Assembly (NCBI GenBank): GCA_030426805.1
Contig: JAUHXU010000004.1
Coordinates: forward strand, 46,792 to 110,791
Direction of reading: 5' to 3'
Source of the DNA: a bacterium
Lineage (GTDB): Bacteria; Planctomycetota; JAFGQW01
DNA: 64,000 nucleotides
The translations under genes were made by a program, and so were the position numbers. This document shows positions 1 to 64,000 of the stretch, piece after piece. Within the stretch, counting starts at the first letter, position 1. Every line of letters begins with the position of its first letter. Below the pieces are notes generated by a model that worked only from the letters and a program-made list of their open reading frames with translations, ran no database searches and was not told where the DNA came from.

Positions 1-204
1 GTCCTGTTCATGAGCCGCGTCGCCGAGGAAGAGGGAGCGTTCGACCTCGACGACGTGATCGCCGGCGTCACCGCGAAGCTGATCCGGCGGCACCCGCACG
101 TGTTCGAGTCGCCCCGACGGATTTCGATCGACGAGGCGTGGCGGAGTTGGCGTCGGATCAAGGCCGAGGAGAAGGGCCTTGATCGGCCCGACGGGACTGA
201 ATAG
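1..204 (+). CDS. MazG-family nucleoside triphosphate pyrophosphohydrolase, C-terminal part (5' end outside window)
   Basis: The frame is open from base 1. The motif EEEGAFDLDDVIAGVTAKLIRRHPHVF matches the MazG EExxE..RRHPHVF signature. Stop at 204. Confidence 0.6.
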   Translation, partial: VLFMSRVAEEEGAFDLDDVIAGVTAKLIRRHPHVFESPRRISIDEAWRSWRRIKAEEKGLDRPDGTE

Positions 205-289
205 GCTTATTTCCTACCCGGTATCGACACGGTCGCTCCTCGCGGACGGGCGGGTTCGCGACGAGACGTGGGAGCTGTGCATCATCGCG

Positions 290-1084
290 CCACCGAACTT
301 GACCTACGAACTGTACGGGCGCACCGACCGGGGCATCCAACGCGAAGCGAACGAAGACGCGTTCCTCGTCGCCGACCTCGACACCGGTGCGCTCGAAGCG
401 ACCGAGCGGTCGGTGCGCGTCGCGTCGGATCGCCCGCTGCTCGTCGCCGTCTCCGACGGCATGGGCGGGGCGAAGGCCGGCGAGGTCGCGAGCCGCTTGT
501 CGATCGAGGCGCTGCTGACCGCGGCGCGTGACGATCGCGTCGACGGCGATGTGCCGGACCCGGAGACGTCGCTGCGTCGCGACGTGGAGCGCGCGAACGA
601 CGTCGTCTTCGAGCGGTCGACGAACGATGCCGCGTGCGCCGGGATGGGCACGACGATGACCGCGCTGCTCGTGCAGGACGCGTCGTGCTACATCGCGCAC
701 GTCGGCGACAGCCGCGCGTATCTGCTGCACGACGGCGCGCTCCGGCGGCTGACGCGGGACCACAGCTTGCGCAACTTCGTCGTCGATCACGGATTGATGT
801 CGAGCGAGCAGGCCGACCGCCACGTCAACCGCCACGTCATCCTCGAGGCGCTCGGCGTGAAGGAGGACGTCACCGTCGACACCGGCATGCTCTCGTTGGC
901 CGCCGGCGACGTCGTGCTCCTCTGTTCCGACGGCCTCTACTCGACGATGGACGACGACGAACTCGCGCGCCGGCTCGGCGCTGCAGCCGACCTCGCGACG
1001 ATCGGCGACGACCTGATCGACGAGGCGAACCGCCGCGGCGGCCCCGACAACATCACGGTCGTGATCTGCCGCGTCGGCGCGTAG
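290..1084 (+). CDS. PP2C-family Ser/Thr protein phosphatase
   Basis: NEDAF and VSDGMGG(A)KAGEVAS motifs match PP2C metal-binding motifs, followed by DNITVVI. Start is uncertain; a TTG near 290 precedes the conserved domain, and the ORF opens at 179. Confidence 0.6.
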   Translation, partial: PPNLTYELYGRTDRGIQREANEDAFLVADLDTGALEATERSVRVASDRPLLVAVSDGMGGAKAGEVASRLSIEALLTAARDDRVDGDVPDPETSLRRDVERANDVVFERSTNDAACAGMGTTMTALLVQDASCYIAHVGDSRAYLLHDGALRRLTRDHSLRNFVVDHGLMSSEQADRHVNRHVILEALGVKEDVTVDTGMLSLAAGDVVLLCSDGLYSTMDDDELARRLGAAADLATIGDDLIDEANRRGGPDNITVVICRVGA

Positions 1085-1099
1085 CGCTCGCCGCCGTCC

Positions 1100-1657
1100 T
1101 CACAGGCCGATGTCGTCCGCGACGTCGCGCAGTGCGTCGATGACGATCGCGATCAACGCGTCCAACTCGATGCCGTACTCCTCGGCGCCTTGACGCACGT
1201 CGTCGCGGTTGACGCCGGCCGCGAAGCGCTTGTCCTTGAGCTTCTTCTTGACGCTCTTCACCTCGACGTCGGCGACGCGTTTGGACGGGCGGACCATCGC
1301 GACGGCGAACACGAGGCCGACCAGCTCGTCGACCGCGAACAGGGCGCGGGCCATCTCGGTGTCGCGCGCGACGCCGGTGTGGTTGCCGTGGCCGAGGATC
1401 GCCTGAACGATCGGCTCCGGGCAGCCGCGTTCGCGGAGGATCGGCGCGCCGTCGACGGGATGCTGCTCGAGCGTCGGGTGCACCTCCCAGTCGAAGTCGT
1501 GCAGCAGGCCGGCGAGCGCCCACGTCGACTCGTCGGCGTCGGCGCGTCGCGCCAGCGCGCGCATCGCCGCCTCGACACCGCGCGCATGCGCTAGCAGTGC
1601 TTCGCTCTTCGTGAACTCGTGCAGCAGCGCCTCGGCTTGGGCGTGGGTCAGCGTCAT
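1100..1657 (-). CDS. HD-domain phosphohydrolase (HDIG-like)
   Basis: Carries an LLHDFD H-D motif plus upstream and downstream His residues. Start taken at the internal Met MTLTHAQAEALL. Confidence 0.55.
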   Translation of the reverse strand: MTLTHAQAEALLHEFTKSEALLAHARGVEAAMRALARRADADESTWALAGLLHDFDWEVHPTLEQHPVDGAPILRERGCPEPIVQAILGHGNHTGVARDTEMARALFAVDELVGLVFAVAMVRPSKRVADVEVKSVKKKLKDKRFAAGVNRDDVRQGAEEYGIELDALIAIVIDALRDVADDIGL

Positions 1658-1796
1658 TGTCGCGTGCCTCGTTTCGGGACTCCGGGATGCCGTCTCACGA
1701 TGCAACGACCGCGCTCAGGGATCAACCGAGCGCGCCGTGATTCCGATCAAGAGTCCGACGGGTGGGAACGACTTTCCCGCCGCCGACGGAGATCGA

Positions 1797-3134
1797 ATGC
1801 AGCCACCACCGCACACGCCCGACCCAACCGACGCGCGTCCGCGTGCCGTCGTCGCGATCACGGCGGTCGGGTTGCGCGATGCGGTCGCCGCGGCGCTCGG
1901 CGACCACGCGTGTGTCGACGTGTGCGAGCCGAGCGGCCGCGAGGCGGCGCGTCTGGATGCCGATCTCGTCGTGCTGGATCTCGCAGTCGACCCGGCCGTC
2001 GCCGCGGGCTGGCTTCGCGCGTGCCGAGGCGGGGGCGTGCCGGTCATCGGCGTCGCGTCGCCGTCGGACCCGGTGGGCAGCACGAGTCGCGGCTTGCGTG
2101 GCGGCGCACACGCGGTGCTCTCGGCGGAGCGGGCAGCGGGCGCCATCGTCGCGGCGTTTCACGATGCCGTTTCGGTGCCGACGCGGGGGGAGGCCGCCGG
2201 CCTCGGCATGGTGGGACACAGCCCGGCGATCCGCGCCGTTCGCGCCGCGATCCGGCGTGCGGGTCCGGTCCGCGACGTTCCCGTTCTGATCCAGGGCGAG
2301 AGCGGGACCGGCAAGGAACTCGTCGCGCGGGCGATCCACCGGGCGACCGCGCCGGAGGAGCCGTTCGTCGCGGTCAACTGTGCTGCACTGACCGAAGCGC
2401 TGCTCGAGGCGGAGCTGTTCGGCTACGAGGCCGGTGCCTTCACCGGCGCCGCGCCCGAAGGGCGACGCGGCCTGTTTCGGGCCGCCGGCCGGGGCGTGTT
2501 GCTGCTCGACGAGATCGGCGAGATGACGCCGCGCTTGCAGGCGAAGCTGCTCCGCGTGCTGCAGGAGCGCACGGTGCGAGCGGTCGGGGCCGAGCAGGAC
2601 GACGCGATCGAGTGTCGGATCGTCGCATCGACGAACCGGACGCTCGCCGATGCGGTCGAAACCGGCACGTTCCGCCGCGACCTGCTCTACCGCCTCAACG
2701 CGTTCACGATCGACGTCGCGCCGTTGCGCGACCGGCCCGAGGACATCGTGCCGCTCGCTTGGCACTTCGTCCGGGACGCAGCCGCACGATTCGACCTGAC
2801 CGCGCCACGGCTCGCGAGCGATGCGATCCGGGCACTCCGCGCGCACCGGTGGCCGGGCAACGTCCGCGAGTTGCGCAACGTCATCGACGGCGCACTGTTG
2901 CGTGCGGTCGGCCCCGAGGTGACCGTCGCCGATCTCACGATCCAGAACGGCGAGCCCCGGGCGGTTCGTCCACGCCTGGCACTGCACTCGTATCGACTTC
3001 GTGACGCCGAAGCGCAGTTGATCGAGCTGGTGATGGAGGAGACCGGCGGCAACGTGTCTCGGGCGGCGGAGCGGCTCGGGATCAACCGCTCGACGTTGTA
3101 CGCCAAGCTGCGGGAGCGCCGGGCGGATGCGTGA
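1797..3134 (+). CDS. sigma-54-dependent Fis-family transcriptional activator (bEBP) with degenerate N-terminal receiver-like domain
   Basis: Has Walker A GESGTGKELVARAIH, an intact GAFTGA, WPGNVRELRNVI, and a C-terminal HTH NVSRAAERLGINRSTLYAKL. ATG at 1797 is preceded by GGAG. Confidence 0.8.
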   Translation: MQPPPHTPDPTDARPRAVVAITAVGLRDAVAAALGDHACVDVCEPSGREAARLDADLVVLDLAVDPAVAAGWLRACRGGGVPVIGVASPSDPVGSTSRGLRGGAHAVLSAERAAGAIVAAFHDAVSVPTRGEAAGLGMVGHSPAIRAVRAAIRRAGPVRDVPVLIQGESGTGKELVARAIHRATAPEEPFVAVNCAALTEALLEAELFGYEAGAFTGAAPEGRRGLFRAAGRGVLLLDEIGEMTPRLQAKLLRVLQERTVRAVGAEQDDAIECRIVASTNRTLADAVETGTFRRDLLYRLNAFTIDVAPLRDRPEDIVPLAWHFVRDAAARFDLTAPRLASDAIRALRAHRWPGNVRELRNVIDGALLRAVGPEVTVADLTIQNGEPRAVRPRLALHSYRLRDAEAQLIELVMEETGGNVSRAAERLGINRSTLYAKLRERRADA

Positions 3135-3280
3135 CGATCCCGCGCTGACACGCGGTGTCGGAATCCGCGACACCGTTCCGAGATTCGTACGGTGCACGGC
3201 CGCGGCGCACTGCGGGACGGGCGCACGCAACCGCAATCACTGCCGGGGGAAAGGACGTCCTTTCTCGGAGGCGGTCGGAA

Positions 3281-3296
3281 TGGCACACCATTTGTA
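3281..3296 (+). promoter_or_regulatory. candidate sigma-54 (-24/-12) promoter TGGCACaccatTTGT upstream of the second bEBP gene
   Basis: TGGCAC-N5-TTGT has consensus -24 and correct spacing. The -12 is GT rather than the near-invariant GC. It lies ~90 bp upstream of the ATG at 3387, in the only intergenic gap between the two bEBP genes. Confidence 0.3.
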
Positions 3297-3386
3297 AAAA
3301 CATTCGCGGCGCGAGACACGCGCACACATCGACGCAGGGACAGGAGCCGCCGGGGGGCCGGCGTGAATCGAACAGGGGACATCAGG

Positions 3387-4790
3387 ATGGGAACGCATCG
3401 GATTCTGGTCGTCGGCGAGCATGCCGACGAGCGGCGACTGCTCGAGGAAGCGCTCGCCGGTCACGTGGTGGAGAGTCGCGCGTCGGCCGACGACGCGATG
3501 ACGGCGATCGCACAGCACGCGTACGACGCGTTGTTCGTGTCGCGATCGTCGACGGACGAGTCGCTCGAGTCGTGGGTGGCGCGCGTGCGCGATCTGCACG
3601 CCGCGCTCCCGATCGTCGTGATCGACGACGCCGACGCGGCGCCGACCGGTCGCGGCGTCGCGCTGGTCGCCGTGCTTGCGCGGCCCGTCGGCCCGACGCA
3701 GGTGCACGCGGCTGTCGAGGCCGTTCGCCATGCGCTGCGCAGCGGGCACGAGGTCGCCTTTCTCCGGGACTACGCATTCGAGTCGCGCGACGTACTCGTC
3801 GGCGACTCGCCGGCGGCGCACGCGCTGGAACGGGCGATCGCCGAAGCGGCGACCCATCGGCGCCCGGTGCTGCTTCACGGCGAGCCGGGCACCGGCAAGC
3901 GAACGGCTGCGCTTCGACTGCACCGCACGAGTGCGCGTGCCGCGCAACCGTTCGTCGTCGTGGACTGCGGCGCGTCGCCCGAGGGGATGCTCACCCGCGA
4001 GCTGTTCGGCGGCCCGGGCCGGCACTGCGGCGAGACCGCCGGCCGGGTGGGGCTCGCCGACGGCGGCACGCTCCTCCTCGATCGCGTCGACCTGATGCCG
4101 CTCGGCTGCCAGGCGCGGCTCGCGGCGTTGCTCGCCGACGGCGCCTACGAGCGTGGCGACGGCGTGCGGACCGCGGTCGACGTCCGGATCGTCGCGACGA
4201 CGGTCCGCGACCTGCACCGCGCAGCCGAGTCGGGTGCCGTGCGCCGCGACGTGCTCGAGCGACTCGGCACGACGGTCATCGGGCTCGCGCCGCTGGCGGA
4301 GCGGGTCGAGGACATTCCGTTCCTGGTCGAGCACTTCATCGACGCGCTGGGTCCGCGCTCGACCGTGCGCGCGTTCGGGCCGGAGGCGATGGAGCGCTTG
4401 AGCGCCTACGAGTGGCCCGGCAACGTGCGCGAACTCGAGATCCTCGTGCAGCGCCTCGGCGTCCTCGACTTCGGCGAGGAGATCATGCCGGAGCACCTGC
4501 CGCCGGAGATCAGCGGCCAGCACGGTAGCGGCGATCCCTATTCGGCACTCGTCGGCATGAGCATCCACGACATCGAGCGTGAGATGATCCTGAAGACGCT
4601 GGACGAGACCGGCCACAACAAGACGGCCGCTGCGAAGGTGCTCGGGCTGACCGCGCGCACGCTGCACAACAAGCTGCGCCTGTATCGCGAGCAGGGGATC
4701 ATCGCCCAGGACGACTACCGACCGCTCCGGCGGGACGTCGGCCACCCGCACGGGGCGCGCCCGACCGAGACGCACTCCGAGCGCGTGTAG
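3387..4790 (+). CDS. bEBP-family AAA+ transcriptional regulator lacking the GAFTGA motif; receiver-like N-terminus without phospho-acceptor Asp
   Basis: Has GEPGTGKRTAALRLH, EWPGNVRELEILVQRL and C-terminal HTH HNKTAAAKVLGLTARTLHNKL. Where GAFTGA should sit, the sequence reads ELFGGPGRHCGETAGR. The N-terminal CheY-like fold has Ser at the expected Asp position (YDALFVSRSS). Confidence 0.75.
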   Translation: MGTHRILVVGEHADERRLLEEALAGHVVESRASADDAMTAIAQHAYDALFVSRSSTDESLESWVARVRDLHAALPIVVIDDADAAPTGRGVALVAVLARPVGPTQVHAAVEAVRHALRSGHEVAFLRDYAFESRDVLVGDSPAAHALERAIAEAATHRRPVLLHGEPGTGKRTAALRLHRTSARAAQPFVVVDCGASPEGMLTRELFGGPGRHCGETAGRVGLADGGTLLLDRVDLMPLGCQARLAALLADGAYERGDGVRTAVDVRIVATTVRDLHRAAESGAVRRDVLERLGTTVIGLAPLAERVEDIPFLVEHFIDALGPRSTVRAFGPEAMERLSAYEWPGNVRELEILVQRLGVLDFGEEIMPEHLPPEISGQHGSGDPYSALVGMSIHDIEREMILKTLDETGHNKTAAAKVLGLTARTLHNKLRLYREQGIIAQDDYRPLRRDVGHPHGARPTETHSERV

Positions 4791-4876
4791 GGGGATCAAG
4801 TTGCCGGGGACCCGAGTCGATAGAGCCGTTGGCGGAAACGATTTCGCTCCGCCGGGCGCTTTGGCCGGATCCTCGG

Positions 4877-4903
4877 TCAAGCGACGATGCGTGCGGCCGA
4901 CAA
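4877..4903 (+). promoter_or_regulatory. candidate sigma-28 (FliA) promoter TCAA-N15-GCCGACAA upstream of flgM
   Basis: The consensus is TAAA-N15-GCCGATAA. The element has the exact 15-nt spacer, one mismatch in each half, and ends 14 nt before the flgM ATG. Confidence 0.4.
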
Positions 4904-4916
4904 TTCGTCGTAGCGG

Positions 4917-5297
4917 ATGAACATCGACCGCACGAGACAGGAGACCGAAAGCATGCGTGAACACGTGACGACTCGGACCACGGAAAGCCGTCGGACCAAG
5001 CGCGGCCTGTCGGTCGGCTACCGCGACGGCCGCCGCAACGAGTTGCGCGAGGGCGCGCGTGGCCTCGAGTCGGGGCGCGTGCGCCGCGGCCTCCTGCGAA
5101 GCGCGTCGGCCGAGGACTGGGCCGCGTGCGACCGGGTCTGGAGCGAGGTGCGGCGTCGCCTGCGCGACGGCGGCACCCGCGCCGATCGCGTCGCTGCCGC
5201 CCGCGAAGCCCTCGAATCGGGCGCGCTCGACACGCCCGAGGCGCTCGACGCCTGCGCCGATGCGCTGCTGCGCGACGGCGAACCCACCGACCGGTAA
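4917..5297 (+). CDS. flgM: anti-sigma-28 factor FlgM
   Basis: The N-terminus MNIDRT matches enterobacterial FlgM MSIDRT. The C-terminal helix DRVAAAREALESGALDTPEALDACADALL resembles the FlgM sigma-28-binding region ERVEALKxAIRNGELKMDTGKIADxLI. It lies convergent with fliA. An alternative start at 4953 (MREHV) has a GGAGA RBS. Confidence 0.55.
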   Translation: MNIDRTRQETESMREHVTTRTTESRRTKRGLSVGYRDGRRNELREGARGLESGRVRRGLLRSASAEDWAACDRVWSEVRRRLRDGGTRADRVAAAREALESGALDTPEALDACADALLRDGEPTDR

Positions 5298-5313
5298 GAG
5301 ACGCTGGGCGCGC

Positions 5314-5562
5314 TTATCGCGTGCCGCGGCTCGCGTCGAGCAGCGCGCGGAGCCGCGCGACTTCGGCCTCGAGTTCGGCGATCCGCCGCTCTCGCGCCCA
5401 GAGCGCTTCCAGGACGGTCGCCTCGCTGCGCGGGCTGTCCGGGATCACGACGGTCGGTTCGTCGCTGCGTGGCGTCACGGGCGTCGGTGCTTCCGGCGGT
5501 GCGCTCGAGCACCCCGCCAAGCCTCCGATCGTCGCCCAGAGCAGGACGACTGCGGGCCTCAT
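5314..5562 (-). CDS. small lipoprotein with coiled-coil C-terminus, translationally coupled to fliA
   Basis: Signal peptide plus lipobox LAGC, then a coiled-coil stretch ERRIAELEAEVARLRALL. Its start overlaps the fliA stop by 4 nt. Confidence 0.45.
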   Translation of the reverse strand: MRPAVVLLWATIGGLAGCSSAPPEAPTPVTPRSDEPTVVIPDSPRSEATVLEALWARERRIAELEAEVARLRALLDASRGTR

Positions 5563-6314
5563 GACCGGCCGCCCGCGGCGGCGCGCTCGCGTCGCTCGAT
5601 CTCCTGGTTGAGATGGAGGATCGCGCGGCTGTGGATCTGCGAGACGCGCGATTCGGAGATGCCCATCAGCTCGCCGATCTCCTTCAGGAGCAGCTCCTGC
5701 TGGTAGTAGAGCATGATCACGCGTCGCTCGGGCTCGCTCAAGCGGCTGATCGACTGCTTGACGAGCTGTTTGAGTTCCTTCTTCGCGAACGCGTCGGCAG
5801 GGTCGACCGCCTTCGGGCTCGCGAGATAACGACTGGCGCTGTCTCGATCCGAGTCGTCACCGCCGACGTCGAGGCTCAGCCAGCTCAGGCTGCGCATCAT
5901 CAGCAGGATCTCGTCGACTTCGCGGAGCGAGACGCCGAGTCGTTCGGCGATCTCCGGCGCGCGTGCCGGGCGTCCGAGTTCGACCTCGAGCGCGCGACGT
6001 GCGTCGGTCAGAGCGCGGATTCGGTCGCGCTGCGTGCGCGGCACGAAGTCCTGGCGCCGCAACTCGTCGAGGATCGCGCCTTTGACGTTCGTGTAGGCGT
6101 ACGTCTTGAACGACGCGCCTCGATCGGGATCGAAGTTGCGGGCGGCGTTGATCAATCCGATCACGCCGGCGCTGAACAGATCCTCGCGATCGATTTGCGG
6201 GGGCAAGTTGATCGTCAAACGGCCGAGGATGTAGTTCACGAGCGGAAGGTAGTCGACGACGAGCTGGTCTTGCTCGTCCTGACTCCGTGCGGCCCGCTTT
6301 TTCGGCTCGACCAT
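5559..6314 (-). CDS. fliA: RNA polymerase sigma factor, FliA/WhiG (sigma-28) family
   Basis: Region 2 reads DLFSAGVIGLINAARNFDPDRGASFKTYAYTNVKGAILDELR. Region 4 HTH reads LLLKEIGELMGISESRVSQIHSRAI. Confidence 0.85.
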   Translation of the reverse strand: MVEPKKRAARSQDEQDQLVVDYLPLVNYILGRLTINLPPQIDREDLFSAGVIGLINAARNFDPDRGASFKTYAYTNVKGAILDELRRQDFVPRTQRDRIRALTDARRALEVELGRPARAPEIAERLGVSLREVDEILLMMRSLSWLSLDVGGDDSDRDSASRYLASPKAVDPADAFAKKELKQLVKQSISRLSEPERRVIMLYYQQELLLKEIGELMGISESRVSQIHSRAILHLNQEIERRERAAAGGRS

Positions 6315-6528
6315 CGCTCCCCCTCTTCCCTGTCGACATGCCGACCGGGAACCCGATCGACGTGTCGCTCTTCGTCAGCTTTCGGAAGCTGGGGTGGGGT
6401 GCTTTAACGGGGCGCGGTTTTGCGGGGCGGGGGAGTGCGCGTTCTTTTCACGCCTCGGGGCGGTTCGATTCGAGACCGGTGGTCAGTTCGTGCTGCAGTC
6501 GACGGTCGTGATTGACGATACGTCCGGC

Positions 6529-6753
6529 ATGGAACACGGACCACACAGCTCCGGCGTCGAGCCGAGCGACCCGCTCGAGCGGGTGATTCACCGCGTGAAC
6601 AACGCGCTGGCGGTCATGATGACCGAGAGCGAGTTGGCGGTGCTCACCGGTACGAACGCGACGCGCGTGCGCGCGCTTCGCTCGGTCGTCAAGACCGCCG
6701 AGGAGCTGAAGAACTACCTGCTCGCCGAGCAGCAAGCCGCGCTCGGTCGGTAG
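6529..6753 (+). CDS. hypothetical small protein (74 aa)
   Basis: ORF with ATG at 6529, divergent from fliA. No recognisable motifs. Confidence 0.3.
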   Translation: MEHGPHSSGVEPSDPLERVIHRVNNALAVMMTESELAVLTGTNATRVRALRSVVKTAEELKNYLLAEQQAALGR

Positions 6754-6762
6754 ACCGCGCGC

Positions 6763-7902
6763 TCAGCGCTGCGGCGTGACCGGTGTGACCGCCGGCGTCG
6801 GTTTCGCGGCCGGGCGCACGCCGTGGAAGCCGGCGACCGAGCGCACCTGCGTGCCGTCGTCGCCGCGCAGATAGGTGCCGCCGATCCCGCTCTGGCGCGT
6901 CAGTGCGCGTGCGTTGTGCTTGAAGGCGGAGTGGTGGCGGCCCGAACCGTCGTGCCCGAGCATCATCAGTTTGCCGGTCGCGTCGTAGCTTCCGAGCAAG
7001 ACGCCGGTCGGACCGTAGTGGTGGAGCTTGAGCTTGCCGTCGCTGCCCCAGGTCGACAGCGGGCGTCCGAACGCGTCGTAGGTCATGAAGGCGCGTTTGC
7101 CGTTGTTGCCGATCTTGCTCTGGGTCGCGTCGAGGTAGGGCGACGTCACGTGCACGGGCCGATGGTTCTGGTGCGTGAAGAAGACGTCGAGCCCCTTCGG
7201 GTTGCCCATGCCTTCCGGCAAGCCGGACAAGCGCCCGAGCCCGGGGTGATCGCGCAACGACCCCGCCGGCGTGAAGTCCGGGTTGAACGGTCCGCGCGGC
7301 AACGCCTCGAGTCCCGCGAAGCCCTTCTCGTTCCACCGGAAGCGCATGCGGTTGCCGCTCGCATCGGCCATCTCGGTGATGCGTCCACGGCCGTCGCGGC
7401 CGGGGCGTTCGGCCCATGCCGGGATGCGACTCGTGTTGAATGCTTGCACGTCCGGCGGCGACGAGAGGATCTCCTCGGCGTGGAGCGTGGACGGCGCGTT
7501 CATCAATTCGGCCAGCGTATCGACACCCGGTGAGGCGGGGTTCGGATCGTTGCGGAGCCCCCGGAGCGCGTTGCCGGCGTAGCCGCCGCGGATCTGCAGC
7601 AGGTCGGAGATCGTGCGCGGCTGCTCCCCACTCGTCGCGCCGGTCGGACGGGCGGGTTTGAGCAGGTCGAGCACGCCGCCGTTGGCTTTCTTCTCGCGAT
7701 CCGAACCGGTGACCTCGGTGTCCAGCAACTTCGACGGCGTGAGCTTCGTCGGATCCTCGCCGCGTTGCACGGCGCGCAGACGCTCGAGGAGCGACGGCTT
7801 GTGCGGGGCCGGGTCGGGCGTCTGCGCCGTGGCGGTGCCGGCGATGAGCGCTGCGAACGCGACCGCTGCGGCGGTCGGCGTGCTGAAACGTGTCGCGATC
7901 AT
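6763..7902 (-). CDS. secreted hypothetical protein with YD-like repeats
   Basis: N-terminal signal peptide MIATRFSTPTAAAVAFAALIAGTATAQ. Contains FMTYDAFGRP..HYGPTGVLLGSYDATGKL, reminiscent of YD/RHS repeats. Confidence 0.55.
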   Translation of the reverse strand: MIATRFSTPTAAAVAFAALIAGTATAQTPDPAPHKPSLLERLRAVQRGEDPTKLTPSKLLDTEVTGSDREKKANGGVLDLLKPARPTGATSGEQPRTISDLLQIRGGYAGNALRGLRNDPNPASPGVDTLAELMNAPSTLHAEEILSSPPDVQAFNTSRIPAWAERPGRDGRGRITEMADASGNRMRFRWNEKGFAGLEALPRGPFNPDFTPAGSLRDHPGLGRLSGLPEGMGNPKGLDVFFTHQNHRPVHVTSPYLDATQSKIGNNGKRAFMTYDAFGRPLSTWGSDGKLKLHHYGPTGVLLGSYDATGKLMMLGHDGSGRHHSAFKHNARALTRQSGIGGTYLRGDDGTQVRSVAGFHGVRPAAKPTPAVTPVTPQR

Positions 7903-8012
7903 CGGATGGGGCTCCTCCGTGGCGGGGCCGGGTCTCGACCGGATACGAGAACACGGTACACTCTACCACTGCGCGCGCCACCCGACCACCTGGGGAACTG
8001 CCCGGAGAGATC

Positions 8013-9296
8013 GTGTCCCGAACCAAGACCCCGCCCCCGACGAGCCGCTCGATCGCGCGTGCCCTCGGCTGGGCGCGCGGACGGGCCGTGCGCCGTCGCT
8101 CCCGCCGGCTCTTCCTCGGCGGCCTGTGCGGCGTCCTGGGCCTGGTTTGCGCCGCGGCGCTCTGGACGGACTGGTCGACCGTGCGGCTCGCGATCGTCGG
8201 CGGCGGGGCGGCGCTGGGTGCGGGGGCGCTCGCCTGGGCCGTGGCGCGGGCGTGGCCGCTGCCCTCGGCGCTCGCGGCCCGGGTCGCCGACCGCGGCCTC
8301 GCCCTCGGCGACCGCCTCCTCACCGGGCTCGACCCGGCGGCGGCCGGCCCGTTCGCCGGGGTCGTGCGCGGTGAGCTCGACGCCCGCCTGGGCGACGACC
8401 GGCTGGTCCCGACCGGCACCGTCACCCGATCTCCGCGCTGGCTGCGACGGTGGCGGCTTCACCTGTTGATCGCGCTGTTGCTCGTGTTGCTGTTCTCGCT
8501 GCACGGTGTGTTCGGTCCCGGCCTCCGGTTGCGACCGGGCGGCGCGGGTGGCGATCGCACGGTGCCGGCGACCGTCGGCGGCGTCGAAGCGACGCTCGAA
8601 CTCGCGATCGACGCGGGCGCCTCGAACCCGTTCGCCCGCGGCGCGCCGATTCCGGTGCGCGTGCGGTTGCGCGGGGGCGCCGGTGCGGTGCGGCCGCTGC
8701 GCGTCCGGATCGACGAGGCGTCGCCGCTCGCGCTCGCGCAGTCGATCGGCCCGGATGGCGACATCGCGTTCGACCTGGGACCGGCGTTTCGACGCACGGG
8801 CCGGGAGCAGACCGGTCGCCACGTCGTGCGGGCGTTCATCGAGGCCGACGACGGCCGACGCCTCGAGTCCGATCCGCTCGAGATCGTCATCGGCGACGGC
8901 AGCGGTGACGGCGGCGGCGCGGGGGGGGAGTCCGAACAGTCCGACACCCCCGACGCGGCGGACCGTCCGAAGGACGAGCCGGCCCGCGAAGAGCCGTCGA
9001 ACCAGCCCCCGCCGATGGGGGCGCCCGAGCGCGTCGAGATCGTGCGCCGCCCGTTCTTCGTCGCGCCACTCGTCGATGAGAACGGCGACATCGTCGACGG
9101 CGAGCGCTGGACCCTCGAGTACCTGACCGGCGGCGGTCGTTCGGCGCGTGCCGGCGGCGGCGACGGGCCGACCTCGCTGCGCGATCTCCTGCAGCGCTAC
9201 GAGCGGCAAGCCGAGCGCGCGATGGCCCGCGACGCGGTGCCGGCCCACTTGCGCGACGTCTACCGTCGCTACTTGCGCGAGTTGACACGCCGGTGA
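8013..9296 (+). CDS. hypothetical membrane protein (2-3 TM, acidic low-complexity tail), first gene of DUF58/BatA module
   Basis: TM helices LFLGGLCGVLGLVCAAAL and LHLLIALLLVLLFSL. Start taken at GTG 8013 rather than 7890 to avoid overlapping the convergent gene. Its stop overlaps the next start (GTGA). Confidence 0.45.
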   Translation: MSRTKTPPPTSRSIARALGWARGRAVRRRSRRLFLGGLCGVLGLVCAAALWTDWSTVRLAIVGGGAALGAGALAWAVARAWPLPSALAARVADRGLALGDRLLTGLDPAAAGPFAGVVRGELDARLGDDRLVPTGTVTRSPRWLRRWRLHLLIALLLVLLFSLHGVFGPGLRLRPGGAGGDRTVPATVGGVEATLELAIDAGASNPFARGAPIPVRVRLRGGAGAVRPLRVRIDEASPLALAQSIGPDGDIAFDLGPAFRRTGREQTGRHVVRAFIEADDGRRLESDPLEIVIGDGSGDGGGAGGESEQSDTPDAADRPKDEPAREEPSNQPPPMGAPERVEIVRRPFFVAPLVDENGDIVDGERWTLEYLTGGGRSARAGGGDGPTSLRDLLQRYERQAERAMARDAVPAHLRDVYRRYLRELTRR

Positions 9297-10168
9297 CGTG
9301 CGCGCTCCCGCAAGACGTGCTGCGCCTGCTCGACCGCAGCGAACTCGCGTTCGGCACCGTGCGGCGCGGGCGCATCGGAGGCGTGCGCGAGAGTGAGGCG
9401 CTCGGTGCCGGCACCGACTTTCACGACTACCGGCACTACGTCCCCGGCGACGACATGCGGTTTCTCGACTGGAACGCGCTCGGCCGACTCGGCGAGGCAC
9501 ACGTCAAGCGGTTCCGGCAGGACGAGACCGGGCGACTGACGCTGTTGATCGACCGGAGCGCATCGATGGCGGCCGACGCCGCGGCCGCGACGGCGCGCAC
9601 GATCGCCGCGGCCGTCGGCTACACCGGCCTCGCGACCGGCTACGACGTCGAACTCGCGCCGGTGCCGGGCGACGACGTGCGACTCGAGGGGAGTCGCTGG
9701 CGCGGTCGGGGCGCCGCCGGGCCGCTGTTCGAACAACTCGACGGACTCGGCTTCGGATCGCGCGTCGGCCTCGCGGATGCGCTCAACCGGACCGCCGGCA
9801 GTCGAGATCTCGGCTCGGTCGCGGTGCTCGTCACCGACTTCGCGGAACCGGGCGGCGCCGACCGCGTGCTGCGGATCTTCCGCACGCGCCGGTGTCGGGT
9901 CGCGGTCGTGCAGGTGCTGCATCCCGCGGTGATCCCGTCGCTCGGCTACCACGAGATCATCGACCCGGAGGTGCGCGAGGACACGCGCGTGCGGGTCCGT
10001 GTGACGCGCCGCGTGCAAGACGCGTTCCGCGCCCGCTTGGCGCGCTACCACGAGCACGTGCGGCTCCGCTGCCGGGCGTTCGACGTCCGCCACGCGGTGG
10101 TCGACGCCGGAACGGCTGCCGACCGTGCGCTCGTCGTCGCGCTGAAGGACGGGGGCGTGCTCCGGTGA
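9293..10168 (+). CDS. DUF58 domain protein (vWA-like, MoxR-associated family)
   Basis: The motif GTDFHDYRHYVPGDDMRFLDWNALGRL is the hallmark of DUF58. GTG start overlaps the upstream stop. Confidence 0.75.
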   Translation: MTCALPQDVLRLLDRSELAFGTVRRGRIGGVRESEALGAGTDFHDYRHYVPGDDMRFLDWNALGRLGEAHVKRFRQDETGRLTLLIDRSASMAADAAAATARTIAAAVGYTGLATGYDVELAPVPGDDVRLEGSRWRGRGAAGPLFEQLDGLGFGSRVGLADALNRTAGSRDLGSVAVLVTDFAEPGGADRVLRIFRTRRCRVAVVQVLHPAVIPSLGYHEIIDPEVREDTRVRVRVTRRVQDAFRARLARYHEHVRLRCRAFDVRHAVVDAGTAADRALVVALKDGGVLR

Positions 10169-11883
10169 TCTTCCGCGCGCCCGAGGCGCTGGCCATGCTC
10201 GCCCTCGTCGTTCCGGTCGTCCTCCTCTACGTCGTGCGGGCGCGCCGTCGTGCGATGCAGGACCCGTTTCAGTTTCTGTGGGTCGGCCTGGCCCGCGAGC
10301 GACCGCGCTGGGGCCGGTTGCACCGTTGGCTGGAACTCGCACTCGTGACGATCGCGCTCGCGGCGATGGTCGTCGGGCTCGCTCGACCGGTCACGCCGAC
10401 GTCCGAGGCGCCGCCGCGCGTGCGGATCGTCGCGATCGCCGAGCCGAGCGCGGATGCGCTCGATCGTGCACGGGCGCTCGTCGCCGCGCTCGGTCCGGGC
10501 GAGACGGCGGCCGTCGTCGTCTCCTCGATCGACGGCGCTCGGGTCGCGTTGCCTCCGACGGGGGCGCCGGTGGCTCGGGACGCGTTCGACGTCGACCCGA
10601 CCGCGCCGCGGGATCGTGCCGCGGTCGCGGGGTCGGCCGCGAGGATCGCCGACGCGTTCGCGGGCGCGGAGGTGCATTGGCTCGACACCGGCGTCGAGGC
10701 GCTCTCGTTGCCCCGCGGTTGGCGAGGGCACGCGGTCGCACCGCGCGGGCTGCGCCTGGCGATCGAGGACGTGCAGCGCGCGGCCGACGGTCGGGTCTCG
10801 GCGCGCCTCGTCAACCGTGGCGCCGATCGCTGGCGCGGCCCGTTCCGCGCGACGCTCGGTGACCGGACGCTCGCCGAGGAACTCGTCGAACTCGACCCGA
10901 ACGCCGAGCGGTCGATCGCGTTCGCGGTCGACCCGATGGCCCGTGGGATCGTGCGGCTCGCACTGGCCGACATCGATGCGGTGCTCGCGTTGCCGAATGC
11001 GCGACCGGCGCGGATCGCGGTCGTCGCGCGCGGGGGGGCCGCGTCCTACGTCGGCCGGCTGCTCGCGTGTTTCGACCCGGTCGTCGATCCCGACGGAACC
11101 GTGCTGATCGCCCCGGATCGCGTCGACCGCGTCACGCGGGACGCGTTCGATTTCGCGCTGGTGCTGGGCCCCGCGCCGGCGACCGATCTTCCGGTGCCGG
11201 CGATCTACTTCGGCGCGCCGAATCCCCTCGTCTCGATCGACGCCGACGGCGACACGGGACCGATCCGCGTCACCGACGCCGCGCGGGATCACGCGCTGCT
11301 CGCCGCGGTCGACCTCGGGACCGTCGGGGCCCACCGCAGCGTCGCGTGTCGGGCGGCTGCCGGCGTCGCGGTGCTCGCGCGCGCCGAAGGACGGCCGGTC
11401 CTGTTTCACCGCCCGCCGGGCGCCGCGCCGGAAGCGCTCGCGTTCTCGTTTCGGCTACGTGACTCGAACCTGCTGTTCGAGCCGGCCCTCGTCGTGCTGA
11501 TCGCGAATGCGATCGAGCGGTGGGGGCCGACGGTCGTGGGCGGGGTCGCGGACGCACCGCTCTCGCTGCCGGTCGGCGCGTCGGTGCGCATCGCGCGGCG
11601 CGGCGACGACGGGCCGATCTGGTCCGGTCTCGAGGGCGACGGCTACCCGTTCCGGCCGCGCCGTGCCGGGCGCTTCGACGTGTCACTCGCGGATCGGGCG
11701 CTCGATGCGTGGGTCGCCCCGCGGTCGGGTGTCGCGGACGCGTCGACCGCCTGGGAGCGCCCTGCGGACCTCGCCGCGCCCCGGCCGCGGGACGGATGGC
11801 ACGAGCGAGCGCTCTGGCTCGCGTGGCTCGCCCTCGCGCTGCTGTGCCTCGAATGGGTGCTGTTCCACCGCGGCATCCTCTGA
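10165..11883 (+). CDS. BatA-like membrane protein (aerotolerance-regulator N-terminal domain)
   Basis: N-terminal MLALVVPVVLLYVVRARRR matches the BatA_N signature. C-terminal TM LWLAWLALALLCLEWVLF. GTGA overlap with DUF58 stop. Confidence 0.55.
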   Translation: MIFRAPEALAMLALVVPVVLLYVVRARRRAMQDPFQFLWVGLARERPRWGRLHRWLELALVTIALAAMVVGLARPVTPTSEAPPRVRIVAIAEPSADALDRARALVAALGPGETAAVVVSSIDGARVALPPTGAPVARDAFDVDPTAPRDRAAVAGSAARIADAFAGAEVHWLDTGVEALSLPRGWRGHAVAPRGLRLAIEDVQRAADGRVSARLVNRGADRWRGPFRATLGDRTLAEELVELDPNAERSIAFAVDPMARGIVRLALADIDAVLALPNARPARIAVVARGGAASYVGRLLACFDPVVDPDGTVLIAPDRVDRVTRDAFDFALVLGPAPATDLPVPAIYFGAPNPLVSIDADGDTGPIRVTDAARDHALLAAVDLGTVGAHRSVACRAAAGVAVLARAEGRPVLFHRPPGAAPEALAFSFRLRDSNLLFEPALVVLIANAIERWGPTVVGGVADAPLSLPVGASVRIARRGDDGPIWSGLEGDGYPFRPRRAGRFDVSLADRALDAWVAPRSGVADASTAWERPADLAAPRPRDGWHERALWLAWLALALLCLEWVLFHRGIL

Positions 11884-11970
11884 GCGAGCACGCGGCTTCG
11901 GCGTCCTTTGTCTCGCCGCGGGAAGCGTCCTACAACTACCAAATTCCACCGCCCCCGCTCCGGAGGTCGC

Positions 11971-13428
11971 ATGAGCCCCAAGATCCTCGGTGAAGCGTTC
12001 ACCTACGACGACGTGCTCGTCGTGCCGGCCTACTCCGACGTCGTGCCTACCGACGTCCGCACCGAGACGCGGTTCAGTCGCAACGTGACGACGCAGATCC
12101 CGCTCGCGTCGGCGGCGATGGACACGGTGACCGAGGCCGACCTCGCGATCGCACTCGCACAGGAGGGCGGCATCGGGATCATCCACAAGAACCTCGACGT
12201 CGAGGCGCAGGCGCGAGAGGTCGACAAGGTCAAGCGCTCGGCCAACGGCGTGATCCGCGACCCGGTCACGCTCGCACCGGACCAGACCGTCGCCGATGCC
12301 CAGTCGCTGATGGAGAAGCACAACGTCAGCGGCGTGCCGATCGTCGAGTCCGATCATCGACTGGTCGGGATCCTCACCTCGCGCGACCTGATGTTCCATC
12401 CGGCGCCGCAAACGCCGATCGCCGAGGTGATGACGAAGGGCTCGCTCGTCACGGCTCCGCCGGCGACGACGCTCGAGGACGCGCGCGACATCCTCCGCCG
12501 CAACAAGGTCGAGAAGCTCCTGCTGGTCGACGAGTCGGGCAAGCTCTCGGGGCTGATCACGATCAAGGACATCGACAAGCTCCGTCGCTACCCGCACGCG
12601 AGTCGGGACGACGGTGGGCGGCTCCGGGTCGGTGCGGCGTGCGGCGTCGGCGACTACGAGCGCGCCGAAGCGCTGATCGAGAACGCGGTCGACGTGCTGG
12701 TCGTCGACACGGCACACGGCCACTCGAAGAACGTCGTCGAGACGGTGCGCGCGCTGAAGCAGCGCCACGACATCGACGTCGTCGCCGGCAACGTCGCGAC
12801 GCCCGACGGCGTGAAGGCGCTGATCGAGGCGGGCGCCGACGGCGTCAAGGTCGGGATCGGACCGGGCGCGATCTGCACGACGCGCATCGTCGCCGGCGTC
12901 GGCGTGCCGCAGCTCTCGGCCGTGCTCGAATGCGCGGCCGCCGCGCAGCCGCACGACGTCCCGGTGATCGCCGACGGCGGCATTCGCCACTCGGGCGACG
13001 TCGTGAAGGCGCTCGTCGCCGGCGCGTCGTCGGTGATGCTCGGCAGCCTGCTCGCCGGCCTGTCCGAGAGCCCGGGCGACACGATTCTCTACCAGGGGCG
13101 CCGCTGCAAGGCGTTTCGGGGGATGGGTTCGCTCGGCGCGATGGTGCGCGGCTCGAAGGACCGTTACGGGCAGCGCGAGGTCGACGAGACCGACAAGCTC
13201 GTGCCGGAAGGCGTCGAGGGGATCGTGCCGCACAAGGGCCCGCTGTCCGACTTCGTCTACCAGCTCGTCGGCGGCGTTCGCGCCGGGATGGGCTACGTCG
13301 GCGCACGCACGATGAGCGATCTGCGCGAGCGCGGCCGCTTCATCCGGATCACCGGCGCCGCGATGCAGGAGAGCCACCCGCACGAGGTGACGATCACGAA
13401 GGAACCGCCGAACTACCGGATGAAGTAG
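11971..13428 (+). CDS. guaB: IMP dehydrogenase
   Basis: N-terminal [20 protein letters not shown] pair, and catalytic region [20 protein letters not shown]. Confidence 0.95.
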
Positions 13429-13433
13429 CGACC

Positions 13434-14978
13434 ATGAGTGCACACGAACTCGTTCTCGTCCTCGACCTCGGGGCGCAATACACGCAGCTGATCGCGCGAC
13501 GCGTCCGCGAGGAGCGCGTCTATTGCGAGGTGCATCCGTGCACGATTTCGCTCGACGAGATCCGGGCGAAGAAGCCGGCGGGGCTGATCCTGTCCGGCGG
13601 TCCCGGCAGCGTATACACGGACCGCGCACCGACGGTCGACCCCGGCGTGTTCACGCTGGGCGTGCCGGTGCTCGGGATCTGCTACGGCCAGCAGCTGATG
13701 ACGAGCGCGCTCGGCGGCGAGGTCGCGTCGTCGGACGTGCGCGAGTTCGGCCACGCCGATCTCACCGTGAACGCGCCGAGCCCGCTCACCGAAGGCCTGC
13801 CCGACGCGTTTCGCGTGTGGATGAGCCACGGCGACAAGGTCGAGAAGCTCGCGCCGGGCTTCGTGCCACTCGCGAGCACACCGGACTGTCCGCTCGCGAT
13901 CGTCGGTGACACGGAGCGGCGGCTCTACGGGCTGCAGTTCCACCCGGAGGTCACGCACTCCGACCACGGCGCGGGGCTGTTCCGCAACTTCCTGCGCGGC
14001 ATCTGCGGGCTCACCGGCGACTGGGAGATGGCGACGTTCGTCGAAGAGGCGATCGCGCAGATCCGCGAACAGGTCGGCGACGGCCGCGTGATCTGCGGGC
14101 TGTCGGGCGGCGTCGATTCGTCGGTCGTCGCGCTCCTCGTGCACCGTGCAATCGGCGACCGGTTGCAGTGCATCTTCGTCGACAACGGGCTGTTGCGCAA
14201 AGACGAGGTCCGGATGGTCGACGAGACGTTCCGGCGTCACTACAAGATCCCGCTGACGACGGTGCGTGCCGCCGATCGCTTCCTCACCGCGCTCGCCGGC
14301 GAGACCGATCCCGAGACGAAGCGCAAGACGATCGGGCACATCTTCATCGACGTCTTCCGCGAGGAGGCCGAGCGCGTCGAGGGGGCGAAGTTCCTCGCGC
14401 AGGGCACGCTCTACCCCGACGTGATCGAGAGCGTCAGCGCGTTCGGCGGCCCGACCGCGGTGATCAAGAGCCACCACAACGTCGGCGGGTTGCCGGAGCA
14501 ACTCGGCTTCGACCTGGTCGAGCCACTGCGCTTCCTGTTCAAAGACGAGGTGCGCGAGGTCGGCCGAGTGCTCGGCCTGCCCGAGCAGTTCGTGATGCGT
14601 CAGCCGTTCCCGGGACCGGGCCTCGCGGTGCGGATCCCGACCGCGATCACCGCCGACGACGTCGCGATCCTTCAGGACGCCGACGCGATCCTCCGCGAGG
14701 AGATCGAGGCGGCCGGGCTCGAGCGCGTCTACTGGCAATACTTCGCGGTGTTGCTGCCGGTGCGAAGCGTCGGCGTGATGGGCGACAACCGGACCTACGA
14801 GCAGGCGGTGGGGCTCCGGCTGATCGAGAGCACCGACGGCATGACCGCCGACTGGGGCTACCCGCCGCGCGACGTGCTGCGAAAGATCTCCAACCGGATC
14901 ATCAACGAGGTCCGCGGCGTGAACCGCGTCGTCCTCGACATCTCGAGCAAGCCGCCCGCGACGATCGAATGGGAATAG
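13434..14978 (+). CDS. guaA: GMP synthase (glutamine-hydrolysing)
   Basis: GATase domain with [10 protein letters not shown], then the ATP-PPase SGGVDSSV motif. Lies 5 bp after guaB. Confidence 0.95.
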
Positions 14979-15037
14979 CGGCGCTTCGCGTCGCGAAACC
15001 GATGCGTCGGCGGGACAGGGGGCGAGGAGGATCCGTG

Positions 15038-17095
15038 ATGGCTCGTACCGTTGGACCGGCTTGGCTCGCCGCGACCGCGCTCCTGATCGCCGCGTCCGGA
15101 ACCACGCAAGACGATCGACCCGATCCGAAACCGGATCCGCGTGCGCTCGAGGAGTTCGACGCGAACGGCGACGGCAAGCTCGATGCGAGCGAGCGACGTC
15201 GGATGCGGTGGCGCGAACGGTTCGGTCGACGCGGCGGTGACGGCCGCCGCGGGCAGGGCCGGGGGCCCGGCGGCCCGCGCGCGACGAAGACCGCGGTCGC
15301 CGAGCGCTTCGACGCCGACGGCAACGGCTGGCTCGACCGCGCCGAACGCGACAAGGCGCGAGCCTGGGTGGCCGAGAACGTTCGCCGACGTGGTCCCGGT
15401 GGCCCCGGTGGTCGCGGTCCCGGTGGCGGGGGCCCCGGCGGGCGGGAGGAGGTCTCCGACGAGCCGCCGATCGAGCCCGAGCGGCTCGCGCCGGACGGCG
15501 TCACCGCCTACCGCGATCGTGGTCTCTACGAACCGACCGTCGTCCGCACGCTCTTTCTCGACTTCGCGCACGACGACTGGGCGGACGAGCTCACCGCGTT
15601 CTACCGCACCGACGTCGAGGTGCCGGCGACGCTGACGATCGACGGCGAGCGCTTCGAGCGCGTCGGCGTCCGCTTTCGCGGCAACTCGTCGTTCTTCACG
15701 GTGGCCGCCGACCGCAAGCGATCGCTCAACGTGTCGGTCGACTTCACGCATCCGGGGCGAGGGTTGCACGGCCACCGCACGCTGAACTTGCTCAATGCGC
15801 ACACCGACCCGTCGTTCCTGCGGAGCTTCCTCTTCGCGCGCGTCGCATCGGACTACGTGCCGGCTCTGCAGGCGAACTTCGTCAAGGTCGTGATCAACGG
15901 CAAGAGCCACGGCATCCACGTCAACGTCGAGCAGTTCAACAAGGACTTCCTCGCGCGGGCGTACGGCACACGCAAGGGTGTCCGCTGGAAGGTCCCGCCG
16001 AACTTCGGCGGCGACGGCGGGTTGCGCTGGCTCGGTGAGGATCTCGCACCCTACCGCGCCGCGTACGCGCTGAAGACCGGAAGCGCGGGCGACGACGCAT
16101 GGCAGCGGCTCGTCGCGTTGTGCCGGATGCTCCACGAAGCGTCGGCCGAGGCACTCGAGCGTGAGTTGCCGTCGATCCTCGCGGTCGACGAAGCGCTGTG
16201 GGCGCTTGCGATCGACAACGTCCTGATGGACGCCGACGGCTACCACAGCCGCGCGAGCGACTACAACCTCTACCTCGACCCGGACGGCCGCTTCCACGTG
16301 ATCGCCCACGACAACAACGAGACGTTTCGCCTGCGCGCGGACGGCCCGGGTGGTCCGCGCGGTCGGCGCCGGGCGCCCGCGGGGGACGCACCGGAGCCCG
16401 ACCTCGCACCGGACATGACGCCACGCGAGCGCCTGCGTGCCCGACTGCGCGCACGCGGGGTCGGCGGGAGCGGCGGGGCCGGCTGGTCGCCGCTCGAGCA
16501 CGCCGACACCGACGAACGGCCGTTGATCCGCCGCTTGCTCGCGGTGCCCGCGTGGCGTGCGCGCTACCTGCACCACGTGAAGACGATCGCCGAGCGGTCG
16601 CTCGACTGGGCGTGGCTCGAACCGATCGCACGGGACGCGCACGACCGGATCGCCGACGACGTCGCGCGGGATCCACGCCGGCTCTACTCGCTCGCGGCGT
16701 TTCGCACGAGCCTCGACGGGACGTCGGGCGGCCGCACGCCGTCGATCGAGCACTTCGCGTCCCGGCGCCGCGCGTTTCTGCTCGGTCACGCGTCGCTCGC
16801 CGGGCCGTGGCCGACGATCGAGCGAGTCGCCGTGGACGGCGGTGCAGACGGGCGTGTCGCGTTCACGGCTCGCGTCGATGGCGAGCGCGCGATCGCGTCC
16901 GTGCGCCTGTGGGTGCGCGCGACCGCGCGAGCCCCGTTCGAGCGCGTCGCGATGACGCGAGCGGACGGTGTCTGGCGCGCCGCCGTCGCGCACGATCGCG
17001 TGCGCGACTACTACGTCGAGGCGATCGACGAGGGCGGTCGCGCGGCATACGCACCGCGACTCGCCGACGCGGCGCCGTCGACGCTCCCGGAGTAG
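15038..17095 (+). CDS. CotH-like (atypical kinase fold) secreted protein with two EF-hand-like Ca-binding motifs and Gly/Pro-rich linker
   Basis: Signal peptide MARTVGPAWLAATALLIAASG. DANGDGKLDASE and DADGNGWLDRAE fit DxDxDG loops. The CotH-type core reads AVDEALWALAIDNVLMDADGYHSRASDYNLYLDPDGRFHVIAHDNNETF. RBS GAGGAGG upstream. Confidence 0.6.
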   Translation: MARTVGPAWLAATALLIAASGTTQDDRPDPKPDPRALEEFDANGDGKLDASERRRMRWRERFGRRGGDGRRGQGRGPGGPRATKTAVAERFDADGNGWLDRAERDKARAWVAENVRRRGPGGPGGRGPGGGGPGGREEVSDEPPIEPERLAPDGVTAYRDRGLYEPTVVRTLFLDFAHDDWADELTAFYRTDVEVPATLTIDGERFERVGVRFRGNSSFFTVAADRKRSLNVSVDFTHPGRGLHGHRTLNLLNAHTDPSFLRSFLFARVASDYVPALQANFVKVVINGKSHGIHVNVEQFNKDFLARAYGTRKGVRWKVPPNFGGDGGLRWLGEDLAPYRAAYALKTGSAGDDAWQRLVALCRMLHEASAEALERELPSILAVDEALWALAIDNVLMDADGYHSRASDYNLYLDPDGRFHVIAHDNNETFRLRADGPGGPRGRRRAPAGDAPEPDLAPDMTPRERLRARLRARGVGGSGGAGWSPLEHADTDERPLIRRLLAVPAWRARYLHHVKTIAERSLDWAWLEPIARDAHDRIADDVARDPRRLYSLAAFRTSLDGTSGGRTPSIEHFASRRRAFLLGHASLAGPWPTIERVAVDGGADGRVAFTARVDGERAIASVRLWVRATARAPFERVAMTRADGVWRAAVAHDRVRDYYVEAIDEGGRAAYAPRLADAAPSTLPE

Positions 17096-17101
17096 GACGC
17101 C

Positions 17102-18304
17102 CTACACGCGGCCGAGCGCGTCGCGCAGCGCGGCTGCGAGCCACGCGATGTGCTCCGGTCGGTGGTCCGCGCGTACGGTCCAGCGCACGAGTTCGCCGCG
17201 GTCGGCCGCCGGGTAGACGAAGGGCGCGAGGAACACGCCGTGTGCGCGGCCGCACGCGTCGACCGCTTCGGCGCGCGGCGCGTCGATCGCGAAGATCGGG
17301 ACCGGCGAACCGCCGGTCCCGATGCCGACCCGCGAGCACGCGGCGTGCACGCGCATCACGTTCGTCCGCAGCCGCTCGACGCGGTCGGGTTCGTCGACGA
17401 CGATCGCGAGTGCCGTGCGGGCCGCGACCGCGAGTGCCGGCGCGAGCGCGGTGCTCGCGCGGTAGGCGTGGCTGTGGTCGCGCACCGCATCGCACAGCGC
17501 ACGGTCACCGGCGACGTAGCCGCCGTGCGCGCCGAGCGCCTTGCTGTAGACGCCGGTGCGGCAGGTCCGTACCGGGTCGATGCCCGCGTGCTCGAACACG
17601 CCGCGCCCCTCCGGGCCGATCGTGCCGATCGCGTGCGCCTCGTCGACGACGAGGATGCCGTCGTCGCCGACCGCATCGAGCAGGTCCGCGACCGGTGCGA
17701 TCGCGCCGTCGACCGCGAACACGCCGTCGGTGATCAGCCCCGCCCGCCCGTCCCGGGCTCGCGCGAGGCGGCGCGCGTCGTCCGCGTCGCGATGGCGGAA
17801 GTGCTCGACCGGCTTGCGCGACTGCCGGAGCGCGACGGCGATGCTCGGGTGCGCGTTCGCGTCGCACAACCAGTGGTCGACCCGGTCGTCGAGCACTTCC
17901 ACCGCGGCGAGGTTCGCGAGGAAGCCGGCGGGCAGGCTCAGGCACGCCTCGACGCCGAGGAACGCCGCCGTGTCGCGCTCGAGCGCGACGTGCGGCGCGA
18001 GCCGGCCGGTCGTGACCGGCGATGCGCTCGCACTCGTTCCAAACGCGGCGAGCGCGTCGCGTGCGGCGTCGACGACGCGCGAGTCCCCGGCCAACCCGAG
18101 GTAGTTCGTCCCCGTGAACGCGACGAGTTCGCTGCCGTCGACGAGGGTGGTGGGGCCGGCCGGCACGGTCAGCGCCCGAGTCGCTGGCGCCAGGCCCAGC
18201 GGTAGAGGTTGCGGCTGTCGACGTAGCGCGCCGCCGACGATTGTGCACCGAGCACGACGAGCAACAGCCGTTTGCCGTCGCGCTCCGACATCGACGCGAG
18301 GCAC
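17102..18304 (-). CDS. alpha-oxoamine synthase family PLP enzyme (8-amino-7-oxononanoate synthase BioF-like)
   Basis: N-terminus VGARRQTAVARRAR...LVDGSELVAFTGTNYLGL parallels the BioF region ending ...NFSSNDYLGL. PLP-lysine region reads GVYSKALGAHGGY. The only in-frame start is GTG at 18304, which overlaps the upstream gene's 3' end by ~136 bp. Confidence 0.6.
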   Translation of the reverse strand: MPRVDVGARRQTAVARRARCTIVGGALRRQPQPLPLGLAPATRALTVPAGPTTLVDGSELVAFTGTNYLGLAGDSRVVDAARDALAAFGTSASASPVTTGRLAPHVALERDTAAFLGVEACLSLPAGFLANLAAVEVLDDRVDHWLCDANAHPSIAVALRQSRKPVEHFRHRDADDARRLARARDGRAGLITDGVFAVDGAIAPVADLLDAVGDDGILVVDEAHAIGTIGPEGRGVFEHAGIDPVRTCRTGVYSKALGAHGGYVAGDRALCDAVRDHSHAYRASTALAPALAVAARTALAIVVDEPDRVERLRTNVMRVHAACSRVGIGTGGSPVPIFAIDAPRAEAVDACGRAHGVFLAPFVYPAADRGELVRWTVRADHRPEHIAWLAAALRDALGRV

Positions 18305-26878: not shown

Positions 26879-29675
26879 CGCCTGCGTCGCGCTGCTTCTC
26901 GGCGCCGCGATGTGCGGCGCGGTGTCCGCTCAACCGACCGATCCGGTCGCGCAGCGACTCGGCACAATGACGCTCGACGAGAAGGTCGGGCAGTTGCTCG
27001 CGATCGCGTTCACCCCGCGCGACGGGGCGACGGCTGCCGGCTTCGACAAGCACGTCCGCGACGTCCGCGAACTCGGGATCGGCGGCGTCACGTTCTTCCG
27101 CGGATCGGTCGGGCCCGTGCGGGAGTGCCTCGCCGCGCTTTCCGCAGCCGCGAAGACGCCGCTCGCGGTCATGTCGGACGTCGAGTTCGGGCTGCCGATG
27201 CGCGTCAACGAGGGGACGCGGATGCCGCTCAACATGGCGCAGGGGGCGACCGGCGATCCGTCGCTCGCCTACCAGGCGGGACGGGTGACGGCGATCGAGG
27301 CGCGGGCGGTCGGCATCCACGTCGCGTTCGCGCCCGTCGTCGATGTGAACAACAACCCCGGCAACATCATCATCAACACGCGTTCCTACGGCGAGGATCC
27401 GGCCGCGGTCGGGCGCTTCGGGAGCGCGTTCATCCGCGGGCTGCAGGAGCACGGTGTGTTCGCGACCGCGAAGCACTACCCCGGTCACGGCGACACGTCG
27501 GTCGACTCGCACCTGTCGCTGCCGACGATCGACGCGTCTCGCGAGCGGCTGGAACGCGTCGAACTGGCGCCGTTCGCCGCGGCCGTCAAGGCGGGGGTGC
27601 GGTGCGTGATGGTCGGGCACATCACGTTCAGTCGCGTCCCGGAGATGAAGGGGCGGCCGGCGAGCCTCGACCCGCACTTCGTGGATCGGGTCTTGCGCGG
27701 GTCGATGGGCTTCGACGGCCTCGTGATCACGGACGCGATGAACATGGGCGGCATCACGGAGCACTACGGGCACGGCGAGGCCGCGGTGATGGCGATCGAG
27801 GCCGGCGTGGACGTCGTGCTGATGCCGGGTGACGTGCGTGCCGCGCACGCCGCGCTCGTCGCCGCGGTGAAGACCGGCCGACTCGCGAAGGCGCGGCTCG
27901 ACGCGTCGGTCGAGCGCATCCTGCGATTGAAGGCCGATGCGGGCCTGCTCGGGGGCGGCACGCGGCCGGCGCCGGGCGCGGTCGAGACCGTCCTGCGCGC
28001 GCCGGATCACGTCGCGGTCGCCGAGCGGATCGCCGATCGGGCGGTCACGCTCGTCGCCGACCGGCGCGGTGTCGTTCCGCTCGCCGCGGAGCGACTGCGC
28101 GACGTCGTCGTCGTCACGGTGACCGACGAGCGCCGCGGTCGAACCCGAGGCGGTGCGTTTCTCGCCGAAGTGCGTCGGCGGATCCCGGACGCGGCGGCGG
28201 AGCGGATCGACCCGACGACGTCCGCGAAGGCAGCGGCGGCGATCGTCTCGCGCGCGAAGAAGGCGGACGCGGTCGTCGTCGCGATCACCGTGAAATGGCG
28301 CGACCGCAAGGGGAGCATCGCGCTGCCGGACGAGACCGTCGAGCGACTCGCGCGCCTCCTTCGGATCAAGACGCCGCTCGTCGTCGTCGCGTTCGGGTCG
28401 CCGTACGTGCTCGGACAACTCCCCGCTGCACCGGCGGCGCTGTGCGTCTACGACCCGTCGACGCTCGCGGCCGGCGCGGCGGCGCGGGCGCTCTTCGGCG
28501 AGTGCGCGATCGGCGGGCGGCTGCCGGTCTCGATTCCCGGACGTTTCGCGCGCGGCGTCGGGCTCGACCGAGCCGCCCGTACGATGACACTCGAGCGGGC
28601 GCTCGACGACAAGCGGTTCCGGGCGGCGTGGTCGGTGCTCGAGGAGCGGATCGAGAAGAAGGTCTTCCCCGGCGCCCAGGTCGCGATCGTGCGCGATGGC
28701 GCGCTCGTCGCGAGCCGCGGCTTCGGCCGACTGACCTACGACGACAACGCGTCGAAGGTGACGACGGAGACGGTCTACGACGTCGCGTCGGTGACGAAGG
28801 TCGCTGCGACGACGACGGTCGCGATGGTGCTCGCCGATCGCGGGGCGCTCGACCTCGACAAGCCGGTCGTCGACTACCTGCCGTCGTTCAGCGGCGGCGG
28901 CAAGGAGGGCGTCACGGTGCGCCACCTGCTGACGCACACGTCGGGCTTGCCGGCGTGGGCGAAGCTGTGGAGCCACGGGGATCGCGCAGCGGCGTTGGCC
29001 TACATCGACGGCGTGACGCTCGCGTCACGGCCGGGGGCGAAGGCGAAGTACTCCGACCTCGGGATGATCACGCTCGGGCGCGTGCTCGAACGCGTCGGCA
29101 AGGCACCGCTCGACGAACTCGCGCGCGACCTCGTGTTTGCACCGCTCGGGATGACGCATACGACGTTCCGGCCGCCGGCCGCGTGGCGACCGCGGATCGC
29201 GCCGACCGAGGAGGGGGGCGACCTCGATCGCGGGCGCATTCTCGGCGACGTGCACGACGAGAACGCCCATTTCCTCGGCGGCGTCGCCGGGCACGCGGGA
29301 GTCTTCTCGACGGCCGAGGACCTCGCGGTCCTCGCGCAGGCCTACCTCGACGGCGGCATGCACCGCCATCATCGACTGTTCCGACCGGCGACCGTCGAGG
29401 CGTGGACGTCGCGACAGAACCTCGTCGTAGGCAGCAGTCGGGCCCTCGGTTGGGACACGCCGAGCGCGCGCGGCTCGCTCGCCGGCGACCGCTTCTCGAA
29501 GCAGAGCTTCGGCCACACCGGCTTCACCGGGACGTCGATCTGGGTCGACCGGGCGCGTCGCATCGCGATCGTCTTGCTGACGAACCGCGTGCACCCGACC
29601 CGCACCCGTGGCGGCATGCGGGAAGCGCGCCGGGCGTTTTACAACGCGGCGATGAAGGCGGCGATCGCCCGGTGA
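26859..29675 (+). CDS. fusion: GH3 beta-N-acetylhexosaminidase (NagZ-like, two-domain) + C-terminal beta-lactamase-family serine hydrolase
   Basis: Signal peptide present. GH3 motifs include KHYPGHGDTSVDSHL and the catalytic region VITDAMNMGGI. The C-terminal ~340 aa has SVTK (SxxK) and HLLTHTSGLP, matching class-C/PBP4*-like beta-lactamases. Confidence 0.8.
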   Translation: MRSIFRSACVALLLGAAMCGAVSAQPTDPVAQRLGTMTLDEKVGQLLAIAFTPRDGATAAGFDKHVRDVRELGIGGVTFFRGSVGPVRECLAALSAAAKTPLAVMSDVEFGLPMRVNEGTRMPLNMAQGATGDPSLAYQAGRVTAIEARAVGIHVAFAPVVDVNNNPGNIIINTRSYGEDPAAVGRFGSAFIRGLQEHGVFATAKHYPGHGDTSVDSHLSLPTIDASRERLERVELAPFAAAVKAGVRCVMVGHITFSRVPEMKGRPASLDPHFVDRVLRGSMGFDGLVITDAMNMGGITEHYGHGEAAVMAIEAGVDVVLMPGDVRAAHAALVAAVKTGRLAKARLDASVERILRLKADAGLLGGGTRPAPGAVETVLRAPDHVAVAERIADRAVTLVADRRGVVPLAAERLRDVVVVTVTDERRGRTRGGAFLAEVRRRIPDAAAERIDPTTSAKAAAAIVSRAKKADAVVVAITVKWRDRKGSIALPDETVERLARLLRIKTPLVVVAFGSPYVLGQLPAAPAALCVYDPSTLAAGAAARALFGECAIGGRLPVSIPGRFARGVGLDRAARTMTLERALDDKRFRAAWSVLEERIEKKVFPGAQVAIVRDGALVASRGFGRLTYDDNASKVTTETVYDVASVTKVAATTTVAMVLADRGALDLDKPVVDYLPSFSGGGKEGVTVRHLLTHTSGLPAWAKLWSHGDRAAALAYIDGVTLASRPGAKAKYSDLGMITLGRVLERVGKAPLDELARDLVFAPLGMTHTTFRPPAAWRPRIAPTEEGGDLDRGRILGDVHDENAHFLGGVAGHAGVFSTAEDLAVLAQAYLDGGMHRHHRLFRPATVEAWTSRQNLVVGSSRALGWDTPSARGSLAGDRFSKQSFGHTGFTGTSIWVDRARRIAIVLLTNRVHPTRTRGGMREARRAFYNAAMKAAIAR

Positions 29676-32422
29676 ACGGCTTCACGACCCTCGACGCGGT
29701 GATCGTCGTCGTCTACGCGCTCGCGAGCGCGGCGGCCGGCGCGTGGATCGGCCGTCGACAGACGTCGACGACGGACTACTTCCTCGGCGGACGGAGCCTC
29801 CCGTGGCCGGCGGTTGCGTTCAGCGTCGTCGCGACCGAGACGAGCGTGCTGACGTTCATCGGCGTGCCGGCGGTCGCGTACGGCGGGAACTGCACGTTCC
29901 TCCAACTCGCGATCGGCTACGCGATCGGACGGGTCGTCGTCGCATTCGTGCTGCTGCCGCGCTACTTCGCCGGCGACATGGAGACGGCGTACGAGTTCCT
30001 CGGCCAGCGGTTCGGGCTCGCGACGCGGCGCACCGCGAGCATCACGTTCATGGGGACGCGGTTGCTCGCCGACGGCGTGCGGTTGTTCGCGACGTCGATC
30101 CCGTTGGCGGTGATTCTGCGCGAGAGCGGCTGGCTCGACGGCGCGACGCCGGCGGCGGCCGACGTCGGCGCGATCATCGCGATCGGCGTCCTGACGATCG
30201 CCTACACCTACGTCGGCGGGATCCGCTCGGTCGTCTGGATGGACGTCGTGCAGATGGTGATCTACGTCGGGGGCGCGTTGCTGGCGGTCGGGCTGATCGC
30301 CGCGCGGTTGCCGGACGGGTTCGCGTCGGTCGTCGCGGCCGCCGACGCGAGCGACAAGCTCCGCGTGTTCGACTTCGGTAGCGGCCTGTCGATCGGGGAG
30401 TTCCTGGCGAAGCCGTATACGTTCCTGATCGCGGTACTCGGCGGGGCGGTGTTCAGCGTCGCGTCGCACGGCACCGACCAGCTCATCGTGCAGCGGATTC
30501 TGACGTGCCGATCGACTCGCGCCGGACAGCTCGCGATGATCGCGAGCGGGGTCGCGGTATTCGTGCAGTTCGCGTTGTTCCTGTGGCTCGGCGCGATGCT
30601 GTTCGCGTTCTACGGCGGCGCGTCGCACGAGGCGCTGGGGCTCTCGAGGCCTGACGGCATCTTCCCGAAGTTCATCGTCACCGAGATGCCGACCGGCCTT
30701 TCGGGGCTCGTCGTCGCGGCGTTGTTCGCGGCCGCGATGAGCACGCTCTCGAGCAGCTTGTCGAGCTTGTCGAGCGCGACGGTGCTCGACATCTACCGTC
30801 CGTTGGCGAAGCGACCGCCGACCGACGCCGCATTGCTGCGATTGTCCCGGCTCGTGACGCTCGGTTGGGGCGTCGCACTCGTCGGGGTCGCCACCGCATT
30901 CATCGGAGGGACGGAGTCCGTGGTCCACATCGCTCTGACGATCGCCGCGTACACGTACGGCGCACTGCTCGGCGTCTTCCTGCTCGGGCTCGTCGTGCCG
31001 CGCGCGACGCAGCGCGACGCGATCGTCGGGTTTTTCGCCGCGCTCGTCGTGACGATCGTGCTGAAGGAGCAGTGGTCGATCGCCTGGCCGCTCTACACGG
31101 TGGCGGGCAGCGCGGTCGCGGTGCTCGTCGGCGGGGCGATGCGCACCGCGTGGCCGCGTGCGGCGGCGCTGGTCGCGCTCGGCGCGCTCGGCGTCGGATG
31201 CGCGGCGAACGAACCTTCGCCGGTGCGCCGGCCGACCCCGCCGCCGACTCCGGTGTCGCCGATCGTCGCGTGCGGCCTCGACGTGCTCGTCGCGGACGGC
31301 TTCGCGCCGCTCGTCGGCAAGCGCGTCGGCGTGATCACGAACCACACCGGTCGGACCCGCGACGGCCGTCACATCGCCGACGTGCTGCACGCGGCGCCGT
31401 CGGTCGAATTGGTCGCGCTGTTCGGGCCGGAGCACGGCGTTCGCGGCGCGGCGGCCGCCGGCGAGCGCGTCGCGTCGTCGACCGACCCGGCGACCGGGGT
31501 GCCGGCGTACAGCCTCTACGGCAAGACGAAGAAGCCGACCGCGGCGATGCTCGACGGCATCGACGTCCTCGTGTTCGACGTGCAGGACGTGGGCGCCCGC
31601 TTCTACACCTACATCTACACGATGGCCTACGCGATGGACGCGTGCGCCGAGCACGGCAAGGCGTTCGTCGTGCTCGACCGACCCAATCCGATCGGCGACG
31701 CGGTCGAGGGGCCGTTGCTCGACCCGGCGCACGCGAGCTTCGTCGGCCTCTTCGCGCTGCCGATTCGGCACGGGTTGACGGTCGGCGAGCTGGCGCGCCT
31801 GTTCGTCCGGCGGGGTTGGGTCGCGAAAGGGGCGTCGCTCGACCTGCACGTCGTCCCGGTCCGCGGCTGGTCGCCCGGAACCTGGTACGACGAGACGGGG
31901 CTCGAGTGGGTCGCGCCGTCGCCGAACATGCGGACGCTCGCGACGGCGACCGTCTACCCCGGCACGTGCCTCGTCGAGGGGACGAACCTGTCCGAGGGGC
32001 GCGGCACCGCGCGACCGTTCGAGTGGATCGGTGCCCCGTGGGTGGACGGTCCGCGACTCGCCCGCGATCTGAACGCGCTCGGCCTCCCCGGCGTTCGGTT
32101 CGATCCGATCGCGTTCACGCCCCAGCCGATGCCGTCCGCGCCGCGACCGAAGCACGGCGGCGCGCGCTGCGAGGGCGTCGCGGTCGTCGTGACCGATCGA
32201 CGCGCGTTTCACGCGGTTCGCTGCGGCGTCGCGCTCATCACGACGGTGGCCCGGAATCATCCCGACGCGTTCGGGTGGCGCCGATCGATCGAGCGGCTCT
32301 TCGGCTCCGATCGCCTTCGGCGGTGGGTCGCCGACGGAGCGCTCGACGACGCGTTCGCGACGATCGATCGCGAGACCGCCGCGGCACGCGACCTCGTCGA
32401 TTCGGTGCGGATGTATCGCTGA
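29672..32422 (+). CDS. single-ORF fusion: sodium:solute symporter (SSS family, 13 TM) + extra TM + DUF1343 (NamZ-type exo-beta-N-acetylmuramidase) domain
   Basis: SSS motifs ETSVLTFIGVPAVAYGG and SHGTDQLIVQRILT. A hydrophobic linker with a lipobox-like stretch reads MRTAWPRAAALVALGALGVGCAANE. The DUF1343 core reads SLYGKTKKPT..VFDVQDVGARFYTYIYTMAYAMD..VVLDRPNP..RHGLTVGELA..WVAPSPNM. No stop codon separates the two parts. GTGA overlap with the upstream gene. Confidence 0.75.
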   Translation: MNGFTTLDAVIVVVYALASAAAGAWIGRRQTSTTDYFLGGRSLPWPAVAFSVVATETSVLTFIGVPAVAYGGNCTFLQLAIGYAIGRVVVAFVLLPRYFAGDMETAYEFLGQRFGLATRRTASITFMGTRLLADGVRLFATSIPLAVILRESGWLDGATPAAADVGAIIAIGVLTIAYTYVGGIRSVVWMDVVQMVIYVGGALLAVGLIAARLPDGFASVVAAADASDKLRVFDFGSGLSIGEFLAKPYTFLIAVLGGAVFSVASHGTDQLIVQRILTCRSTRAGQLAMIASGVAVFVQFALFLWLGAMLFAFYGGASHEALGLSRPDGIFPKFIVTEMPTGLSGLVVAALFAAAMSTLSSSLSSLSSATVLDIYRPLAKRPPTDAALLRLSRLVTLGWGVALVGVATAFIGGTESVVHIALTIAAYTYGALLGVFLLGLVVPRATQRDAIVGFFAALVVTIVLKEQWSIAWPLYTVAGSAVAVLVGGAMRTAWPRAAALVALGALGVGCAANEPSPVRRPTPPPTPVSPIVACGLDVLVADGFAPLVGKRVGVITNHTGRTRDGRHIADVLHAAPSVELVALFGPEHGVRGAAAAGERVASSTDPATGVPAYSLYGKTKKPTAAMLDGIDVLVFDVQDVGARFYTYIYTMAYAMDACAEHGKAFVVLDRPNPIGDAVEGPLLDPAHASFVGLFALPIRHGLTVGELARLFVRRGWVAKGASLDLHVVPVRGWSPGTWYDETGLEWVAPSPNMRTLATATVYPGTCLVEGTNLSEGRGTARPFEWIGAPWVDGPRLARDLNALGLPGVRFDPIAFTPQPMPSAPRPKHGGARCEGVAVVVTDRRAFHAVRCGVALITTVARNHPDAFGWRRSIERLFGSDRLRRWVADGALDDAFATIDRETAAARDLVDSVRMYR

Positions 32423-32509
32423 TCGCCCGCCGGGGGAGCCGCCGCGGCTTCCATGGTAGACTGGCGGCGATGGCCCGGCCGGGCCCAGGGGTGACTTGAA
32501 GGAGTTTCG

Positions 32510-35467
32510 ATGTTCGATCGGTTTCGCGTACTCGTCGCGGTCCTGCTCCTGTCGACGGGGTCTTCGATCGCGACCGTCGCGCAAGGGCGAGCCCTGTTCG
32601 TGCGACACGGAAACCTCGTCCCGTCGTCGACCGCGTCGAACGACGCATCGTCGCTGATGCGCACGCTGCTCGCCGGGCCGAGCGGGAGCGAGCGACGGGC
32701 CGGGGTCACGACCGCGATCGCGCCCGGCACACGGCTGCTCGGGATCGCGACGGACGGCGGCCGCGTCGTCGTCGACGTGTCGGCGAGTTTCACGACGTCC
32801 GCGGACGCCGAACTGGCACTCGAGCAAATCGTGAAGTCGCTCGCGTCGCTCGGCTACGCCCAGTTCTCGGTCCGCACGCCGGATCCGGCGGCACCGAAAG
32901 CGTGGCTCGAAGTCGGCGCCGCGCCGCCGTCGACGACGCCGATCCTCGACTTGCCGCCGCCGCCGGTGCTGCCGAGCAAGGTCACCGGGGTCCTCACCGG
33001 CAAGACGATCGCGGTGTCGCCCGGCCACGGCTACTACTGGCACTCGTCGCTCGGCTGGACGACACAGCGCGGCAACATCGGCGGGCTGACCGAGGACATC
33101 CACACGAACGAGATCGCGATGGAGTGGGTGATCCCGTATCTCGAAAACGCCGGGGCGCGGGTGATCTCGTGCCGCGATCGCACGCGGAACACGAACGAGC
33201 ACATCGTCGACAACGACGGCGGCCCGGGCTACGTCGAGACCGGGAGCTGGGGACTCGGCGGCGGCGCCGGGTTCAACAGCGCGACCTACCGGTTCGCGAC
33301 GACGGCGGCGGCCGAGACGGCCCGTGCGACGTTCACGACGACCGTCGCCGCAGCCGGCGCCTACCCGGTGTGGATCGGTTACAAGGCGGGCACGAACCGC
33401 GCGACCGATGCGCGTGTTCTCGTCGAACACGCCGGTGGCACGTCGGAGGTGAAGATCGATCAGACCGCCGACGATCTGCGGCTTCGCTATCTCGGGACGT
33501 TCTGGTTCGATCCGGCGACGCCGGCGCGCGTGCACGTCTCGAACCAGTCGTCGCAGGTCGGTCGGGTCGTGATCGCCGATCACGTGCGCATCGGCGGCGG
33601 GCTCGGCTCGATCGCGCGGGGCGGCACGAGCAATCGCCCGCGCTGGCAGGAGGCGTCGCGCTACTGGACGCAGTTCGCGGGGGCGCCGTCGTCGGTCTGG
33701 AACTCGGTCAGCAGTGGCGAGGACAACTCCGACGACGTCACCGCCCGACCACGCTACGCGGAGTGGCGCGGGGCGAACGCGTTCGTGTCGATTCACACGA
33801 ATGCCGGCGGCGGCACCGGCACGTCGTCGTTCATCCACAATACGTCGCCGTCGGCCGGGTCGAGCGCGCTTCAGAACGCCGTGCACACGCAGCTGATCAG
33901 CGACATTCGCTCGCTCTACGACCCGGCGTGGACGGACCGCGGGAAGAAGACCGCGAACTTCGGCGAAGTGCGTGTCCTGAGCACGATGCCGGGCGTGCTG
34001 CTCGAGCTCGCGTTCCACGACGACCCGAACAAGAAGGACCACGTCTTCCTGCACGACCCGAACTTTCGGCAGGTGTGCGGACGGGCGATCGCCCGAGGCG
34101 TGATCCGTTACTTCAACCAGACCGCACCGTTTCCGCCGGAGCCACCGACGCGCGTCCGCGTGACCCAGGACGGCAACGGCGGGCTGCGCGTCAGTTGGGA
34201 CGCGGCGGCCGCGGCGAGCGGCTACGTCGTCGAAGAGAGCACCGACGGACTGAGCTTCTCGGGCGTCGGCATGACCGTGACCGGCACGACCTGGACGACG
34301 ACGCCGCTGCCGCACGGAGCGCTGCGCGGCTACCGCGTGCGCGCGACCAACGCCTCCGGTCAATCGCTGCCGACCGAGGTCGTCGTCGGCCGAACCGGGC
34401 CGACCGGCCGCGCCGACGTGCTGCTCGTCCAGGGATTCGACCGCCTCGAGAAGAACGTCAAGGAGCCCGACAACCGGCGCAACTACCTCGCTCGGTTCCT
34501 CGACGCGATCGGCCGCATCGCGGACTACTCGGTCGCGATCGATTCCGCGTCGAACGAGGCGCTCGCGACGAATCGCGTGCCGATCCAGAACTACCGCGCG
34601 GTCGTGTTCGCGCTGGGAGAGGAGTCCACGGCCGACGAGACGTTCTCGCTCACCGAGCAGAATCTCGTGCGCGCGTATCTGCAGATCGGGGGGCGCGTGT
34701 TCGTCAGCGGCGCGGAGATCGCGTGGGACCTCGACCAGCAGGGGAGCGCGACCGACCGCGCGTTCTACCGGACGTGGCTCGCGGCGAGCTACGTCAACGA
34801 CGACGCAAACGTCTATCGCGCCGGCCCCGCAGCCGGGTCCGCGTTCGCCGGGCTGCCCGACTTGACGTTCGACAACGGCACGGCGGGGACCTACGACGTC
34901 AACTACCCCGACTCGCTCGCGCCGAGCGGCACCGGGGCGAAGAACTCGCTGCTCTACCGCGGAACGTCGTTCGTCGCGGCGACCGAGCAGGTCAACGGCA
35001 ACGCGCGTGTGCTGAACTGGGGCTTTCCGTTCGAGACGATCACCGATCGCGCACTCGCCGGCCGCTACATGGACCGCGCGATCGACTTCCTGCTGCAACC
35101 GCGCGCGCTCGATGTCGTGCGTACCGCGACGCCGGGCGGCACGGTGCCGATCACGATCGAGCGACCGGCTCACGCGAGCGCCCAGTACGTGCTCGCCGCG
35201 AGCTTCTCGACCCAGCCCGGCATTCCGGTCGGCGGCGGTCGGACGGTGCCGCTCGTGCTCGACCCGCTCTTCGCGACGTCGTTCGGGTCCAGCGCCGGCG
35301 TCTTCCAGGGCTTCGTCGGTACCCTCGACGGATCCGGCCGTGCGAACGCACAGGTCAACTTGCCGAACCTGCCGATCCAGGGCCTGCGCTTCTACGTGAG
35401 CGGCGTCGTGTTGACCGGGCCGACGATCGTCGACGTCCTGCCGTGGCGGCGCGTCACGGTGCAGTGA
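32510..35467 (+). CDS. large secreted multi-domain protein: GerMN-like domain + N-acetylmuramoyl-L-alanine amidase (Amidase_3) + FN3-like + C-terminal beta-rich domain
   Basis: Signal peptide present. GerMN-like segment reads LLAGPSGSERRAGVTTAIAPGTRLLGIATDGGRVVVDVS. Amidase_3 motifs are VSPGHGY, VSIHTNAGGG and ELAFHDD. An FN3-like stretch follows (RVSWDAAAAASGYVVEES). Confidence 0.7.
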   Translation: MFDRFRVLVAVLLLSTGSSIATVAQGRALFVRHGNLVPSSTASNDASSLMRTLLAGPSGSERRAGVTTAIAPGTRLLGIATDGGRVVVDVSASFTTSADAELALEQIVKSLASLGYAQFSVRTPDPAAPKAWLEVGAAPPSTTPILDLPPPPVLPSKVTGVLTGKTIAVSPGHGYYWHSSLGWTTQRGNIGGLTEDIHTNEIAMEWVIPYLENAGARVISCRDRTRNTNEHIVDNDGGPGYVETGSWGLGGGAGFNSATYRFATTAAAETARATFTTTVAAAGAYPVWIGYKAGTNRATDARVLVEHAGGTSEVKIDQTADDLRLRYLGTFWFDPATPARVHVSNQSSQVGRVVIADHVRIGGGLGSIARGGTSNRPRWQEASRYWTQFAGAPSSVWNSVSSGEDNSDDVTARPRYAEWRGANAFVSIHTNAGGGTGTSSFIHNTSPSAGSSALQNAVHTQLISDIRSLYDPAWTDRGKKTANFGEVRVLSTMPGVLLELAFHDDPNKKDHVFLHDPNFRQVCGRAIARGVIRYFNQTAPFPPEPPTRVRVTQDGNGGLRVSWDAAAAASGYVVEESTDGLSFSGVGMTVTGTTWTTTPLPHGALRGYRVRATNASGQSLPTEVVVGRTGPTGRADVLLVQGFDRLEKNVKEPDNRRNYLARFLDAIGRIADYSVAIDSASNEALATNRVPIQNYRAVVFALGEESTADETFSLTEQNLVRAYLQIGGRVFVSGAEIAWDLDQQGSATDRAFYRTWLAASYVNDDANVYRAGPAAGSAFAGLPDLTFDNGTAGTYDVNYPDSLAPSGTGAKNSLLYRGTSFVAATEQVNGNARVLNWGFPFETITDRALAGRYMDRAIDFLLQPRALDVVRTATPGGTVPITIERPAHASAQYVLAASFSTQPGIPVGGGRTVPLVLDPLFATSFGSSAGVFQGFVGTLDGSGRANAQVNLPNLPIQGLRFYVSGVVLTGPTIVDVLPWRRVTVQ

Positions 35468-35530
35468 GCCAGGGGGCAGTGAGCCAGGGGGCAACGAGCC
35501 ACGCGCGGCGCGCGTGGCTCGCGCGAACGC

Positions 35531-36856
35531 TTACAGGCCTTCGAGCTTGATCACGTGCGGGTCGGTGATCGTCGCGATGCCGTCGGGCGCGTTGGCGTCG
35601 ATCGTCACCGCGAGGAACCAGAGCCGGATCCCGTTCGCCGACGGGCCGAACAGCGACATGTCGAGCTTGGCGATCGCCTCGCCGTTGCCGTCGAGCGTGC
35701 CCTTGTCGTTGACGAGGAACGGCGCCAGTCCGGTGCGCAGCGCGAGGAACGTGACCGAGTCGGTGTTGAGCCACGCGGTGCGCGCGCTCTGCGGGAACCG
35801 AGCGACGCCGCGGCCGCGCACGCCGCTCGCCGAGACCGCGAGCACATAGGGCTTGTTCGCGTCCTCCGGGATCTTGATCCCGATGTCCCACTGCCCGCGT
35901 GCGGTCAGGTTGCTGTGGACGTTGCGGCGGTAGAGCAGCTCCACCTCGTAGAGGTCGCTCTGGCCGGTCACGACCGTGGAGATCACGCCGGTGATCACCG
36001 GCGTCAAGCCGCTGACGTCCATCGTGTAGAGGCCGCCGATCAGGTTCGGGCACAGCGTCCAGCAGCTGCCGACGATGACCTGGCGGAACAACGGCGACGC
36101 CCGGTCGGCGCGCATCGAGTAGGTCGAGCCGGGGCCGCCGTTGGCGAGCGTCGACATCTGGATCAGGTTCGGCGACGTCTGCTGGTAGGGCACCTGGAAG
36201 ACGCGGAGCGGGGTGTCACCGCTGCCGCTGTAGATGTCCCCGGTCGGGATGTCCTGCGCGATTCCGAAGCGGGAGTCGAGGCTCGTCGCGATCGTCGTGA
36301 CCGTCGAGCCGTCGCGCGCGACCAGCTGCAGCGGGTCCGGCGTCGCGCCGCTCTGCACGAGCAGGTCGCCGGAGTCGATGTCGATGTCGATCCCGCCCCA
36401 CGGGTTGTTGCCGAGGACCGCGACCGTCGAGATGTTGCCCAGCGTGTCGACGCGGAAGACGGTGTCGCGCGTCGTCTCGTTGACGTAGTAGTTTCCGTTC
36501 TGACCGACCGTGATGTCGCGCAGCCAGTCGCCGGGTTGGAACGTCGCGAGCGTGCCGAGGTTCGCCCCGGTCGTCGGGTCGATGATGTGGATCGACGGGG
36601 CGCTGTTGCTCGACGACAGATCGGTCGCGACGAGCAACCGGTTGTTGTGGTCCATGCAGACGCCGTGCGTGTTGTTGACGCCGGCTGCCGCGGACGTGAC
36701 GAGGTTGCCGGCCCCGTCGTAGATCAGGACGCTGCCTTCGGTCGGCGCCTTGCTGAAGTTGATCACGCCGCCGGCGTAGCCGTTCGGGTGGTTCTGCGCG
36801 AACACCGTCGTGGCGGTGAGCGCGGTCGCGAGCGCGACCGTGGCGAGTCGGGTCAT
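35531..36856 (-). CDS. secreted hypothetical protein (beta-propeller-like repeats)
   Basis: Strong SD GAGGAGGAGAG is 4 nt before the ATG. Signal peptide MTRLATVALATALTATTVFAQ. Repeated G/T/S/N-rich beta-strand segments follow. Confidence 0.6.
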   Translation of the reverse strand: MTRLATVALATALTATTVFAQNHPNGYAGGVINFSKAPTEGSVLIYDGAGNLVTSAAAGVNNTHGVCMDHNNRLLVATDLSSSNSAPSIHIIDPTTGANLGTLATFQPGDWLRDITVGQNGNYYVNETTRDTVFRVDTLGNISTVAVLGNNPWGGIDIDIDSGDLLVQSGATPDPLQLVARDGSTVTTIATSLDSRFGIAQDIPTGDIYSGSGDTPLRVFQVPYQQTSPNLIQMSTLANGGPGSTYSMRADRASPLFRQVIVGSCWTLCPNLIGGLYTMDVSGLTPVITGVISTVVTGQSDLYEVELLYRRNVHSNLTARGQWDIGIKIPEDANKPYVLAVSASGVRGRGVARFPQSARTAWLNTDSVTFLALRTGLAPFLVNDKGTLDGNGEAIAKLDMSLFGPSANGIRLWFLAVTIDANAPDGIATITDPHVIKLEGL

Positions 36857-36990
36857 CTCTCCTCCTCGAACAAGAGGTTCAACCATCTTGCGAGCCTCGG
36901 CGGCTCGACGATCCACACGTGTCCGGTTTCGACCGGACCGGCCCCCTCAGAGCCGCACGATTCTCTCCGATCCCCGAGGCTGCCGCAAGG

Positions 36991-38253
36991 TCAGGTGAGG
37001 AAGTCGGGGATCCGTTCGCCTCGCACGAGGTCCTCGAACGACTCGCGCGCGCGCACGACGGTGTAGTCGCCGTTGCGGACCAGCACCTCTGGAGCGCGTG
37101 GTCGGCTGTTGAAGTTCGACGCGAGCCCGAAGCCGTAGGCGCCCGCATCGAGCACCGCGAGTCGATCGCCGCGGTGCGGCAGCTCGATCGCACGGTCGAG
37201 TGCGAAGAAGTCGGTCGTTTCGCAAACCGGCCCGACGACGTCGACGACGACCGCGTCGGCCCCACGCCGAGTGACCGGCACGATCTCGTGGTGCGCCTCG
37301 TAGAGGCACGGGCGCATGAAGTCGTTCATCGCACCGTCGACGATCACGAATGTGCGCTCCCCGTGGCGCTTCACGTAGAGCACGCGGCAGACGAGCATGC
37401 CGATGTCGCCGACGAGGATGCGACCCGGCTCCAGCAGCAGTTGCACGCCCGAGCCGGCCGGGTCGAGCGCATCGACGACCGTCCGGGCGTAGTCCTCGAT
37501 CGACGGCAGGGGGCTACGGTCGTACGGAATGCCGAGGCCGCCGCCGATGTCGCAGTGGTCGATCGGGATGCCGCGGCCGCGCACCGTCTCGATGAACGTG
37601 CGCATTCGGCGCATCGCTTCGGCGAACGGTTCGAGCGAGCGGATGTTCGAGCCGATGTGGCAGTCGACCCCGGTGATCGCGAGCCCGGGGCGCGTGTGCG
37701 CCCACGTGTAGACGTCGAGCGCCTCGTCGGCGTCGATGCCGAACTTGTTCTCCCGCAGACCGGTCGTCACGTAGCGGTGGGTCTTCGCATCGACGTCGGG
37801 GTTGATGCGCACGCTCACCGGGGCCCGGACGCCGCGGCGCGTCGCGACACGGTCGATTCGTTCGAGTTCGCCGCGGGACTCGGCGTTCAGCATCCGGATG
37901 CCGTGGTGCAGCGCGGCATCGATCTCGTCGTCGGTCTTGCCCGCGCCGGAGAAGACGATCCGCTCGGGTCGCGCGCCGGCCCGGAGCGCGCGTTCCAGCT
38001 CGCCACTCGAGACGACGTCGCATCCGAGTCCCTCGCGGGTGACGGCCGCGACGATCGCGAGGTTCGGGTTCGCCTTGACCGAGTAGCAGGTCAGGTGGTC
38101 GACGGCCGCGAACGCCGCCTCGAAGCGACGCACGTTCTCGACGAGTCGCGCGTGGCTGTAGACGTAGCACGGCGTGCCGACGGCCTCGGCGATCGCCTCC
38201 ACCGCGACCGACTCGACGTGCAGCGTGTCCTTGCGATGCTCGATGTGCGTCAT
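36991..38253 (-). CDS. lysA: diaminopimelate decarboxylase
   Basis: PLP motif CYSVKANPNL, HIGSNI, and the C-terminal EPGRILVG..GAYG pattern of fold-III decarboxylases. Confidence 0.9.
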   Translation of the reverse strand: MTHIEHRKDTLHVESVAVEAIAEAVGTPCYVYSHARLVENVRRFEAAFAAVDHLTCYSVKANPNLAIVAAVTREGLGCDVVSSGELERALRAGARPERIVFSGAGKTDDEIDAALHHGIRMLNAESRGELERIDRVATRRGVRAPVSVRINPDVDAKTHRYVTTGLRENKFGIDADEALDVYTWAHTRPGLAITGVDCHIGSNIRSLEPFAEAMRRMRTFIETVRGRGIPIDHCDIGGGLGIPYDRSPLPSIEDYARTVVDALDPAGSGVQLLLEPGRILVGDIGMLVCRVLYVKRHGERTFVIVDGAMNDFMRPCLYEAHHEIVPVTRRGADAVVVDVVGPVCETTDFFALDRAIELPHRGDRLAVLDAGAYGFGLASNFNSRPRAPEVLVRNGDYTVVRARESFEDLVRGERIPDFLT

Positions 38254-38358
38254 GATCCCCCCCCGGGCGTTCGCCGCGGCCCGCATGATCGCAGGCGCCG
38301 GGGGGGCGGGCAAGGGGGCCGCCGTTGCACCGCGCGCGCCGGGCGCTATGCTCGCGGG

Positions 38359-39075
38359 ATGGACACTCCCGTTCCCGACTCGGTGCTCGACGCACTCGGG
38401 CGACTCGACCTCGACCTGGATCGCGATCGACTCGCGGGCCTCGCGGCGTTCCACCGGCTGTTCGTCGATGCGAACGCCCGGACGAATCTGACCGCGGTCC
38501 GCGAGCCCGAAGCCGTGTGGCATCGGATGATCGTCGATGCGCTGACCGTGCTGCCGGTGATCGGCGACGCTGCGACGCTCGTCGACGTGGGCACGGGAGG
38601 CGGCCTGCCGGGCATCCCGCTCGCGATCGCCCGCCCGGACCTCGCCGTGACGCTCGTCGAGGCGACCGGCAAGAAGTGCGAAGCGCTCACGCGGTTCGTC
38701 GAGGGACTCGGCCTCGACCGCGTGTCGGTCGTCAACGGTCGCGCGGAGACGGTCGCCCGCGACCCGGCGCTCCGCGAACGCTTCGACGTCGCGACGAGTC
38801 GGGCACTGGGCGCACTCCCGGTCGTCCTCGAACTGACCCTCCCGTTCATCGCGATCGGCGGGGAGGCAATCGCGATGAAGGGGCCGGCCGTCGCTGCCGA
38901 ACTCGACGGCGCCGCGTCCGCGCTCCAGCGACTCGGGGGCGGTCGTCCCGAGGTGCGTCGCAGCTACCCGGACGACTTCGAGAACGACCTCGTGCTCGTG
39001 CGGATCCCGAAACGCCGCGCGACGCCTCGCGCGTTTCCGCGCGCGCCGGGGCTCCCGAAGAAGCAGCCGTTGTAG
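38359..39075 (+). CDS. rsmG: 16S rRNA (guanine527-N7)-methyltransferase
   Basis: Family pattern NARTNLTAVREPEAVWHRMIVD..LVDVGTGGGLPGIPLAI..VTLVEATGKK. Confidence 0.85.
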   Translation: MDTPVPDSVLDALGRLDLDLDRDRLAGLAAFHRLFVDANARTNLTAVREPEAVWHRMIVDALTVLPVIGDAATLVDVGTGGGLPGIPLAIARPDLAVTLVEATGKKCEALTRFVEGLGLDRVSVVNGRAETVARDPALRERFDVATSRALGALPVVLELTLPFIAIGGEAIAMKGPAVAAELDGAASALQRLGGGRPEVRRSYPDDFENDLVLVRIPKRRATPRAFPRAPGLPKKQPL

Positions 39076-40611
39076 CTACTGCGGCTCCGCGGGCCACGTC
39101 GCTCGAAAGACGACCATCGTCGGGCCCGCGAGCACGCGGTTGTCGGCCGGCGGAATCTCGACGACGTGGATCGGCTCGAAGATGTCGGCGCGTCTGGCGA
39201 GGTCGGGATACCAGTTCGGCGCGACGATCAGGAAGTCGGGGCGCCGTTCGAAGAGGGTCGCGAACACGAGCGCCGCGTTGCGTTTTCGCGGCAGGAGTTC
39301 GGGCGACGCGATCCCCTCGAGATCGAGCAATCGCACGCGCCCGAAGTAGGCGAGCGCGCCGATGTCGTGGACCGCGACGGTCGAACCGGCCGGGATCGAC
39401 GACGCGACCCAGCGCGCGAGCGTCTCGTGCATGTCGCGTGTGTTGCGCACCGCCATCGCGTGGTAGCGAGCGCCGCGGTCGATCGCGCCGCCGAGCGGCA
39501 CCGCGACGAGCAGGAGGGCGAGCGCGACGATCCCACGGGGACGCACCGTGGCGAGGGCGCCGACCCCGAGCGCGGCGAGTGCCGCGAGCGCCGGCGTCGC
39601 GATCGCTGCATAGCGGTCACCCGCGCCGAAGTCGGGTCGTGGCGTCATCAAGCCGATCGCGAGCGGCAGCGCGAAGACGCACCACGCGCCGAGTCCGACG
39701 AGTCGTCCCGCGCCGCGAGCGACGAATGCCGCGCCGAGCGCGGGCACGAGGAGCGGGCTCGCGCGCAGCACGCCGTCGAGGAACATCGCGAGCTGCGCGA
39801 ACGACGTCCGGCAGACGACGCGGAGGGCGCCGGCGGCGTCGCCGCGCTCGAGCATGAACAGGAGCCCCTGGCCACCGGCGGGGTTTCGCGACCGGTGGAT
39901 CTTCGCGAAGAACGTCGTCGGTAGCGGCGACCCGTGGCTCAGCGAATAGACGAGCGCGATCGGCGCGATCGGCACCGCGGTGGCGACGACGCGCGCCGCG
40001 ATCGTCCGCGGACGGAGCCCGGCGGAGCACCACACCCACGGTGCGAGCGCGAGCGCTTCGGGGCGAGCGAGCACCGCGAGGCCGACGAGCAGCGACGGAA
40101 GCAGACCCCGCCGCCCCGGGTCGGCGCCGCACGCGGTCTCGGCGAGGAGCAGCGCCGCGACGAGCGCGATCGCGAGCGGGACTTCGAGGCCGGAGAGCGC
40201 TCCGAAGGCGGTCGACGGCAGCAACGCGAGGACGGTGGCTGCGATCGCGGCGACGGCCGGCCGTCCCGGTGCGGCGAGTGCCACCGCGCGCCACGTCCAG
40301 TCGAGCGCGACGAGCGTCAGCGCGATGCCGAGCACGCGAATCGCGACGACGTCTGCACCGAAGAGGCCGACGATCGGCGTCAGGAGCAGCGTCCACAGCG
40401 GTGCGGTGCTCGCCCCGACCCACTCGCCGGGGTTGACCGCGAACCCGTCGCCGGCGGCGAGGTTGCGCGCGATCGCCGCGTGGATCCACGTGTCGTCGAG
40501 CGCGAATCCGGCGGCGCCCGCGAGCGCGTGTTCGCGCCACAGGTGCCACGCGAGATTCGCGAAGAGCGCGAGGGGCGCGAGGATCCGCCAGCCGGGCGAT
40601 CGAATCGACAT
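39076..40611 (-). CDS. GT-C superfamily membrane glycosyltransferase (ArnT/PMT-like, GT39/83-like)
   Basis: N-terminal loop FALDDTWIHAAIARNLAAGDGFA...PLWTLLL follows the DExxY..IA..G..PL pattern of ArnT/PMT. About 11 TM helices plus a C-terminal soluble domain. RBS GGAG before ATG 40611. Confidence 0.5.
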   Translation of the reverse strand: MSIRSPGWRILAPLALFANLAWHLWREHALAGAAGFALDDTWIHAAIARNLAAGDGFAVNPGEWVGASTAPLWTLLLTPIVGLFGADVVAIRVLGIALTLVALDWTWRAVALAAPGRPAVAAIAATVLALLPSTAFGALSGLEVPLAIALVAALLLAETACGADPGRRGLLPSLLVGLAVLARPEALALAPWVWCSAGLRPRTIAARVVATAVPIAPIALVYSLSHGSPLPTTFFAKIHRSRNPAGGQGLLFMLERGDAAGALRVVCRTSFAQLAMFLDGVLRASPLLVPALGAAFVARGAGRLVGLGAWCVFALPLAIGLMTPRPDFGAGDRYAAIATPALAALAALGVGALATVRPRGIVALALLLVAVPLGGAIDRGARYHAMAVRNTRDMHETLARWVASSIPAGSTVAVHDIGALAYFGRVRLLDLEGIASPELLPRKRNAALVFATLFERRPDFLIVAPNWYPDLARRADIFEPIHVVEIPPADNRVLAGPTMVVFRATWPAEPQ

Positions 40612-40702
40612 CGGGGCTCCAGGACGCGGCGCCGCGCCGAGTGCGCGGCGGTCGGTTCCAAAGCCTACGGATGCATCGGTCGGCCGCAAGGGTACGTCGG
40701 CG

Positions 40703-43579
40703 ATGGGCGAGTGGTATGCTGTCGCGGCCATGCGTCCCGCGCGTTCCACCCTCGGCGCGATCCTCGTCATCGCCGTCGGCCTCCTCCCGCTCGTGCCGAT
40801 CGTCGCGTTCGGTCCGCCGGGCCTCGGGCACGACCTCGACTTTCACCATGCCCACGTGCGCGCGTTCGCCGACGCCGTCGCCGACGGCGCGGGCTACCCG
40901 AGCTGGGCCGCCCCGATGAACGGCGGCTACGGCGCGCCGTCGTTCCGCTTCTATCCGCCGTTGGGGTGGGCGCTCGCCGCGGCGTGCGGGGCGCTGACCG
41001 GCGATACGATGAGCGGGTTCTTCGTCGCCGCCGCAATCGCGAGCGTGCTCGGCGCCGTCGCGCTCTACCGATTGTTGCGCCGCGACGTGGGGCGGGTCCC
41101 GGCGCTGCTCGGGGTCGCGATCTTCGTCGTGTCGCCGTACGCGATTCTCGATCTCTACTACCGCTTCGCGTGGGCCGAGTATTGCGCGATCCAGTGGATG
41201 CCGGCGATCGTGCTCGCGCTGCGCCGTCAGCTCGAGCGCCCCGGTGGCTGGCGGGCGGTCGCGCTCGCGGCGTGCACCTGCGGGCTCGTCGCGACCCACG
41301 TCGTCACCGCGCTGACGTTCGGCCCGCTGCTCGTGCTCGCCGTCGGCTACGAGGCGCTGCGCCGTCGTTCCTGGCGAACCGTCGTCGCCGGCGCGTTGCC
41401 GGCCGCATTCGGGCTGGCTGCTGCGGCGCCGCTCCTGCTGCCGATCGTCATCGAGGGCGGGCTCGTGCACCTCGAGCACATCACGGCGTCGCGTCACGGG
41501 CAGGTCGGCCGGAACTTCCTGTTTCGCGACGAGCAGACGCTCGGGTTCACGGCGTCCTACTTCAAGAACACGGTCGAGTTCGCGGCGCTCGCACAACTCG
41601 CCGTCGTCGTCGGTGCGGCGGCGGCGCTCGCGTTGCGGCGCCGACTCACCGGCGGAGTCGTCGCGTTGGTCGTGGCGGCGATCGCCCACCTCTACCTGAG
41701 CACGGCGTGGTCGGCGCCGGTGTGGCGGTGGTTTCCGTGGCTCGGGACCGTGCAGTTTCCGTGGCGCCTGCTCGGCGCGCTGGGCTTTCTCTGCGCGTGG
41801 CTCGTCGCGGCCGCCGCCGGGGGCACTCCGATTCCGGGCCGGTCGCGACGGCTCGCGCGGGCGTGCGCGCTCGGTGTCCCGCTCGTCGCCGTCGTCGCGT
41901 TCTCGCTCGATGCGGTGCGCACGTCGCTCGCCCCGGACGAGCCGTGGCTGATCAACGTGCGCGAGCAGCCGCGGCCCACGTCGGTCGTCACGCGCGAGTA
42001 TCTGCCGAAGGCGGTCGAAGTCGGGAACCTGATGGAGCTCGTCGACTACGACCCGGAGCGACGCACGGTCGCGATCGCCGGGGAGGCGCGGTTCGAGTGG
42101 ATCGTGTGGACCGGGCAGCATCGACGCGCACGCGTCCGCGTCGACAGCGACGTCGCGCACGTCGTGCTGCCGATCTTTCGCTACGCCGGATGGAAGGCGA
42201 CCATCGACGGGGCACCGGTCGCAATCGACGGGCCGAACGCGATGGCGTTGATCGAAGTCGCCGTGCCGCGCGGGGAGCACGTGCTCGACGTGCGGGACAC
42301 CGGCGGTACGGCGCGACGCGTCGGGTGGTGGATCGCGCTCGCGGCGATCGGCGTCGGCGGTCTTCTCGCGTTCGCCCGACGCGGGCCCGGCCGTGTCTCG
42401 CCGGCCGCGCGCCCGTTCTTCGTCGGCCGCGCACGTCTCGTGCCGCTCGGCGTCGCGGCGGCGCTCGTGGCCGCGCCGATCGTCGCGCCGCTTCCGCCGA
42501 TCCGGCCGCCGATCGTCGTCGTGACGGGCGCGGCCCTGCGCGCGGATCACGCGGCGTTCAACGGCTACGCACGCCCGACGACGCCGAACCTGTCATTCCT
42601 CTGTGGCCACGAGGGGATCGTGATTCGGCGTGCCTACACGCCGGTGCCCGATCCGGCGGCCGCTGCGGACGAACTGTTCGCCGCATCGGGTCTCGTGCAG
42701 CGGTTTCGCGACGCCGGGTATTCGATCGGCGCGTTTCTCGGCACCGATCTGCTCGCGTCGCGGCCCGCGCTCGCCGCAGCGCTGCCCGGCGCGCGGGTGC
42801 CGGAGTCGGGGCGGCGTACGCCGGACGCGGAGGTGATCGCGCGCGCGATGCTGTGGTTGCGGGCCGAGGGGGATCGCCCGACGTTCCTGTGGGTCCACCT
42901 CGCCGACAGCGGCGGGCCGTGGCTCGCGGGCGACGACGGGTTCGTCTCGCCGCCGGGGCCTCGGGTCGCGCCCGATGCGATCCCGGAGTCGCTGCGGATC
43001 CGCGATGCGGCCGGGCGCATCGTGACCGACCTGTCGATCTACCGGGACCGGTACGACGATGTGCTCGTCCGTACCGACCGGACGCTCGGTCGCTTCCTGA
43101 CCGATCTGTATCGGACCCACCGGTACGACGCGGCTGCGGTCGCGGTCGTCGGGCTCGCCGGCATCGACCTCGGCGACGGTCCGACGCCGCTCGTGCAGGG
43201 CGCCTCGCTCCACGAGTCGCAGACCGCGGTGATGTGCATGCTGAAGCTGCCCGGTGCGCGGCACGGCGGCGAAGCGATCTTCGGCGCGCCGGTCGACGTG
43301 CGGTGGCTCGCGCCGACGTTCACCGAGTTGCTTCCCGGCGCCGCGCGGGAGGCTCGCTCGCTCGTGCGCCTGCTCGAATCCCCGGACGAGCGGTGGGCGG
43401 TCGAGGTGCGCTCGCCCGACGGCGCGGTCGTCGATCGCGTCTTCGACGACGTGAAAGTGCGGTGGACGCGGGGCGCCGACCCGGCCGTGCTCCGACGCAA
43501 CGTGCTGCCGCCGTGGGAGGAGCCCTGGACCGGGCCGCTGCCCGACGTCGCGACGCGCGCGCTCGACGGTCGTCGTTAG
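40703..43579 (+). CDS. polytopic membrane protein with C-terminal sulfatase/alkaline-phosphatase-superfamily domain
   Basis: N-terminal ~12 TM helices. The C-domain PPIVVVTGAALRADHAAFNGYARPTTPNLSFL and FLWVHLADSGGPW match the sulfatase/LtaS-type pattern; the CxPSR catalytic box is not evident. Confidence 0.5.
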   Translation: MGEWYAVAAMRPARSTLGAILVIAVGLLPLVPIVAFGPPGLGHDLDFHHAHVRAFADAVADGAGYPSWAAPMNGGYGAPSFRFYPPLGWALAAACGALTGDTMSGFFVAAAIASVLGAVALYRLLRRDVGRVPALLGVAIFVVSPYAILDLYYRFAWAEYCAIQWMPAIVLALRRQLERPGGWRAVALAACTCGLVATHVVTALTFGPLLVLAVGYEALRRRSWRTVVAGALPAAFGLAAAAPLLLPIVIEGGLVHLEHITASRHGQVGRNFLFRDEQTLGFTASYFKNTVEFAALAQLAVVVGAAAALALRRRLTGGVVALVVAAIAHLYLSTAWSAPVWRWFPWLGTVQFPWRLLGALGFLCAWLVAAAAGGTPIPGRSRRLARACALGVPLVAVVAFSLDAVRTSLAPDEPWLINVREQPRPTSVVTREYLPKAVEVGNLMELVDYDPERRTVAIAGEARFEWIVWTGQHRRARVRVDSDVAHVVLPIFRYAGWKATIDGAPVAIDGPNAMALIEVAVPRGEHVLDVRDTGGTARRVGWWIALAAIGVGGLLAFARRGPGRVSPAARPFFVGRARLVPLGVAAALVAAPIVAPLPPIRPPIVVVTGAALRADHAAFNGYARPTTPNLSFLCGHEGIVIRRAYTPVPDPAAAADELFAASGLVQRFRDAGYSIGAFLGTDLLASRPALAAALPGARVPESGRRTPDAEVIARAMLWLRAEGDRPTFLWVHLADSGGPWLAGDDGFVSPPGPRVAPDAIPESLRIRDAAGRIVTDLSIYRDRYDDVLVRTDRTLGRFLTDLYRTHRYDAAAVAVVGLAGIDLGDGPTPLVQGASLHESQTAVMCMLKLPGARHGGEAIFGAPVDVRWLAPTFTELLPGAAREARSLVRLLESPDERWAVEVRSPDGAVVDRVFDDVKVRWTRGADPAVLRRNVLPPWEEPWTGPLPDVATRALDGRR

Positions 43580-44202
43580 CCGCCGGCCACGGTCGCACGG
43601 ATGCGACCGGCGCTCGCGTCCGCGAGGGCGCGCACGAGGGGCGGCGCTTCGCTGGCGTGGATCGTCACCGCGAAGCGAGGGGTGCCTTCGAAGGCGCGTT
43701 CGATCGAGACGACACTCGCGTCCCGGCGTGCGAGGAGCGCCTCGACGGCACCGAGATCGTCGTAGCCGGCGACGAACGCGACGGTCGCGGTTCGATAGGT
43801 GTGGCGCCGGGGCGCGGCTACGAGCGCGGCGCGAGCGGCACTGCCGTATGCGCGGACGAGGCCGCCCTTGCCGAGCTTGGTGCCGCCGAACCAGCGGGTG
43901 ACGACGACGAGCACGTCGGTGAGTTCGGCGGTGACGATCGCGCGGAGGATCGGCGCGCCGGCCGTCCGGCCGGGCTCGCCGTCGTCGTCGGCGCGTTCGC
44001 GGGCCGTCTCCGGGGGGCCGATGCGCAGCGCCGAGCAGTGGTGCGTCGCGTCGGGATAGCGCCCGCGGACACCGACGAGGGCGCTGCGCGCGTCGTCGTC
44101 GGTCGTCGCGGCGAACGCCTGGCCGACGAAGCGCGAGCCCTTCGCGGTCGCCTCGATCTCCGGGCCGTCCGCGATCGAGATCAGCAGATCCGGGTTGTCC
44201 AC
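43576..44202 (-). CDS. IMPACT/YigZ family protein
   Basis: GSRFVGQAF..LVVVTRWFGGTKLGKGGLVRAYG are UPF0029/Impact_N motifs. Confidence 0.75.
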   Translation of the reverse strand: MDNPDLLISIADGPEIEATAKGSRFVGQAFAATTDDDARSALVGVRGRYPDATHHCSALRIGPPETARERADDDGEPGRTAGAPILRAIVTAELTDVLVVVTRWFGGTKLGKGGLVRAYGSAARAALVAAPRRHTYRTATVAFVAGYDDLGAVEALLARRDASVVSIERAFEGTPRFAVTIHASEAPPLVRALADASAGRIRATVAGG

Positions 44203-44252
44203 GACGAACGAGTAGACCGTCGACCGGCGACCGACTACCCTGTCCGACGATC

Positions 44253-45119
44253 ATGTCCTTGCTCGACCACCTGGCGACGTGGCCTCAGTACGTCGTGCCG
44301 CACCACCTGTTGTCCACGTTGGTCGGTCGGCTCGCCGACTCGGAGACGAACCCGCTTCGCCGACGCGCGATCCGCTGGTTCGCCCGCCGCTACCGGGTCG
44401 ACATGACGACCGCGGTGGAGCCCGACCTCGGCGCCTACCCGTCGTTCAACGCGTTCTTCACCCGCGCGCTCCGGGCCGACGCCCGGCCGATTCGCGGCGA
44501 CGACGCGACGCTCTGCAGCCCGTGCGACGGCGCGATCAGCGAGTTCGGCGCGATTCGCGACGGCCGGATCGTCCAGGCCAAGGGACGGGACTACTCGCTG
44601 CTCGAACTGCTCGGCGGCGATGCGGCGGTCGCCGCGCGCTTCGACGGCGGGCACTTCTGCACGATCTACCTGTCGCCGCGCGATTACCACCGCTTTCACC
44701 TGCCGTGCGCGGGGACGCTGACGTCGATGATCCACGTCCCGGGGCGGCTCTTCAGCGTCAACCCGCGGACGGCGCGCGTTGTCCCGCGTCTGTTCGCGCG
44801 CAACGAGCGCGTCGTCGCGCTCTTCGACACCGCGATCGGTCCGGTCGCGCTCGTCGCGGTCGGCGCGATGATCGTCGGGAGCGTGGAGACCGTCTGGTCG
44901 GGCGTCGTGACGCCACCGACCCGCCGTGGGGTCGCAGTGACCGACTACCCCGGCGGCGAGCACCGGTTCGCGCGCGGCGACGAGATCGGGCGCTTCCGCC
45001 TCGGCTCGACGATCGTCGCCGTGTTCCCGGCGATCGATCTGTCGTGGGACGACGCGATCGCGGCGGGCGCTTCGATCGAGATGGGCGCGCCGCTCGCGAC
45101 CGTCACGACCGGCGTCTGA
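44253..45119 (+). CDS. psd: phosphatidylserine decarboxylase proenzyme
   Basis: FNAFFTRALR and a C-terminal FRLGSTIV cleavage motif (GST). Confidence 0.85.
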   Translation: MSLLDHLATWPQYVVPHHLLSTLVGRLADSETNPLRRRAIRWFARRYRVDMTTAVEPDLGAYPSFNAFFTRALRADARPIRGDDATLCSPCDGAISEFGAIRDGRIVQAKGRDYSLLELLGGDAAVAARFDGGHFCTIYLSPRDYHRFHLPCAGTLTSMIHVPGRLFSVNPRTARVVPRLFARNERVVALFDTAIGPVALVAVGAMIVGSVETVWSGVVTPPTRRGVAVTDYPGGEHRFARGDEIGRFRLGSTIVAVFPAIDLSWDDAIAAGASIEMGAPLATVTTGV

Positions 45120-45573
45120 GGGGCGGCAGCGCCGCGGCGAATCGCACTTCGGCGACGTCGGCGCGCATGCACTCGTCGAGCACTCCGATCACGTGGCCGT
45201 GCGATACGGTCGGGTCCGGCGCGATCTCGGCTTCGGATTCCGGCGACGCGCGGCGGATCGCCGCGAGCCGCTGGTAGAGGCGATCGCGTGCCTCGGGCAT
45301 CGTGCCGATCGCGCTGCCGTTGAGCGCGCAGACGCACGTTTCGCCGCGCATCGACAGCGCGATCCGCATCGGCTCGACCGGTTCGAGCTTCTCGAACGTC
45401 TGCTGTGCCCCGCGATCCACCGGCAGGTGGGTCGCGATCTTCGACTCGAGGATCTTGAACTTCAGCGTGCACATGAAGAAGATCAGCAGCAGGAACACGA
45501 CGTCGATCATCGACGTGAATTGGGTCTCGAGCCGATCCTGGGGGCGCCGCTTGCCGAACCGCTTGCCGAACAT
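45103..45573 (-). CDS. ExbD/TolR-family biopolymer transport protein (orphan)
   Basis: N-terminal TM with MIDVVFLLLIFFM signature. No adjacent ExbB or TolQ. Confidence 0.6.
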   Translation of the reverse strand: MFGKRFGKRRPQDRLETQFTSMIDVVFLLLIFFMCTLKFKILESKIATHLPVDRGAQQTFEKLEPVEPMRIALSMRGETCVCALNGSAIGTMPEARDRLYQRLAAIRRASPESEAEIAPDPTVSHGHVIGVLDECMRADVAEVRFAAALPPLRRRS

Positions 45574-45661
45574 CGCTATCCTCCGAACGGGTTGGTCACG
45601 TCAACGACCGGCGCGACCGCCGGGTTCGCCAAAACGCAAAAGCGTCGTCGTCGCGTCGTGC

Positions 45662-46897
45662 TTGGCGGCACTGTTCGGACTCGCGCTCGCGTCGTGCACG
45701 ACCACCGCGCCGCCGGTGACCGCGATGCGCAACGTCGCGTGGCTGCGCCCCGAGGCGAAGCCGCGGGCGCTCGGTGCCCGGATGAGCGAGTTCTTCGCGC
45801 GCTACATCGCGGTCATCGAGGGGGCTGCCGACGCGATCGCCGCGGAAGCGTCGGATCCGGCTGCGCGCCGGGCTGCGCTCGCGTGGAAGGTCGAGTGCGT
45901 GGCGCTCGGGCAGTCCGCCGCACTTCGGCCCGATCCGCTCGCCGCGCTCTTCGACGCGTGGACGCTCTGCCGGCAGCTGCGCGTCGAGTTGACGGACGGT
46001 CCGGGTCGCGAACGATTCGGCGCCGCGCAGTCGCGTGCGGTCGCGGCGATCGATCGACTCGAGGGACTCGCGGTCGACATCGCGCGAACGGTCGTCGCGT
46101 CGCCGGACCTGTCGCCGATGCAGGCGATGGTGGACGAAGCCGTGGTCCGTTACCCGATCGACGGGCCGTTGCTCTCGCGACAGTCGCCGGTGATCGACTT
46201 CGCCGATCGGGTGGGCGAGGCCGGTGGGCTCGCCGAACTCGCCGCGAGCATGGACAAGCGCGCCGCCGACGTCGCGCAGCAACTACGGGTGGTCGGGTCG
46301 TTGGCCCCGCGCCAGGCGCGCTGGCAGGCGGAGTTGCTCGTCGCCGAGCCGCTCGCCGCGCTCGTCGAGACGACGGGCCGCGTCGCATCGGCGCTCGAGA
46401 CGCTGCCCGATCGGGTGCGCGACGAGCGGCGCGCGTTGACCACGTGGATGCGGGGCGAGCGCGAGGCGATCCTCGAAGCGGTGGACGCGCAGCGACTCGC
46501 GCTGGTCCGCGCGCTCGGCGACATCGTCGCCGCGGAGCGCACCCGCGTGCTCGAGGCCGTGGCGGCGGAGCGCACCGCGATCCTCGCCGCGGTGAAGGGC
46601 GAACGCGAAACGATCCTCGCCGCCGTCGCCGCAGAGCGGGCGGCGCTCGTCGACGCGATCGATGCGCAACGCGTCGCGACGCTCGAGACGCTCGCCGGGG
46701 AGCGGGCGATCGTCGTCGATGCCGCGTGCCGCGAGCGGCGCGCGACGACCGAAGCCGTGCGCGACGTCGTCGAGGACGCGTTCCCGCGGACCCGGGGGTT
46801 GATCGACCACTTCGTCCTGCGGATCGGTCTGCTCGGCGCGATCGCGTTCGTCGCGGTCACCGTGCTCGTGATCGTCTTGCGGCGTCGCGCGTCGTGA
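45662..46897 (+). CDS. hypothetical envelope protein with nine tandem 11-residue (hendecad) repeats and C-terminal TM anchor
   Basis: Possible lipoprotein signal ending LASC; the start (TTG 45662) is uncertain. Repeats run LEAVDAQRLAL / ERTRVLEAVAA / ERTAILAAVKG / ERETILAAVAA / ERAALVDAIDA ... C-terminal TM LLGAIAFVAVTVLVIVL. The frame continues into the next gene via GTGA. Confidence 0.45.
   Translation: MAALFGLALASCTTTAPPVTAMRNVAWLRPEAKPRALGARMSEFFARYIAVIEGAADAIAAEASDPAARRAALAWKVECVALGQSAALRPDPLAALFDAWTLCRQLRVELTDGPGRERFGAAQSRAVAAIDRLEGLAVDIARTVVASPDLSPMQAMVDEAVVRYPIDGPLLSRQSPVIDFADRVGEAGGLAELAASMDKRAADVAQQLRVVGSLAPRQARWQAELLVAEPLAALVETTGRVASALETLPDRVRDERRALTTWMRGEREAILEAVDAQRLALVRALGDIVAAERTRVLEAVAAERTAILAAVKGERETILAAVAAERAALVDAIDAQRVATLETLAGERAIVVDAACRERRATTEAVRDVVEDAFPRTRGLIDHFVLRIGLLGAIAFVAVTVLVIVLRRRAS
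46440..46750 (+). repeat. imperfect 33-nt tandem repeats (~9 copies) encoding the hendecad repeats
   Basis: Recurring ...gcggagcgcacccgcgtgctcgaggccgtggcg... units with 33-nt periodicity within the CDS. Confidence 0.5.
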
Positions 46898-47925
46898 CGG
46901 CCGGTCGGTCGCTGCGGTCGATCGGTCGCTGGCTCGCGATCGCGGCGCTCGCGCTGCTCGTGATCGTGCTCACCGGTTGGTGCGTGCTCGCGCTCTACTA
47001 CTCGAATCTCCCGGGCGAGGGGCTGCGGATCGCGGCCGCTGCCGCATTCGCGCTCGGGACGGCGGTCGCGTTCGCGTGCTTGCGCCGCCGCCTACGCACT
47101 GCGCTCTGGTTCTTCGTCGCCTTCGCGGCCGTGCTCGCGTACTGGTGGTTCATCCCGCCGCGCTTCGATCGCGATTGGGCGCCGGACGTCGCGGTGATGC
47201 CGGATGCGACGATCGACGGTGACCGCGTGACGATCCGCAACGTCCGCAACTTCCGCTACCGCAGCGAGAGCGACTTCGACGTCGCGTACGAGGACCGCAC
47301 CTACGACCTCAGCGCGCTCGAGTCGGTCGACCTGTTCCTGTCCTACTGGGACGGCAACCGCGCGATTGCGCACATGATGGTGAGCTTCGGATTCACCGAC
47401 GGCCGACGACTCGCGATCTCGATCGAGACGCGCAAGGAGAAGGGCGAGGGCTACTCGGCGATCGCCGGCTTCTTCAAGCAATACGAGCTGATCTACGTCG
47501 CGGCCGACGAGCGCGACGTCGTCGAGTTGCGGACGAACCATCGACGCGAGGACGTCTACCTCTACCCGATGGTCCACACAGCGGAACACCGGCGCCGGCT
47601 CTTCCTCGCGCTCGTCGAGCGCATCGCCGAGATGGCGGAGCGGCCCGAGTGGTACAACGCGTTCGACGACAACTGCACGACTGCGTGGCTGAGCGTGACG
47701 AGCCGCGCGGGCGACCGCGGGAACTTCGACCGCCGGCTGCTTCTCAACGGCTGGTTCGACGAGCTGGCCTACGAGCGCGGCAGCATCGTCGCCGACGAGA
47801 GCCACGGCCTGCCGTACGAGGCGATGCGCGCGAAGCACGCGATCAGCGCGATCGCACAGGAGGTCGGCGCCGACCCGGCCTTCTCGCGCAAGGTGCGTGC
47901 CCGGTTGCCGAAGCGAACGCCGTAG
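46894..47925 (+). CDS. DUF4105-domain membrane protein (Lnb-like)
   Basis: Three N-terminal TM helices, then NFRYRSESDFDVAYEDRTYDLSALESVDLFLSYW..FGFTDG..YELIYV typical of DUF4105. GTGA overlap with the upstream gene. Confidence 0.55.
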   Translation: MTAGRSLRSIGRWLAIAALALLVIVLTGWCVLALYYSNLPGEGLRIAAAAAFALGTAVAFACLRRRLRTALWFFVAFAAVLAYWWFIPPRFDRDWAPDVAVMPDATIDGDRVTIRNVRNFRYRSESDFDVAYEDRTYDLSALESVDLFLSYWDGNRAIAHMMVSFGFTDGRRLAISIETRKEKGEGYSAIAGFFKQYELIYVAADERDVVELRTNHRREDVYLYPMVHTAEHRRRLFLALVERIAEMAERPEWYNAFDDNCTTAWLSVTSRAGDRGNFDRRLLLNGWFDELAYERGSIVADESHGLPYEAMRAKHAISAIAQEVGADPAFSRKVRARLPKRTP

Positions 47926-47927
47926 CG

Positions 47928-49370
47928 CTACTCGGCGAGCACTCGGTCGATCAGCTGCTGCACGACGCCGGGATTCGCCTTGCCGCGGGTCTGCTTCATC
48001 ACGTGGCCGACGATCGCCCCCTTGGCCTTCTCCTTGCCGGCCCGGACGTCGGCGACGGCCTTCGGGCACGCGTCGATCGCGGCGCGCACGGCGGTCTCCA
48101 GCGCGTCGGTGTCGGAGAGTTGCTCGAGGCCGCGCGCCTTCGCGACCGTCGGCGCGTCGTCGCCGGTCTCGAGCATGCCCTGGAAGACCTCCTTGGCCTG
48201 CGTCGCGCTGACGGCGCCGTCGCGCTGCATCGCGATCAGTCCGGAGAGCGCACCCGACGGGATCGGAAACGCGTCGATCGTGTGCGTGCCCTCGTTGAGG
48301 ACGCGCTTGACCTCGTTCGTCACCCAGTTCGACACCGCTTTCGGGTCGTTGGCCGCGTCGGCAGCGACGGCCTCCTCGAAGTAGTCGGCGACGGAGGGCT
48401 CCTCGGCGAGGACCCAGCCGTCGTAGCGGGGCAGGCCGTGTGCGGTCGCGAGCCGGTCGACCTTCGCGCGCGGCAACTCGGGCAGCGTCGCGCCGATCGC
48501 CTCGACCTCGTCGCCGGCGATCGTCACGGGCGGCACGTCCGGCTCGGGGAAGTAGCGGTAGTCGTGCGCCTGTTCCTTCGAGCGCATCGGGCGGGTCTCG
48601 CCGGTCGTCGCGTCGAACAGCCGCGTCTGCTGGACGATTTCCTCGGAGCCGTGCTCGAGCGCCGCGGTGTGGCGCGCGACCTCGAACTCGAGCGCGCGTT
48701 GCACGTTGCGGAACGAGTTGAGGTTCTTGATCTCGACCTTCGTGCCGAACGCCTCCTGGCCGCGCGGCCGGACCGACACGTTCGCGTCGCAGCGGAGGCT
48801 GCCCTTCTCCATGTCGCAGTCGCTGACGCCGATGTAGCGGAGCGTGAGCTTGAGCGCGGTCAGGTAGCGATACGCCTCCTCGGGCGAGCGCATGTCCGGT
48901 TCGCTGACGATCTCGAGCAACGGCACGCCGCATCGGTTCAGATCGACGACGCTGCCGCCCGTGTCGCGGTGGGTCGACTTGCCGGCGTCCTCTTCGAGGT
49001 GGATCCGGGTGATCCCGATCCGCTTCGTCGACCCGTCCTTGAACTCGATCGTGATCGCGCCGCCGGAACAGAACGGCTCGTCGAACTGCGAGATCTGGTA
49101 GCCCTTCGGCAGGTCGGGGTAGAAGTAGTTCTTACGGTCGAACTTCGTGTGCGTCGCGACGTCGGCACCGACCGCGAGCGCAGTGCGGATCCCGAGGCGG
49201 AGCGCCTCGCGGTTGAGCACCGGCAACGCACCGGGGAGCGCGAGGCAGACGGGGCACGTTTGCGTGTTCGGCTGGCCGCCGTACTCGTAGGCGCACCGGC
49301 AGAAGAGCTTGGTCGCGGTGTCGAGCTGCACGTGGACCTCGAGCCCGATGATCGTCTCCCACGCACTCAT
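47928..49370 (-). CDS. gatB: Asp-tRNA(Asn)/Glu-tRNA(Gln) amidotransferase subunit B
   Basis: WETIIGLEVHVQL..KLFC and the YqeY-like C-terminus. Confidence 0.95.
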   Translation of the reverse strand: MSAWETIIGLEVHVQLDTATKLFCRCAYEYGGQPNTQTCPVCLALPGALPVLNREALRLGIRTALAVGADVATHTKFDRKNYFYPDLPKGYQISQFDEPFCSGGAITIEFKDGSTKRIGITRIHLEEDAGKSTHRDTGGSVVDLNRCGVPLLEIVSEPDMRSPEEAYRYLTALKLTLRYIGVSDCDMEKGSLRCDANVSVRPRGQEAFGTKVEIKNLNSFRNVQRALEFEVARHTAALEHGSEEIVQQTRLFDATTGETRPMRSKEQAHDYRYFPEPDVPPVTIAGDEVEAIGATLPELPRAKVDRLATAHGLPRYDGWVLAEEPSVADYFEEAVAADAANDPKAVSNWVTNEVKRVLNEGTHTIDAFPIPSGALSGLIAMQRDGAVSATQAKEVFQGMLETGDDAPTVAKARGLEQLSDTDALETAVRAAIDACPKAVADVRAGKEKAKGAIVGHVMKQTRGKANPGVVQQLIDRVLAE

Positions 49371-50836
49371 GCGATCGGCTCCTCACGGCTGTAGTCGGTC
49401 GCCGCCTCGAATGCCGCGGCGGTGCGGAGCAGTGTCGGCTCGGCGAACGGAGGCGCGAGGAGTTGCACGCCGATCGGCAGCCGCCCCTCGGTGAAACCCG
49501 CCGGGCAGCTCAGCGCACAGATCCCGGCGAGGTTTGCGGTCACGGTGAGGACGTCCATCATGTACATCGCCAGGGCGTCGTCGACGACCGCGCCGAGCGG
49601 CGCGGCCGGTGCCGGCGCGACCGGTCCGACGAGCACGTCGACGTCGGCGAACGCGGCGTCGAAGTCGCGGCGGATCAGCGTGCGCACCTGCTGCGCCTTC
49701 TTGTAGTAGGCGTCGTAGTAGCCGGCGCTGAGGGCGAACGTGCCGAGCATGATCCGCTTCTTCACCTCGAGGCCGAACCCGTCGCCGCGGCTCCGCGTGT
49801 AGAGGTGCTCGAGGTCGGGCGCGTCGGCGCGCGTCGTGTAGTGCACGCCGTCGTAGCGCGCGAGGTTGCTCGACGCCTCCGAGGTCGCGACGAGGTAGTA
49901 GACCGGGATGCCGTACTCGGTGTGGGGGAGCGACACGTCGCGCGTCTCGGCGCCGAGGCCGCGCAGCGTCTCGATCGCGCGCTCGACGGTCGCGCGGACC
50001 TCCGGGTCGACGCCGTCGCCGAAGAACTCGCGCGGCACGCCGATCCGAAGGCCTTCGACGCCTTGGCCGAGCGACGCCGCGTAGTCCGGGACCGGTTCGT
50101 CGGCCGACGTCGAGTCGCGCGTGTCGCGACCGGCGATCACGCCGAGGAGCAGTGCGAGGTCGGCCGCACTCGTCGCGAACGGGCCGATCTGATCGAGACT
50201 CGACGCGTAGGCGGCGGCGCCGTAGCGACTCACGCGCCCGTAGGTCGTCTTCAATCCGTAGACGCCGCACAGCGATGCCGGCTGGCGGATGCTGCCGCCG
50301 GTCTCGGTGCCGAGTGCGAGCGGCGCCATCCGCGCGGCGACCGCGACGGCGCTGCCGCCGCTCGAGCCGCCGGGGAAGCGCGCGGGGTCCCACGGGTTCT
50401 TCGTGACCTTGAACGCCGACGTCTCGGTGGTCGAGCCCATCGCGAACTCGTCGAGGTTCGTGCGACCGAAGAGGACCGCGTCGGCGGCGCGGAGGCGCTC
50501 GATCACGTGGGCGTCGTATGGCGAGACGTAGTTCTCGAGAATCCGCGAGCCGCACGTGAGCGGTGCGTCCCGCTCCGCGATCAGGTCCTTGATCGCGACC
50601 GGCACGCCGGCGAGCGGTCCGAGCGTTTCGCCGCGGTCCCGGCGCGCGTCGATCGCATCGGCCTGGGCGCGGACGCGGGCGGCGTCGAGCTCGAGGAACG
50701 CGTCGAGTCCGGGCTCGACGCTCGCGGCGCGGGCGAGGAACGCATCGGCGATCGAGCGGGCGGAGCGTTCGCCTGCCGCGCACGCCCGGGCGAGGTCGAC
50801 CGCGCTCTCGCGGTGCAGCGCGTCCACGGAGCTCAC
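49367..50836 (-). CDS. gatA: Asp-tRNA(Asn)/Glu-tRNA(Gln) amidotransferase subunit A
   Basis: Amidase signature GGSSGGSAVAVAA with catalytic Ser, and LAGVPVAIKDL. Confidence 0.95.
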   Translation of the reverse strand: MSSVDALHRESAVDLARACAAGERSARSIADAFLARAASVEPGLDAFLELDAARVRAQADAIDARRDRGETLGPLAGVPVAIKDLIAERDAPLTCGSRILENYVSPYDAHVIERLRAADAVLFGRTNLDEFAMGSTTETSAFKVTKNPWDPARFPGGSSGGSAVAVAARMAPLALGTETGGSIRQPASLCGVYGLKTTYGRVSRYGAAAYASSLDQIGPFATSAADLALLLGVIAGRDTRDSTSADEPVPDYAASLGQGVEGLRIGVPREFFGDGVDPEVRATVERAIETLRGLGAETRDVSLPHTEYGIPVYYLVATSEASSNLARYDGVHYTTRADAPDLEHLYTRSRGDGFGLEVKKRIMLGTFALSAGYYDAYYKKAQQVRTLIRRDFDAAFADVDVLVGPVAPAPAAPLGAVVDDALAMYMMDVLTVTANLAGICALSCPAGFTEGRLPIGVQLLAPPFAEPTLLRTAAAFEAATDYSREEPIA

Positions 50837-51126
50837 CCGTCGCCGCCGAGGACCGGCGGCACGCGGAAGAGGTCGCCTTCGCGGTCGGGGGCGTTGCGGA
50901 GGCCCTCGGCGACCGGAAGGGACGCAATCGGCTCGTCGGCCGCGTCCACGTCGGTCGCGTCGAGGGGGTGGGACGTGATCGGGACGTCGGTCGTGTCGAC
51001 CCGGTCGAGCATCTCGATATGGGCCAGGATCTTGCCGAGGTCCGAGATCAGCCGTTCCCGCTGGGCGGGGTCGAGGTCGAGGCGGGCGAGGGCGGCGACC
51101 GAATCGACGACGCTCGGGTCTACCAT
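50833..51126 (-). CDS. gatC: Asp-tRNA(Asn)/Glu-tRNA(Gln) amidotransferase subunit C
   Basis: MVDPSVVDSVAALARLDL... Overlaps the gatA start by 4 nt. ATG chosen over the upstream TTG. Confidence 0.8.
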   Translation of the reverse strand: MVDPSVVDSVAALARLDLDPAQRERLISDLGKILAHIEMLDRVDTTDVPITSHPLDATDVDAADEPIASLPVAEGLRNAPDREGDLFRVPPVLGGDG

Positions 51127-51477
51127 GGGCTGTCCCAACTCGTTATCATTCAGTGGTTTGGGCGGCTACTCGCCGGTCCCGAGCCCGGCGGCCCGGCCGT
51201 AGCGCGCCGTCCTGGTGGACGGCGGGCGGGCAATCGTAGTTGAGGGGCCCTGGCGCTTTCAACCGCGGGCGGTGCGGGGCCCAACTTTACGCTTGCTGCG
51301 CGGAATTCGGGATCCTAAGATACCTGCGCCCTTGACGAGCCGGATCGGGACTTCGAGGCGGTTTCCCGATTTTGGCGACATGCGTCGGCTGCGGCGTCCG
51401 TTGTTCGTGACGTCCGATCGGTCCGACCGAGGACGCTTTCCCGCGAGAAGCCGCAACTTCTTGGGAGCACGACACCG

Positions 51478-52047
51478 ATGCCGACTGGCGACCTGATCAT
51501 CCTCGGGCTTACGCTGCAGATCGTGGGGATCTACTTCCTCGCGGCCAGCGTCGTGTTCAAGCGCCCCAAGCGCATCCTCGAGGAGATCTACGGGATCCGC
51601 AAGGGTAGCCTCCGTCCGGTGAAGGACTCCGTCTATCGGAAGTACCAGGTCATCGGCGGCTTCGTCTTCCTGATGGTGGGCTACGTCTTCCAGATCTACG
51701 GCGTGGTTCGCCGCGTCGACGCGGGCAGCCTCTTCGAGCAATGGCGCATCGGCACCGTGCTCGTCGTGTTGCTCGTCAGCATCGCGATCGTCACGATGCT
51801 GATCAACCTGATCGGCACCGCCTGGACGCGCTTCAGCTTCCAGCGCATGCTCCTCACGTTCTGCCAGCAGCACTCCGACGCGCTGACGCTCAACCGGGCG
51901 CTGACGAAGGAGATGGGCGAGATCCTCGGCGTGCAGAAGTCCGAGGACATGACGATCGACGAGTACATTTCGGAGATCAAAGAGCGGCTGCGCCTGAACG
52001 AGGCCGCCGGCGCGAAGGGGACCGCGAACCACCTCGCGTCCCGCTGA
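51478..52047 (+). CDS. hypothetical membrane protein (3 TM)
   Basis: Hydrophobic helices IILGLTLQIVGIYFLAASVVF, VIGGFVFLMVGYVFQIYGVV and VLVVLLVSIAIVTMLINLIG. Confidence 0.5.
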   Translation: MPTGDLIILGLTLQIVGIYFLAASVVFKRPKRILEEIYGIRKGSLRPVKDSVYRKYQVIGGFVFLMVGYVFQIYGVVRRVDAGSLFEQWRIGTVLVVLLVSIAIVTMLINLIGTAWTRFSFQRMLLTFCQQHSDALTLNRALTKEMGEILGVQKSEDMTIDEYISEIKERLRLNEAAGAKGTANHLASR

Positions 52048-52126
52048 TCCGCGCCAGAAGTCGCGCGCCAGAAAGGCCGCGCCAAAAAGCTCGCGACCGA
52101 TTGCGCTGCGCCCCGACTGAAGGGGC

Positions 52127-52837
52127 GTGTCCGTCTCCACCGAACTCCTCGCCGTCTCCGATGCGCTGATCGGGCTGTGGTTGCCCCGGCGGTGCCTCTT
52201 GTGCGGCGCGACGCCGCTCGGCGGCCGCGAGATCCGGCTGTGCGCCGGGTGTCGCCGGAAGTTGCGAACGGCACCGAGCCCGTCCGAGACCCCTCGGTGG
52301 CGCGGCGTCGAGGCCGGGTGGGCTGCGACGTCGTTCACCGGCGACGTGCGCGAGCTGCTGCTGCGGCTCAAATACCGCCGCGAGGTCGCGCTCGCCGCTG
52401 ATGCGGCGCGGCTCGTGACGCAGGCGCGTCACCGGGACACCCTCGGACGTCTCGGCCCGTTCGACGCCCTCGTGCCGGTGCCGCTCCACCCGCGCCGACG
52501 GCGCGAGCGGGGATTCAACCAGGCGGAGCGGATCGCATGCGCGGTCGCTGCGCGGCTGCGGGGCGTGCCGGTCGTCGGCGCGATCGAGCGGACCCGCGAC
52601 ACGCCGTCTCAGATCGGGCGCGACCCGGTCGCCCGTCGCCGGAACCTCCGCGGCGCCTTTCGCCCGGTGGCGCGGGTGCAGGTCCGGGGTCGGGCCGTCG
52701 TCCTCGTCGACGACGTCGTGACGACCGGTGCGACCGTCGCGGCTGCGGCGCGGGCCCTGCGGGCCGCCGGCGCGCGGCGGGTGGCTGCGCTCGCCGTCGC
52801 GGCCAGCGGCGGCCCTTCGGAAGCGCCGGCGGAATGA
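52127..52837 (+). CDS. comFC: ComF family protein (ComFC-type phosphoribosyltransferase)
   Basis: N-terminal Cys cluster CLLCGA..CAGC. PRTase motifs VPVPLHPRRRRERGFNQAE and VVLVDDVVTTGAT. Confidence 0.75.
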   Translation: MSVSTELLAVSDALIGLWLPRRCLLCGATPLGGREIRLCAGCRRKLRTAPSPSETPRWRGVEAGWAATSFTGDVRELLLRLKYRREVALAADAARLVTQARHRDTLGRLGPFDALVPVPLHPRRRRERGFNQAERIACAVAARLRGVPVVGAIERTRDTPSQIGRDPVARRRNLRGAFRPVARVQVRGRAVVLVDDVVTTGATVAAAARALRAAGARRVAALAVAASGGPSEAPAE

Positions 52838-52878
52838 CGATAGCCTCTACCGAGGTGACCGACGGGGAGGGGACCGCG

Positions 52879-53400
52879 ATGACGATGAACCGCCGCCAGG
52901 GCGTGACGATGTTCGAGCTGATCGTGCTCGGCGCGGTGTTGATCGCGTCGGGGGCGCTCGTCGTCCCGATCGTCACGTCGGAGATGAGTCGTGGAGACCG
53001 CGCCGCAGCGCAAGAGGATTGCCGACGGATCGCGGTCGCGCTCGAGCTCTACGCGAAGGAAGTCGAGCCCGCTCCGCGCCATCCCGTCGGTGGCAAGATC
53101 CTGCACTGGATGAAGGGCCCGGGCGACACGCCGGGCCGCAACGCGTTCGAGGACGGCGGGGCGAACTGTCGGCTCGACCAGCTCCTCGGTGCGGGCAAGC
53201 GCGACGACGAGTCGCCGCTGCACGTGCTCGGGTCGATCGGCCCGGACCCGTGGGGGCACGCCTACCTCGTCAACACCCACGGCTTCACCGACGGCACCGA
53301 ACGGATCTGGGTGTTGAGCGCCGGTCCGAACGGGATCGTCGACACGAAGCCGACCGCGGTCGCGATCGGCGGCGACGACGTCGGGCGTTCGCTGCGCTGA
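52879..53400 (+). CDS. prepilin-type N-terminal cleavage/methylation protein, GspG-like pseudopilin
   Basis: Leader MTMNRRQG then VTMFELIV, with Glu at +5. C-terminal DPWGHAY resembles GspG DPWGNPY. The alternative ATG at 52834 overlaps the comFC stop (ATGA). Confidence 0.65.
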   Translation: MTMNRRQGVTMFELIVLGAVLIASGALVVPIVTSEMSRGDRAAAQEDCRRIAVALELYAKEVEPAPRHPVGGKILHWMKGPGDTPGRNAFEDGGANCRLDQLLGAGKRDDESPLHVLGSIGPDPWGHAYLVNTHGFTDGTERIWVLSAGPNGIVDTKPTAVAIGGDDVGRSLR

Positions 53401-53410
53401 TCGGGATCGG

Positions 53411-54379
53411 TCAGAGGGCCGCGCGGCCCTTGCTCGACGCGACGCGCTCGAGCACGAAGATCACGAGGAAGCCGGCGATCGCGAGCCCGATCGCGAGCAG
53501 CACCTGCGGGTTCTCGACCGCGCTCGGCAGCACGCTCTGGTCGCGCCACGGGACCTCCTCGCCCTTGGAGTTGATCCGGGTCTCGAGCACGTGCCGCCAC
53601 GGCCACACCTTGTTCAGCGAGCCGACCATCAGTCCGCACAGGAACGCGACGGTCGCCTGCTTGTAGTGGCGGAACAGCCACGAGAGCACGTGCGAGAACG
53701 TCAGGAGGCCGAGGCCGCAGCCGATCGCGAACACCGCGATCGTCCCGATCGCCCGTTCGTGGATCGCGTGCATGATCTGCTCGTACTTGCCCATCAGCAG
53801 CAGGATGAACGAGCCGGAGATACCGGGCAGGATCATCGCGCAGATCGCGATCATTCCCGACAGCAGGATGAACCAGATCGCGTCCGGGGTCTGCGCCGGG
53901 ACCGCGATCGTGACGCAGTAGCCGAGCGCGATGCCCGCGACCGAGGCGACGATCACGCGGGGGCGCCAGCGCTCGATCTCCTTCGCGATCAGTAGCGTGG
54001 ACGCGACGATCAACCCGAAGAAGAACGACCAGATCGCGATCGGGTGCTCGCGCAGCAAGTAGGTGATCGCCTTGGCGAGCGACACGACGCTGATCCCGAC
54101 GCCGATGAACAGCGCGACGAGGAACCAACCGTTGATCTTCGTCCAGACCGCGGCGGCGCCGAGCGCGAGCTTCTCGCCGGCCGTGTTGCCGCGGGCGGCG
54201 CGTTCGCGGAACAGGCCGATCAACGACGGCTCGATCGACTTCAGGCTCTCGATCAGCTCGACGTAGATGCCGGTGATGAACGCGATCGTGCCACCGGAGA
54301 CGCCGGGGACGACGTCGGCGGCACCCATCGCGATTCCACGCAGCGTCACACCGAGCGACTGGAACAGGTTTCGTTTCAT
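53411..54379 (-). CDS. DUF368-family membrane protein
   Basis: Duplicated GVSGGTIAF... / ILPGISGSFILLLMG motifs typical of DUF368. RBS GAGGA. Confidence 0.7.
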   Translation of the reverse strand: MKRNLFQSLGVTLRGIAMGAADVVPGVSGGTIAFITGIYVELIESLKSIEPSLIGLFRERAARGNTAGEKLALGAAAVWTKINGWFLVALFIGVGISVVSLAKAITYLLREHPIAIWSFFFGLIVASTLLIAKEIERWRPRVIVASVAGIALGYCVTIAVPAQTPDAIWFILLSGMIAICAMILPGISGSFILLLMGKYEQIMHAIHERAIGTIAVFAIGCGLGLLTFSHVLSWLFRHYKQATVAFLCGLMVGSLNKVWPWRHVLETRINSKGEEVPWRDQSVLPSAVENPQVLLAIGLAIAGFLVIFVLERVASSKGRAAL

Positions 54380-54401
54380 CGGATCCTCGAAGTCGTGTGT
54401 C

Positions 54402-56195
54402 TCAGGAGGTCGTCGGCTCGTCGGGACGGTCCGCTTGAGAGTCGGCGGCTTGATCGGCACCGGTGGTCCACGCCTTCAGCACGACCTCGATGCGGCCGTC
54501 GGCGGCCGACTTGATGTTCGGCGCGTAGGCGACGTCGAACCGCGTGCGCGGCAGCCGCGGGGGGGTACCCGTGGACGGCGGGAGGAGCGCGGAGATCGGC
54601 TGGTCGGTCGCGTCGTCGACGAGGAGCGTCCGGAACTGTCGCCGGCCGCCGCCGCTCGGCTTGATCGGGCCGGCCGTTCGGACCTGGTGGCCGAGGAAGA
54701 TCGGCGCCCGGTTGGCCGGGCCGAACGGTGCGAGCCGGTCCAACTCGCGCATCGACGGGATCCGGAGTGCGCCGAGGGGGACGATCGCGTCGACGTCGAT
54801 CCACGGGCCGCGCTCGAACGTCGCGAGCGCGCCTTCCAACGCGGCGCGCAGTGCGGCGACCGCGTCGTCCACGGCGTCCGCGCCGACCGACAGGCCGATC
54901 GCACCGGCGTGTCCCCCGAACGTCCGCAAGCGTTCGCCGCACGTCGTGACGACCTCGAGGAGGTTGAAGCCCGGCACGCTTCGTCCCGAGCCGCGGCCGA
55001 CGCCGTCGTTGACGCCGATCAGCACGACGGGGACCCCATGCGCATCGACGAGGCGCGATGCGACGATGCCGAGCACGCCGGGACTCCACCCCTCGCGCGC
55101 GAGGACGATGCCGGCGCGCGGCGACGGGCCGCCCGCGTCGGCGAGCATCCGCTCCGCTTGACGGACGATCGAGCGTTCGATCGACTGGCGGCGCTGGTTG
55201 AGTGTGTCGAGCCGATTGGCCGCGTCGATCGCCGGTTGGTAGGACGTCGCGGTGAGCAACTCGAGCGCGTCGGTCGGGGTGCCCATGCGTCCGGCGGCGT
55301 TCAGGCGCGGTCCGAGCTTGAAGCCGAGGTCGCGGGGGGCGAGCGGACGTCCGGCGAGACCGGCCACTTCGATCAGCGCCCGGAGCCCCGGGTTGGTCGA
55401 CTGCGCGAGGCTGCGGAGCCCGTGCGTGACGAGGATCCGGTTCTCGTCGACGAGCGGCACGACGTCGCACACGGTGCCGAGGGTCGCGAGCGCCGCGGCC
55501 TCGAGGAGGAACGCGCGCAGTTCGTCGGTGAGGCGGCGCTGCGGGCTGAACGCGTCGATCATCGCGGTGGCGAACTTGAACGCGACGCCCACCCCGGCGA
55601 GCCGCTTGAACGGATACGTGCAGTCGGCGCGCATCGGGTTGACGACCGCGAGCGCCGGCGGGAGTTCCGCCGGCGGGACGTGGTGGTCGGTCACGATGAC
55701 GTCGACGCCTGCCGCACCGAGCCGCGCGACGCCGGCGGCGTCGGAGACGCCGCAGTCCACCGTGATCACGAGATCGACCGGGTCGCCGTCGAGGATGCGC
55801 GCGGCCGCGTTTTCCGACAGGCCGTAGCCGTCGCGCATCCGGTCGGGGATCATCGTGCGCACCGGGTGGGCCATCACGTCGAACAGGCGTTCGAGAAGCG
55901 CGACCGAGCTGATCCCGTCGACGTCGTAGTCGCCGAAGACCAGGATGCGCTCGCGTTCACGGAGCGCACGGCGGACGCGCTCGACGGCGACCTCCATCCC
56001 GGCCATCGCGAGCGGGTCGTGCAGGTCCGACCAATCGGGGCGGAGGAAGGCCGCGGCGTCGGTCGGCGTCCGGTGGCCGCGCTGGACGAGCACCTGCGCG
56101 AGCAGGGTCGACACGCCGAGTCGCTCGGCGAGCGCGGTCGCGGCCGGCTCGTCGAGCGCCGGCTCGGTCCACGGCGCATTCGTCGGCTTCGTCAT
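54402..56195 (-). CDS. recJ: single-stranded-DNA-specific exonuclease
   Basis: DHH motifs ILVFGDYDVDGISS and VIVTDHH, then DHHA1 and OB-fold regions. Start taken at MTKPT. Confidence 0.9.
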   Translation of the reverse strand: MTKPTNAPWTEPALDEPAATALAERLGVSTLLAQVLVQRGHRTPTDAAAFLRPDWSDLHDPLAMAGMEVAVERVRRALRERERILVFGDYDVDGISSVALLERLFDVMAHPVRTMIPDRMRDGYGLSENAAARILDGDPVDLVITVDCGVSDAAGVARLGAAGVDVIVTDHHVPPAELPPALAVVNPMRADCTYPFKRLAGVGVAFKFATAMIDAFSPQRRLTDELRAFLLEAAALATLGTVCDVVPLVDENRILVTHGLRSLAQSTNPGLRALIEVAGLAGRPLAPRDLGFKLGPRLNAAGRMGTPTDALELLTATSYQPAIDAANRLDTLNQRRQSIERSIVRQAERMLADAGGPSPRAGIVLAREGWSPGVLGIVASRLVDAHGVPVVLIGVNDGVGRGSGRSVPGFNLLEVVTTCGERLRTFGGHAGAIGLSVGADAVDDAVAALRAALEGALATFERGPWIDVDAIVPLGALRIPSMRELDRLAPFGPANRAPIFLGHQVRTAGPIKPSGGGRRQFRTLLVDDATDQPISALLPPSTGTPPRLPRTRFDVAYAPNIKSAADGRIEVVLKAWTTGADQAADSQADRPDEPTTS

Positions 56196-56278
56196 CGTCG
56201 GCATCCCGGGGGTTGCGGGGACCGTGAACGAAAAAGGCACCCACGACGTCGCGCGCCGCAGGTGCCTCTCGGTGTATG

Positions 56279-56356
56279 TGGTACCCCCAAGGGGATTCGA
56301 ACCCCTGTCTGATGGCTGAGAACCACCTGTCCTAGGCCGGGCTAGACGATGAGGGC
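56279..56356 (-). tRNA. tRNA-Glu (anticodon CUC)
   Basis: Manual fold gives acceptor GCCCUCA/UGGGGGU, D-arm GUCU..GGAC, anticodon stem GGUGG/CCAUC with loop UUCUCAG (CUC), T-arm AGGGG-UUCGAAU-CCCCU, discriminator A and encoded CCA. Closely parallels E. coli tRNA-Glu. Confidence 0.75.
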
Positions 56357-56518
56357 ACTGATTCGAGGATTGTGCCTTTCGTATCCGCCATCCGGGCGGG
56401 AAAGTCAAGCGACCACCGGCGAAAACGCCCGTCACCGGGGTTTTCGCGTGGGCCCCGTTGCCGCACCCCGCTTCTCTCGGCAAGCGGGCGTCGTGTGCGC
56501 CCCGACGAGGAGCGTTCG

Positions 56519-56836
56519 ATGAAGAACCAGCGCTGCGATTTTCGACCCGATTTGCCGCCGTCCACACCCGAGGAGCGAAAGCGTCAGTGGGAGGGCGTCA
56601 AGCGCGACTACCCGCTCGTCGCCGCGAACTATCTGCTGATGCTCCACGAGACGGCTCAGTTCCGCATCCGCGCGGAGTACGCGCACACCCACTACTTCGG
56701 CGTGATCAGCGGTGCCGCGCTCGATGACGACGGACCGACGTCGACACTGTCGATCGACGATTGCGGTCACGCACGCAACGACGCGGACCTCGAGCGTTGG
56801 TTCGGCTGCGTCGAGCGCGTGATCTCGCACGTGTGA
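56519..56836 (+). CDS. hypothetical small protein (105 aa) between two tRNA genes
   Basis: ATG has a GAGGAG RBS 8 nt upstream. No recognisable family. Confidence 0.35.
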   Translation: MKNQRCDFRPDLPPSTPEERKRQWEGVKRDYPLVAANYLLMLHETAQFRIRAEYAHTHYFGVISGAALDDDGPTSTLSIDDCGHARNDADLERWFGCVERVISHV

Positions 56837-57190
56837 CGGCGCGGCGCGCGCGGCAAAGAAAACGCCGGCCTCCGCCCCGGGTGGAAGCGCTGCGGTGAGG
56901 GTGCAGCGTGCCTGGGGCGGTGGCCGGCTGGAGAGATCGCCGCAGACGGTGAGCCGAGAACGCGAAGGGGGAGTGCGTTCATGACGGCCGGTCTGCGACG
57001 AGCGCAACGTGCGCACCGCACGCGTGGTGCGGTCCGGTTGATTCGATCCGTTTCGTGTTTCTTGCTACCCGCTTGAGAGCGCGCATTGGAGCACGTCGTC
57101 TCGCCTGGTGTCAAGCGCACGGTCGTGCAGCGCGGTATGGTGTGCGATCGAATCGGGGCGGCGCGATGCCGGAGGGAGGCGGGAGGAAGA

Positions 57191-57265
57191 TGGCTGGGGA
57201 ACTAGGATTCGAACCTAGACCGGCGGATCCAGAGTCCGCTGTCCTACCATTAGACGATTCCCCAG
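57191..57265 (-). tRNA. tRNA-Gln (anticodon CUG)
   Basis: Acceptor UGGGGAA/UUCCCCA, discriminator G, CCA. Anticodon stem GCGGA/UCCGC with loop CUCUGGA. T-arm GGUUCGAAUCC. Parallels E. coli tRNA-Gln. Confidence 0.75.
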
Positions 57266-57312
57266 CGGAATGATGGTAGTGCGGTAAGTTTCGTCACAAC
57301 CTGTGGGTGGGA

Positions 57313-58185
57313 TCAACCAGAAATCGCGGAATTGTCGCGCCGGGTCGGTGCGGGGGGCAGCGGCGGGATCTCGCGCTTGCGACTCTCGCGGAGGACGTTG
57401 GCGATGTATTCCGCGAGCGTCTTCACGCCGGCGGCCGGATCGTCCATCGCGACCGACTCGGTGTTCTGGAGGTCTTCGATCAGTTCGCGGATGTCGTCGG
57501 TCACGCGCCGGATCTGCTCGATCCCGGTCTTCACCAGCGTCGGTGTCGCTTCGCCTTTGACGTCGTCGGTGAACTTCGAGAAGCCGCTGAACACGAAGTT
57601 CATGCCGGTCTGCAACTGGCGTCCCGCCTCGACGAGTTGCGGCAGCACGCGCTCGTTGCCCGCGTAGGGCGCGCGGGAACGGATGTCGGCGACAGCGCTC
57701 TGGTAGAAGCGCGCGAGTTGCAGCGCGGTTTCGCCGATCTCGCTGAGCTGTTCGAGGTGGTGGATTCGCGCATACTGCGTGCCGAGGCGACGCGTGTAGT
57801 CGTCGAAGTCGCGCTTGGCCGCGAGGATCGCTTCGGTCTCGGGCGGGTCGCCGCCGTCTTGGCGCTTGCGCAGGTCGTAGGTCGTCCGGAACAGCGCGGT
57901 GAACTGATCGTCGAAGTTGCGCAGGATCGTCTCGGCGTTCGGAATCCTGCCGGCGCGCCGCACCTTTGTGTAGGCCTCGCGCAGCTTCGTGCGCATGTCG
58001 TTCGCCTCGCCGACCGTCGCATTCAACTCGCTGAACAGGCGCGTCCGTTGCCGCGCCTTCGAGTAGGAGACGAGGACGACCGGCACGGCGACCACCGTCA
58101 CGACGACGATCGCGATCAGGAGCGGGATCCACGACCGGCCGCGCACGCGGGCCGGCGGAGAGAACGGGGGGGCGTCGGGCTTCAC
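57313..58185 (-). CDS. hypothetical membrane-anchored protein (N-terminal TM, alpha-helical ectodomain)
   Basis: GTG start. TM WIPLLIAIVVVTVVAVPVVLV. Amino-acid composition is balanced, unlike the R/G/D-rich antisense frame. Confidence 0.5.
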   Translation of the reverse strand: MKPDAPPFSPPARVRGRSWIPLLIAIVVVTVVAVPVVLVSYSKARQRTRLFSELNATVGEANDMRTKLREAYTKVRRAGRIPNAETILRNFDDQFTALFRTTYDLRKRQDGGDPPETEAILAAKRDFDDYTRRLGTQYARIHHLEQLSEIGETALQLARFYQSAVADIRSRAPYAGNERVLPQLVEAGRQLQTGMNFVFSGFSKFTDDVKGEATPTLVKTGIEQIRRVTDDIRELIEDLQNTESVAMDDPAAGVKTLAEYIANVLRESRKREIPPLPPAPTRRDNSAISG

Positions 58186-58240
58186 GACGGCAGGGTACCC
58201 GCGGCGCGGGCCGGTGCCAAGCGGGGAGGTCGCTTCCGCG

Positions 58241-59371
58241 TCAGTCGCCGGCGGTGACGATGCGGACGAGCAGGTAGATCAGCGACAGGAACAGCCCGGC
58301 CATCGCGCCGAGCGCGAGCCCGACGACGAGCCGCGTGCTCTGCTCGGACTCGACCGGGTTTGCGGTCGGGCCCTCGACGATGTCGAATCGGTCGCGGGAC
58401 TTCTCCTCCAGGCGCGCGACGTATTCGGCCTGCGCCGTCACGTCCTTCTGGTGGTCTTCGAGTCGCTTCTTCGTCTTGTCGTGCTTGTCGCGCCGGTGGG
58501 CGAGCTGCTGGAGAACGGTCGGCCGGCGATCGCGAATGGCGTCGAATTGGATCAACTCGCGAGCCAGCACCGCGGCGCGTTCGGCTGCGTCCGGTGCGCC
58601 GGAGTGTTCGAGTTGCTTCTTCTCGGCCTTCTTCTCGGCGATGATCGTGTCGATCTCCGGCGGGTCCCCGATCAACAGCGCGTTGTCCCGGTCGGCGCGG
58701 AACGCTTCGAGGCGCTTCTTGTCGAGGTCGTAGTCGTCCGTGAAGATCTTCGTCTGCTGACGCAGGCTGTCGAGCTTGCGCCGCTCGGCCTTGAGCAGGT
58801 TGCGGACCGTGTGTCGCAGGTAGACGTCGCGGACCCGCCGGAGCAACTCCTCGAGCTGTTCCGGCTCGTTCGACGGCACCGTCACCGCGACGTCGACGAG
58901 ATACGAGTCCTCGCCGATGGCCCGTTCGACCTTGCAGCGGATGTGCTCGCCGATCTGCTCCAGCAGGAACGCGCGACCGGCCTCGTCGCGCTTCTCGTAG
59001 AGCGGGAGCCCCTGCACCGCTTCCTTGAGCTTGTGCCGGCTGCGGATCTCGCGCTGGACGGACTGCGGGTCCATCATCGCGGTGCTTCCGCCCGCGCTGT
59101 CCTCGCGGTTGAGCTGCGGATCGATCCGGAACGTCATCTCGGCGAGGTGGCGCGGCGGCAGGCCGGTGAAGTGCTTCTGCACGAGCACGAACACGGCTGC
59201 CGCCGGGATCAGGAACAGCGCGCCGTAGCCGAGGTAGCGCCTCAGGCGCTTCGGTGGGGTGGTTCGGTAGTGGCGATCCATCGAACTTCCGCGTTCGGTC
59301 GGGGCAACGGGTTCCGGGGGCACGGCCCCGGAGACTTCGTCGACGTCCGGAGAGCGCGATCCCAAGGACAT
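58241..59371 (-). CDS. polysaccharide co-polymerase (Wzz/GumC-like chain-length determinant) family protein, putative
   Basis: TM1 LGYGALFLIPAAAVFVLV, a long charged coiled-coil periplasmic region, and C-terminal TM2 LVVGLALGAMAGLFLSLIYLLV. No kinase domain. The internal Met 31 (MDRHY) is an alternative start. Confidence 0.4.
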   Translation of the reverse strand: MSLGSRSPDVDEVSGAVPPEPVAPTERGSSMDRHYRTTPPKRLRRYLGYGALFLIPAAAVFVLVQKHFTGLPPRHLAEMTFRIDPQLNREDSAGGSTAMMDPQSVQREIRSRHKLKEAVQGLPLYEKRDEAGRAFLLEQIGEHIRCKVERAIGEDSYLVDVAVTVPSNEPEQLEELLRRVRDVYLRHTVRNLLKAERRKLDSLRQQTKIFTDDYDLDKKRLEAFRADRDNALLIGDPPEIDTIIAEKKAEKKQLEHSGAPDAAERAAVLARELIQFDAIRDRRPTVLQQLAHRRDKHDKTKKRLEDHQKDVTAQAEYVARLEEKSRDRFDIVEGPTANPVESEQSTRLVVGLALGAMAGLFLSLIYLLVRIVTAGD

Positions 59372-59474
59372 CCAGCGTATCCTTGGAACTTTGTGCGGCC
59401 AAGCGCTTTCCGTCAGAGAGTTTTTCGCGGGTTCGCCGGTGCCGCCGTGGGGTCGGCGGTCCCGGACGGAGACG

Positions 59475-60386
59475 CTACTTCGCGCAGCGGAAGCCGAGCT
59501 CGACGAGGAGCCTGTCGCGCAACGACGTCGGCTTCGGGTTCATGTGGACGACCTTCGCGAGCAGGCAGTCCATGTCGCTCTGCGTGTTGTAGTTCGGCCC
59601 ACAGATCGCGTGCAGTCGCAGGGTCTGCCGCTCGCCCTTGATCACCTTGCCGGTGTCGTCCGCGACGTTGAAGCTCGCGGTCTGCGTCGTCGTCGCCCAC
59701 TCCGACGCGTTGCCGCCCATGCCGATCGCGCCGGTCGCGCTACGGTCCTTGCCGTTGCGCTCGCTGTTGACGGCGACCAGCTCCGGAATCGCGCCGGGCC
59801 ACGAGGCCGACACGTTGTAGCGCGTCGCATCGAACGTGTCGCCGTTGGTCCACATGTTGCCCTCGGTGCCGCGCGCGGCGTACTCCCACTCGTAGCGGGT
59901 CGGCAGGCGCTTGCCGCGCCACTGCGCGTACGCCTCGGCCGCCTCGTACGGGATGCCCGTCACCGGGTAGTTGCCCTTGCCCTTCTTGTAGCGGCCCTTC
60001 GACCAGTACGGGTGACTCGGGGCCATCTGGTGCTTCGGGCGGTAGGCCTTCTTCGTCTCCTTGTCGAGCTGCTTGTAGAACTCCCAGTAGTTGTGGAGCG
60101 TCACCTCGTACTTGTCGATCTGGAAGCCCTCGACGCGGCGATTGCGCGCGCTCTCCTTCTTGCGCGACGCTTTCCGCATGCTCGCGAGCATCTTCTTGTT
60201 CTTGTACCCGATGACCGCCTCGCCGGCCGGCACCGAGACCATGTTCGACGTGCCCTCGTCGCTGATCGCGTCCGCGTCGGGCTCGAAGGAGCCGCCACCG
60301 CCACCGCCGCCACCACCGCAACCGACCAGCGGCAGGAGGGCGAACGAGGCGAACAGTCCGAGGCGGGTGAACGGGGTCGACTTCAT
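59475..60386 (-). CDS. formylglycine-generating-enzyme-family (SUMF1/FGE-sulfatase domain) lipoprotein
   Basis: Lipobox LVGC followed by a 9-Gly run. GIPYEAAEAYAQWRGKRLPTRYEWEYAARG matches the FGE family core LPTEAEWEYAARG. Confidence 0.7.
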   Translation of the reverse strand: MKSTPFTRLGLFASFALLPLVGCGGGGGGGGGSFEPDADAISDEGTSNMVSVPAGEAVIGYKNKKMLASMRKASRKKESARNRRVEGFQIDKYEVTLHNYWEFYKQLDKETKKAYRPKHQMAPSHPYWSKGRYKKGKGNYPVTGIPYEAAEAYAQWRGKRLPTRYEWEYAARGTEGNMWTNGDTFDATRYNVSASWPGAIPELVAVNSERNGKDRSATGAIGMGGNASEWATTTQTASFNVADDTGKVIKGERQTLRLHAICGPNYNTQSDMDCLLAKVVHMNPKPTSLRDRLLVELGFRCAK

Positions 60387-60450
60387 CGGTGTGGGCTCCT
60401 GTCGCGTCTGACGGGGCGCGGCTCATCGCGGCCGGCGCCGGGGCGCTATC

Positions 60451-61236
60451 CTACTGGTCGCGTCGAATCGTTTCCACCGCGCTGACGAAGAACGCGAGCC
60501 CGTCGGGGGCCCGGTCGGCGGCGGCGCGGCGGGCCGGGTGGTGCTCCGGAAGCACGTTGCGCTCCGGGTGGGGCATCAGTCCCAGCACCCGACCCGTCGG
60601 ATCGGTGATGCCGGCGATGTCGCGGGCCGAGCCGTTCGGGTTCCAGGGCGCGCCGGCCGGGCGCCCGTCGGGATCGGCGTAGCGCAGCGCGATCTGGCCG
60701 TTGGCGGCGAGCCGGTCCAGGACCGCGTCGTCTCGCGCGACGAGCTTTCCCTCCGCGTGGGCGATCGGCACGTAGATCGTCTTCGGGACGTGGCGCAGGA
60801 ACGGGCTGTTCGAGGACTCGACAGCGAGGTGGACCCACCGGTCGACGTAGTGGCCGCAGTCGTTCCAGGTCAGCGACAGGTCGGGGCTCGCGCGCTCGGG
60901 CGCGACGTCGGGGAGCAGCCCGAGTTTGACGAGCACCTGAAAGCCGTTGCAGATGCCGAGCACGAGCCCGCCGCGGTCGATCAGCGCGCGGAGCGGTTCG
61001 CCGAGCGTGGCGCGCACCTCTTCGGCCTGGATCCGGCCGGCACCGAGGTCGTCGCCGTAGCTGAAGCCGCCGGGGAAGACGACGATCCGCGCCCGCTCGA
61101 GGTCCGACCGGTCGCGATCGACCTCGCGGATGTGCCGGACGACCGGGGTCGCGCCGGCCATCGCGAGCGCGCGTGCGGTCTCGTGCTCACAGTTCGTGCC
61201 GGGTGCGCGGAGCACGAGCGCGTCGATCGTCGTCAT
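60451..61236 (-). CDS. purQ: phosphoribosylformylglycinamidine synthase subunit PurQ (glutaminase)
   Basis: GATase-1 motifs VFPGGFSYGD, catalytic Cys in GICNGFQVL, and HxE in MPHPER. ATGA overlap with the purL stop. Confidence 0.9.
   Translation of the reverse strand: MTTIDALVLRAPGTNCEHETARALAMAGATPVVRHIREVDRDRSDLERARIVVFPGGFSYGDDLGAGRIQAEEVRATLGEPLRALIDRGGLVLGICNGFQVLVKLGLLPDVAPERASPDLSLTWNDCGHYVDRWVHLAVESSNSPFLRHVPKTIYVPIAHAEGKLVARDDAVLDRLAANGQIALRYADPDGRPAGAPWNPNGSARDIAGITDPTGRVLGLMPHPERNVLPEHHPARRAAADRAPDGLAFFVSAVETIRRDQ

Positions 61237-64000: not shown

What the first reader, a model, noticed from the sequence alone, without database searches (positions are those of the whole stretch)
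3387..4790. bEBP paralog that has lost both the GAFTGA loop and the receiver phospho-Asp
The AAA+ domain keeps Walker A/B and the arginine-finger context, but GAFTGA is replaced by GGPGRHCGETAGR. The N-terminal CheY-like domain has Ser instead of the phospho-acceptor Asp. Such proteins (like TyrR, or R. capsulatus NtrC) cannot remodel sigma-54 holoenzyme. It may therefore act with sigma-70 or as a repressor or heteromeric partner of the intact upstream paralog (1797..3134).
Basis: seen in the sequence. Interest (0 to 1): 0.6.

Follow-up and report, generated by a model that had tools for sequence, protein, structure and literature searches.

The report
Catalytically dead NtrC-like DNA-binding regulator
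This gene encodes a conserved relative of the sigma-54 activator proteins that has lost every part of its ATP-driven motor and its phosphorylation site but keeps a nearly invariant DNA-binding domain. It therefore most likely works as an ordinary DNA-binding regulator in a small group of Planctomycetota, a new variant of the already known "atypical" activators.

Summary
ORF 3387..4790 (+) has REC-like, AAA+, lid and Fis-type HTH domains. It lacks GAFTGA and has Ser52 where the phospho-Asp should be.

Two points need correction. Walker B is not kept (LLLDRV, DE->DR), and the Glu-switch Asn and sensor-I Asn are also lost. The protein is not a recent paralog of the neighbour (32% identity).

It belongs to a small Planctomycetota clade of 10 proteins, two clusters at 50% identity among 1.84 billion representatives. 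All 10 lack the phospho-Asp (invariant Ser), GAFTGA Thr, the Walker B DE pair and both Asn, and all keep the Walker A Lys. This lineage adds a 5-residue in-frame L1 deletion.

It is not an artefact: the sequence is identical in three assemblies, an 85% ortholog has the same loop, and dN/dS is 0.17. The HTH and tail are 85-89% identical across the clade, against 42-59% for the AAA+ core.

A -24/-12 sigma-54-type promoter (3281..3296) and a palindrome (3156..3172) lie upstream of the gene. They occur in 4 of 5 lineages that have the intact neighbour and in 0 of 2 that lack it.

The locus carries sigma-28-type promoters and fliA.

Best reading: an ATPase-dead, sigma-54-blind transcription factor whose synthesis is driven by the intact neighbour. 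This is a new variant of the atypical bEBPs (VpsR, NtrX, TyrR), of moderate interest.

The parts
3387..4790 (+). Gene for the degenerate bEBP-like regulator (467 aa): pseudo-receiver, long linker helix, dead AAA+ domain, lid, HTH_8 and a conserved tail
   Evidence: ORF and Pfam. Identical protein in three assemblies. dN/dS 0.17 against the 85% ortholog. AF2 model pLDDT 78.5, with the AAA+ core superposing on ZraR/FleQ at rmsd 2.2-2.7 A.
3387..3692 (+). Pseudo-receiver (aspartate-less REC-like) domain. Ser52 (3540..3542) is at the phospho-Asp site, GE (3414..3419) at the acidic pair, Asp at the beta4 Thr site and Arg at the beta5 Lys site. The alpha4 region is shortened.
   Evidence: Alignments. 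Ser52 is invariant in 10/10 clade members. No Pfam Response_reg hit and only a sub-threshold FleQ-domain hit (20.7 vs 22 bits). AF2 secondary structure. dN/dS 0.31.
3879..3902 (+). Walker A, GEPGTGKR, intact
   Evidence: G165, G168, G170 and K171 are invariant in the clade.
3999..4058 (+). L1 loop remnant, ELFGGPGRHCGETAGRVGLA. GAFTGA is removed by a 5-residue in-frame deletion.
   Evidence: Alignments. The same loop is in P0002. No GAFTGA in any frame. pLDDT <50 at residues 212-214.
4068..4091 (+). Degenerate Walker B, TLLLDRVD (DE->DR)
   Evidence: 0/10 clade members keep the D-E pair, and all outgroups do.
4617..4733 (+). Fis-type HTH (NKTAAAKVLGLTARTLHNKLRLY) plus the clade-specific tail REQGIIAxDxYRPLRR, the most conserved part of the protein
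   Evidence: 85-89% identity across the clade, against 42-59% for the AAA+ core. Invariant columns. dN/dS 0.08.
3281..3296 (+). Sigma-54-type -24/-12 promoter-like element, TGGCACACCATTTGTA, 107 nt upstream of the ATG. The -12 position is GT rather than GC in this lineage.
   Evidence: It is the only <=1-mismatch hit in 64 kb. It is conserved at the same place in L088, L084 (TGGCACCGTGTTTGCA), L087 (TGGCATCGCCTTTGCA) and L091 (GG-N10-GC core). It is absent in L085/L004 and L005, which have no neighbour, and in L089/L090.
3154..3174 (.). Palindrome GGTGTCG-N7-CGACACC, a candidate enhancer (UAS) about 120 nt upstream of the -24/-12 element
   Evidence: It is the only perfect TGTCG-N7-CGACA in the window. 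It is conserved by sequence, with non-compensatory mismatches, in L088, L084, L087 (two copies) and L091, always 106-125 nt from the promoter. It is not terminator-like.
1797..3134 (+). Intact bEBP neighbour (GAFTGA, Walker B DE, Arg fingers). Its receiver keeps the Asp but has lost the acidic pair and Lys in this genome.
   Evidence: Pfam Sigma54_activat 199.7 bits. Alignment with the L084 and L087 orthologs, whose REC is intact and whose HTH LGINRSTLYxKLR is invariant.
1722..1748 (+). Sigma-28-type promoter-like element, TCAAC-N15-TCCGATC, upstream of the bEBP pair
   Evidence: Conserved in all lineages examined. In the neighbour-less loci L085 and L005 it directly precedes the degenerate gene.
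4877..4903 (+). Sigma-28-type promoter-like element, TCAAG-N14-GCCGACAA, upstream of the conserved small ORF
   Evidence: Conserved in window, L088, L084, L085 and L005.
4953..5297 (+). Conserved small ORF (114 aa) of unknown function, always immediately downstream of the degenerate bEBP
   Evidence: Synteny and alignment. No Pfam family. The FlgM comparison was not significant.
5559..6314 (-). FliA/WhiG-family sigma-28 gene with its own sigma-28-type promoter at 6406..6379 (-)
   Evidence: TIGR02479 234 bits, cutoff 189.6. Promoter TAAAG-N15-TCCGAAAG conserved in five lineages.
179..1084 (+). Stp1-like PP2C Ser/Thr phosphatase, syntenic with the regulator in all lineages with enough flanking DNA
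   Evidence: NF033484 231.6 bits, cutoff 230. Synteny.

Best explanation
The gene encodes a functional, sigma-54-independent transcription factor that descends from an NtrC-family response regulator.

Its AAA+ domain is a pseudo-enzyme. It probably still binds nucleotide, because Walker A is invariant. It cannot hydrolyse ATP, because the Walker B Glu, the Glu-switch Asn and the sensor-I Asn are gone. It cannot touch sigma-54, because the L1 loop is mutated in the clade and deleted here. Its receiver is a pseudo-receiver that cannot accept phosphate on Asp.

What selection maintains is the Fis-type HTH and a clade-specific C-terminal tail. The protein therefore most likely acts by binding DNA, probably as a dimer held by the long linker helix, to repress or activate promoters read by sigma-70 or sigma-28 RNA polymerase. 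This is how VpsR, NtrX and TyrR work.

Because it has no phospho-switch, it is controlled mainly through its synthesis. In this genome and three other lineages it has its own sigma-54 promoter with an upstream palindrome, most likely bound by the intact bEBP next door. In two lineages without that neighbour a sigma-28-type promoter precedes it directly.

The locus also holds fliA and sigma-28-type promoters, with che genes nearby in one relative. This places the protein in a sigma-28 (motility or swarmer-cell) regulatory module.

Shown here: the residue losses, their conservation, purifying selection, the retained fold, and the conserved promoter-like and palindromic elements with their co-occurrence with the neighbour.

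Inferred: lack of ATPase activity, DNA binding as the function, the neighbour activating this gene, and the link to motility.
For: - Residue table: 10/10 clade members keep Walker A Lys. 0/10 keep the N64, T86, D107-E108 or N149 equivalents. All outgroups and the neighbour keep every one.
- Clade delimitation: E-values drop from 1e-90 to 1e-63 after P0010. Only two 50%-identity clusters exist among 1.84e9 representatives, and the next full-length hits are intact. All relatives are Planctomycetota MAGs.
- The gene is not decaying. dN/dS is 0.17 overall, 0.12 in the AAA+ domain, 0.06 in the lid and 0.08 in the HTH, against 0.14 for the neighbour and 0.07 for fliA.
- Selection has shifted to the DNA-binding domain. 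HTH plus tail are 85-89% identical against 42-59% for the AAA+ core. The intact neighbour shows the opposite pattern, 65% in AAA+ and 57% in HTH.
- The fold is retained, and the best full-length structural match is the atypical bEBP NtrX.
- The -24/-12 element and the palindrome sit 106-125 nt apart in 4 of 5 lineages with the neighbour and in 0 of 2 without it. In L084 the palindrome lies 557 nt from the neighbour's stop codon but keeps a 122-nt distance from the promoter.
- Sigma-28-type promoters are conserved at three places in the locus, and fliA is identified by TIGR02479.
- Precedents for sigma-54-independent bEBP homologs: PMC6158489 and bioRxiv 10.1101/2023.06.06.543975.
Against: - No binding site for the protein itself was found. 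Searches for palindromes and k-mers shared by all lineages gave only promoter elements or coding-sequence conservation.
- The -12 element in this lineage is GT rather than the canonical GC, so the promoter may be weak or decaying here.
- One neighbour-containing lineage (L089/L090) lacks both the promoter and the palindrome.
- No rpoN, histidine kinase or flagellar structural gene lies in the window, so the sigma-54 and motility links rest on motifs and synteny only.
- The AAA+ domain is still under clear purifying selection (dN/dS 0.12), so it does something that DNA binding alone does not explain, such as nucleotide sensing, oligomerisation or partner binding.
- Loss of ATPase activity is inferred from residues, not measured.
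Confidence: 0.62

Rival explanations
1. Poison or partner subunit. The dead AAA+ domain co-assembles with the intact neighbour, or with other bEBPs, into mixed rings. It either damps their activity, giving negative feedback because the neighbour induces it, or is required for their activity, as in HrpR/HrpS or FleQ/FleT.
For: - The tandem arrangement is found in 5 of 7 lineages.
- The AAA+ and lid domains are under purifying selection although catalytically dead.
- Walker A is invariant, so nucleotide-dependent assembly is possible.
- The neighbour probably induces this gene, which would give an incoherent loop.
Against: - Two lineages keep the gene without an adjacent intact bEBP.
- The best-conserved module is the DNA-binding domain, with a recognition helix different from the neighbour's.
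- The two proteins are only 32% identical and are not a co-evolved recent duplicate pair.
- The R-finger and sensor-II Arg are lost in several clade members.
Confidence: 0.17
2. Ligand-sensing regulator of the FleQ/VpsR type. The dead AAA+ domain or the pseudo-receiver binds a nucleotide second messenger such as c-di-GMP, or ATP/ADP, which switches DNA binding or the contact with RNA polymerase.
For: - Invariant Walker A and purifying selection on the AAA+ domain.
- FleQ and VpsR are the closest functional analogues, and both bind c-di-GMP (PMC6158489; PMC12632262).
- There is a weak FleQ-domain hit in the N-terminus.
- HD-domain, MazG and metallophosphoesterase genes are syntenic.
Against: - By my recollection of the FleQ structure work, the FleQ c-di-GMP contacts are not conserved. 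R185-N186 align with Leu-Arg here (alignment), and there is no LFRS-like motif before the AAA+ domain.
- The FleQ-domain hit is below Pfam's cutoff.
- No cyclase or phosphodiesterase with a recognisable GGDEF, EAL or HD-GYP signature was found nearby.
Confidence: 0.13
3. Relic. The gene is a decaying remnant of a sigma-54 activator with no remaining function in this genome.
For: - This lineage shows the most erosion: the L1 deletion, the alpha4 region of the receiver lost, and a -12 GT promoter variant.
- The neighbour's receiver is also eroded here.
Against: - The 467-codon frame is intact.
- dN/dS is 0.17 overall, with 0.06-0.12 in the AAA+, lid and HTH regions.
- The sequence is identical in three assemblies.
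- The DNA-binding domain is 82-90% identical to orthologs whose overall identity is 43-47%.
Confidence: 0.03

Closest known systems
VpsR of Vibrio cholerae (atypical bEBP, PDB 7v2b)
   Same: It has the REC, AAA+ and HTH architecture. GAFTGA is absent, Walker B is non-consensus, and no ATPase activity was detected. It acts at sigma-70 promoters (PMC6158489). It appears among the sequence and fold matches.
   Different: VpsR keeps the receiver Asp and is switched by c-di-GMP. Here the Asp is Ser, and the Glu-switch and sensor-I Asn are also lost. There is no evidence for c-di-GMP binding. The lineage is different (Planctomycetota) and sequence identity is only 25% in the fold alignment.
NtrX (Brucella abortus, PDB 5m7n/o/p) and the L1-deleted NtrC proteins of Rhodobacter capsulatus and Caulobacter
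   Same: These are NtrC-family response regulators with a shortened L1 loop lacking GAFTGA, and they act independently of sigma-54. NtrX is the best full-length structural match (E 2e-31).
   Different: Those proteins keep the phospho-Asp and depend on it. R. capsulatus NtrC needs ATP binding, and the Caulobacter authors predict that their NtrC needs ATP binding and hydrolysis. The present clade has lost the Asp and the hydrolysis residues. The L1 deletion here is an independent event inside an already degenerate clade.
FleQ (Pseudomonas aeruginosa flagellar master regulator)
   Same: It is a bEBP with an aspartate-less REC-like N-terminal domain that dimerises without phosphorylation (PMC12632262) and belongs to a flagellar regulatory hierarchy with FliA. 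FleQ AAA+ structures superpose on the model at rmsd 2.4-2.7 A.
   Different: FleQ has GAFTGA and an active ATPase and activates sigma-54 promoters. The FleQ-domain Pfam hit here is below threshold. Here the gene lies downstream of sigma-28 and sigma-54 promoters rather than at the top of the hierarchy.
TyrR / PhhR
   Same: They are bEBP homologs without a functional GAFTGA that regulate sigma-70 promoters as repressors or activators through a C-terminal HTH (listed as atypical EBPs in PMC6158489).
   Different: They have ACT/PAS sensory N-termini instead of a receiver. The NCBIfam TyrR score is far below its cutoff (121 vs 576 bits).
HrpR/HrpS and FleQ/FleT tandem bEBP pairs
   Same: Two adjacent bEBP genes, one of which could modulate the other.
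   Different: As far as I recall, in those pairs both partners have GAFTGA and catalytic residues and act together on sigma-54. Here one partner is dead, has its own highly conserved DNA-binding domain, and persists without the other in two lineages.

Membership tests
Canonical bEBP (sigma-54 activator, PF00158) | AAA+ fold with Walker A P-loop | tested here: met
   PF00158 2.5e-33. GEPGTGKR is present and invariant in the clade. AF2 core superposes on ZraR, FleQ and NtrC1 at rmsd 2.2-2.9 A.
Canonical bEBP (sigma-54 activator, PF00158) | GAFTGA motif on the L1 loop, which contacts sigma-54 | tested here: not met
   The loop is FGG-PGRHCGE with a 5-residue deletion. Clade relatives have GAFPGA, GAFSGA, GAFAGA or GAFPDA. 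No GAFTGA in any frame.
Canonical bEBP (sigma-54 activator, PF00158) | Walker B hhhhDE with the catalytic Glu and its Glu-switch Asn partner | tested here: not met
   Walker B is LLLDRV, and the Asn position is Asp (VVVDCG). 0/10 clade members keep either feature (PspF numbering from a sequence recalled from memory, positions checked computationally).
Canonical bEBP (sigma-54 activator, PF00158) | Sensor I Asn, Arg fingers and sensor II Arg | tested here: inconclusive
   The sensor-I Asn is Val. The R162, R168 and R227 equivalents are kept in this protein but kept in only 6/10 (R168) and 5/10 (R227) of the clade.
Canonical bEBP (sigma-54 activator, PF00158) | ATP hydrolysis and sigma-54 open-complex formation | not testable with these tools
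   Needs ATPase and in vitro transcription assays.
Atypical (sigma-54-independent) bEBP homologs: TyrR, PhhR, HupR, HsfA, NtrX, VpsR, Rc/Cc NtrC | bEBP homology combined with loss or alteration of GAFTGA | tested here: met
   Definition as used in PMC6158489.
Atypical (sigma-54-independent) bEBP homologs: TyrR, PhhR, HupR, HsfA, NtrX, VpsR, Rc/Cc NtrC | Regulates promoters read by a sigma-70-family holoenzyme | not testable with these tools
   No target sites were identified. Needs ChIP-seq and in vitro transcription.
Response-regulator receiver (PF00072) | Active-site quintet: DD acidic pair, phospho-Asp, Thr/Ser, Lys | tested here: not met
   The positions read GE, Ser52, Asp and Arg. There is no PF00072 hit for this protein. 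The (beta-alpha)5-like fold is partly retained with alpha4 missing. It is therefore a pseudo-receiver or ALR domain (PMC4395418, PMC12632262).
FleQ family | FleQ N-terminal domain (PF06490) | tested here: inconclusive
   20.7 bits against a cutoff of 22. Other clade members hit PF00072 instead.
FleQ family | c-di-GMP-binding residues in the AAA+ domain (LFRS, R185/N186, ExxxR) | tested here: not met
   The R185-N186 positions align with Leu-Arg (alignment to FleQ). The residue list is from my recollection of the FleQ structure literature, not checked in a paper here.
FlgM anti-sigma-28 (for the downstream small ORF 4953..5297) | Sequence similarity to FlgM (PF04316) | tested here: not met
   No Pfam hit at E<=10. 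hhalign against Salmonella FlgM (sequence from memory) gave probability 1.4%. Only the position and a sigma-28-type promoter suggest it.

The most novel reading that the evidence does not exclude
The receiver has been rewired from His-Asp to Ser/Thr signalling. The invariant Ser at the exact phospho-acceptor position comes with Glu-Glu replacing the Asp-Asp pair and Arg replacing the Lys in most clade members. This Ser would be phosphorylated by a Hanks-type kinase and dephosphorylated by the Stp1-like PP2C phosphatase that is syntenic in every lineage. That would give a phospho-Ser switch in a receiver fold that controls a motor-less bEBP.
Probability: 0.06. Interest if true: 0.8.

Novelty: new variant of a known kind. 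Interest (0 to 1): 0.4.

Why it matters
Atypical bEBPs are used as examples of how an ATP-driven sigma-54 activator can become an ordinary transcription factor. This clade is an unusually complete case. The phospho-switch, the sigma-54 contact and the hydrolysis residues are all gone, yet the protein is under purifying selection and its DNA-binding domain is nearly frozen.

The different lineages also show successive stages of decay: a point-mutated GAFTGA, then loss of Arg fingers, then deletion of L1.

The comparative data give a testable circuit in Planctomycetota, whose developmental and motility regulation is almost unstudied: sigma-28, then an intact bEBP with sigma-54, then the dead bEBP.

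It also warns annotators. The protein is labelled 'sigma-54-dependent Fis family transcriptional regulator' in public records, which is almost certainly wrong.

Tried and rejected
1. Frameshift or assembly artefact: rejected. The protein is identical in three assemblies, the ortholog has the same loop, and no GAFTGA appears in other frames.
2. Pseudogene: rejected by dN/dS.
3. Recent tandem duplicate of the neighbour: rejected (32% identity).
4. In-situ ortholog of the intact sister proteins L006, L007 and L024: their loci share no synteny, so the history of the locus is unresolved.
5. The palindrome as a terminator of the neighbour: rejected. It has no T-run and is not paired in the MFE fold (z = -1.6). 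The mismatches between lineages are non-compensatory. In L084 it tracks the promoter, not the neighbour's stop codon.
6. Search for the regulator's own binding site, using palindromes shared by at least 4 lineages and shared k-mers in intergenic regions. It returned only GC-rich chance or coding matches and sigma-28-type promoter elements.
7. FlgM identity of the downstream small ORF: not supported.
8. A simple sigma-70 promoter scan found nothing in 1600..6800, which is uninformative in 70% GC DNA.
9. Rfam: only two tRNAs, far from the locus.
10. Literature: full-text searches returned no paper that mentions Planctomycetes together with flagellar or sigma-54 regulation terms.
11. The window's own genome is not among the GTDB representative genomes scanned. 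The taxon is therefore inferred from relatives only.
Full report
**What is at the coordinates**

The window is about 70% GC. ORF 3387..4790 (+) has the codon-position GC pattern of a real gene (GC3 0.87). A longer in-frame ORF opens at 3192.

Pfam finds Sigma54_activat (2.5e-33, 115.6 bits), AAA_lid_14 and HTH_8. The upstream gene 1797..3134 scores 199.7 bits on the same Sigma54_activat model. The N-terminus gives no Response_reg hit and only a sub-threshold FleQ-domain hit (20.7 bits against a cutoff of 22).

**Checking the observation**

Alignment with intact relatives and with solved bEBPs confirms these points:
- The L1 loop reads ELFGGPGRHCGETAGR where relatives have ELFGHERGAFTGA.
- Ser52 (codon 3540..3542) occupies the phospho-acceptor Asp position. 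It aligns with the Asp of A. aeolicus NtrC1.
- Walker A (GEPGTGKR), the two Arg of VRRDVLERL and the sensor-II Arg are present.

It reads LLLDRV, so the catalytic Glu is Arg. The Glu-switch Asn is Asp, and the sensor-I Asn is Val. The PspF numbering comes from a sequence I recalled from memory, with positions checked by script. The receiver's acidic pair is GE, the beta4 Thr is Asp and the beta5 Lys is Arg.

No GAFTGA-like peptide exists in any of the six frames. The protein is identical in three independent metagenome assemblies. An 85%-identical ortholog from a fourth sample has the same shortened loop. A frameshift or assembly artefact is therefore excluded.

**It belongs to a small, uniformly degenerate clade**

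The homolog search gives P0001 (100% identity), P0002 (85%) and P0003-P0010 (43-47%, E 1e-90 to 1e-107). There is then a sharp drop to 1e-63 for generic bEBPs. A profile of these ten was scored against 1.84 billion 50%-identity representatives. Only two clusters belong to the clade (850 and 700 bits). The next full-length hits (478 bits or less) are intact activators.

All named relatives and genome loci are Planctomycetota MAGs. Intact sister proteins in other Planctomycetota (L006, L007, L024; 35-36% identity) share the MxIERxLIA start. They have DDD, the phospho-Asp, GAFTGA and LLLDEIGE.

The residue table gives the following for the clade, while all outgroups and the neighbour are intact:

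| Residue (PspF numbering) | Kept in clade |
|---|---|
| Walker A Lys | 10/10 |
| Glu-switch Asn (N64) | 0/10 |
| GAFTGA Thr (T86): Pro x5, Ser x2, Ala x1, deleted x2 | 0/10 |
| Walker B D-E pair (D107-E108) | 0/10 |
| Sensor-I Asn (N149) | 0/10 |
| R168 | 6/10 |
| R227 | 5/10 |

Ser at the phospho-site is invariant. The 5-residue L1 deletion in this lineage is thus the last step in a degeneration that began in the clade's ancestor.

Among 257 non-clade homologs retrieved, 16 have point variants of GAFTGA. None combines an L1 deletion with loss of the DE pair.

**The gene is maintained by selection, mainly on the DNA-binding end**

The table gives dN/dS between the window and the P0002 locus, where dS is about 0.5.

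| Region or gene | dN/dS |
|---|---|
| Whole target gene | 0.17 |
| Pseudo-receiver | 0.31 |
| AAA+ | 0.12 |
| Lid | 0.06 |
| HTH | 0.08 |
| Neighbour (C-terminal part) | 0.14 |
| fliA | 0.07 |

Across the clade the HTH and a clade-specific tail (LYREQGIIAxDAYRP) are 85-89% identical, while the AAA+ core is 42-59% identical. The intact neighbour across the same lineages shows the usual opposite pattern, 65% in AAA+ and 57% in HTH.

An AlphaFold2 model has mean pLDDT 78.5. It keeps a REC-like domain that lacks alpha4, a long linker helix (residues 103-132), the AAA+ core, the lid and the HTH. The L1 remnant has low confidence. Foldseek's best full-length match is Brucella NtrX, itself an atypical bEBP (E 2e-31). 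The AAA+ core superposes on ZraR, FleQ, NtrC1 and PspF at rmsd 2.2-3.0 A.

**Genomic context**

Gene order is conserved across lineages whose regulator is only about 45% identical:
1. metallophosphoesterase
2. MazG
3. Stp1-like PP2C phosphatase
4. HD-domain protein (minus strand)
5. intact bEBP, in some lineages only
6. degenerate bEBP
7. small ORF
8. small lipoprotein-like ORF (minus strand)
9. FliA/WhiG sigma (minus strand; TIGR02479 234 bits against a cutoff of 189.6)

One relative also has cheW, cheD and cheR 5 kb further on.

The intact bEBP is present in five lineages: window/P0002, P0007, P0004, P0003 and P0009/P0010. It is absent in two: P0005 and P0008.

The neighbour's orthologs have complete receivers. 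In this genome the neighbour has lost the acidic pair and the Lys. Its HTH (LGINRSTLYxKLR) is invariant.

**A sigma-54 promoter and an enhancer-like palindrome upstream of the dead bEBP**

The only match in 64 kb with at most one mismatch to TGGCAC-N5-TTGCW lies at 3281..3296, 107 nt before the ATG. The window-wide count at two mismatches or fewer is not above chance (7 against 10.4 expected). The argument therefore rests on conservation.

The element sits at the same place in other loci:
- L088: TGGCACACCGTTTGTA
- L084: TGGCACCGTGTTTGCA
- L087: TGGCATCGCCTTTGCA
- L091: CGGCATGAGGTTTGCG, with the GG-N10-GC core kept

The surrounding intergenic DNA is otherwise poorly conserved, with 40% mean column identity.

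A palindrome, TGTCG-N7-CGACA, lies 106-125 nt upstream of the promoter. Position 3156..3172 is the only perfect copy in the window. It recurs in the same four lineages, with two copies in L087. Its mismatches between lineages are not compensatory. It is not followed by a T-run and is not paired in the minimum-energy fold. In L084 it lies 557 nt after the neighbour's stop codon yet 122 nt from the promoter. It therefore behaves as a protein-binding enhancer, not as a terminator.

Both elements are absent from the two neighbour-less lineages. They are also absent from P0009/P0010, where the two genes are about 125 nt apart and probably form an operon. The tally is 4 of 5 lineages with the neighbour and 0 of 2 without it. 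The simplest reading is that the intact neighbour activates transcription of the dead bEBP. This is an inference.

In this lineage the -12 dinucleotide is GT, not GC, so the promoter may be weak.

**Sigma-28-type promoters**

Three conserved elements of the form T(A/C)AA-N16/17-CCGA occur in all lineages examined:
- Upstream of the bEBP pair (window 1722..1748). In the neighbour-less loci this element directly precedes the degenerate gene.
- Upstream of the small ORF (4877..4903). TCAAG-N14-GCCGACAA is close to the TAAAG-N14-GCCGATAA consensus as I know it.
- Upstream of fliA itself (6406..6379, minus strand).

A similar site precedes cheW in L084. The loose pattern has 5 hits in the window against 1.5 expected.

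The regulator thus sits inside, and apparently downstream of, a sigma-28 module. The small ORF is FlgM-like only by position. Pfam and hhalign do not support that identity.

**Mechanism**

The most likely mechanism is a sigma-54-blind, ATPase-dead DNA-binding transcription factor. It has no phospho-switch and is controlled mainly through its synthesis, which is driven by the intact neighbour with sigma-54, or by sigma-28 directly where the neighbour is missing.

Retention of Walker A and purifying selection on the AAA+ domain suggest that nucleotide binding or oligomerisation still matters.

I could not find its binding site. No rpoN, kinase or flagellar structural gene lies in the window, which otherwise holds housekeeping and peptidoglycan-turnover genes.

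The rivals are these:
- A poison or partner subunit for the neighbour. The tandem arrangement makes this plausible, but the neighbour-less lineages and the distinct, highly conserved DNA-binding domain weaken it.
- A FleQ/VpsR-like ligand sensor. The known FleQ c-di-GMP residues are not conserved.
- A relic gene, which the selection analysis refutes.

**Comparison with known systems**

This is an 'atypical EBP' in the sense of PMC6158489, alongside TyrR, PhhR, HupR, HsfA, NtrX and VpsR. It also resembles the L1-deleted NtrC proteins of R. capsulatus and Caulobacter (bioRxiv 10.1101/2023.06.06.543975).
- VpsR is closest in having lost both GAFTGA and the Walker B consensus, with no detectable ATPase.
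- FleQ is the precedent for a bEBP with an aspartate-less receiver (PMC12632262, PMC4395418).

None of these precedents, as described in the papers read here, combines all three losses. The clade is restricted to a few Planctomycetota and is annotated in public records simply as 'sigma-54-dependent Fis family transcriptional regulator'.

I rate it a new variant of a known kind, of moderate interest. The most novel reading still open is that the invariant Ser at the phospho-site, next to a syntenic PP2C phosphatase, is a phospho-Ser switch. I give that a low probability.

Noticed in passing
window 4953..5297 (+), promoter-like 4877..4903: A conserved 114-aa ORF lies directly downstream of the regulator in every lineage. 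It is preceded by a near-consensus sigma-28-type promoter (TCAAG-N14-GCCGACAA). Its C-terminus looks FlgM-like by eye, but Pfam finds nothing and hhalign against FlgM gives 1.4% probability.
   Followed up: partly
window 6406..6379 (-), 1722..1748 (+); L084:16544: Sigma-28-type promoter-like elements (T[AC]AA-N16/17-CCGA) are conserved across about five lineages. They lie upstream of fliA itself (suggesting autoregulation), upstream of the bEBP pair, and upstream of cheW in L084. The loose pattern has 5 hits in the window against 1.5 expected.
   Followed up: partly
window 1797..3134 (+): The 'intact' neighbour bEBP has itself lost the receiver's acidic pair (DD->TA) and the conserved Lys in this genome. 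Its orthologs in L084 and L087 have complete receivers. Both regulators in this lineage may therefore be uncoupled from a histidine kinase.
   Followed up: partly
window 5314..5562 (-): An 82-aa ORF overlaps the fliA stop codon. It has a lipoprotein-like signal (LAGC) and a conserved coiled-coil C-terminus (LEALWxxERRIAELE). It is syntenic in L088, L084 and L085, and its function is unknown.
   Followed up: no
window 6529..6753 (+): A conserved small ORF of about 74 aa is transcribed divergently from fliA (VIHRVNNALAVMMTESELAVLTG...). It is found in L088, L005 and L084 and has no family assignment. The listed ORF start at 6394 is probably too far upstream.
   Followed up: no
window 179..1705: An Stp1-like PP2C Ser/Thr phosphatase (NF033484, 231.6 bits) and a divergent HDIG-domain protein lie here. 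Related contigs have MazG and a metallophosphoesterase further upstream. All are syntenic with the regulator across the clade, and no Ser/Thr kinase is nearby.
   Followed up: partly
window 18169..35467: A cluster of unusual peptidoglycan-turnover fusion proteins. It includes a class-A beta-lactamase-like domain fused to a PG-binding domain and an S11 D-Ala-D-Ala carboxypeptidase (18169..20154, minus strand). It also includes a GH3 (NagZ-like) domain fused to a beta-lactamase/transpeptidase-like domain (26730..29675), and Germane, Golvesin_C and Amidase_3 domains in one protein (32510..35467). GHL10 and NAGPA-domain proteins lie between them.
   Followed up: no
window 6763..7902 (-): A 379-aa secreted-looking protein with a faint RHS-repeat hit. 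It is syntenic across the clade loci at 31-35% identity and its function is unknown.
   Followed up: no
window 56282..56356 and 57194..57264 (-): Two tRNA genes (Rfam RF00005, 48.8 and 64.9 bits). The first lies inside the 5' part of the long ORF 54402..56567 that I used for the RecJ-like protein, so that ORF's true start is probably further downstream.
   Followed up: no
L084:9204..9700: The intergenic region between the two bEBP genes in this relative is expanded to about 800 nt. It holds several short tandem repeats: GAA runs, GCGATT/GCGATA units and CTCAAGCC units.
   Followed up: no

What the first reader, a model, noticed from the sequence alone, without database searches (positions are those of the whole stretch)
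15038..17095. Secreted CotH-like atypical kinase with tandem EF-hand-like calcium loops
CotH proteins are atypical Ser/Tyr kinases (Bacillus spore coat, fungal invasins). This one has a signal peptide, two canonical DxNGDGxLDxxE loops separated by Arg/Gly-rich linkers, and a Gly/Pro-rich spacer before the CotH core. This suggests a Ca2+-regulated extracellular or periplasmic kinase or adhesin in a non-sporulating Gram-negative.
Basis: partly seen in the sequence, partly recalled or inferred. Interest (0 to 1): 0.55.

Follow-up and report, generated by a model that had tools for sequence, protein, structure and literature searches.

The report
Exported EF-hand CotH-family kinase, Planctomycetota
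The gene encodes an exported enzyme of the CotH "spore-coat kinase" family carrying two calcium-binding EF-hand loops. It is a real but ordinary member of a large, already annotated and biochemically untested family in Planctomycetota and other Gram-negative (two-membrane) phyla.

Summary
Window 15038..17095 (+) is a genuine 685-aa gene with these parts:
- a signal-peptide-like N-terminus;
- two canonical 12-residue EF-hand loops (41-52 and 92-103);
- Arg/Gly/Pro-rich disordered linkers;
- a CotH core (Pfam PF08757, E 5e-33; predicted fold matches B. cereus CotH with a TM-score of 0.85);
- a previously unnoted C-terminal Ig-like beta-sandwich.

The two aspartates shown by experiment to be needed for B. 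subtilis CotH activity are conserved (D400, D425).

The host is an uncultured Planctomycetota bacterium. The protein is not unusual. More than 3,000 relatives exist in Planctomycetota, Verrucomicrobiota, Poribacteria, Acidobacteriota and Spirochaetes. Many are already named "CotH kinase family protein", and many show EF-hand and lamin-tail domain hits.

New details:
- The EF-hand next to the kinase is conserved in 119 of 120 relatives, while the upstream EF-hands vary from 0 to 4.
- The metal-binding Asn of Bacillus CotH is always Asp here.
- In 20 of 84 related loci the gene sits beside a VTC-type polyphosphate-polymerase domain gene and a DUF4956 membrane-protein gene. Neither gene is present in this window.

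Verdict: a new member of a known kind. Kinase activity, calcium control, substrate and phosphate donor are all inferred, not shown.

The parts
15026..15031 (+). Ribosome-binding site GGAGGA, 6 nt upstream of the ATG at 15038. It lies in the 59-bp gap after the guaA stop (14978).
   Evidence: Sequence read directly. guaA identified by Pfam.
15038..17095 (+). Whole gene: 685-aa exported EF-hand/CotH/Ig-like protein, including the stop codon.
15038..15100 (+). Signal-peptide-like N-terminus (about residues 1-21): MAR, hydrophobic core, then small residues AAS/G.
   Evidence: Inspection of the sequence. Hydrophobic N-termini are conserved in all 25 aligned relatives. Low-confidence helix 7-18 in the model. 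No predictor was run.
15137..15226 (+). EF-hand 1 (residues 34-63; loop D41-E52 at nt 15158-15193). Present in about half of the relatives.
   Evidence: Sub-threshold Pfam EF-hand hits over residues 36-52.
15227..15295 (+). Arg/Gly-rich disordered linker 1 (residues 64-86).
   Evidence: Arg+Gly+Pro fraction 0.71, computed for residues 63-86. pLDDT below 50 for residues 65-78.
15296..15379 (+). EF-hand 2 (residues 87-114; loop D92-E103 at nt 15311-15346) with its exit helix ERDKARAWVAEN. This is the hallmark of the clade.
   Evidence: F91, D92, L99, E103, R104, A107 and R108 are conserved in 114-120 of 120 relatives. pLDDT 95-98.
15380..15481 (+). Gly/Pro/Arg-rich spacer (residues 115-148) between the EF-hand module and the kinase core.
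   Evidence: Arg+Gly+Pro fraction 0.73, computed for residues 116-148. pLDDT 48-54. Short GC-rich DNA repeats only.
15482..16798 (+). CotH atypical-kinase core (residues 149-587; Pfam match 211-581). Key residues: K227 (nt 15716-15718), D400 (16235-16237), D408 (16259-16261), D425 (16310-16312).
   Evidence: Pfam. Profile hit to PDB 5jd9 at E 9.5e-17. Foldseek match to 5jd9/5jda at E 1e-18, target TM-score 0.84-0.85. Residue conservation.
16328..16513 (+). Gly/Pro/Arg-rich, mostly disordered insert (residues 431-492), directly after the DFG-like Asp motif HDNNETF. This is where canonical kinases carry the activation segment. Its length varies among relatives.
   Evidence: B. cereus CotH has about 25 residues here against about 70 in this protein.
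16799..17092 (+). C-terminal Ig-like beta-sandwich domain (residues 588-685). No Pfam model matches it.
   Evidence: Eight strands at pLDDT 92-98. Foldseek hits: the Ig-like domain of P. gingivalis PPAD (E 1e-4), and more weakly CBM56 and Phl p 3. Present in 63 of 120 relatives.

Best explanation
The gene encodes a Sec-exported (periplasmic or surface/secreted) phosphotransferase of the CotH atypical-kinase family, in an uncultured Planctomycetota bacterium.

**Shown here**
- CotH fold and family membership.
- Conservation of the two aspartates that are experimentally essential in B. subtilis CotH.
- Two canonical EF-hand loops.
- Disordered Arg/Gly/Pro-rich linkers.
- A C-terminal Ig-like domain.
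- Membership of a large clade in which the kinase-proximal EF-hand is almost invariant.

**Inferred**
- The protein is exported.
- The EF-hand module binds Ca2+ outside the cytoplasm and either stabilises or switches on the kinase. The invariant exit-helix residues R104, A107 and R108 suggest a conserved contact, beyond what metal binding alone needs.
- The core transfers phosphate to Ser/Thr-rich envelope or matrix proteins, or to a glycan.
- The Ig-like domain positions the enzyme on its target.

The phosphate donor outside the cytoplasm is unresolved. In about a quarter of the related loci examined, the gene is next to a cytoplasmic VTC-type polyphosphate-polymerase domain protein and a DUF4956 membrane protein. 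That points to a link with polyphosphate for the family. This particular copy stands alone, between guaA and a convergent aminotransferase gene.
For: - **Family and fold.** Pfam CotH E 5.3e-33. Profile against PDB 5jd9 E 9.5e-17. AlphaFold2 model with pLDDT 87.9 and pTM 0.86, whose best structural matches are B. cereus CotH 5jd9/5jda, with a TM-score of 0.84-0.85 (normalised to the CotH chain).
- **Catalytic residues.** B. subtilis D228 and D251 are needed for activity (PMC7821199). By alignment they correspond to B. cereus chain D224 and D247 and to D400 and D425 here. These are conserved in 119/120 and 120/120 relatives at about 45% identity. K227 is conserved in 120/120.
- **EF-hands.** Canonical loops, far beyond chance. 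EF-hand 2 is conserved in 119/120 relatives. The family profile hits calmodulin/calcineurin B and a CDPK EF-hand domain. Relatives carry Pfam EF-hand hits.
- **Export.** Hydrophobic N-termini are found across the family.
- **Host.** GuaB relatives are all Planctomycetota.
- **Polyphosphate link.** DUF4956 lies beside the CotH gene in 20 of 84 loci and VTC in 18, across several phyla. This includes P0004, which is 49% identical with the same two-EF-hand architecture.
- **Genetics in a relative.** A secreted CotH-FN3 protein and a DUF4956-type protein contribute to Pel-dependent aggregation in Streptococcus intermedius (PMC12345266).
Against: - No biochemical data exist for any member of this clade.
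- Pfam EF-hand scores for this protein are below the gathering thresholds.
- The Asn that follows the catalytic Asp in Bacillus CotH (B. cereus chain N229) is Asp (D408) in all 120 relatives, and the WDYD motif is HDNNE. So the active-site chemistry, or the preferred metal, may differ.
- ATP is not known to be available in the periplasm.
- No VTC or DUF4956 gene lies in the 64-kb window. The neighbours (guaB, guaA, an aminotransferase, peptidoglycan enzymes) give no functional clue.
- Whether the EF-hand module docks on the kinase could not be examined, because model coordinates and predicted aligned error (PAE) were not available.
Confidence: 0.6

Rival explanations
1. The protein is the extracytoplasmic arm of a polyphosphate-linked system. 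A cytoplasmic VTC-domain enzyme makes polyphosphate, DUF4956 passes it across the inner membrane, and the exported CotH enzyme uses it in one of two ways. It could serve as phosphate donor in place of ATP, or the enzyme could attach or process it on envelope proteins or exopolysaccharide. Ca2+ would act through the EF-hands. In this genome the partner genes would lie elsewhere.
For: - A same-strand CotH-VTC-DUF4956 arrangement occurs in 18-20 of 84 related loci from Planctomycetota, Spirochaetes, Acidobacteriota and others.
- It occurs in P0004, a 49%-identical relative with the same architecture.
- Most of the linked CotH proteins have signal peptides and EF-hand loops.
- The same three genes flank Gram-positive pel operons (PMC7112168).
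- Deleting the S. intermedius CotH or DUF4956-type gene lowers Pel production and aggregation (PMC12345266).
- This reading would solve the problem of having no ATP outside the cytoplasm.
Against: - No VTC or DUF4956 gene lies in this window.
- The closest relative, P0002 (73% identical), also lacks them at the locus.
- None of the 30 Poribacteria loci has them.
- No CotH enzyme has been shown to use polyphosphate.
- The activity of the bacterial VTC domain is itself untested.
Confidence: 0.15
2. The protein is a non-catalytic surface adhesin or scaffold. The CotH fold would serve as a binding module, as proposed for the Mucorales CotH invasins and for the cellulosomal CotH proteins. The EF-hands and the Ig-like domain would provide Ca2+-dependent attachment.
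For: - Rhizopus CotH2, CotH3 and CotH7 act as ligands for host GRP78 and integrin (PMC9973265).
- Cellulosomal CotH proteins are discussed as structural components (PMC12484212).
- The protein has an Ig-like C-terminal domain, and many relatives add a lamin-tail domain.
Against: Catalytic D400 and D425, K227 and other active-site positions are invariant or nearly so across 120 relatives that are only about 45% identical. That pattern is expected for an enzyme, not for a pure binding module.
Confidence: 0.12
3. The protein is a small-molecule or glycan kinase acting on peptidoglycan or exopolysaccharide rather than on proteins. The C-terminal beta-sandwich would act as a carbohydrate-binding module.
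For: - Weak fold similarity of the C-terminal domain to CBM56, Phl p 3 and starch-enzyme N-domains.
- Relatives are tied to Pel polysaccharide loci in Gram-positives.
- Several peptidoglycan-processing genes lie downstream in the window.
Against: - The fold matches for the C-terminal domain are generic Ig-like hits at E values of 1e-4 or weaker.
- The only characterised CotH enzymes phosphorylate proteins (PMC7821199).
- The peptidoglycan genes are on the other strand. They are conserved with the CotH gene only in the closest relative's contig, not in more distant relatives.
Confidence: 0.08

Closest known systems
Bacillus subtilis / B. cereus CotH spore-coat kinase (PDB 5JD9, 5JDA)
   Same: - Same Pfam family and same predicted fold, with a target TM-score of 0.84-0.85.
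- The catalytic Asp and the DFG-like metal-binding Asp are conserved, as is the RG...K.S motif of the N-lobe.
   Different: - About 19% identity.
- This protein has a signal peptide, two N-terminal EF-hands, a C-terminal Ig-like domain and a roughly 45-residue Gly/Pro/Arg-rich insert after the DFG-like motif.
- The Asn that follows the catalytic Asp in Bacillus is Asp here, and WDYD is HDNNE.
- The host does not sporulate, and no cotB- or cotG-like neighbours are present.
Annotated 'CotH kinase family protein' of Planctomycetota, Verrucomicrobiota, Poribacteria and others (e.g. Paludisphaera borealis P0051; P0004)
   Same: - Direct homologues at 40-75% identity over most of the length.
- Same order of parts: signal peptide, EF-hand(s), Gly/Pro linker, CotH core.
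   Different: - The number of EF-hands ranges from 0 to 5.
- Many relatives add a lamin-tail domain after the Ig-like domain; this protein ends at the Ig-like domain.
- About a quarter of the related loci examined sit next to VTC and DUF4956 genes; this one does not.
Streptococcus intermedius SIR_1594 (secreted CotH-FN3) with SIR_1593 (polyP polymerase domain) and SIR_1592 (membrane protein with ACT domain, DUF4956-type), accessory to the pel operon (PMC12345266, PMC7112168)
   Same: - A secreted CotH enzyme with a C-terminal beta-sandwich in a non-sporulating bacterium.
- The same three-gene set is found beside relatives of the window protein.
   Different: - The host is Gram-positive and the genes are linked to a pel locus.
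- No EF-hands are reported for SIR_1594.
- In the Gram-negative loci I examined in detail (L084 and L043) no pel genes were seen nearby.
- The window gene has neither partner adjacent.
Fam20C-type secretory-pathway kinases
   Same: - Kinases that act outside the cytosol.
- CotH is described as distantly related to them (PMC7821199).
   Different: They are eukaryotic Golgi enzymes with a supply of imported ATP. No sequence-level match was detected here.
Calcium-dependent protein kinases (CDPKs) of plants and apicomplexans
   Same: - A kinase fused to its own EF-hand Ca2+ sensor.
- The family profile weakly matches a CDPK EF-hand domain (E 5e-4).
   Different: - CDPKs are canonical eukaryotic protein kinases located in the cytosol.
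- They carry four C-terminal EF-hands joined through an autoinhibitory junction.
- Here one or two N-terminal EF-hands are joined through a disordered Gly/Pro linker to an atypical kinase.
- The resemblance is an analogy, not homology of the kinase part.
Cellulosomal CotH-dockerin proteins
   Same: An extracellular CotH domain fused to a small Ca2+-binding module with paired EF-hand-like loops (background in PMC12484212; the loop structure of dockerins is from my own knowledge).
   Different: - No dockerin Pfam hit at E up to 1.
- The loops here end in Glu at position 12.
- The loops are preceded by an entering helix, as in true EF-hands.

Membership tests
CotH kinase family (Pfam PF08757) | Significant match to the family HMM above the curated cut-off | tested here: met
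   E 5.3e-33, 115.3 bits against 23.8, full-length model 1-322.
CotH kinase family (Pfam PF08757) | Atypical protein-kinase-like fold as in B. cereus CotH | tested here: met
   The AlphaFold2 model (pLDDT 87.9) has 5jd9/5jda as its best Foldseek hits, at E 1e-18 and target TM-score 0.84-0.85. This is a predicted structure, not a solved one.
CotH kinase family (Pfam PF08757) | Catalytic Asp (B. subtilis D228) and metal-binding DFG-like Asp (B. subtilis D251) | tested here: met
   D400 and D425 align to B. cereus chain D224 and D247, with the same 23-residue spacing as D228 and D251. They are conserved in 119/120 and 120/120 relatives.
CotH kinase family (Pfam PF08757) | Asn five residues after the catalytic Asp (Bacillus motif DGFVHN; counterpart of the Mg-binding Asn of canonical kinases) | tested here: not met
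   The aligned position is Asp (D408) in all 120 relatives, and a 3-residue insertion precedes it. This is a clade-wide variant that could still bind metal. Whether the Asn is essential in CotH comes from my own knowledge of canonical kinases, not from a paper I could read.
CotH kinase family (Pfam PF08757) | Phosphotransfer to protein Ser/Thr | not testable with these tools
   Needs an enzyme assay.
EF-hand calcium-binding motif | 12-residue loop with oxygen ligands at positions 1, 3, 5, 9 and 12, Gly at 6 and a hydrophobic residue at 8 | tested here: met
   D41-N43-D45-G46-L48-D49-E52 and D92-D94-N96-G97-L99-D100-E103. None of 200,000 shuffles gave two such loops.
EF-hand calcium-binding motif | Helix-loop-helix secondary structure | tested here: met
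   Model helices 34-40 and 50-63 flank loop 1; helices 88-91 and 101-114 flank loop 2. pLDDT is 81-98.
EF-hand calcium-binding motif | Pfam EF-hand model above its gathering score | tested here: not met
   The best hit is EF-hand_5 at 21.5 bits against 25.9; EF-hand_7 (the pair model) scores 16.0 against 30. Relatives do carry precomputed EF-hand hits, and the family profile hits calmodulin-type chains at E 4e-4.
EF-hand calcium-binding motif | Measured Ca2+ binding | not testable with these tools
   Needs ITC, 45Ca overlay or a structure.
Sec-type signal peptide (exported protein) | Positively charged n-region, hydrophobic h-region of 10 or more residues, small residues before the cleavage site | tested here: inconclusive
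   The sequence MAR / TVGPAWLAATALLIAA / SG fits by eye, and the feature is conserved across the family. No signal-peptide predictor or export assay was available. There is no lipobox Cys.
CotH-VTC-DUF4956 gene cluster | VTC-domain and DUF4956 genes adjacent to the CotH gene | tested here: not met
   tblastn and profile HMM searches of all window ORFs found neither gene. They are present in 18-20 of 84 related loci.
Dockerin | Pfam dockerin match, with duplicated loop-helix segments lacking an entering helix | tested here: not met
   No dockerin family appears among the Pfam hits at E up to 1. The loops have entering helices and Glu at position 12.

The most novel reading that the evidence does not exclude
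EF-hand CotH proteins of Gram-negative bacteria would be the exported catalytic part of an uncharacterised three-component system (VTC-domain polyphosphate polymerase, DUF4956 membrane protein, CotH). The system would deliver polyphosphate across the inner membrane. It would then use the polyphosphate, under Ca2+ control, to phosphorylate or polyphosphorylate envelope proteins or exopolysaccharide where no ATP is available. The window gene would be a detached copy of that catalytic part.
Probability: 0.12. Interest if true: 0.8.

Novelty: new member of a known kind. Interest (0 to 1): 0.33.

Why it matters
As an annotation it changes little. The protein would already be named 'CotH kinase family protein', and thousands of relatives exist.

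Its value is as a pointer to an unstudied question: what do exported CotH kinases do in non-sporulating Gram-negative (two-membrane) bacteria, and where does the phosphate come from outside the cytoplasm? Two family-wide regularities found here make that question testable:
- the near-invariant kinase-proximal EF-hand;
- the recurrent VTC and DUF4956 neighbours, seen here in several phyla; in the two such loci whose neighbours I examined, no pel genes lie nearby.

If Ca2+-gated, polyphosphate-linked phosphorylation outside the cytoplasm exists, it would be a new mode of envelope modification.

Tried and rejected
- **NCBIfam scan:** no family matched.
- **Exact look-up of the source contig:** not on record. 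The cluster look-up gave no names, so the host was inferred from GuaB relatives instead.
- **GTDB genome scan:** the source genome is not a species representative; the best locus is 46% identical.
- **C-terminal domain:** searching a 30-sequence profile of it against 5.8 billion proteins returned one fragment only. Its wider distribution stays unknown, and no Pfam model covers it.
- **Key paper:** Nguyen et al. 2016 (the CotH structure paper) is not held. Active-site mapping therefore rests on the D228/D251 mutants cited in PMC7821199 and on alignment to 5jd9.
- **Literature search 'CotH' + 'Planctomycetes':** the two hits I opened (PMC5673643, PMC7356697) matched only the author name Schoepp-Cothenet in their reference lists. 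Nothing was found on EF-hand CotH proteins.
- **Promoter and terminator scan:** nothing above shuffle expectation.
- **Tandem-repeat scan:** only short GC-rich repeats underlying the Gly/Pro linkers.
- **Opposite-strand 711-aa ORF (14858..16993) and the +2-frame ORF (16198..17733):** rejected as non-coding from GC by codon position.
- **Other copies in the window:** no other CotH paralogue and no other EF-hand-loop ORF.
- **Dockerin reading of the loops:** rejected.
- **EF-hand docking on the kinase:** could not be examined, because the model's coordinates are not exposed.
Full report

Yes. Window 15038..17095 on the + strand is an uninterrupted reading frame of 685 codons. It starts at an ATG that lies 6 nt after a GGAGGA ribosome-binding site, in the 59-bp gap that follows the guaA stop codon. 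The window is about 71% GC, so long spurious ORFs overlap the gene on both strands. GC by codon position (0.75/0.55/0.87) identifies the reported frame as the coding one, and the 711-aa antisense ORF and the +2-frame ORF as artefacts. An identical 685-aa protein exists in NCBI on a 698,920-bp contig.

Pfam CotH (PF08757) matches residues 211-581 at E 5.3e-33, with 115 bits against a cut-off of 23.8.

The two calcium loops are DANGDGKLDASE (41-52) and DADGNGWLDRAE (92-103). Both are canonical 12-residue EF-hand loops. In 200,000 shuffles of the protein, none produced two such loops. The Pfam EF-hand models score just under their thresholds in this protein. A profile of the family does hit calmodulin/calcineurin B and a CDPK EF-hand domain, and many relatives carry precomputed EF-hand hits.

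The linkers are 71-73% Arg+Gly+Pro and are predicted disordered. The N-terminus looks like a Sec signal peptide, and an equivalent hydrophobic N-terminus is present in all 25 aligned relatives. I had no dedicated predictor for this.

**2. What is it?**

An AlphaFold2 model built on 120 relatives is confident (mean pLDDT 87.9, pTM 0.86). It shows:
- an EF-hand module (helices 34-40/50-63 and 88-91/101-114);
- two disordered linkers;
- a well-defined core from residue 149 to 587;
- a mostly disordered insert at 431-492;
- an eight-stranded beta domain at 588-685.

Foldseek places B. cereus CotH (5jd9, 5jda) far ahead of everything else, at E 1e-18 and TM-score 0.84-0.85 normalised to the CotH chain. 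The next hits all align to the C-terminal domain and are Ig-like beta-sandwiches: the Ig domain of P. gingivalis peptidylarginine deiminase at E 1e-4, and more weakly CBM56 and Phl p 3.

**3. Is the active site intact?**

In B. subtilis CotH, the D228Q and D251A substitutions abolish activity (PMC7821199). The profile alignment to 5jd9 puts the Bacillus motif DGFVHNYALY...IPWDYD opposite DGYHSRASDYNLY...IAHDNNE. B. subtilis D228 and D251 (B. cereus chain D224 and D247, the same 23-residue spacing) therefore correspond to D400 and D425.

Across 120 relatives that are only 41-50% identical to the query (apart from P0002 at 74%), D400 is kept in 119, and D425 and K227 in all 120. This argues for an active enzyme rather than a pseudokinase.

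Two clade-wide differences stand out:
- The Asn five residues after the catalytic Asp in Bacillus is Asp (D408) in all 120 sequences.
- The second Asp of WDYD is replaced by an invariant Asn-Glu (N427, E428).

The Gly/Pro/Arg-rich insert follows directly after this DFG-like motif, where canonical kinases have their activation segment. Its length varies widely among relatives.

**4. How common is it, and in which organisms?**

- The word-indexed search found 3,047 relatives among its capped candidates. Many are named 'CotH kinase family protein' from Planctomycetota or Verrucomicrobiota, and many carry EF-hand and lamin-tail (PF00932) hits.
- The exhaustive search of 50%-identity cluster representatives found 616 clusters at E up to 1e-30 and 2,423 at E up to 1e-10.
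These are in Planctomycetota, Poribacteria, Verrucomicrobiota, Spirochaetes, Acidobacteriota and others. The source genome itself is not a species representative.
- The adjacent GuaB has only Planctomycetota among its named best hits, up to 79% identity. The host is therefore an uncultured planctomycete, and 'non-sporulating Gram-negative' is supported.

**5.

(a) EF-hand 2 is a hallmark of the clade. F91, D92, L99 and E103, together with the exit-helix residues R104, A107 and R108, are conserved in 114-120 of 120 sequences. EF-hand 1 is present in about half, and the total number of loops ranges from 0 to 5. Invariance of exit-helix residues that are not metal ligands suggests a conserved protein contact. 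I could not inspect docking in the model, because its coordinates are not exposed.

(b) Gene neighbourhood. I clustered the ORFs that flank the gene in the 80 GTDB loci. Two families recur in 17-19 loci that are not from Poribacteria, on the CotH strand in every locus but one (L077). They are a VTC domain protein (PF09359, E 1.6e-22) and a DUF4956 membrane protein (PF16316, E 2e-13). Profile HMM searches of those 80 loci plus four more (L081-L084) found DUF4956 in 20 of the 84 and VTC in 18, but in none of the 30 Poribacteria loci. P0004, the second-best cluster representative in the exhaustive search, is 49% identical, has the same two EF-hands and is followed directly by VTC and DUF4956. Most CotH proteins linked in this way have clear signal peptides and EF-hand loops. 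So the arrangement is an exported CotH, a soluble VTC domain protein and a membrane protein.

**6. What the literature says**

The same three genes were noticed as accessory genes next to Gram-positive pel operons (PMC7112168). In Streptococcus intermedius the secreted CotH-FN3 protein SIR_1594 and the DUF4956-type membrane protein SIR_1592 contribute to Pel production and aggregation. The authors state that they did not find the three-gene synteny outside pel loci (PMC12345266). In the Gram-negative loci I examined in detail (L084 and L043) no pel genes are nearby. DUF4956 is mentioned in only five held papers. I found nothing on EF-hand CotH proteins or on CotH in Planctomycetota.

**7. The window copy itself**

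Neither VTC nor DUF4956 is present anywhere in the 64 kb, by tblastn or by profile HMM. There is no second CotH gene. The gene follows guaB and guaA on the same strand. It converges on a class I/II aminotransferase gene, with 6 bp between the two stop codons, followed by a gene for a beta-lactamase / PG-binding / DD-carboxypeptidase fusion protein. The closest relative (P0002, 73% identical) has the same downstream neighbours, but P0003 and P0004 do not. The context is therefore lineage-specific synteny and not a functional cluster.

**8. Mechanism**

What is shown: CotH family and fold, conserved catalytic aspartates, canonical EF-hand loops, and the domain order.

What is inferred, in four steps:
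- The protein is exported through Sec.
- The EF-hand module binds Ca2+ outside the cytoplasm and stabilises or activates the kinase through the conserved exit helix.
- The core transfers phosphate to envelope or matrix substrates. This rests on analogy with CotH acting on Ser-rich CotB and CotG (PMC7821199) and with the distantly related secretory kinase Fam20C.
- The Ig-like domain targets the enzyme.

The weak point is the phosphate donor outside the cytoplasm. The VTC and DUF4956 linkage suggests polyphosphate, for part of the family, but nothing in this window supports that directly.

The rivals are a polyphosphate-dependent system, a non-catalytic adhesin and a glycan kinase. They are weighed in their own sections above.

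**9. Verdict**

It is a new member of a known kind. Interest is modest for this locus. The family-level question of Ca2+-gated, possibly polyphosphate-linked phosphorylation outside the cytoplasm is the part worth following.

Noticed in passing
Related loci L084:8001-11721, L043:7923-11638, and L012, L033, L036, L040, L041, L046, L050, L052, L056, L057, L061, L062, L065, L066, L070, L072, L073, L077: A CotH / VTC-domain (polyphosphate polymerase-like) / DUF4956 gene cluster recurs in Planctomycetota, Spirochaetes and Acidobacteriota. It is on the CotH strand in all but one locus (L077). In L084 and L043, the two loci whose neighbours I scanned, no pel genes lie nearby. A 2025 paper on Streptococcus intermedius reported not finding this synteny outside pel loci.
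   Followed up: partly
window 18169-20154 (-), 20865-22103 (-), 23233-24963 (-), 26622-29675 (+), 32495-35467 (+): A run of cell-wall genes in a planctomycete:
- a fusion of class-A-like beta-lactamase, PG-binding domain and S11 DD-carboxypeptidase;
- a GHL10 hydrolase;
- a DUF5009 protein;
- a GH3 (NagZ-like) fused to a serine beta-lactamase/PBP domain;
- a Germane / Golvesin_C / Amidase_3 protein.
   Followed up: no
window 17102-18205 (-): A class I/II aminotransferase gene (BioF/KBL-like, motif SKALG) converges on the CotH gene with only 6 bp between the stop codons. The pairing is conserved in the 73%-identical relative's contig (L081).
   Followed up: partly
Poribacteria loci, e.g. L025:6935-7657: In 24 Poribacteria loci an ECF-type sigma factor gene lies within the 6 kb upstream of the CotH homologue; in the example shown, L025, its ORF ends about 0.35 kb before the CotH match. 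None of the 30 Poribacteria loci has VTC or DUF4956 nearby.
   Followed up: no
C-terminal domain of relatives (e.g. P0005, P0007, P0013, P0014, P0017, P0028): Many relatives carry a conserved insert, DDGxHGDGxAGDGVFG, inside the C-terminal Ig-like domain. The window protein and P0002 lack it.
   Followed up: no
window 39079-40842 (-) and 39950-43579 (+): Two long ORFs with coding-like GC3 overlap by about 900 bp. The + strand ORF has PTPS_related/PMT_2 membrane-domain and sulfatase hits; the - strand ORF has no Pfam hit. The gene model here is unclear.
   Followed up: no
window 83-1084 (+), 3135-4790 (+), 9892-11883 (+): A PP2C-type Ser/Thr phosphatase, a sigma-54 activator (AAA+ with Fis-type HTH) and a protein with a BatA N-terminal domain lie upstream. 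In the spirochaete locus L043 a MoxR/DUF58/BatA operon follows the CotH-VTC-DUF4956 cluster. This is probably coincidence.
   Followed up: no
window 6763-7962 (-) and 7887-9296 (+): An ORF with a weak RHS-repeat hit, and an adjacent 469-aa ORF with no Pfam family, overlap at their ends. Both have coding-like GC3.
   Followed up: no

What the first reader, a model, noticed from the sequence alone, without database searches (positions are those of the whole stretch)
29672..32422. In-frame fusion of a Na+/solute symporter with a NamZ-type exo-beta-N-acetylmuramidase domain
The SSS-family transporter (13 TM, GTDQ..QR motif) runs without a stop codon through an extra hydrophobic segment that resembles a lipoprotein signal peptide (ALVALGALGVGCAANE). 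It then continues into a complete DUF1343/NamZ domain. A 14th TM would place NamZ in the periplasm, so the MurNAc-releasing hydrolase would sit on the transporter that could import its product. I am not aware of such a transporter-hydrolase fusion being described. The internal lipobox suggests an ancestral two-gene arrangement (transporter plus NamZ lipoprotein) that lost the intervening stop. It could alternatively be a sequencing frameshift or indel.
Basis: seen in the sequence. Interest (0 to 1): 0.8.

Follow-up and report, generated by a model that had tools for sequence, protein, structure and literature searches.

The report
Muramic-acid transporter fused to its hydrolase
One real, conserved gene joins a sodium-driven sugar importer to the cell-wall enzyme NamZ, which releases N-acetylmuramic acid outside the cytoplasm; the design is unstudied but already common in sequence databases.

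Summary
Window 29672-32422 (+) is one 916-codon gene. It encodes a 13-helix Na+/solute symporter (SSS), a short signal-peptide-like hydrophobic segment with a lipobox (LGVGC), a Pro-rich linker and a complete NamZ (GH171) exo-muramidase.

It is not a sequencing artefact. The identical protein occurs in three independent assemblies. An 85%-identical homologue keeps the frame across a 12-nt linker indel, and both halves show purifying selection.

The architecture is also not rare. Of the 120 best database hits, 69 are fusions: 4 SSS-NamZ and 65 SSS-beta-lactamase-fold-NamZ.

Unfused relatives carry SSS and NamZ (or beta-lactamase-NamZ) as adjacent or overlapping genes. The second gene starts with a signal peptide exactly where the fusion has its 14th segment.

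The neighbours point to peptidoglycan and MurNAc salvage: a MurK-like kinase and a NagZ-AmiE-like fusion here, and MurQ and AnmK beside homologues.

Most likely NamZ works at the outer face of the inner membrane, beside a MurT-like MurNAc importer. Whether it stays tethered or is cut off as a lipoprotein is open.

No paper in the searched library describes this fusion. I rate it a new variant of a known kind, of moderate interest.

The parts
25907..26878 (+). BcrAD_BadFG/ASKHA sugar kinase, of the MurK/NagK type. It overlaps the next gene by 20 nt.
   Evidence: Called gene with Pfam PF01869 (L001 6236-7207, offset 19671). 37% identical to the kinase that precedes the SSS-NamZ gene pair in L003. 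MurK belongs to the ASKHA superfamily (PMC10465942).
26859..29675 (+). Exported fusion of a GH3 N-acetylglucosaminidase (NagZ-like) with a beta-lactamase-fold domain (AmiE/PBP4B-like). Its signal peptide is MRSIFRSACVALLLGAAMCGAVSA|Q.
   Evidence: Pfam Glyco_hydro_3 (293 bits), Glyco_hydro_3_C and Beta-lactamase (239 bits). NCBIfam hits to PBP4B and NagZ lie below the curated cut-offs. N-terminus.
29672..32422 (+). The fusion gene: 916 codons, GTG start overlapping the upstream stop (GTGA).
29672..31150 (+). SSS-family transporter core, residues 1-493, 13 transmembrane helices. The Na2 site (S357, T358), the Na3 site (D191, S360, S361) and the gating Arg275 are retained.
   Evidence: Pfam SSF. 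TIGR00813 at 182.5 bits, just under its 184-bit cut-off. phmmer to SiaT 5nv9, E 4e-47, residues 6-488 against 8-474. Residue roles from PMC5931594. AlphaFold2 helices. Foldseek TM 0.87 to 5nva.
31139..31141 (+). Internal in-frame ATG (Met490). From here the sequence reads as a complete lipoprotein signal peptide, MRTAWPRAAALVALGALGVGC. The Met is not conserved: it is CTG (Leu) in the 85% homologue.
31160..31207 (+). Fourteenth hydrophobic segment, residues 497-512 (AAALVALGALGVGCAA). It derives from a signal peptide and is preceded by R491 and R496.
   Evidence: Mean Kyte-Doolittle hydropathy 2.13 over 15 residues; uncharged run of 16 residues. It falls below a 19-residue transmembrane threshold. 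AlphaFold2 gives only a short helix, 495-506, at low confidence. Equivalent segments occur in all 69 fusions and in none of the 51 stand-alone SSS proteins.
31187..31201 (+). Lipobox-like motif LGVGC (Cys510). It is kept as LGGGC in the 85% homologue although the surrounding linker has diverged.
31208..31261 (+). Pro-rich disordered linker, residues 513-530.
   Evidence: pLDDT below 50 for residues 504-528. Fast-evolving: 8 synonymous against 19 non-synonymous codon changes, plus an in-frame indel.
31256..32419 (+). NamZ (GH171, formerly DUF1343) exo-beta-N-acetylmuramidase domain, residues 529-916. The PEHG motif (E587) and EGRGT motif (R777) are invariant among fusions.
   Evidence: Pfam NamZ_N and NamZ_C. 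phmmer to 4k05 (E 3e-77) and 4jja (E 1.5e-62). Foldseek TM 0.92 to 4k05. Invariant columns. Putative catalytic Glu92 and Arg279 of B. subtilis NamZ from PMC8054146.
32510..35467 (+). Exported protein with Germane, Golvesin_C and Amidase_3 (MurNAc-L-Ala amidase) domains. It lies 88 nt downstream on the same strand.
   Evidence: Pfam. Called gene. N-terminal signal-like sequence.
20173..25871 (.). Rest of the amino-sugar and cell-wall salvage island: Glucosamine_iso (20173-20868, -), GHL10 (20865-22034, -), Amidase_3 (22065-23231, +), DUF5009 (23233-24579, -) and NAGPA+Golvesin_C (24678-25871, +).
   Evidence: Called genes with Pfam families in L001. Frames confirmed by codon-position GC.

Best explanation
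This is a genuine, selected gene fusion inside a peptidoglycan-salvage operon.

The N-terminal 493 residues form an intact 13-helix Na+-coupled SSS transporter. It belongs to a subfamily whose genes repeatedly sit beside MurNAc-recycling genes. I infer that it imports free N-acetylmuramic acid (possibly also anhydro-MurNAc), as T. forsythia MurT does.

Helix 13 ends in the cytoplasm. The next hydrophobic segment (residues 497-512) is the former signal peptide of a downstream NamZ gene. It re-crosses the membrane and exports the NamZ domain on a roughly 20-residue Pro-rich tether.

Outside the cytoplasm, the exported NagZ-AmiE-like fusion and the Amidase_3 proteins remove GlcNAc and stem peptides from cell-wall fragments. 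NamZ then clips MurNAc from the non-reducing end, right beside the transporter that takes it up with Na+. The MurK-like kinase encoded two genes upstream phosphorylates it.

The fusion guarantees one-to-one production and co-localisation of the hydrolase and the importer.

Shown: the fusion is real and under selection; both domains are intact; the extra segment is universal in fusions; the genes are linked. Inferred: the sidedness of NamZ, MurNAc as the substrate, local hand-over of the product, and persistence of the covalent link.
For: Reality and selection:
- Identical protein in three assemblies.
- The 85% homologue is in frame across a 12-nt indel, with more synonymous than non-synonymous changes in both halves.
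- 69 of the top 120 hits are fusions.

Transporter intact:
- Homologous to SiaT over residues 6-488, with both Na+ sites and Arg275 conserved.
- Model TM-score 0.87 to SiaT.

NamZ intact:
- 287 and 145 bits to the two NamZ models; TM-score 0.92 to 4k05.
- E587 lies just after beta-strand 2 of the model, where the putative catalytic Glu92 of B. subtilis NamZ lies.

Sidedness:
- SiaT has its N-terminus outside and C-terminus inside.
- Every fusion adds exactly one hydrophobic segment, preceded by a Lys/Arg-rich loop; no stand-alone SSS does.
- Unfused NamZ or beta-lactamase-NamZ genes start with signal peptides at the same place.
- Characterised NamZ enzymes carry predicted signal peptides, and exo-muramidase activity is found in B. 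subtilis culture medium.

Functional link:
- L003 has kinase, SSS, NamZ in a row; L004 has AnmK, SSS, MurQ-like; L005 has a SIS-domain (MurQ-like) gene next to the SSS gene.
- 32 of 65 SSS-centred loci have at least one of NamZ, kinase, GH3, beta-lactamase-fold or MurQ within about 6 kb.
- The marine fusion P0083 sits in the operon kinase, alanine racemase, GH3-beta-lactamase, SSS-NamZ.
- The known MurNAc importer MurT is in the sodium symporter superfamily and is encoded with MurK and MurQ.
Against: - No transport or enzyme assay exists for any member of this subfamily.
- No MurQ or AnmK gene lies in the 64-kb window.
- Half of the SSS-homologue loci (mainly Balneolaceae, Ignavibacteria and Bacteroidota, at 45-51% identity) have no cell-wall genes nearby. 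Subfamily-wide specificity is therefore not established.
- The SiaT carboxylate-binding Arg135 is not conserved by position. The query has Ala133 there, although the invariant R130 and R137 lie on the same helix.
- The 14th segment has only 16 uncharged residues and AlphaFold2 models it poorly. It looks more like a cleavable signal peptide than a stable anchor, so the covalent tether may not persist.
Confidence: 0.7

Rival explanations
1. Polyprotein model. The ORF is translated as one chain, but the 14th segment acts as an internal signal peptide and is then cut. In this lineage the enzymes would be Lgt and Lsp, acting at LGVG|C510; in the other fusions, signal peptidase I. The final products would be a separate transporter and a NamZ that is lipid-anchored or free in the periplasm. 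The fusion would then provide co-translation and one-to-one stoichiometry, not a lasting tether.
For: - The hydrophobic core is short (16 uncharged residues here), which is typical of signal peptides.
- Counted from Met490, the sequence is a textbook lipoprotein signal peptide.
- LGxGC is conserved in the 85% homologue although 19 of 37 aligned linker codons changed the amino acid.
- Many triple fusions have only about 10 strongly hydrophobic residues, followed by Pro or Gly and an Ala-X-Ala-like site, for example IAVLLIVLLVPQLKA|QD and VAIVLIVLLGARPLVHA|Q.
- The homologous unfused genes use real signal peptides at this position.
- From my own knowledge, not held in the library: Bradyrhizobium japonicum fbcH encodes cytochromes b and c1 as one precursor that is split at an internal signal peptide.
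Against: - I know of no natural case of Lgt/Lsp processing at an internal lipobox about 500 residues into a polytopic protein.
- P0083 has a robust hydrophobic segment with no obvious cleavage motif (IIFLTSLVILYFIFSF|RNE).
- No signal-peptide predictor could be run here.
Confidence: 0.35
2. Sequencing or assembly artefact. A frameshift, indel or lost stop codon joined two separate genes (SSS and a NamZ lipoprotein) in this assembly only.
For: Unfused relatives have exactly this two-gene layout with overlapping stop and start codons. An in-frame ATG with a complete signal peptide is present at 31139.
Against: - The identical 916-aa protein occurs in an NCBI genome and in two independent read-set assemblies.
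- An 85% homologue from another run is also fused. It differs at many nucleotides and carries a 12-nt in-frame indel.
- Fusions at 37-46% identity are abundant.
- The coding frame signal is continuous across the junction.
Confidence: 0.02
3. Cytoplasmic NamZ. The hydrophobic segment does not span the membrane. The transporter would import a MurNAc-terminated disaccharide (MurNAc-GlcNAc) and the attached NamZ would cleave it inside the cell.
For: The segment is short and AlphaFold2 gives it low confidence. NamZ cleaves MurNAc-GlcNAc.
Against: - All unfused counterparts and all characterised NamZ enzymes carry signal peptides.
- The segment follows a Lys/Arg loop, as the positive-inside rule predicts.
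- Fusions such as P0003 and P0083 have strongly hydrophobic segments of 16-19 residues.
- The partner enzymes in the operon are exported.
Confidence: 0.04
4. The SSS domain carries a different substrate, or serves only as a membrane anchor or sensor. Candidates are GlcNAc, anhydro-MurNAc, D-lactate or a peptide. SSS domains act as sensor modules in kinases such as CbrA.
For: - No assay exists.
- AnmK sits beside the L004 homologue, which hints at anhydro-MurNAc.
- Half of the homologue loci lack cell-wall neighbours.
- The SSS fusions described so far are to sensor kinases (PMC7918813).
Against: - The Na2 and Na3 sites and the gating Arg are conserved, and the domain is under purifying selection, so it is probably an active transporter.
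- A non-PTS MurNAc route needs a kinase, and a MurK-type kinase is co-operonic.
- The fused or adjacent enzyme releases MurNAc specifically.
Confidence: 0.2

Closest known systems
Bacillus subtilis NamZ (YbbC, GH171) and its operon murQ-murR-murP-amiE-nagZ-namZ (PMC8054146)
   Same: The exported enzyme set is the same: NagZ, a beta-lactamase-fold domain that I equate with AmiE (AmiE's fold is from my own knowledge), and NamZ. They dismantle cell-wall fragments into GlcNAc, MurNAc and peptides, and uptake of MurNAc follows. The NamZ domain here is a full-length homologue with the conserved Glu and Arg motifs.
   Different: In Bacillus all are separate proteins and uptake is by the PTS transporter MurP. 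Here uptake would be by an SSS symporter plus a separate kinase. NamZ is fused to the transporter, and NagZ is fused to the AmiE-like domain.
Tannerella forsythia MurT-MurK-MurQ with periplasmic NamZ1/NamZ2 (PMC5790795; bioRxiv 10.1101/2021.12.02.470905)
   Same: The logic is the same: a non-PTS MurNAc importer of the sodium symporter superfamily, a MurK-type kinase, and a periplasmic NamZ that supplies MurNAc.
   Different: MurT and NamZ are separate proteins encoded at different loci. Orthology of this SSS domain to MurT is untested. No murQ gene lies in the window.
SiaT, the Na+/sialic acid symporter of Proteus mirabilis (PDB 5NV9/5NVA; PMC5931594)
   Same: It is the closest solved structure to the transporter half (E 4e-47, TM-score 0.87). 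Both have the 13-helix LeuT fold and both Na+ sites. Its substrate is also an acidic N-acetylated sugar.
   Different: Identity is only 29%. Substrate-contact residues differ (Thr58 to Glu56, Arg135 to Ala133). SiaT has no 14th segment and no fused enzyme.
SSS domains fused to sensor kinases (CbrA, MxtR/CrbS; PMC7918813)
   Same: These are the multidomain SSS proteins described in the literature: a 13-helix SSS module with extra domains at the C-terminus.
   Different: In those proteins the added domains are cytoplasmic signalling modules joined directly after helix 13. Here an extra membrane pass exports a hydrolase.
Bradyrhizobium japonicum FbcH, a cytochrome b-c1 precursor (own knowledge; the 1989 Cell paper appears in a reference list seen)
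   Same: A polytopic membrane protein is followed in the same ORF by an internal signal peptide that exports a periplasmic domain.
   Different: FbcH is known to be cleaved into two proteins and belongs to respiration. Cleavage here is unknown.
Substrate-binding domains fused to ABC-transporter membrane domains (OpuA- and GlnPQ-type; own knowledge)
   Same: An extracytoplasmic substrate-handling module is covalently attached to its importer.
   Different: Those modules bind the substrate. Here the module is an enzyme that generates it.

Membership tests
Solute:sodium symporter family (SSS, TC 2.A.21, Pfam PF00474) | Sequence match to the family model above the curated threshold | tested here: met
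   PF00474 at 111.3 bits against a cut-off of 22.8, residues 36-454. TIGR00813 scored 182.5 bits against a cut-off of 184, just below.
Solute:sodium symporter family (SSS, TC 2.A.21, Pfam PF00474) | LeuT-fold core with 13-15 transmembrane helices and the N-terminus outside | tested here: met
   The AlphaFold2 model (pLDDT 90.8) has 13 membrane helices up to residue 493. TM-score 0.87 to SiaT. The sidedness is taken from SiaT and is not measured.
Solute:sodium symporter family (SSS, TC 2.A.21, Pfam PF00474) | Na2 site (Ser/Thr pair on helix 8 of the core); optionally the Na3 site | tested here: met
   In the alignment to SiaT, S342/S343 correspond to S357/T358, D182 to D191, S345/S346 to S360/S361, and R260 to R275.
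Solute:sodium symporter family (SSS, TC 2.A.21, Pfam PF00474) | Na+-coupled solute uptake | not testable with these tools
   Needs an uptake assay.
MurT-type MurNAc importer | Member of the sodium symporter superfamily | tested here: met
   MurT classification from PMC5790795.
MurT-type MurNAc importer | Encoded together with a MurK-type kinase and the MurQ etherase | tested here: inconclusive
   The kinase is co-operonic here and in L003 and L087. MurQ is next to homologues in L004, L005, L006, L045, L057 and others. It is absent from this 64-kb window.
MurT-type MurNAc importer | Sequence orthology to Tf_MurT (Tanf_08375) | not tested
MurT-type MurNAc importer | MurNAc uptake, or rescue of an E. 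coli murP mutant | not testable with these tools
   Experimental.
NamZ / GH171 exo-beta-N-acetylmuramidase | Both NamZ_N and NamZ_C domains above threshold | tested here: met
   287.4 and 145.2 bits against cut-offs of 26.9 and 25.
NamZ / GH171 exo-beta-N-acetylmuramidase | Two-domain fold of BF0371/BF0379 | tested here: met
   Foldseek TM-score 0.92 to 4k05 and 0.89 to 4jja. phmmer E 3e-77 to 4k05.
NamZ / GH171 exo-beta-N-acetylmuramidase | Putative catalytic Glu at the end of beta-strand 2, and a conserved Arg of the C-terminal domain (Glu92 and Arg279 in B. subtilis NamZ) | tested here: met
   E587 (PEHG) follows strand 579-585 of the model. R777 (EGRGT) lies in the C-terminal domain. Both are invariant in 22 fusions. 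The match to B. subtilis numbering is inferred, because that sequence was not aligned.
NamZ / GH171 exo-beta-N-acetylmuramidase | Extracytoplasmic location through a signal sequence | tested here: inconclusive
   A signal-like segment precedes the domain, but it is internal. No predictor or experiment was available.
NamZ / GH171 exo-beta-N-acetylmuramidase | Hydrolysis of pNP-MurNAc or MurNAc-GlcNAc | not testable with these tools
   Experimental.
Bacterial lipoprotein (Lgt/Lsp substrate) | Lipobox before an invariant Cys, after an uncharged hydrophobic region and a positively charged N-terminal region | tested here: met
   R491 and R496, then AAALVALGA, then L-G-V-G-C510. Position -3 is Gly, not the classical Leu. 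The motif is conserved as LGGGC in L086.
Bacterial lipoprotein (Lgt/Lsp substrate) | Signal peptide at the N-terminus of the translated protein | tested here: not met
   The Cys is residue 510 of the ORF. It would be N-terminal only if translation started at Met490, and that Met is not conserved (CTG in L086).

The most novel reading that the evidence does not exclude
The 14th segment is a working internal signal peptide or lipobox. One ORF would then yield, by Lgt/Lsp cleavage (signal peptidase I in the acidobacterial triple fusions), a polytopic transporter and a separate lipid-anchored exo-muramidase. That would be a natural bacterial transporter-lipoprotein polyprotein. Alternatively the link persists, giving a covalently tethered enzyme-on-importer that hands MurNAc straight to its symporter. 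Either outcome would be a way of organising cell-wall salvage that has not been described experimentally. It would also act as a Rosetta-stone link, assigning MurNAc transport to a large, phylogenetically broad SSS subfamily.
Probability: 0.35. Interest if true: 0.6.

Novelty: new variant of a known kind. Interest (0 to 1): 0.45.

Why it matters
- The fusions and the conserved adjacency tie a large, unannotated SSS subfamily to MurNAc recycling. The subfamily occurs in Acidobacteriota, Planctomycetota, Gemmatimonadota, Marinimicrobia/Fidelibacterota, some Gammaproteobacteria and this deep-branching lineage. MurT-type uptake has so far been described only for Tannerella forsythia and reported as conserved within the Bacteroidetes phylum. 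NamZ was reported mainly from Bacteroidetes (PMC8054146).
- They offer a natural test of whether an extracytoplasmic hydrolase gains from being attached to, or made together with, the importer of its product.
- The signal-peptide-like joint raises a testable question about processing of internal signal peptides and lipoboxes in bacteria.
- In practice, RefSeq labels these 900-1450-residue proteins only as 'sodium:solute symporter family transporter' (for example WP_263378497.1), which hides two enzymatic domains.

Tried and rejected
- Sequencing artefact: rejected.
- Separate NamZ translated from the internal ATG at 31139 as the main product: unlikely, because the Met is CTG in the 85% homologue and only a weak G-rich stretch precedes it.
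- A 19-residue Kyte-Doolittle window did not flag the 14th segment. A 15-residue window did, in all fusions.
- AlphaFold2 did not settle the 14th segment or the domain arrangement. pLDDT falls below 50 for residues 504-528, pTM is 0.62, and the tool returns no coordinates or predicted aligned error.
- MurQ and AnmK were sought in the window by tblastn and not found.
- Organism identity: the best 80 of about 600 genome contigs matches had no self-hit. GatB's nearest non-self relatives are only 53-59% identical, with mixed names (Omnitrophota, Planctomycetota and others). The taxon stays unresolved.
- Tf_MurT orthology: the Ruscitto 2016 paper and review are not held, so no sequence or accession was available.
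- Independent origins of the fusions: an NJ tree of SSS domains places P0001/P0002 among stand-alone transporters and apart from P0003, P0083 and the triple-fusion clade. The tree has no support values, and P0083 shares the same operon layout. I therefore claim only repeated fusion or fission, not a number of events.
- Rfam scan of the window: only two tRNAs.
- Literature searches for NamZ, DUF1343 plus symporter, and GH171 found no description of the fusion.

Full report
**1. What is in the sequence**

Window 29672-32422 (+) translates to 916 codons with a single terminal stop. The GTG start overlaps the TGA of the upstream gene as GTGA.

The DNA is about 70% GC, so long open frames are common. 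The same frame stays open back to 28295, and a 1951-aa antisense ORF covers the region. ORF length is therefore not evidence of a gene.

The evidence that it is one gene:
- Pfam finds SSF at residues 36-454, NamZ_N at 552-756 and NamZ_C at 761-898, all in one frame and far above threshold.
- Codon-position GC has the signature of a real gene (GC1 0.68, GC2 0.52, GC3 0.93). The frame with the highest GC3 does not change across the junction.

**2. It is not an artefact**

- The identical protein is on a 698,920-bp NCBI contig and in Logan assemblies of two different runs.
- A homologue at 85% identity, from a third run, has the same gene pair: GH3-beta-lactamase followed by SSS-NamZ.
- In a codon alignment with that homologue the junction stays in frame across a 12-nt indel.
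- Both halves show more synonymous than non-synonymous codon changes (SSS 104 vs 54; NamZ 101 vs 60). The linker evolves fast (8 vs 19).

**3. The architecture is widespread but undescribed**

- Among the 120 best hits in the 5.8-billion-protein collection, 4 are SSS-NamZ (P0001, P0002, P0003, P0083), 65 are SSS-X-NamZ and 51 are stand-alone SSS proteins of about 503-552 residues.
- In the seven fusions scanned, the order in the large proteins is SSF, then Beta-lactamase, then NamZ. One is RefSeq WP_263378497.1 of Granulicella paludicola, labelled only 'sodium:solute symporter family transporter'.
- Within the searchable library, the NamZ papers, the SSS review and searches for 'DUF1343 + symporter' and 'GH171' contain no description of such a fusion.

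**4. Anatomy of the junction**

- The transporter half aligns with SiaT (PDB 5NV9) over residues 6-488. SiaT has 13 helices, with the N-terminus in the periplasm and the C-terminus in the cytoplasm.
- The AlphaFold2 model (pLDDT 90.8) has the same 13 helices up to residue 493. A short low-confidence helix follows at 495-506, then a disordered stretch at 504-528.
- Foldseek matches the two halves to SiaT (TM 0.87) and to BF0371/4k05 (TM 0.92). No solved structure spans both.
- After helix 13 the sequence reads M490-RTAWPR-AAALVALGALGVG-C510-AANEPSPVRRPTPPPTPVSP. That is a positively charged stretch, a 16-residue uncharged core, a lipobox-like LGVGC and a Pro-rich tether.
- In all 69 fusions there is one extra hydrophobic segment after helix 13. 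It is preceded by 1-6 Lys/Arg in the 63 where the script's anchor was placed correctly. In the other six the anchor fell on helix 13 itself, and the sequence printed after it shows a Lys/Arg-rich loop followed by a further hydrophobic stretch. The 51 stand-alone transporters end 6-20 hydrophilic residues after helix 13.

**5. Origin**

In species-representative genomes, none of the best 80 loci is fused in frame, but many carry the same genes side by side.
- SSS is followed directly by NamZ in L003, L035, L038 and L044.
- SSS is followed by a roughly 800-residue beta-lactamase-NamZ gene in Planctomycetota, Granulosicoccus and an Acidobacteriaceae MAG (L045, L057, L063, L066, L073, L076).
- In most of these loci the second gene's reading frame opens at or before the SSS stop (L038 is the exception, with a gap of about 170 nt), and in all of them it starts with a signal peptide. 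In L003 it is a lipoprotein signal peptide (MKKLLIISIVFVLAC).

An NJ tree of SSS domains places the window's lineage among stand-alone transporters (60-65% identity). It lies apart from the other fusions (37-46% identity). This suggests repeated fusion or fission. The tree is unsupported, and P0083 shares the operon layout, so I do not count events.

**6. Function from context**

The window operon reads: NAGPA/Golvesin_C protein, BcrAD_BadFG kinase, GH3-beta-lactamase fusion, SSS-NamZ, Germane/Golvesin_C/Amidase_3 protein. Upstream lie genes for Glucosamine_iso, GHL10, Amidase_3 and DUF5009.

Contexts of homologues:
- L003 has kinase, SSS, NamZ in a row. L004 has AnmK, SSS, MurQ-like. L005 has a SIS-domain (MurQ-like) gene next to the SSS gene.
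- 32 of 65 SSS-centred loci have at least one such neighbour.
- The other half, mostly FCB-group genomes, have unrelated neighbours.

This mirrors the B. subtilis set of AmiE, NagZ and NamZ, which yields MurNAc for uptake. [quoted passage not shown]

Both domains look functional:
- The transporter keeps the Na2 site, the Na3 site and the gating Arg.
- NamZ keeps the PEHG Glu and the EGRGT Arg.

**7. Mechanism and open point**

I conclude that NamZ acts at the outer face of the cytoplasmic membrane, next to a MurT-like importer of its product, with the two made in a one-to-one ratio.

Whether the covalent link persists is not settled. Four observations make cleavage into a lipoprotein a serious alternative, which I put at about 0.35:
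- The hydrophobic core is short.
- The lipobox is conserved within a fast-evolving linker.
- Many triple fusions have sites that look like signal peptidase I sites.
- The segment is homologous to genuine signal peptides.

A cytoplasmic NamZ and a non-transporting SSS domain are both unlikely.

**8. Limits**

- No MurQ or AnmK gene lies in the window.
- Orthology to MurT is untested.
- The organism is unresolved. GatB is at most 59% identical to anything but itself.
- No topology or signal-peptide predictor and no experiment was available.

**9. Verdict**

It is a new variant of known parts rather than a new kind of system. It is already abundant in databases, but it is unannotated and unstudied. 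Interest is moderate.

Noticed in passing
window 26859-29675 (+): The upstream gene is itself a fusion: an exported GH3 NagZ-like glycosidase joined to a beta-lactamase-fold (AmiE/PBP4B-like) domain. The same GH3-beta-lactamase gene lies directly upstream of the SSS gene in many Gemmatimonadota loci and in the marine P0083 operon.
   Followed up: partly
P0011-P0118 (for example P0117 = WP_263378497.1, Granulicella paludicola); L076: 65 of the top 120 hits are triple fusions of 1216-1459 residues. Seven fusions were scanned with Pfam: in the five triple fusions among them the order is SSS, beta-lactamase-fold, NamZ. The only one that carries a RefSeq name (P0117) is labelled as a plain symporter. 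Planctomycetota and Granulosicoccus carry the split form, SSS followed by a beta-lactamase-NamZ gene, with a MurQ-like gene divergently upstream.
   Followed up: partly
window 18169-35467: A roughly 17-kb cell-wall and amino-sugar island. It encodes a Peptidase_S11/PG_binding protein, NagB-like Glucosamine_iso, GHL10, two Amidase_3 proteins, DUF5009, and two proteins with a Golvesin_C domain (24678-25871 with NAGPA; 32510-35467 with Germane and Amidase_3). The role of the Golvesin_C domains is unknown.
   Followed up: no
window 29639-35494 (-) and 28295-29671 (+): A 1951-aa antisense ORF and a 459-codon upstream extension of the fusion frame are high-GC artefacts. Their codon-position GC is not that of a gene.
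   Followed up: yes
window 47928-49370 (-): The nearest non-self relatives of GatB are only 53-59% identical and carry mixed phylum names (Omnitrophota, Planctomycetota, Halothermothrix). The source organism appears to be a deep-branching, poorly sampled lineage.
   Followed up: partly
L029 5989-9179; also L023, L040, L050: In Bacteroidota, Ignavibacteria and Chlorobiaceae MAGs the SSS homologue lies among housekeeping genes with no cell-wall genes nearby. In L029 it is followed in tandem by a gene confirmed as a second, more distant SSS paralogue; the second matches in L023, L040 and L050 were not scanned. The substrate in that branch may differ.
   Followed up: partly
window 1797-4790, 9293-11883, 15203-17095, 56282-57264: Other content of the window: two sigma-54 activators in tandem, a DUF58/BatA aerotolerance-type pair, a CotH-kinase-domain protein, and two tRNA genes on the minus strand. 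The housekeeping genes guaB, guaA, gatA/gatB, recJ, purL and psd show that this is chromosomal DNA.
   Followed up: no
L005 5926-7992: In an Aminicenantes genome the gene immediately upstream of the SSS homologue encodes a 688-residue protein with a MurQ-type SIS domain. That is about twice the length of MurQ, so it may be another fusion in the same pathway.
   Followed up: no

Follow-up and report, generated by a model that had tools for sequence, protein, structure and literature searches.

Gene 1 and gene 2, two overlapping genes within the 64,000-nucleotide stretch of DNA analysed here (the window), appear to form a lineage-specific two-gene envelope operon and not a conserved system. In it, gene 1 would encode a rod-like coiled-coil lipoprotein of the periplasm, and gene 2 an acyltransferase of the Lnb type expressed along with it. 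We hold this reading tentatively, with slightly less than even confidence. It departs from the original prediction, which had the 11-residue repeats (hendecads) of gene 1 lying on a lipid surface and the two proteins acting as a lipid-handling or lipoprotein-modifying pair. The observation behind that prediction is confirmed and its interpretation is partly supported, but it overlooked that gene 1 is one of a family of lipoproteins that carry a lipobox Cys near the N-terminus. This would put gene 1 in the potential substrate class of an Lnb-type enzyme rather than among lipid binders. Gene 1 and its upstream neighbour have the following features:

45103..45573, minus strand: divergent lone ExbD/TolR-like gene (NCBIfam TolR E=5.6e-8, below the cut-off; Pfam ExbD on record)
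45662..46897, plus strand: gene 1, bitopic protein of a lipoprotein family (ORF and sequence)
45662..45697, plus strand: short signal-peptide-like segment M-AALFGLALAS-C, with lipobox L-A-S-C aligned to the family's lipobox Cys (sequence)
45761..46399, plus strand: all-helical head domain, predicted periplasmic, residues about 34-246 (AlphaFold2 and conserved columns)
46424..46765, plus strand: ten hendecad units, residues 255-368, one of them 15 residues long (self-similarity and AlphaFold2)
46784..46891, plus strand: pre-membrane motif GLIDHFVLR (D382, H383, R387), then the transmembrane (TM) core and an RRRAS tail (hydropathy and AlphaFold2)
46894..46897, plus strand: GTGA, the gene 2 start codon over the gene 1 stop codon (sequence; identical 4-nt overlap at locus L010)

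The order ExbD(-)/gene 1/gene 2/gatB(-) is retained in one close relative (locus L010), as is the GTGA overlap at 46894-46897 described in the original prediction. The gene 1 ortholog there is 64% identical, and the two-gene overlap persists where the proteins are 64% and 85% identical. GatB gives no taxonomic signal, its best relative being 59% identical and the named matches falling in Omnitrophota and Acidobacteria. Adjacency of the two genes occurs only in the window species and this relative. Among 80 genome loci carrying a gene 1 relative, none has Lnb_N within 6 kb; these loci were collected with a narrower alignment via the QARWQAEL motif, and a single-protein scan of genome contigs with gene 1 found no relative. 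Gene tables for five more distant gene 1 contexts show the pairing absent in four, while for the fifth nothing is recorded at the downstream position; three gene 2 orthologs at 54-66% identity sit in contexts without gene 1. Since adjacency is limited to one lineage, gene 1 and gene 2 are not an obligate lipid-handling pair, and together they reveal no dedicated two-protein lipid-handling machine.

The gene 1 family has no conserved neighbour in the 80 loci that hints at a function. When their 876 neighbour ORFs were clustered, only a DUF4136 lipoprotein recurred (14/80), and the small genes beside gene 1 homologs at loci L001 and L004 show no relationship to one another. The ExbD/TolR-like gene keeps its place beside gene 1 in L010 and is absent from 80 other loci; its membership of the gene 1-gene 2 unit is doubtful. 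A TolA-like coupling of gene 1 to this divergent ExbD was considered and set aside, the neighbourhood being found in this lineage only and with no adjoining ExbB gene. PADLOC returned nothing for gene 1 or gene 2, and gene 2 has no conflict-system context. A psd gene (phosphatidylserine decarboxylase) lies near the two genes.

A strict version of lineage specificity would make the two genes unrelated neighbours that came to share a transcription unit here, with the overlap reflecting genome compaction and the role of gene 1 lying apart from acylation. Such a view draws on the restriction of the pairing to the window species and one relative, on the lack of any better recurrent neighbour of gene 1 than the DUF4136 lipoprotein, and on gene 2 relatives that occur in unrelated contexts in a family of different size. 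However, the 4-nt overlap has persisted at both levels of protein divergence, both products are predicted to face the periplasm, and the lipoproteins of the gene 1 family are the substrate class of the sole characterised DUF4105 enzyme. The view also overlaps our preferred explanation, which already denies an obligate pair. We consider it unlikely, if still a serious contender. For the envelope operon that we prefer, the simplest link would be that the two are co-expressed envelope proteins, with gene 1 in the enzyme's likely substrate class.

Gene 2 has these features:

46894..47925, plus strand: gene 2, a 343-aa membrane protein of the Lnb_N/DUF4105 family (Pfam match)
46897..47148, plus strand: three N-terminal TM helices, residues 2-85 (hydropathy and AlphaFold2)
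47284..47718, plus strand: Lnb_N (DUF4105) domain, residues 131-275 (Pfam PF13387)
47371-47373, 47425-47427 and 47674-47676, plus strand: candidate triad His160, Glu178 and Cys261 (invariance in homologs)

The DUF4105 assignment made in the original prediction holds: residues 131-275 match positions 4-154 of the 175 in PF13387 (E=1.4e-39; 135.9 bits against a cut-off of 22.2). So do its three TM helices, found by hydropathy and in the AlphaFold2 model (H2-36, H42-62 and H66-85; pLDDT 89.6, pTM 0.83). By the positive-inside rule, Arg residues before TM1 and an RRRLR loop between TM2 and TM3 would place the catalytic domain in the periplasm. More than 4700 homologs exist, each of about 340 aa, and in 27 of them H160, E178, N260, C261 and T263 are invariant. 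In a Foldseek search of the PDB, only CLN5 (0.51) and Aichivirus 2A protein (0.21-0.23), which we take to be of the NlpC/P60-LRAT type, exceeded a probability of about 0.2, all with E-values >0.1; TseH was not recovered among the matches. A PDB sequence search with gene 2 gave nothing significant, and the other PDB sequence matches for gene 1 and gene 2 were CdtA (E=0.15) and MED7 (E=0.007), the latter a spurious helical match.

Lnb of Bacteroides (BF9343_0945 and its B. thetaiotaomicron ortholog) has been shown by experiment to be a lipoprotein N-acyltransferase, one that acts on diacylated lipoproteins and rescues E. coli depleted of Lnt; its conserved triad is N66-H49-C148, with C148 essential (PMC11573676). 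Lnb and gene 2 share the DUF4105/Lnb_N domain and a predicted periplasm-facing orientation. Mapping residues by spacing only, His and Cys are 101 residues apart in gene 2 (H160...C261) and 99 in Lnb (H49...C148). The third polar residue, matched likewise by spacing only, follows the His by 18 positions in gene 2 (Glu178) and 17 in Lnb (Asn66), and its identity as Glu is like TseH and unlike Lnb. The two differ more in architecture: the 398-aa Lnb combines a periplasmic domain with five predicted TM helices, which we take to follow the domain because Pfam names it N-terminal periplasmic, whereas gene 2 (343 aa) has three TM helices before the domain and, in place of any TM helix after it, a helical tail of about 70 aa. 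The gene 2 host also lies outside Bacteroidota, unlike that of Lnb, and an acyltransferase role for gene 2 is a prediction.

The DUF4105 clade has been placed among lipid-targeting permuted NlpC/P60 enzymes, and the lipid-acting members TseH, Tox-Act1, LRAT and YiiX have the same His-then-Cys catalytic order as gene 2 (PMC12994826). Lipid or lipoprotein acyl-transfer chemistry is expected across this superfamily, gene 2 and S. aureus LnsA included. Gene 2 would be a member of its periplasm-facing DUF4105/Lnb_N branch, of the Cys-His acyltransferase type and with its own three-helix N-terminal anchor. By analogy with Lnb, it is most likely an enzyme that acylates lipoproteins of the envelope, or else other lipids there. 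LnsAB of S. aureus is a precedent for a two-protein N-acylation system, but gene 1 has no relationship to LnsB and, as a rule, no link to DUF4105 genes. A literature search on Lnt in Planctomycetes found nothing relevant. Gene 2 represents an abundant, differently built DUF4105/Lnb branch outside Bacteroidota, and is a candidate alternative lipoprotein or lipid acyltransferase there.

Gene 1 points to a large family. A word search gave 37 full-length relatives, and a profile search gave 3563 cluster representatives (50% identity) at E<=1e-3, of which 1187 also pass E<=1e-30. These amount to at least 3500 clusters in at least six phyla (Acidobacteriota, Planctomycetota, Myxococcota, Desulfobacterota, Gemmatimonadota and Nitrospirota), with Myxococcus, Corallococcus and Engelhardtia among the cultured hosts. 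No Pfam or NCBIfam model covers the family (47 members tested gave no consistent match), and our literature searches, including one on hendecad lipoproteins, found nothing relevant and no published function. The family profile matched no PDB sequence significantly, the best being chloroplast ATP synthase b' (E=0.11), and a Foldseek search of the PDB found nothing below E=0.1 for the gene 1 model and no match for its head.

Members are typically about 400 aa long and share an unusual design, in which a lipid anchor and a TM helix are joined by a rod that changes in length by 11-residue steps. A lipobox lies within the first 70 aa in 136/185 members, and its Cys column is aligned in nearly all full-length ones; a C-terminal TM helix is present in 181/185. 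Between them comes a head of fixed length, the distance from Cys to RWQ being 206-216 aa in 90% of the family, with conserved motifs LxWK, DPLAAL.DAW, P165 and P-[R/K]-Q-A-R-W-Q-A-E-L (W221). In the AlphaFold2 model of gene 1 (pLDDT 83), this head is helical (pLDDT mostly 89-97) and is followed by a single helix at residues 250-373, made up largely of the hendecads and about 18.6 nm long if straight. The TM anchor that the original prediction put after the repeats is seen both as a modelled helix (375-410) and in Kyte-Doolittle hydropathy, which places the segment within residues 379-412 and its core, IGLLGAIAFVAVTVLVIVL, at residues 388-406 (nt 46823-46879). D382 of the pre-membrane motif is invariant in the family and R387 nearly so. 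The RRRAS tail follows the TM helix and would be cytoplasmic, fitting a C-in topology.

The stalk varies in length, its helix spanning 115-167 residues across the family, and it does so in steps. Distances from RWQ to the D-H motif cluster at 107, 118, 129, 140, 151, 162 and 173 residues (37/74 measurable 50%-cluster representatives), with a Rayleigh R of 0.39 at period 11 against 0.08 at period 7 for the 74 representatives. For a set of 86 sequences, a chi-square test of the distances gives p=4e-26 modulo 11 and p=0.23 modulo 7. Steps of 11 are expected for an uninterrupted 11/3 helix that keeps its phase. The distance in the window's own gene 1 is 161 residues (7 modulo 11), which is outside the main phase class.

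We propose that gene 1 is exported by Sec and then lipidated at the lipobox Cys12, while the inner membrane would retain its C-terminal helix and leave the RRRAS tail on the cytoplasmic side. What remains in the periplasm, fixed at both ends, would be the helical head of 210 aa and an unbroken helix some 125 residues long. A rod about 18 nm long would set the distance and angular phase of the head from the inner membrane, and the lipidated N-terminus might reach the outer membrane. The protein could act as a tether, spacer or scaffold. Lpp (Braun's lipoprotein) and TolA domain II are likewise long-helix envelope proteins, resembling gene 1 in possible working only: Lpp has a lipid anchor and a length tied to envelope geometry, TolA has a single TM helix, and gene 1 has both kinds of anchor in one chain. 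It has no sequence relationship to either, and differs in its C-terminal TM helix, its 210-aa head, its hendecads in place of heptads and its lack of a known peptidoglycan link.

Both anchors might instead sit in the inner membrane, making gene 1 a periplasmic scaffold or sensor whose stalk presents the head to a periplasmic partner and does not span the envelope. An inner-membrane location is certain for the C-terminal TM helix, the residues after the lipobox Cys vary across the family (A, Q, S, T, ...), and the conserved D-H-x-F-x-R at the membrane interface could be a signalling or interaction site. However, a helix of 115-167 residues that changes in whole hendecads exceeds the need of an inner-membrane scaffold, and we regard this arrangement as rather unlikely. 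A bolder idea extends in the other direction, and we count it a long shot: the family would comprise undescribed, doubly anchored, periplasm-spanning rods (outer-membrane lipid anchor, inner-membrane C-terminal helix) in Acidobacteriota, Planctomycetota, Myxococcota and relatives, serving as a ruler or tether whose 11-residue steps of about 1.6 nm set or sense the inter-membrane distance. In the window lineage, a co-translated non-Bacteroidota Lnb-type N-acyltransferase would supply the third acyl chain for sending the lipoprotein to the outer membrane. If the rod does bridge or measure the periplasm, these phyla, which are not known to have Lpp, would have in it an element of envelope architecture.

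The repeats themselves bear on how the rod is built. In a BLOSUM62 self-comparison of gene 1 residues 254-370, offsets 11, 22 and 33 are the only peaks (z=7.5, 6.5 and 5.0, respectively, from 1000 shuffles). The periodicity in the original prediction is therefore real, but its count of nine tandem repeats becomes ten units, starting at residues 255, 266, 277, 292, 303, 314, 325, 336, 347 and 358. The third unit has 15 residues and the final seven are uninterrupted. The predicted consensus ERxxILxAVxA agrees with that of the family, [E/Q]-R-x-A-[V/I/T]-L-x-A-[L/V/I]-x-x. An 11/3 wheel brings together positions 5 (V/I/T), 9 (L/V/I), 2 (the near-invariant Arg) and 6 (Leu), with the Glu/Gln at position 1 flanking this stripe.

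By this wheel geometry, the hendecads may form an oligomeric coiled coil. The stalk would be parallel, non-supercoiled and homo-oligomeric, stitched by repeated Arg-Glu layers. Hendecad coiled coils such as the F-type ATP synthase b/b' stalk and tetrabrachion have in common with gene 1 an 11-residue period, an Ala-rich and branched-aliphatic stripe and a rod beside a TM helix, a resemblance in form; gene 1 differs in its Arg at a core-stripe position in each unit and its predicted periplasmic location. Of the four positions of a hendecad a/d/e/h stripe, three are mainly hydrophobic here and the fourth is the charged Arg, a residue that is unusual in a coiled-coil core. An ER/K single-alpha-helix domain was also considered for the stalk and rejected, the unit composition being too hydrophobic.

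The same helix was taken in the original prediction to lie on a lipid surface as an 11/3 amphipathic helix, serving a dedicated lipid-handling or lipoprotein-modifying pair with the Lnb-like enzyme. The real 11-residue periodicity, the Lnb_N assignment of gene 2, the overlap in two related genomes and the nearby psd all agree with this, and alpha-synuclein, apolipoproteins, perilipins and LEA group 3 proteins do have the period and long predicted helix in common with gene 1. However, the hydrophobic moment at 98.18 degrees of the 77-residue uninterrupted run (seven units) is 0.142, not above shuffles (z=0.3), while an alpha-synuclein control (residues 9-89) gave 0.288 (z=4.6). The invariant Arg and the Glu/Gln fall inside the hydrophobic arc and break it, and Glu-Arg replaces the interfacial Lys of alpha-synuclein-type repeats. 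Gene 1 has no Pfam match even at E<=1, including the Apolipoprotein, Perilipin, Synuclein and LEA families. Its helix is tethered at both ends, whereas lipid binders of that type are soluble or peripheral, and the pairing is missing from all 80 loci and from the three gene 2 orthologs without gene 1. We find this model highly doubtful.

The coiled-coil rod lipoprotein that we favour depends on where translation of gene 1 begins. From TTG 45662 the protein has 411 aa, and from ATG 45726, the start of the public call (P0001, 100% identical), it has 390 aa and begins downstream of the lipobox. L-A-S-C, with Cys12 encoded at 45695-45697, matches [LVI][ASTVI][GAS]C in frame. TTG 45662 is the only canonical start that retains it, giving a signal peptide of 11 residues with no charged n-region, which is unusually short; the in-frame stretch KRKSVVVASC further upstream has no canonical start codon. 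It is very improbable that the signal peptide has decayed in this lineage to leave a cytoplasmic, tail-anchored protein starting at ATG 45726, as the public call, the missing start upstream of the charged KRK stretch and the drop in codon-position-3 GC (0.59 in 45575-45661 against 0.90 in gene 1) might suggest, since both the window and L010 retain a lipobox and hydrophobic stretch in frame, RRRAS after the TM helix fits a C-in topology, and lipoprotein signal peptides are clear elsewhere in the family.

At the DNA level, the 33-nt periodicity anticipated in the original prediction is present but weak, with 51% identity at an offset of 33 nt in the hendecad region, where control offsets give 28-37%. 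Units share 54% identity on average (at most 76%), the 33-nt offset yields exact runs of no more than 13 nt, and Tandem Repeats Finder reported no period-33 array even at score 30. Because the DNA repeat has decayed in this way, slippage, which had also been predicted, is unlikely. Length variants of gene 1 are not on record, its 90% cluster holding a single member sequence, and its next relative (64% identical) has an identical 3+7 unit layout. Over the whole family, the expected variation in repeat number does occur, from 0 to 15 units, with stalk length quantised by 11.

Two forward-strand genes fill the interval 45662-47925, and the predicted GTGA overlap between them is real: the GTG start of gene 2 (46894-46896, +) lies on the TGA stop of gene 1 (46895-46897, +). 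Gene 1 encodes a hendecad-repeat protein and gene 2 a 343-aa membrane protein. Their immediate surroundings are:

45103-45573 (-): lone ExbD/TolR-like gene, divergent from gene 1
45662-46897 (+): gene 1, 411 aa if started at TTG 45662
46894-47925 (+): gene 2
47928-51138 (-): gatC-gatA-gatB operon, convergent with gene 2

A psd gene and a YigZ/IMPACT gene lie farther upstream. No ExbB/TolQ/MotA partner adjoins the ExbD/TolR-like gene, which is convergent with psd (44253-45119, +), their 3' ends overlapping by 17 nt.

The expected 11-residue periodicity of the gene 1 protein is borne out. Comparing residues 254-370 with themselves gave z=7.5, 6.5 and 5.0 at offsets of 11, 22 and 33, with weaker secondary peaks at 26 (z=3.5) and 37 (z=2.8) and z<1.5 at every other offset. 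The secondary peaks fit a 4-residue insertion in the third unit. There are ten units (nt 46424-46765), each opening with [E/Q]R; unit 3 has 15 residues and the final seven are continuous. A Pfam search of gene 1 gave no match at E<=1.

Gene 1 belongs to a large family whose members are annotated as 'hypothetical protein'. A word-based search returned 37 relatives, and a profile search returned 3563 cluster representatives at E<=1e-3, 1187 of them at E<=1e-30; among the profile matches listed, nearly all align over almost their full length (~400 aa). No consistent Pfam family was found among 47 members scanned. The alignment has a common design: a lipoprotein signal peptide ending in Cys, a head with the motifs LxWK, DPLAAL.DAW, a Pro and P[R/K]QARWQAEL, hendecads in varying number, the pre-membrane motif [L/I][I/V]DHxFxR, a C-terminal TM helix and finally basic residues. 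A lipobox occurs within the first 70 aa in 136 of 185 members and the C-terminal TM helix in 181, and for 90% of members the head (Cys-to-RWQ) measures 206-216 aa. The AlphaFold2 model of gene 1 (pLDDT 83) has a helical head (34-246), a single continuous helix (250-373) and a TM helix (375-410); Foldseek found no solved structure resembling it. The 80 genome loci with relatives are from Acidobacteriota, Planctomycetota, Myxococcota, Desulfobacterota, Gemmatimonadota and Nitrospirota, and named hosts include Engelhardtia mirabilis (Planctomycetota) and Corallococcus, Myxococcus and Archangium (Myxococcota).

Stalk length in this family varies in 11-residue steps. We took it as the distance between the RWQ Trp and the Asp of the pre-membrane D-H motif (46322-46807 in the window). 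Half of the measurable 50%-cluster representatives (37/74) have a distance of 107, 118, 129, 140, 151, 162 or 173 residues, and Rayleigh R over the 74 is 0.39 at period 11 vs 0.08 at period 7. A chi-square on an 86-sequence set gave p=4e-26 mod 11 vs p=0.23 mod 7. This quantisation indicates that the family gains and loses whole hendecads, a mode of change that preserves the angular phase of the head relative to the membrane anchor. Members have 0 to 15 units (mode 4-5), and the window protein and its ortholog, with 10 units each, are in the upper tail. With one unit carrying a 4-residue insertion, the window protein has a stalk distance of 161, one below the main class.

On short time scales, the original prediction of a 33-nt repeat prone to slippage and copy-number change is unsupported. 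The DNA of the units has decayed (mean identity 54%, longest exact run at the 33-nt offset 13 nt), and Tandem Repeats Finder detected no period-33 array in it. The protein is also the single member sequence of its 90% cluster, and its next relative, at 64% identity, has the same 3+7 unit layout.

The hendecads had also been proposed to bind lipid surfaces as an amphipathic 11/3 helix, and the moment test that defines that class rejects this. At 98.18 degrees the 77-residue continuous run has a hydrophobic moment of 0.142, not above shuffles (z=0.3), whereas the positive control, alpha-synuclein residues 9-89, reaches 0.288 (z=4.6). Across the family the consensus unit reads [E/Q]-R-x-A-[V/I/T]-L-x-A-[L/V/I]-x-x. 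On an 11/3 wheel its positions 5, 9, 2 and 6 are adjacent, which puts a near-invariant Arg at the centre of the aliphatic stripe, with Glu/Gln along its edge. Such a pattern fits packing between helices, with ionic layers, better than a surface turned towards lipid.

The start codon of gene 1 is ambiguous. In the public annotation the gene starts at ATG 45726, downstream of the lipobox, and the in-frame sequence upstream of it is KRKSVVVASCLAALFGLALASC. TTG 45662, also the choice in the original prediction, is the only canonical start that retains the lipobox, giving the N-terminus M-AALFGLALAS-C; no canonical start codon precedes the charged KRK stretch in frame. At L010, a related locus, the ortholog has an in-frame signal-like stretch, KAPRRVAAALSAVLLALACPSC, and a farther-upstream ATG; at that point the window sequence reads ATC (45572), at the start of the divergent exbD gene. 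Between 45575 and 45661 the frame contains AAA and CCA codons and its position-3 GC is 0.59 vs 0.90 within gene 1, both of which argue against translation of this stretch. We nevertheless keep the lipoprotein reading, because RRRAS, the tail that follows the TM helix, is consistent with a C-in topology, which needs an export signal.

The gene 1 product is most likely a periplasmic rod, with its N-terminus presumably lipid-anchored and its C-terminus TM-anchored. Its stalk would probably be a parallel 11/3 coiled coil with Arg-Glu layers, the oligomeric state being suggested by the packing pattern. We propose that it acts as a tether, spacer or scaffold.

Gene 2 matches its prediction as three TM helices plus DUF4105: Pfam finds Lnb_N (formerly DUF4105) at E=1.4e-39, and the AlphaFold2 model (pLDDT 89.6) has three N-terminal helices followed by a mixed alpha/beta domain. 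Foldseek returned weak matches only, with top probabilities for CLN5 and Aichivirus 2A protein, which we take to be of NlpC/P60-LRAT type. By the positive-inside rule, Arg residues before TM1 and an RRRLR loop between TM2 and TM3 would place the domain in the periplasm. The subfamily has >4700 matches of ~340 aa, with named members from Planctomycetota, Phycisphaerae and Nitrospirota; the closest named homolog (65% identity) is from a Planctomycetota metagenome-assembled genome. H160, E178 and N260-C261-T-T263 are invariant in 27 homologs. Bacteroides Lnb (398 aa, five predicted TM helices, periplasmic DUF4105 domain) has an essential C148 and a conserved N66-H49-C148 triad (PMC11573676). The His-to-Cys spacing is 101 residues in gene 2 vs 99 in Lnb, and the spacing to the third residue 18 vs 17, but the architecture, with three N-terminal TM helices, disagrees with that of Lnb. 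A study that places DUF4105 among lipid-acting permuted NlpC/P60 enzymes also notes repeated displacement of DUF4105 genes by Lnt within conserved genomic contexts (PMC12994826). Gene 2 most likely encodes a periplasm-facing Cys-His acyltransferase, presumably acting on lipoproteins or envelope lipids.

The two genes, suggested to form a lipid-handling or lipoprotein-modifying pair, are paired in this lineage only. Their order and 4-nt overlap recur on several metagenome contigs of the window species and at L010 (gene 1 64%, gene 2 84-85% identical). At none of the 80 loci does a homolog of Lnb_N, ExbD or psd lie within 6 kb of the gene-1 relative, the gene tables of five distant gene-1 contexts checked singly record none of the three, and three gene-2 relatives (54-66% identity) have other, unrelated neighbourhoods that lack gene 1. 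Clustering 876 neighbour ORFs from the 80 loci revealed no conserved partner. The only recurrent neighbour is a DUF4136 lipoprotein (~190 aa, median distance 255 nt) at 14 loci (L047, L051, L055, L056, L061, L067, L075, L077, L079, L083, L086, L088, L089 and L095), beside homologs from Myxococcota, Gemmatimonadota and some Acidobacteriota. The best reading of the coupling between genes 1 and 2 is that one lineage co-expresses envelope proteins, and the gene 1 product may be among the substrates of the gene 2 enzyme. Two of the three gene-2 relatives mentioned above (54-60% identity) have neighbours that hint that genes of this DUF4105 subfamily occur in lipid-metabolism settings: one adjoins a 744-aa patatin-like phospholipase gene (L015, 5001-8313) and one is near a fatty-acid desaturase (L014, 454-3876).

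The source organism is a high-GC (71% in the window), deep-branching bacterium. Its GatB, compared with 5.8 billion protein clusters, matches nothing but itself at more than 59% identity, which indicates a deep-branching lineage. Elsewhere the window carries:

18169-20154 (-): 661-aa fusion of Beta-lactamase2 (class-A-like beta-lactamase), PG_binding_1 and Peptidase_S11 (D-Ala-D-Ala carboxypeptidase)
32510-35467 (+): 985-aa protein with Germane, Golvesin_C and Amidase_3 (N-acetylmuramoyl-L-alanine amidase)
40700-43579 (+): large membrane protein with a PTPS_related domain and a weak Sulfatase match
53411-54460 (-): VCA0040-like (undecaprenyl-phosphate translocase-like) membrane protein, E=2.7e-98

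The mechanical ORF of the PTPS_related protein reaches upstream to 39980, overlapping a minus-strand ORF (39076-40770) without a Pfam match. The VCA0040-like gene is a further envelope-biogenesis gene in the neighbourhood.
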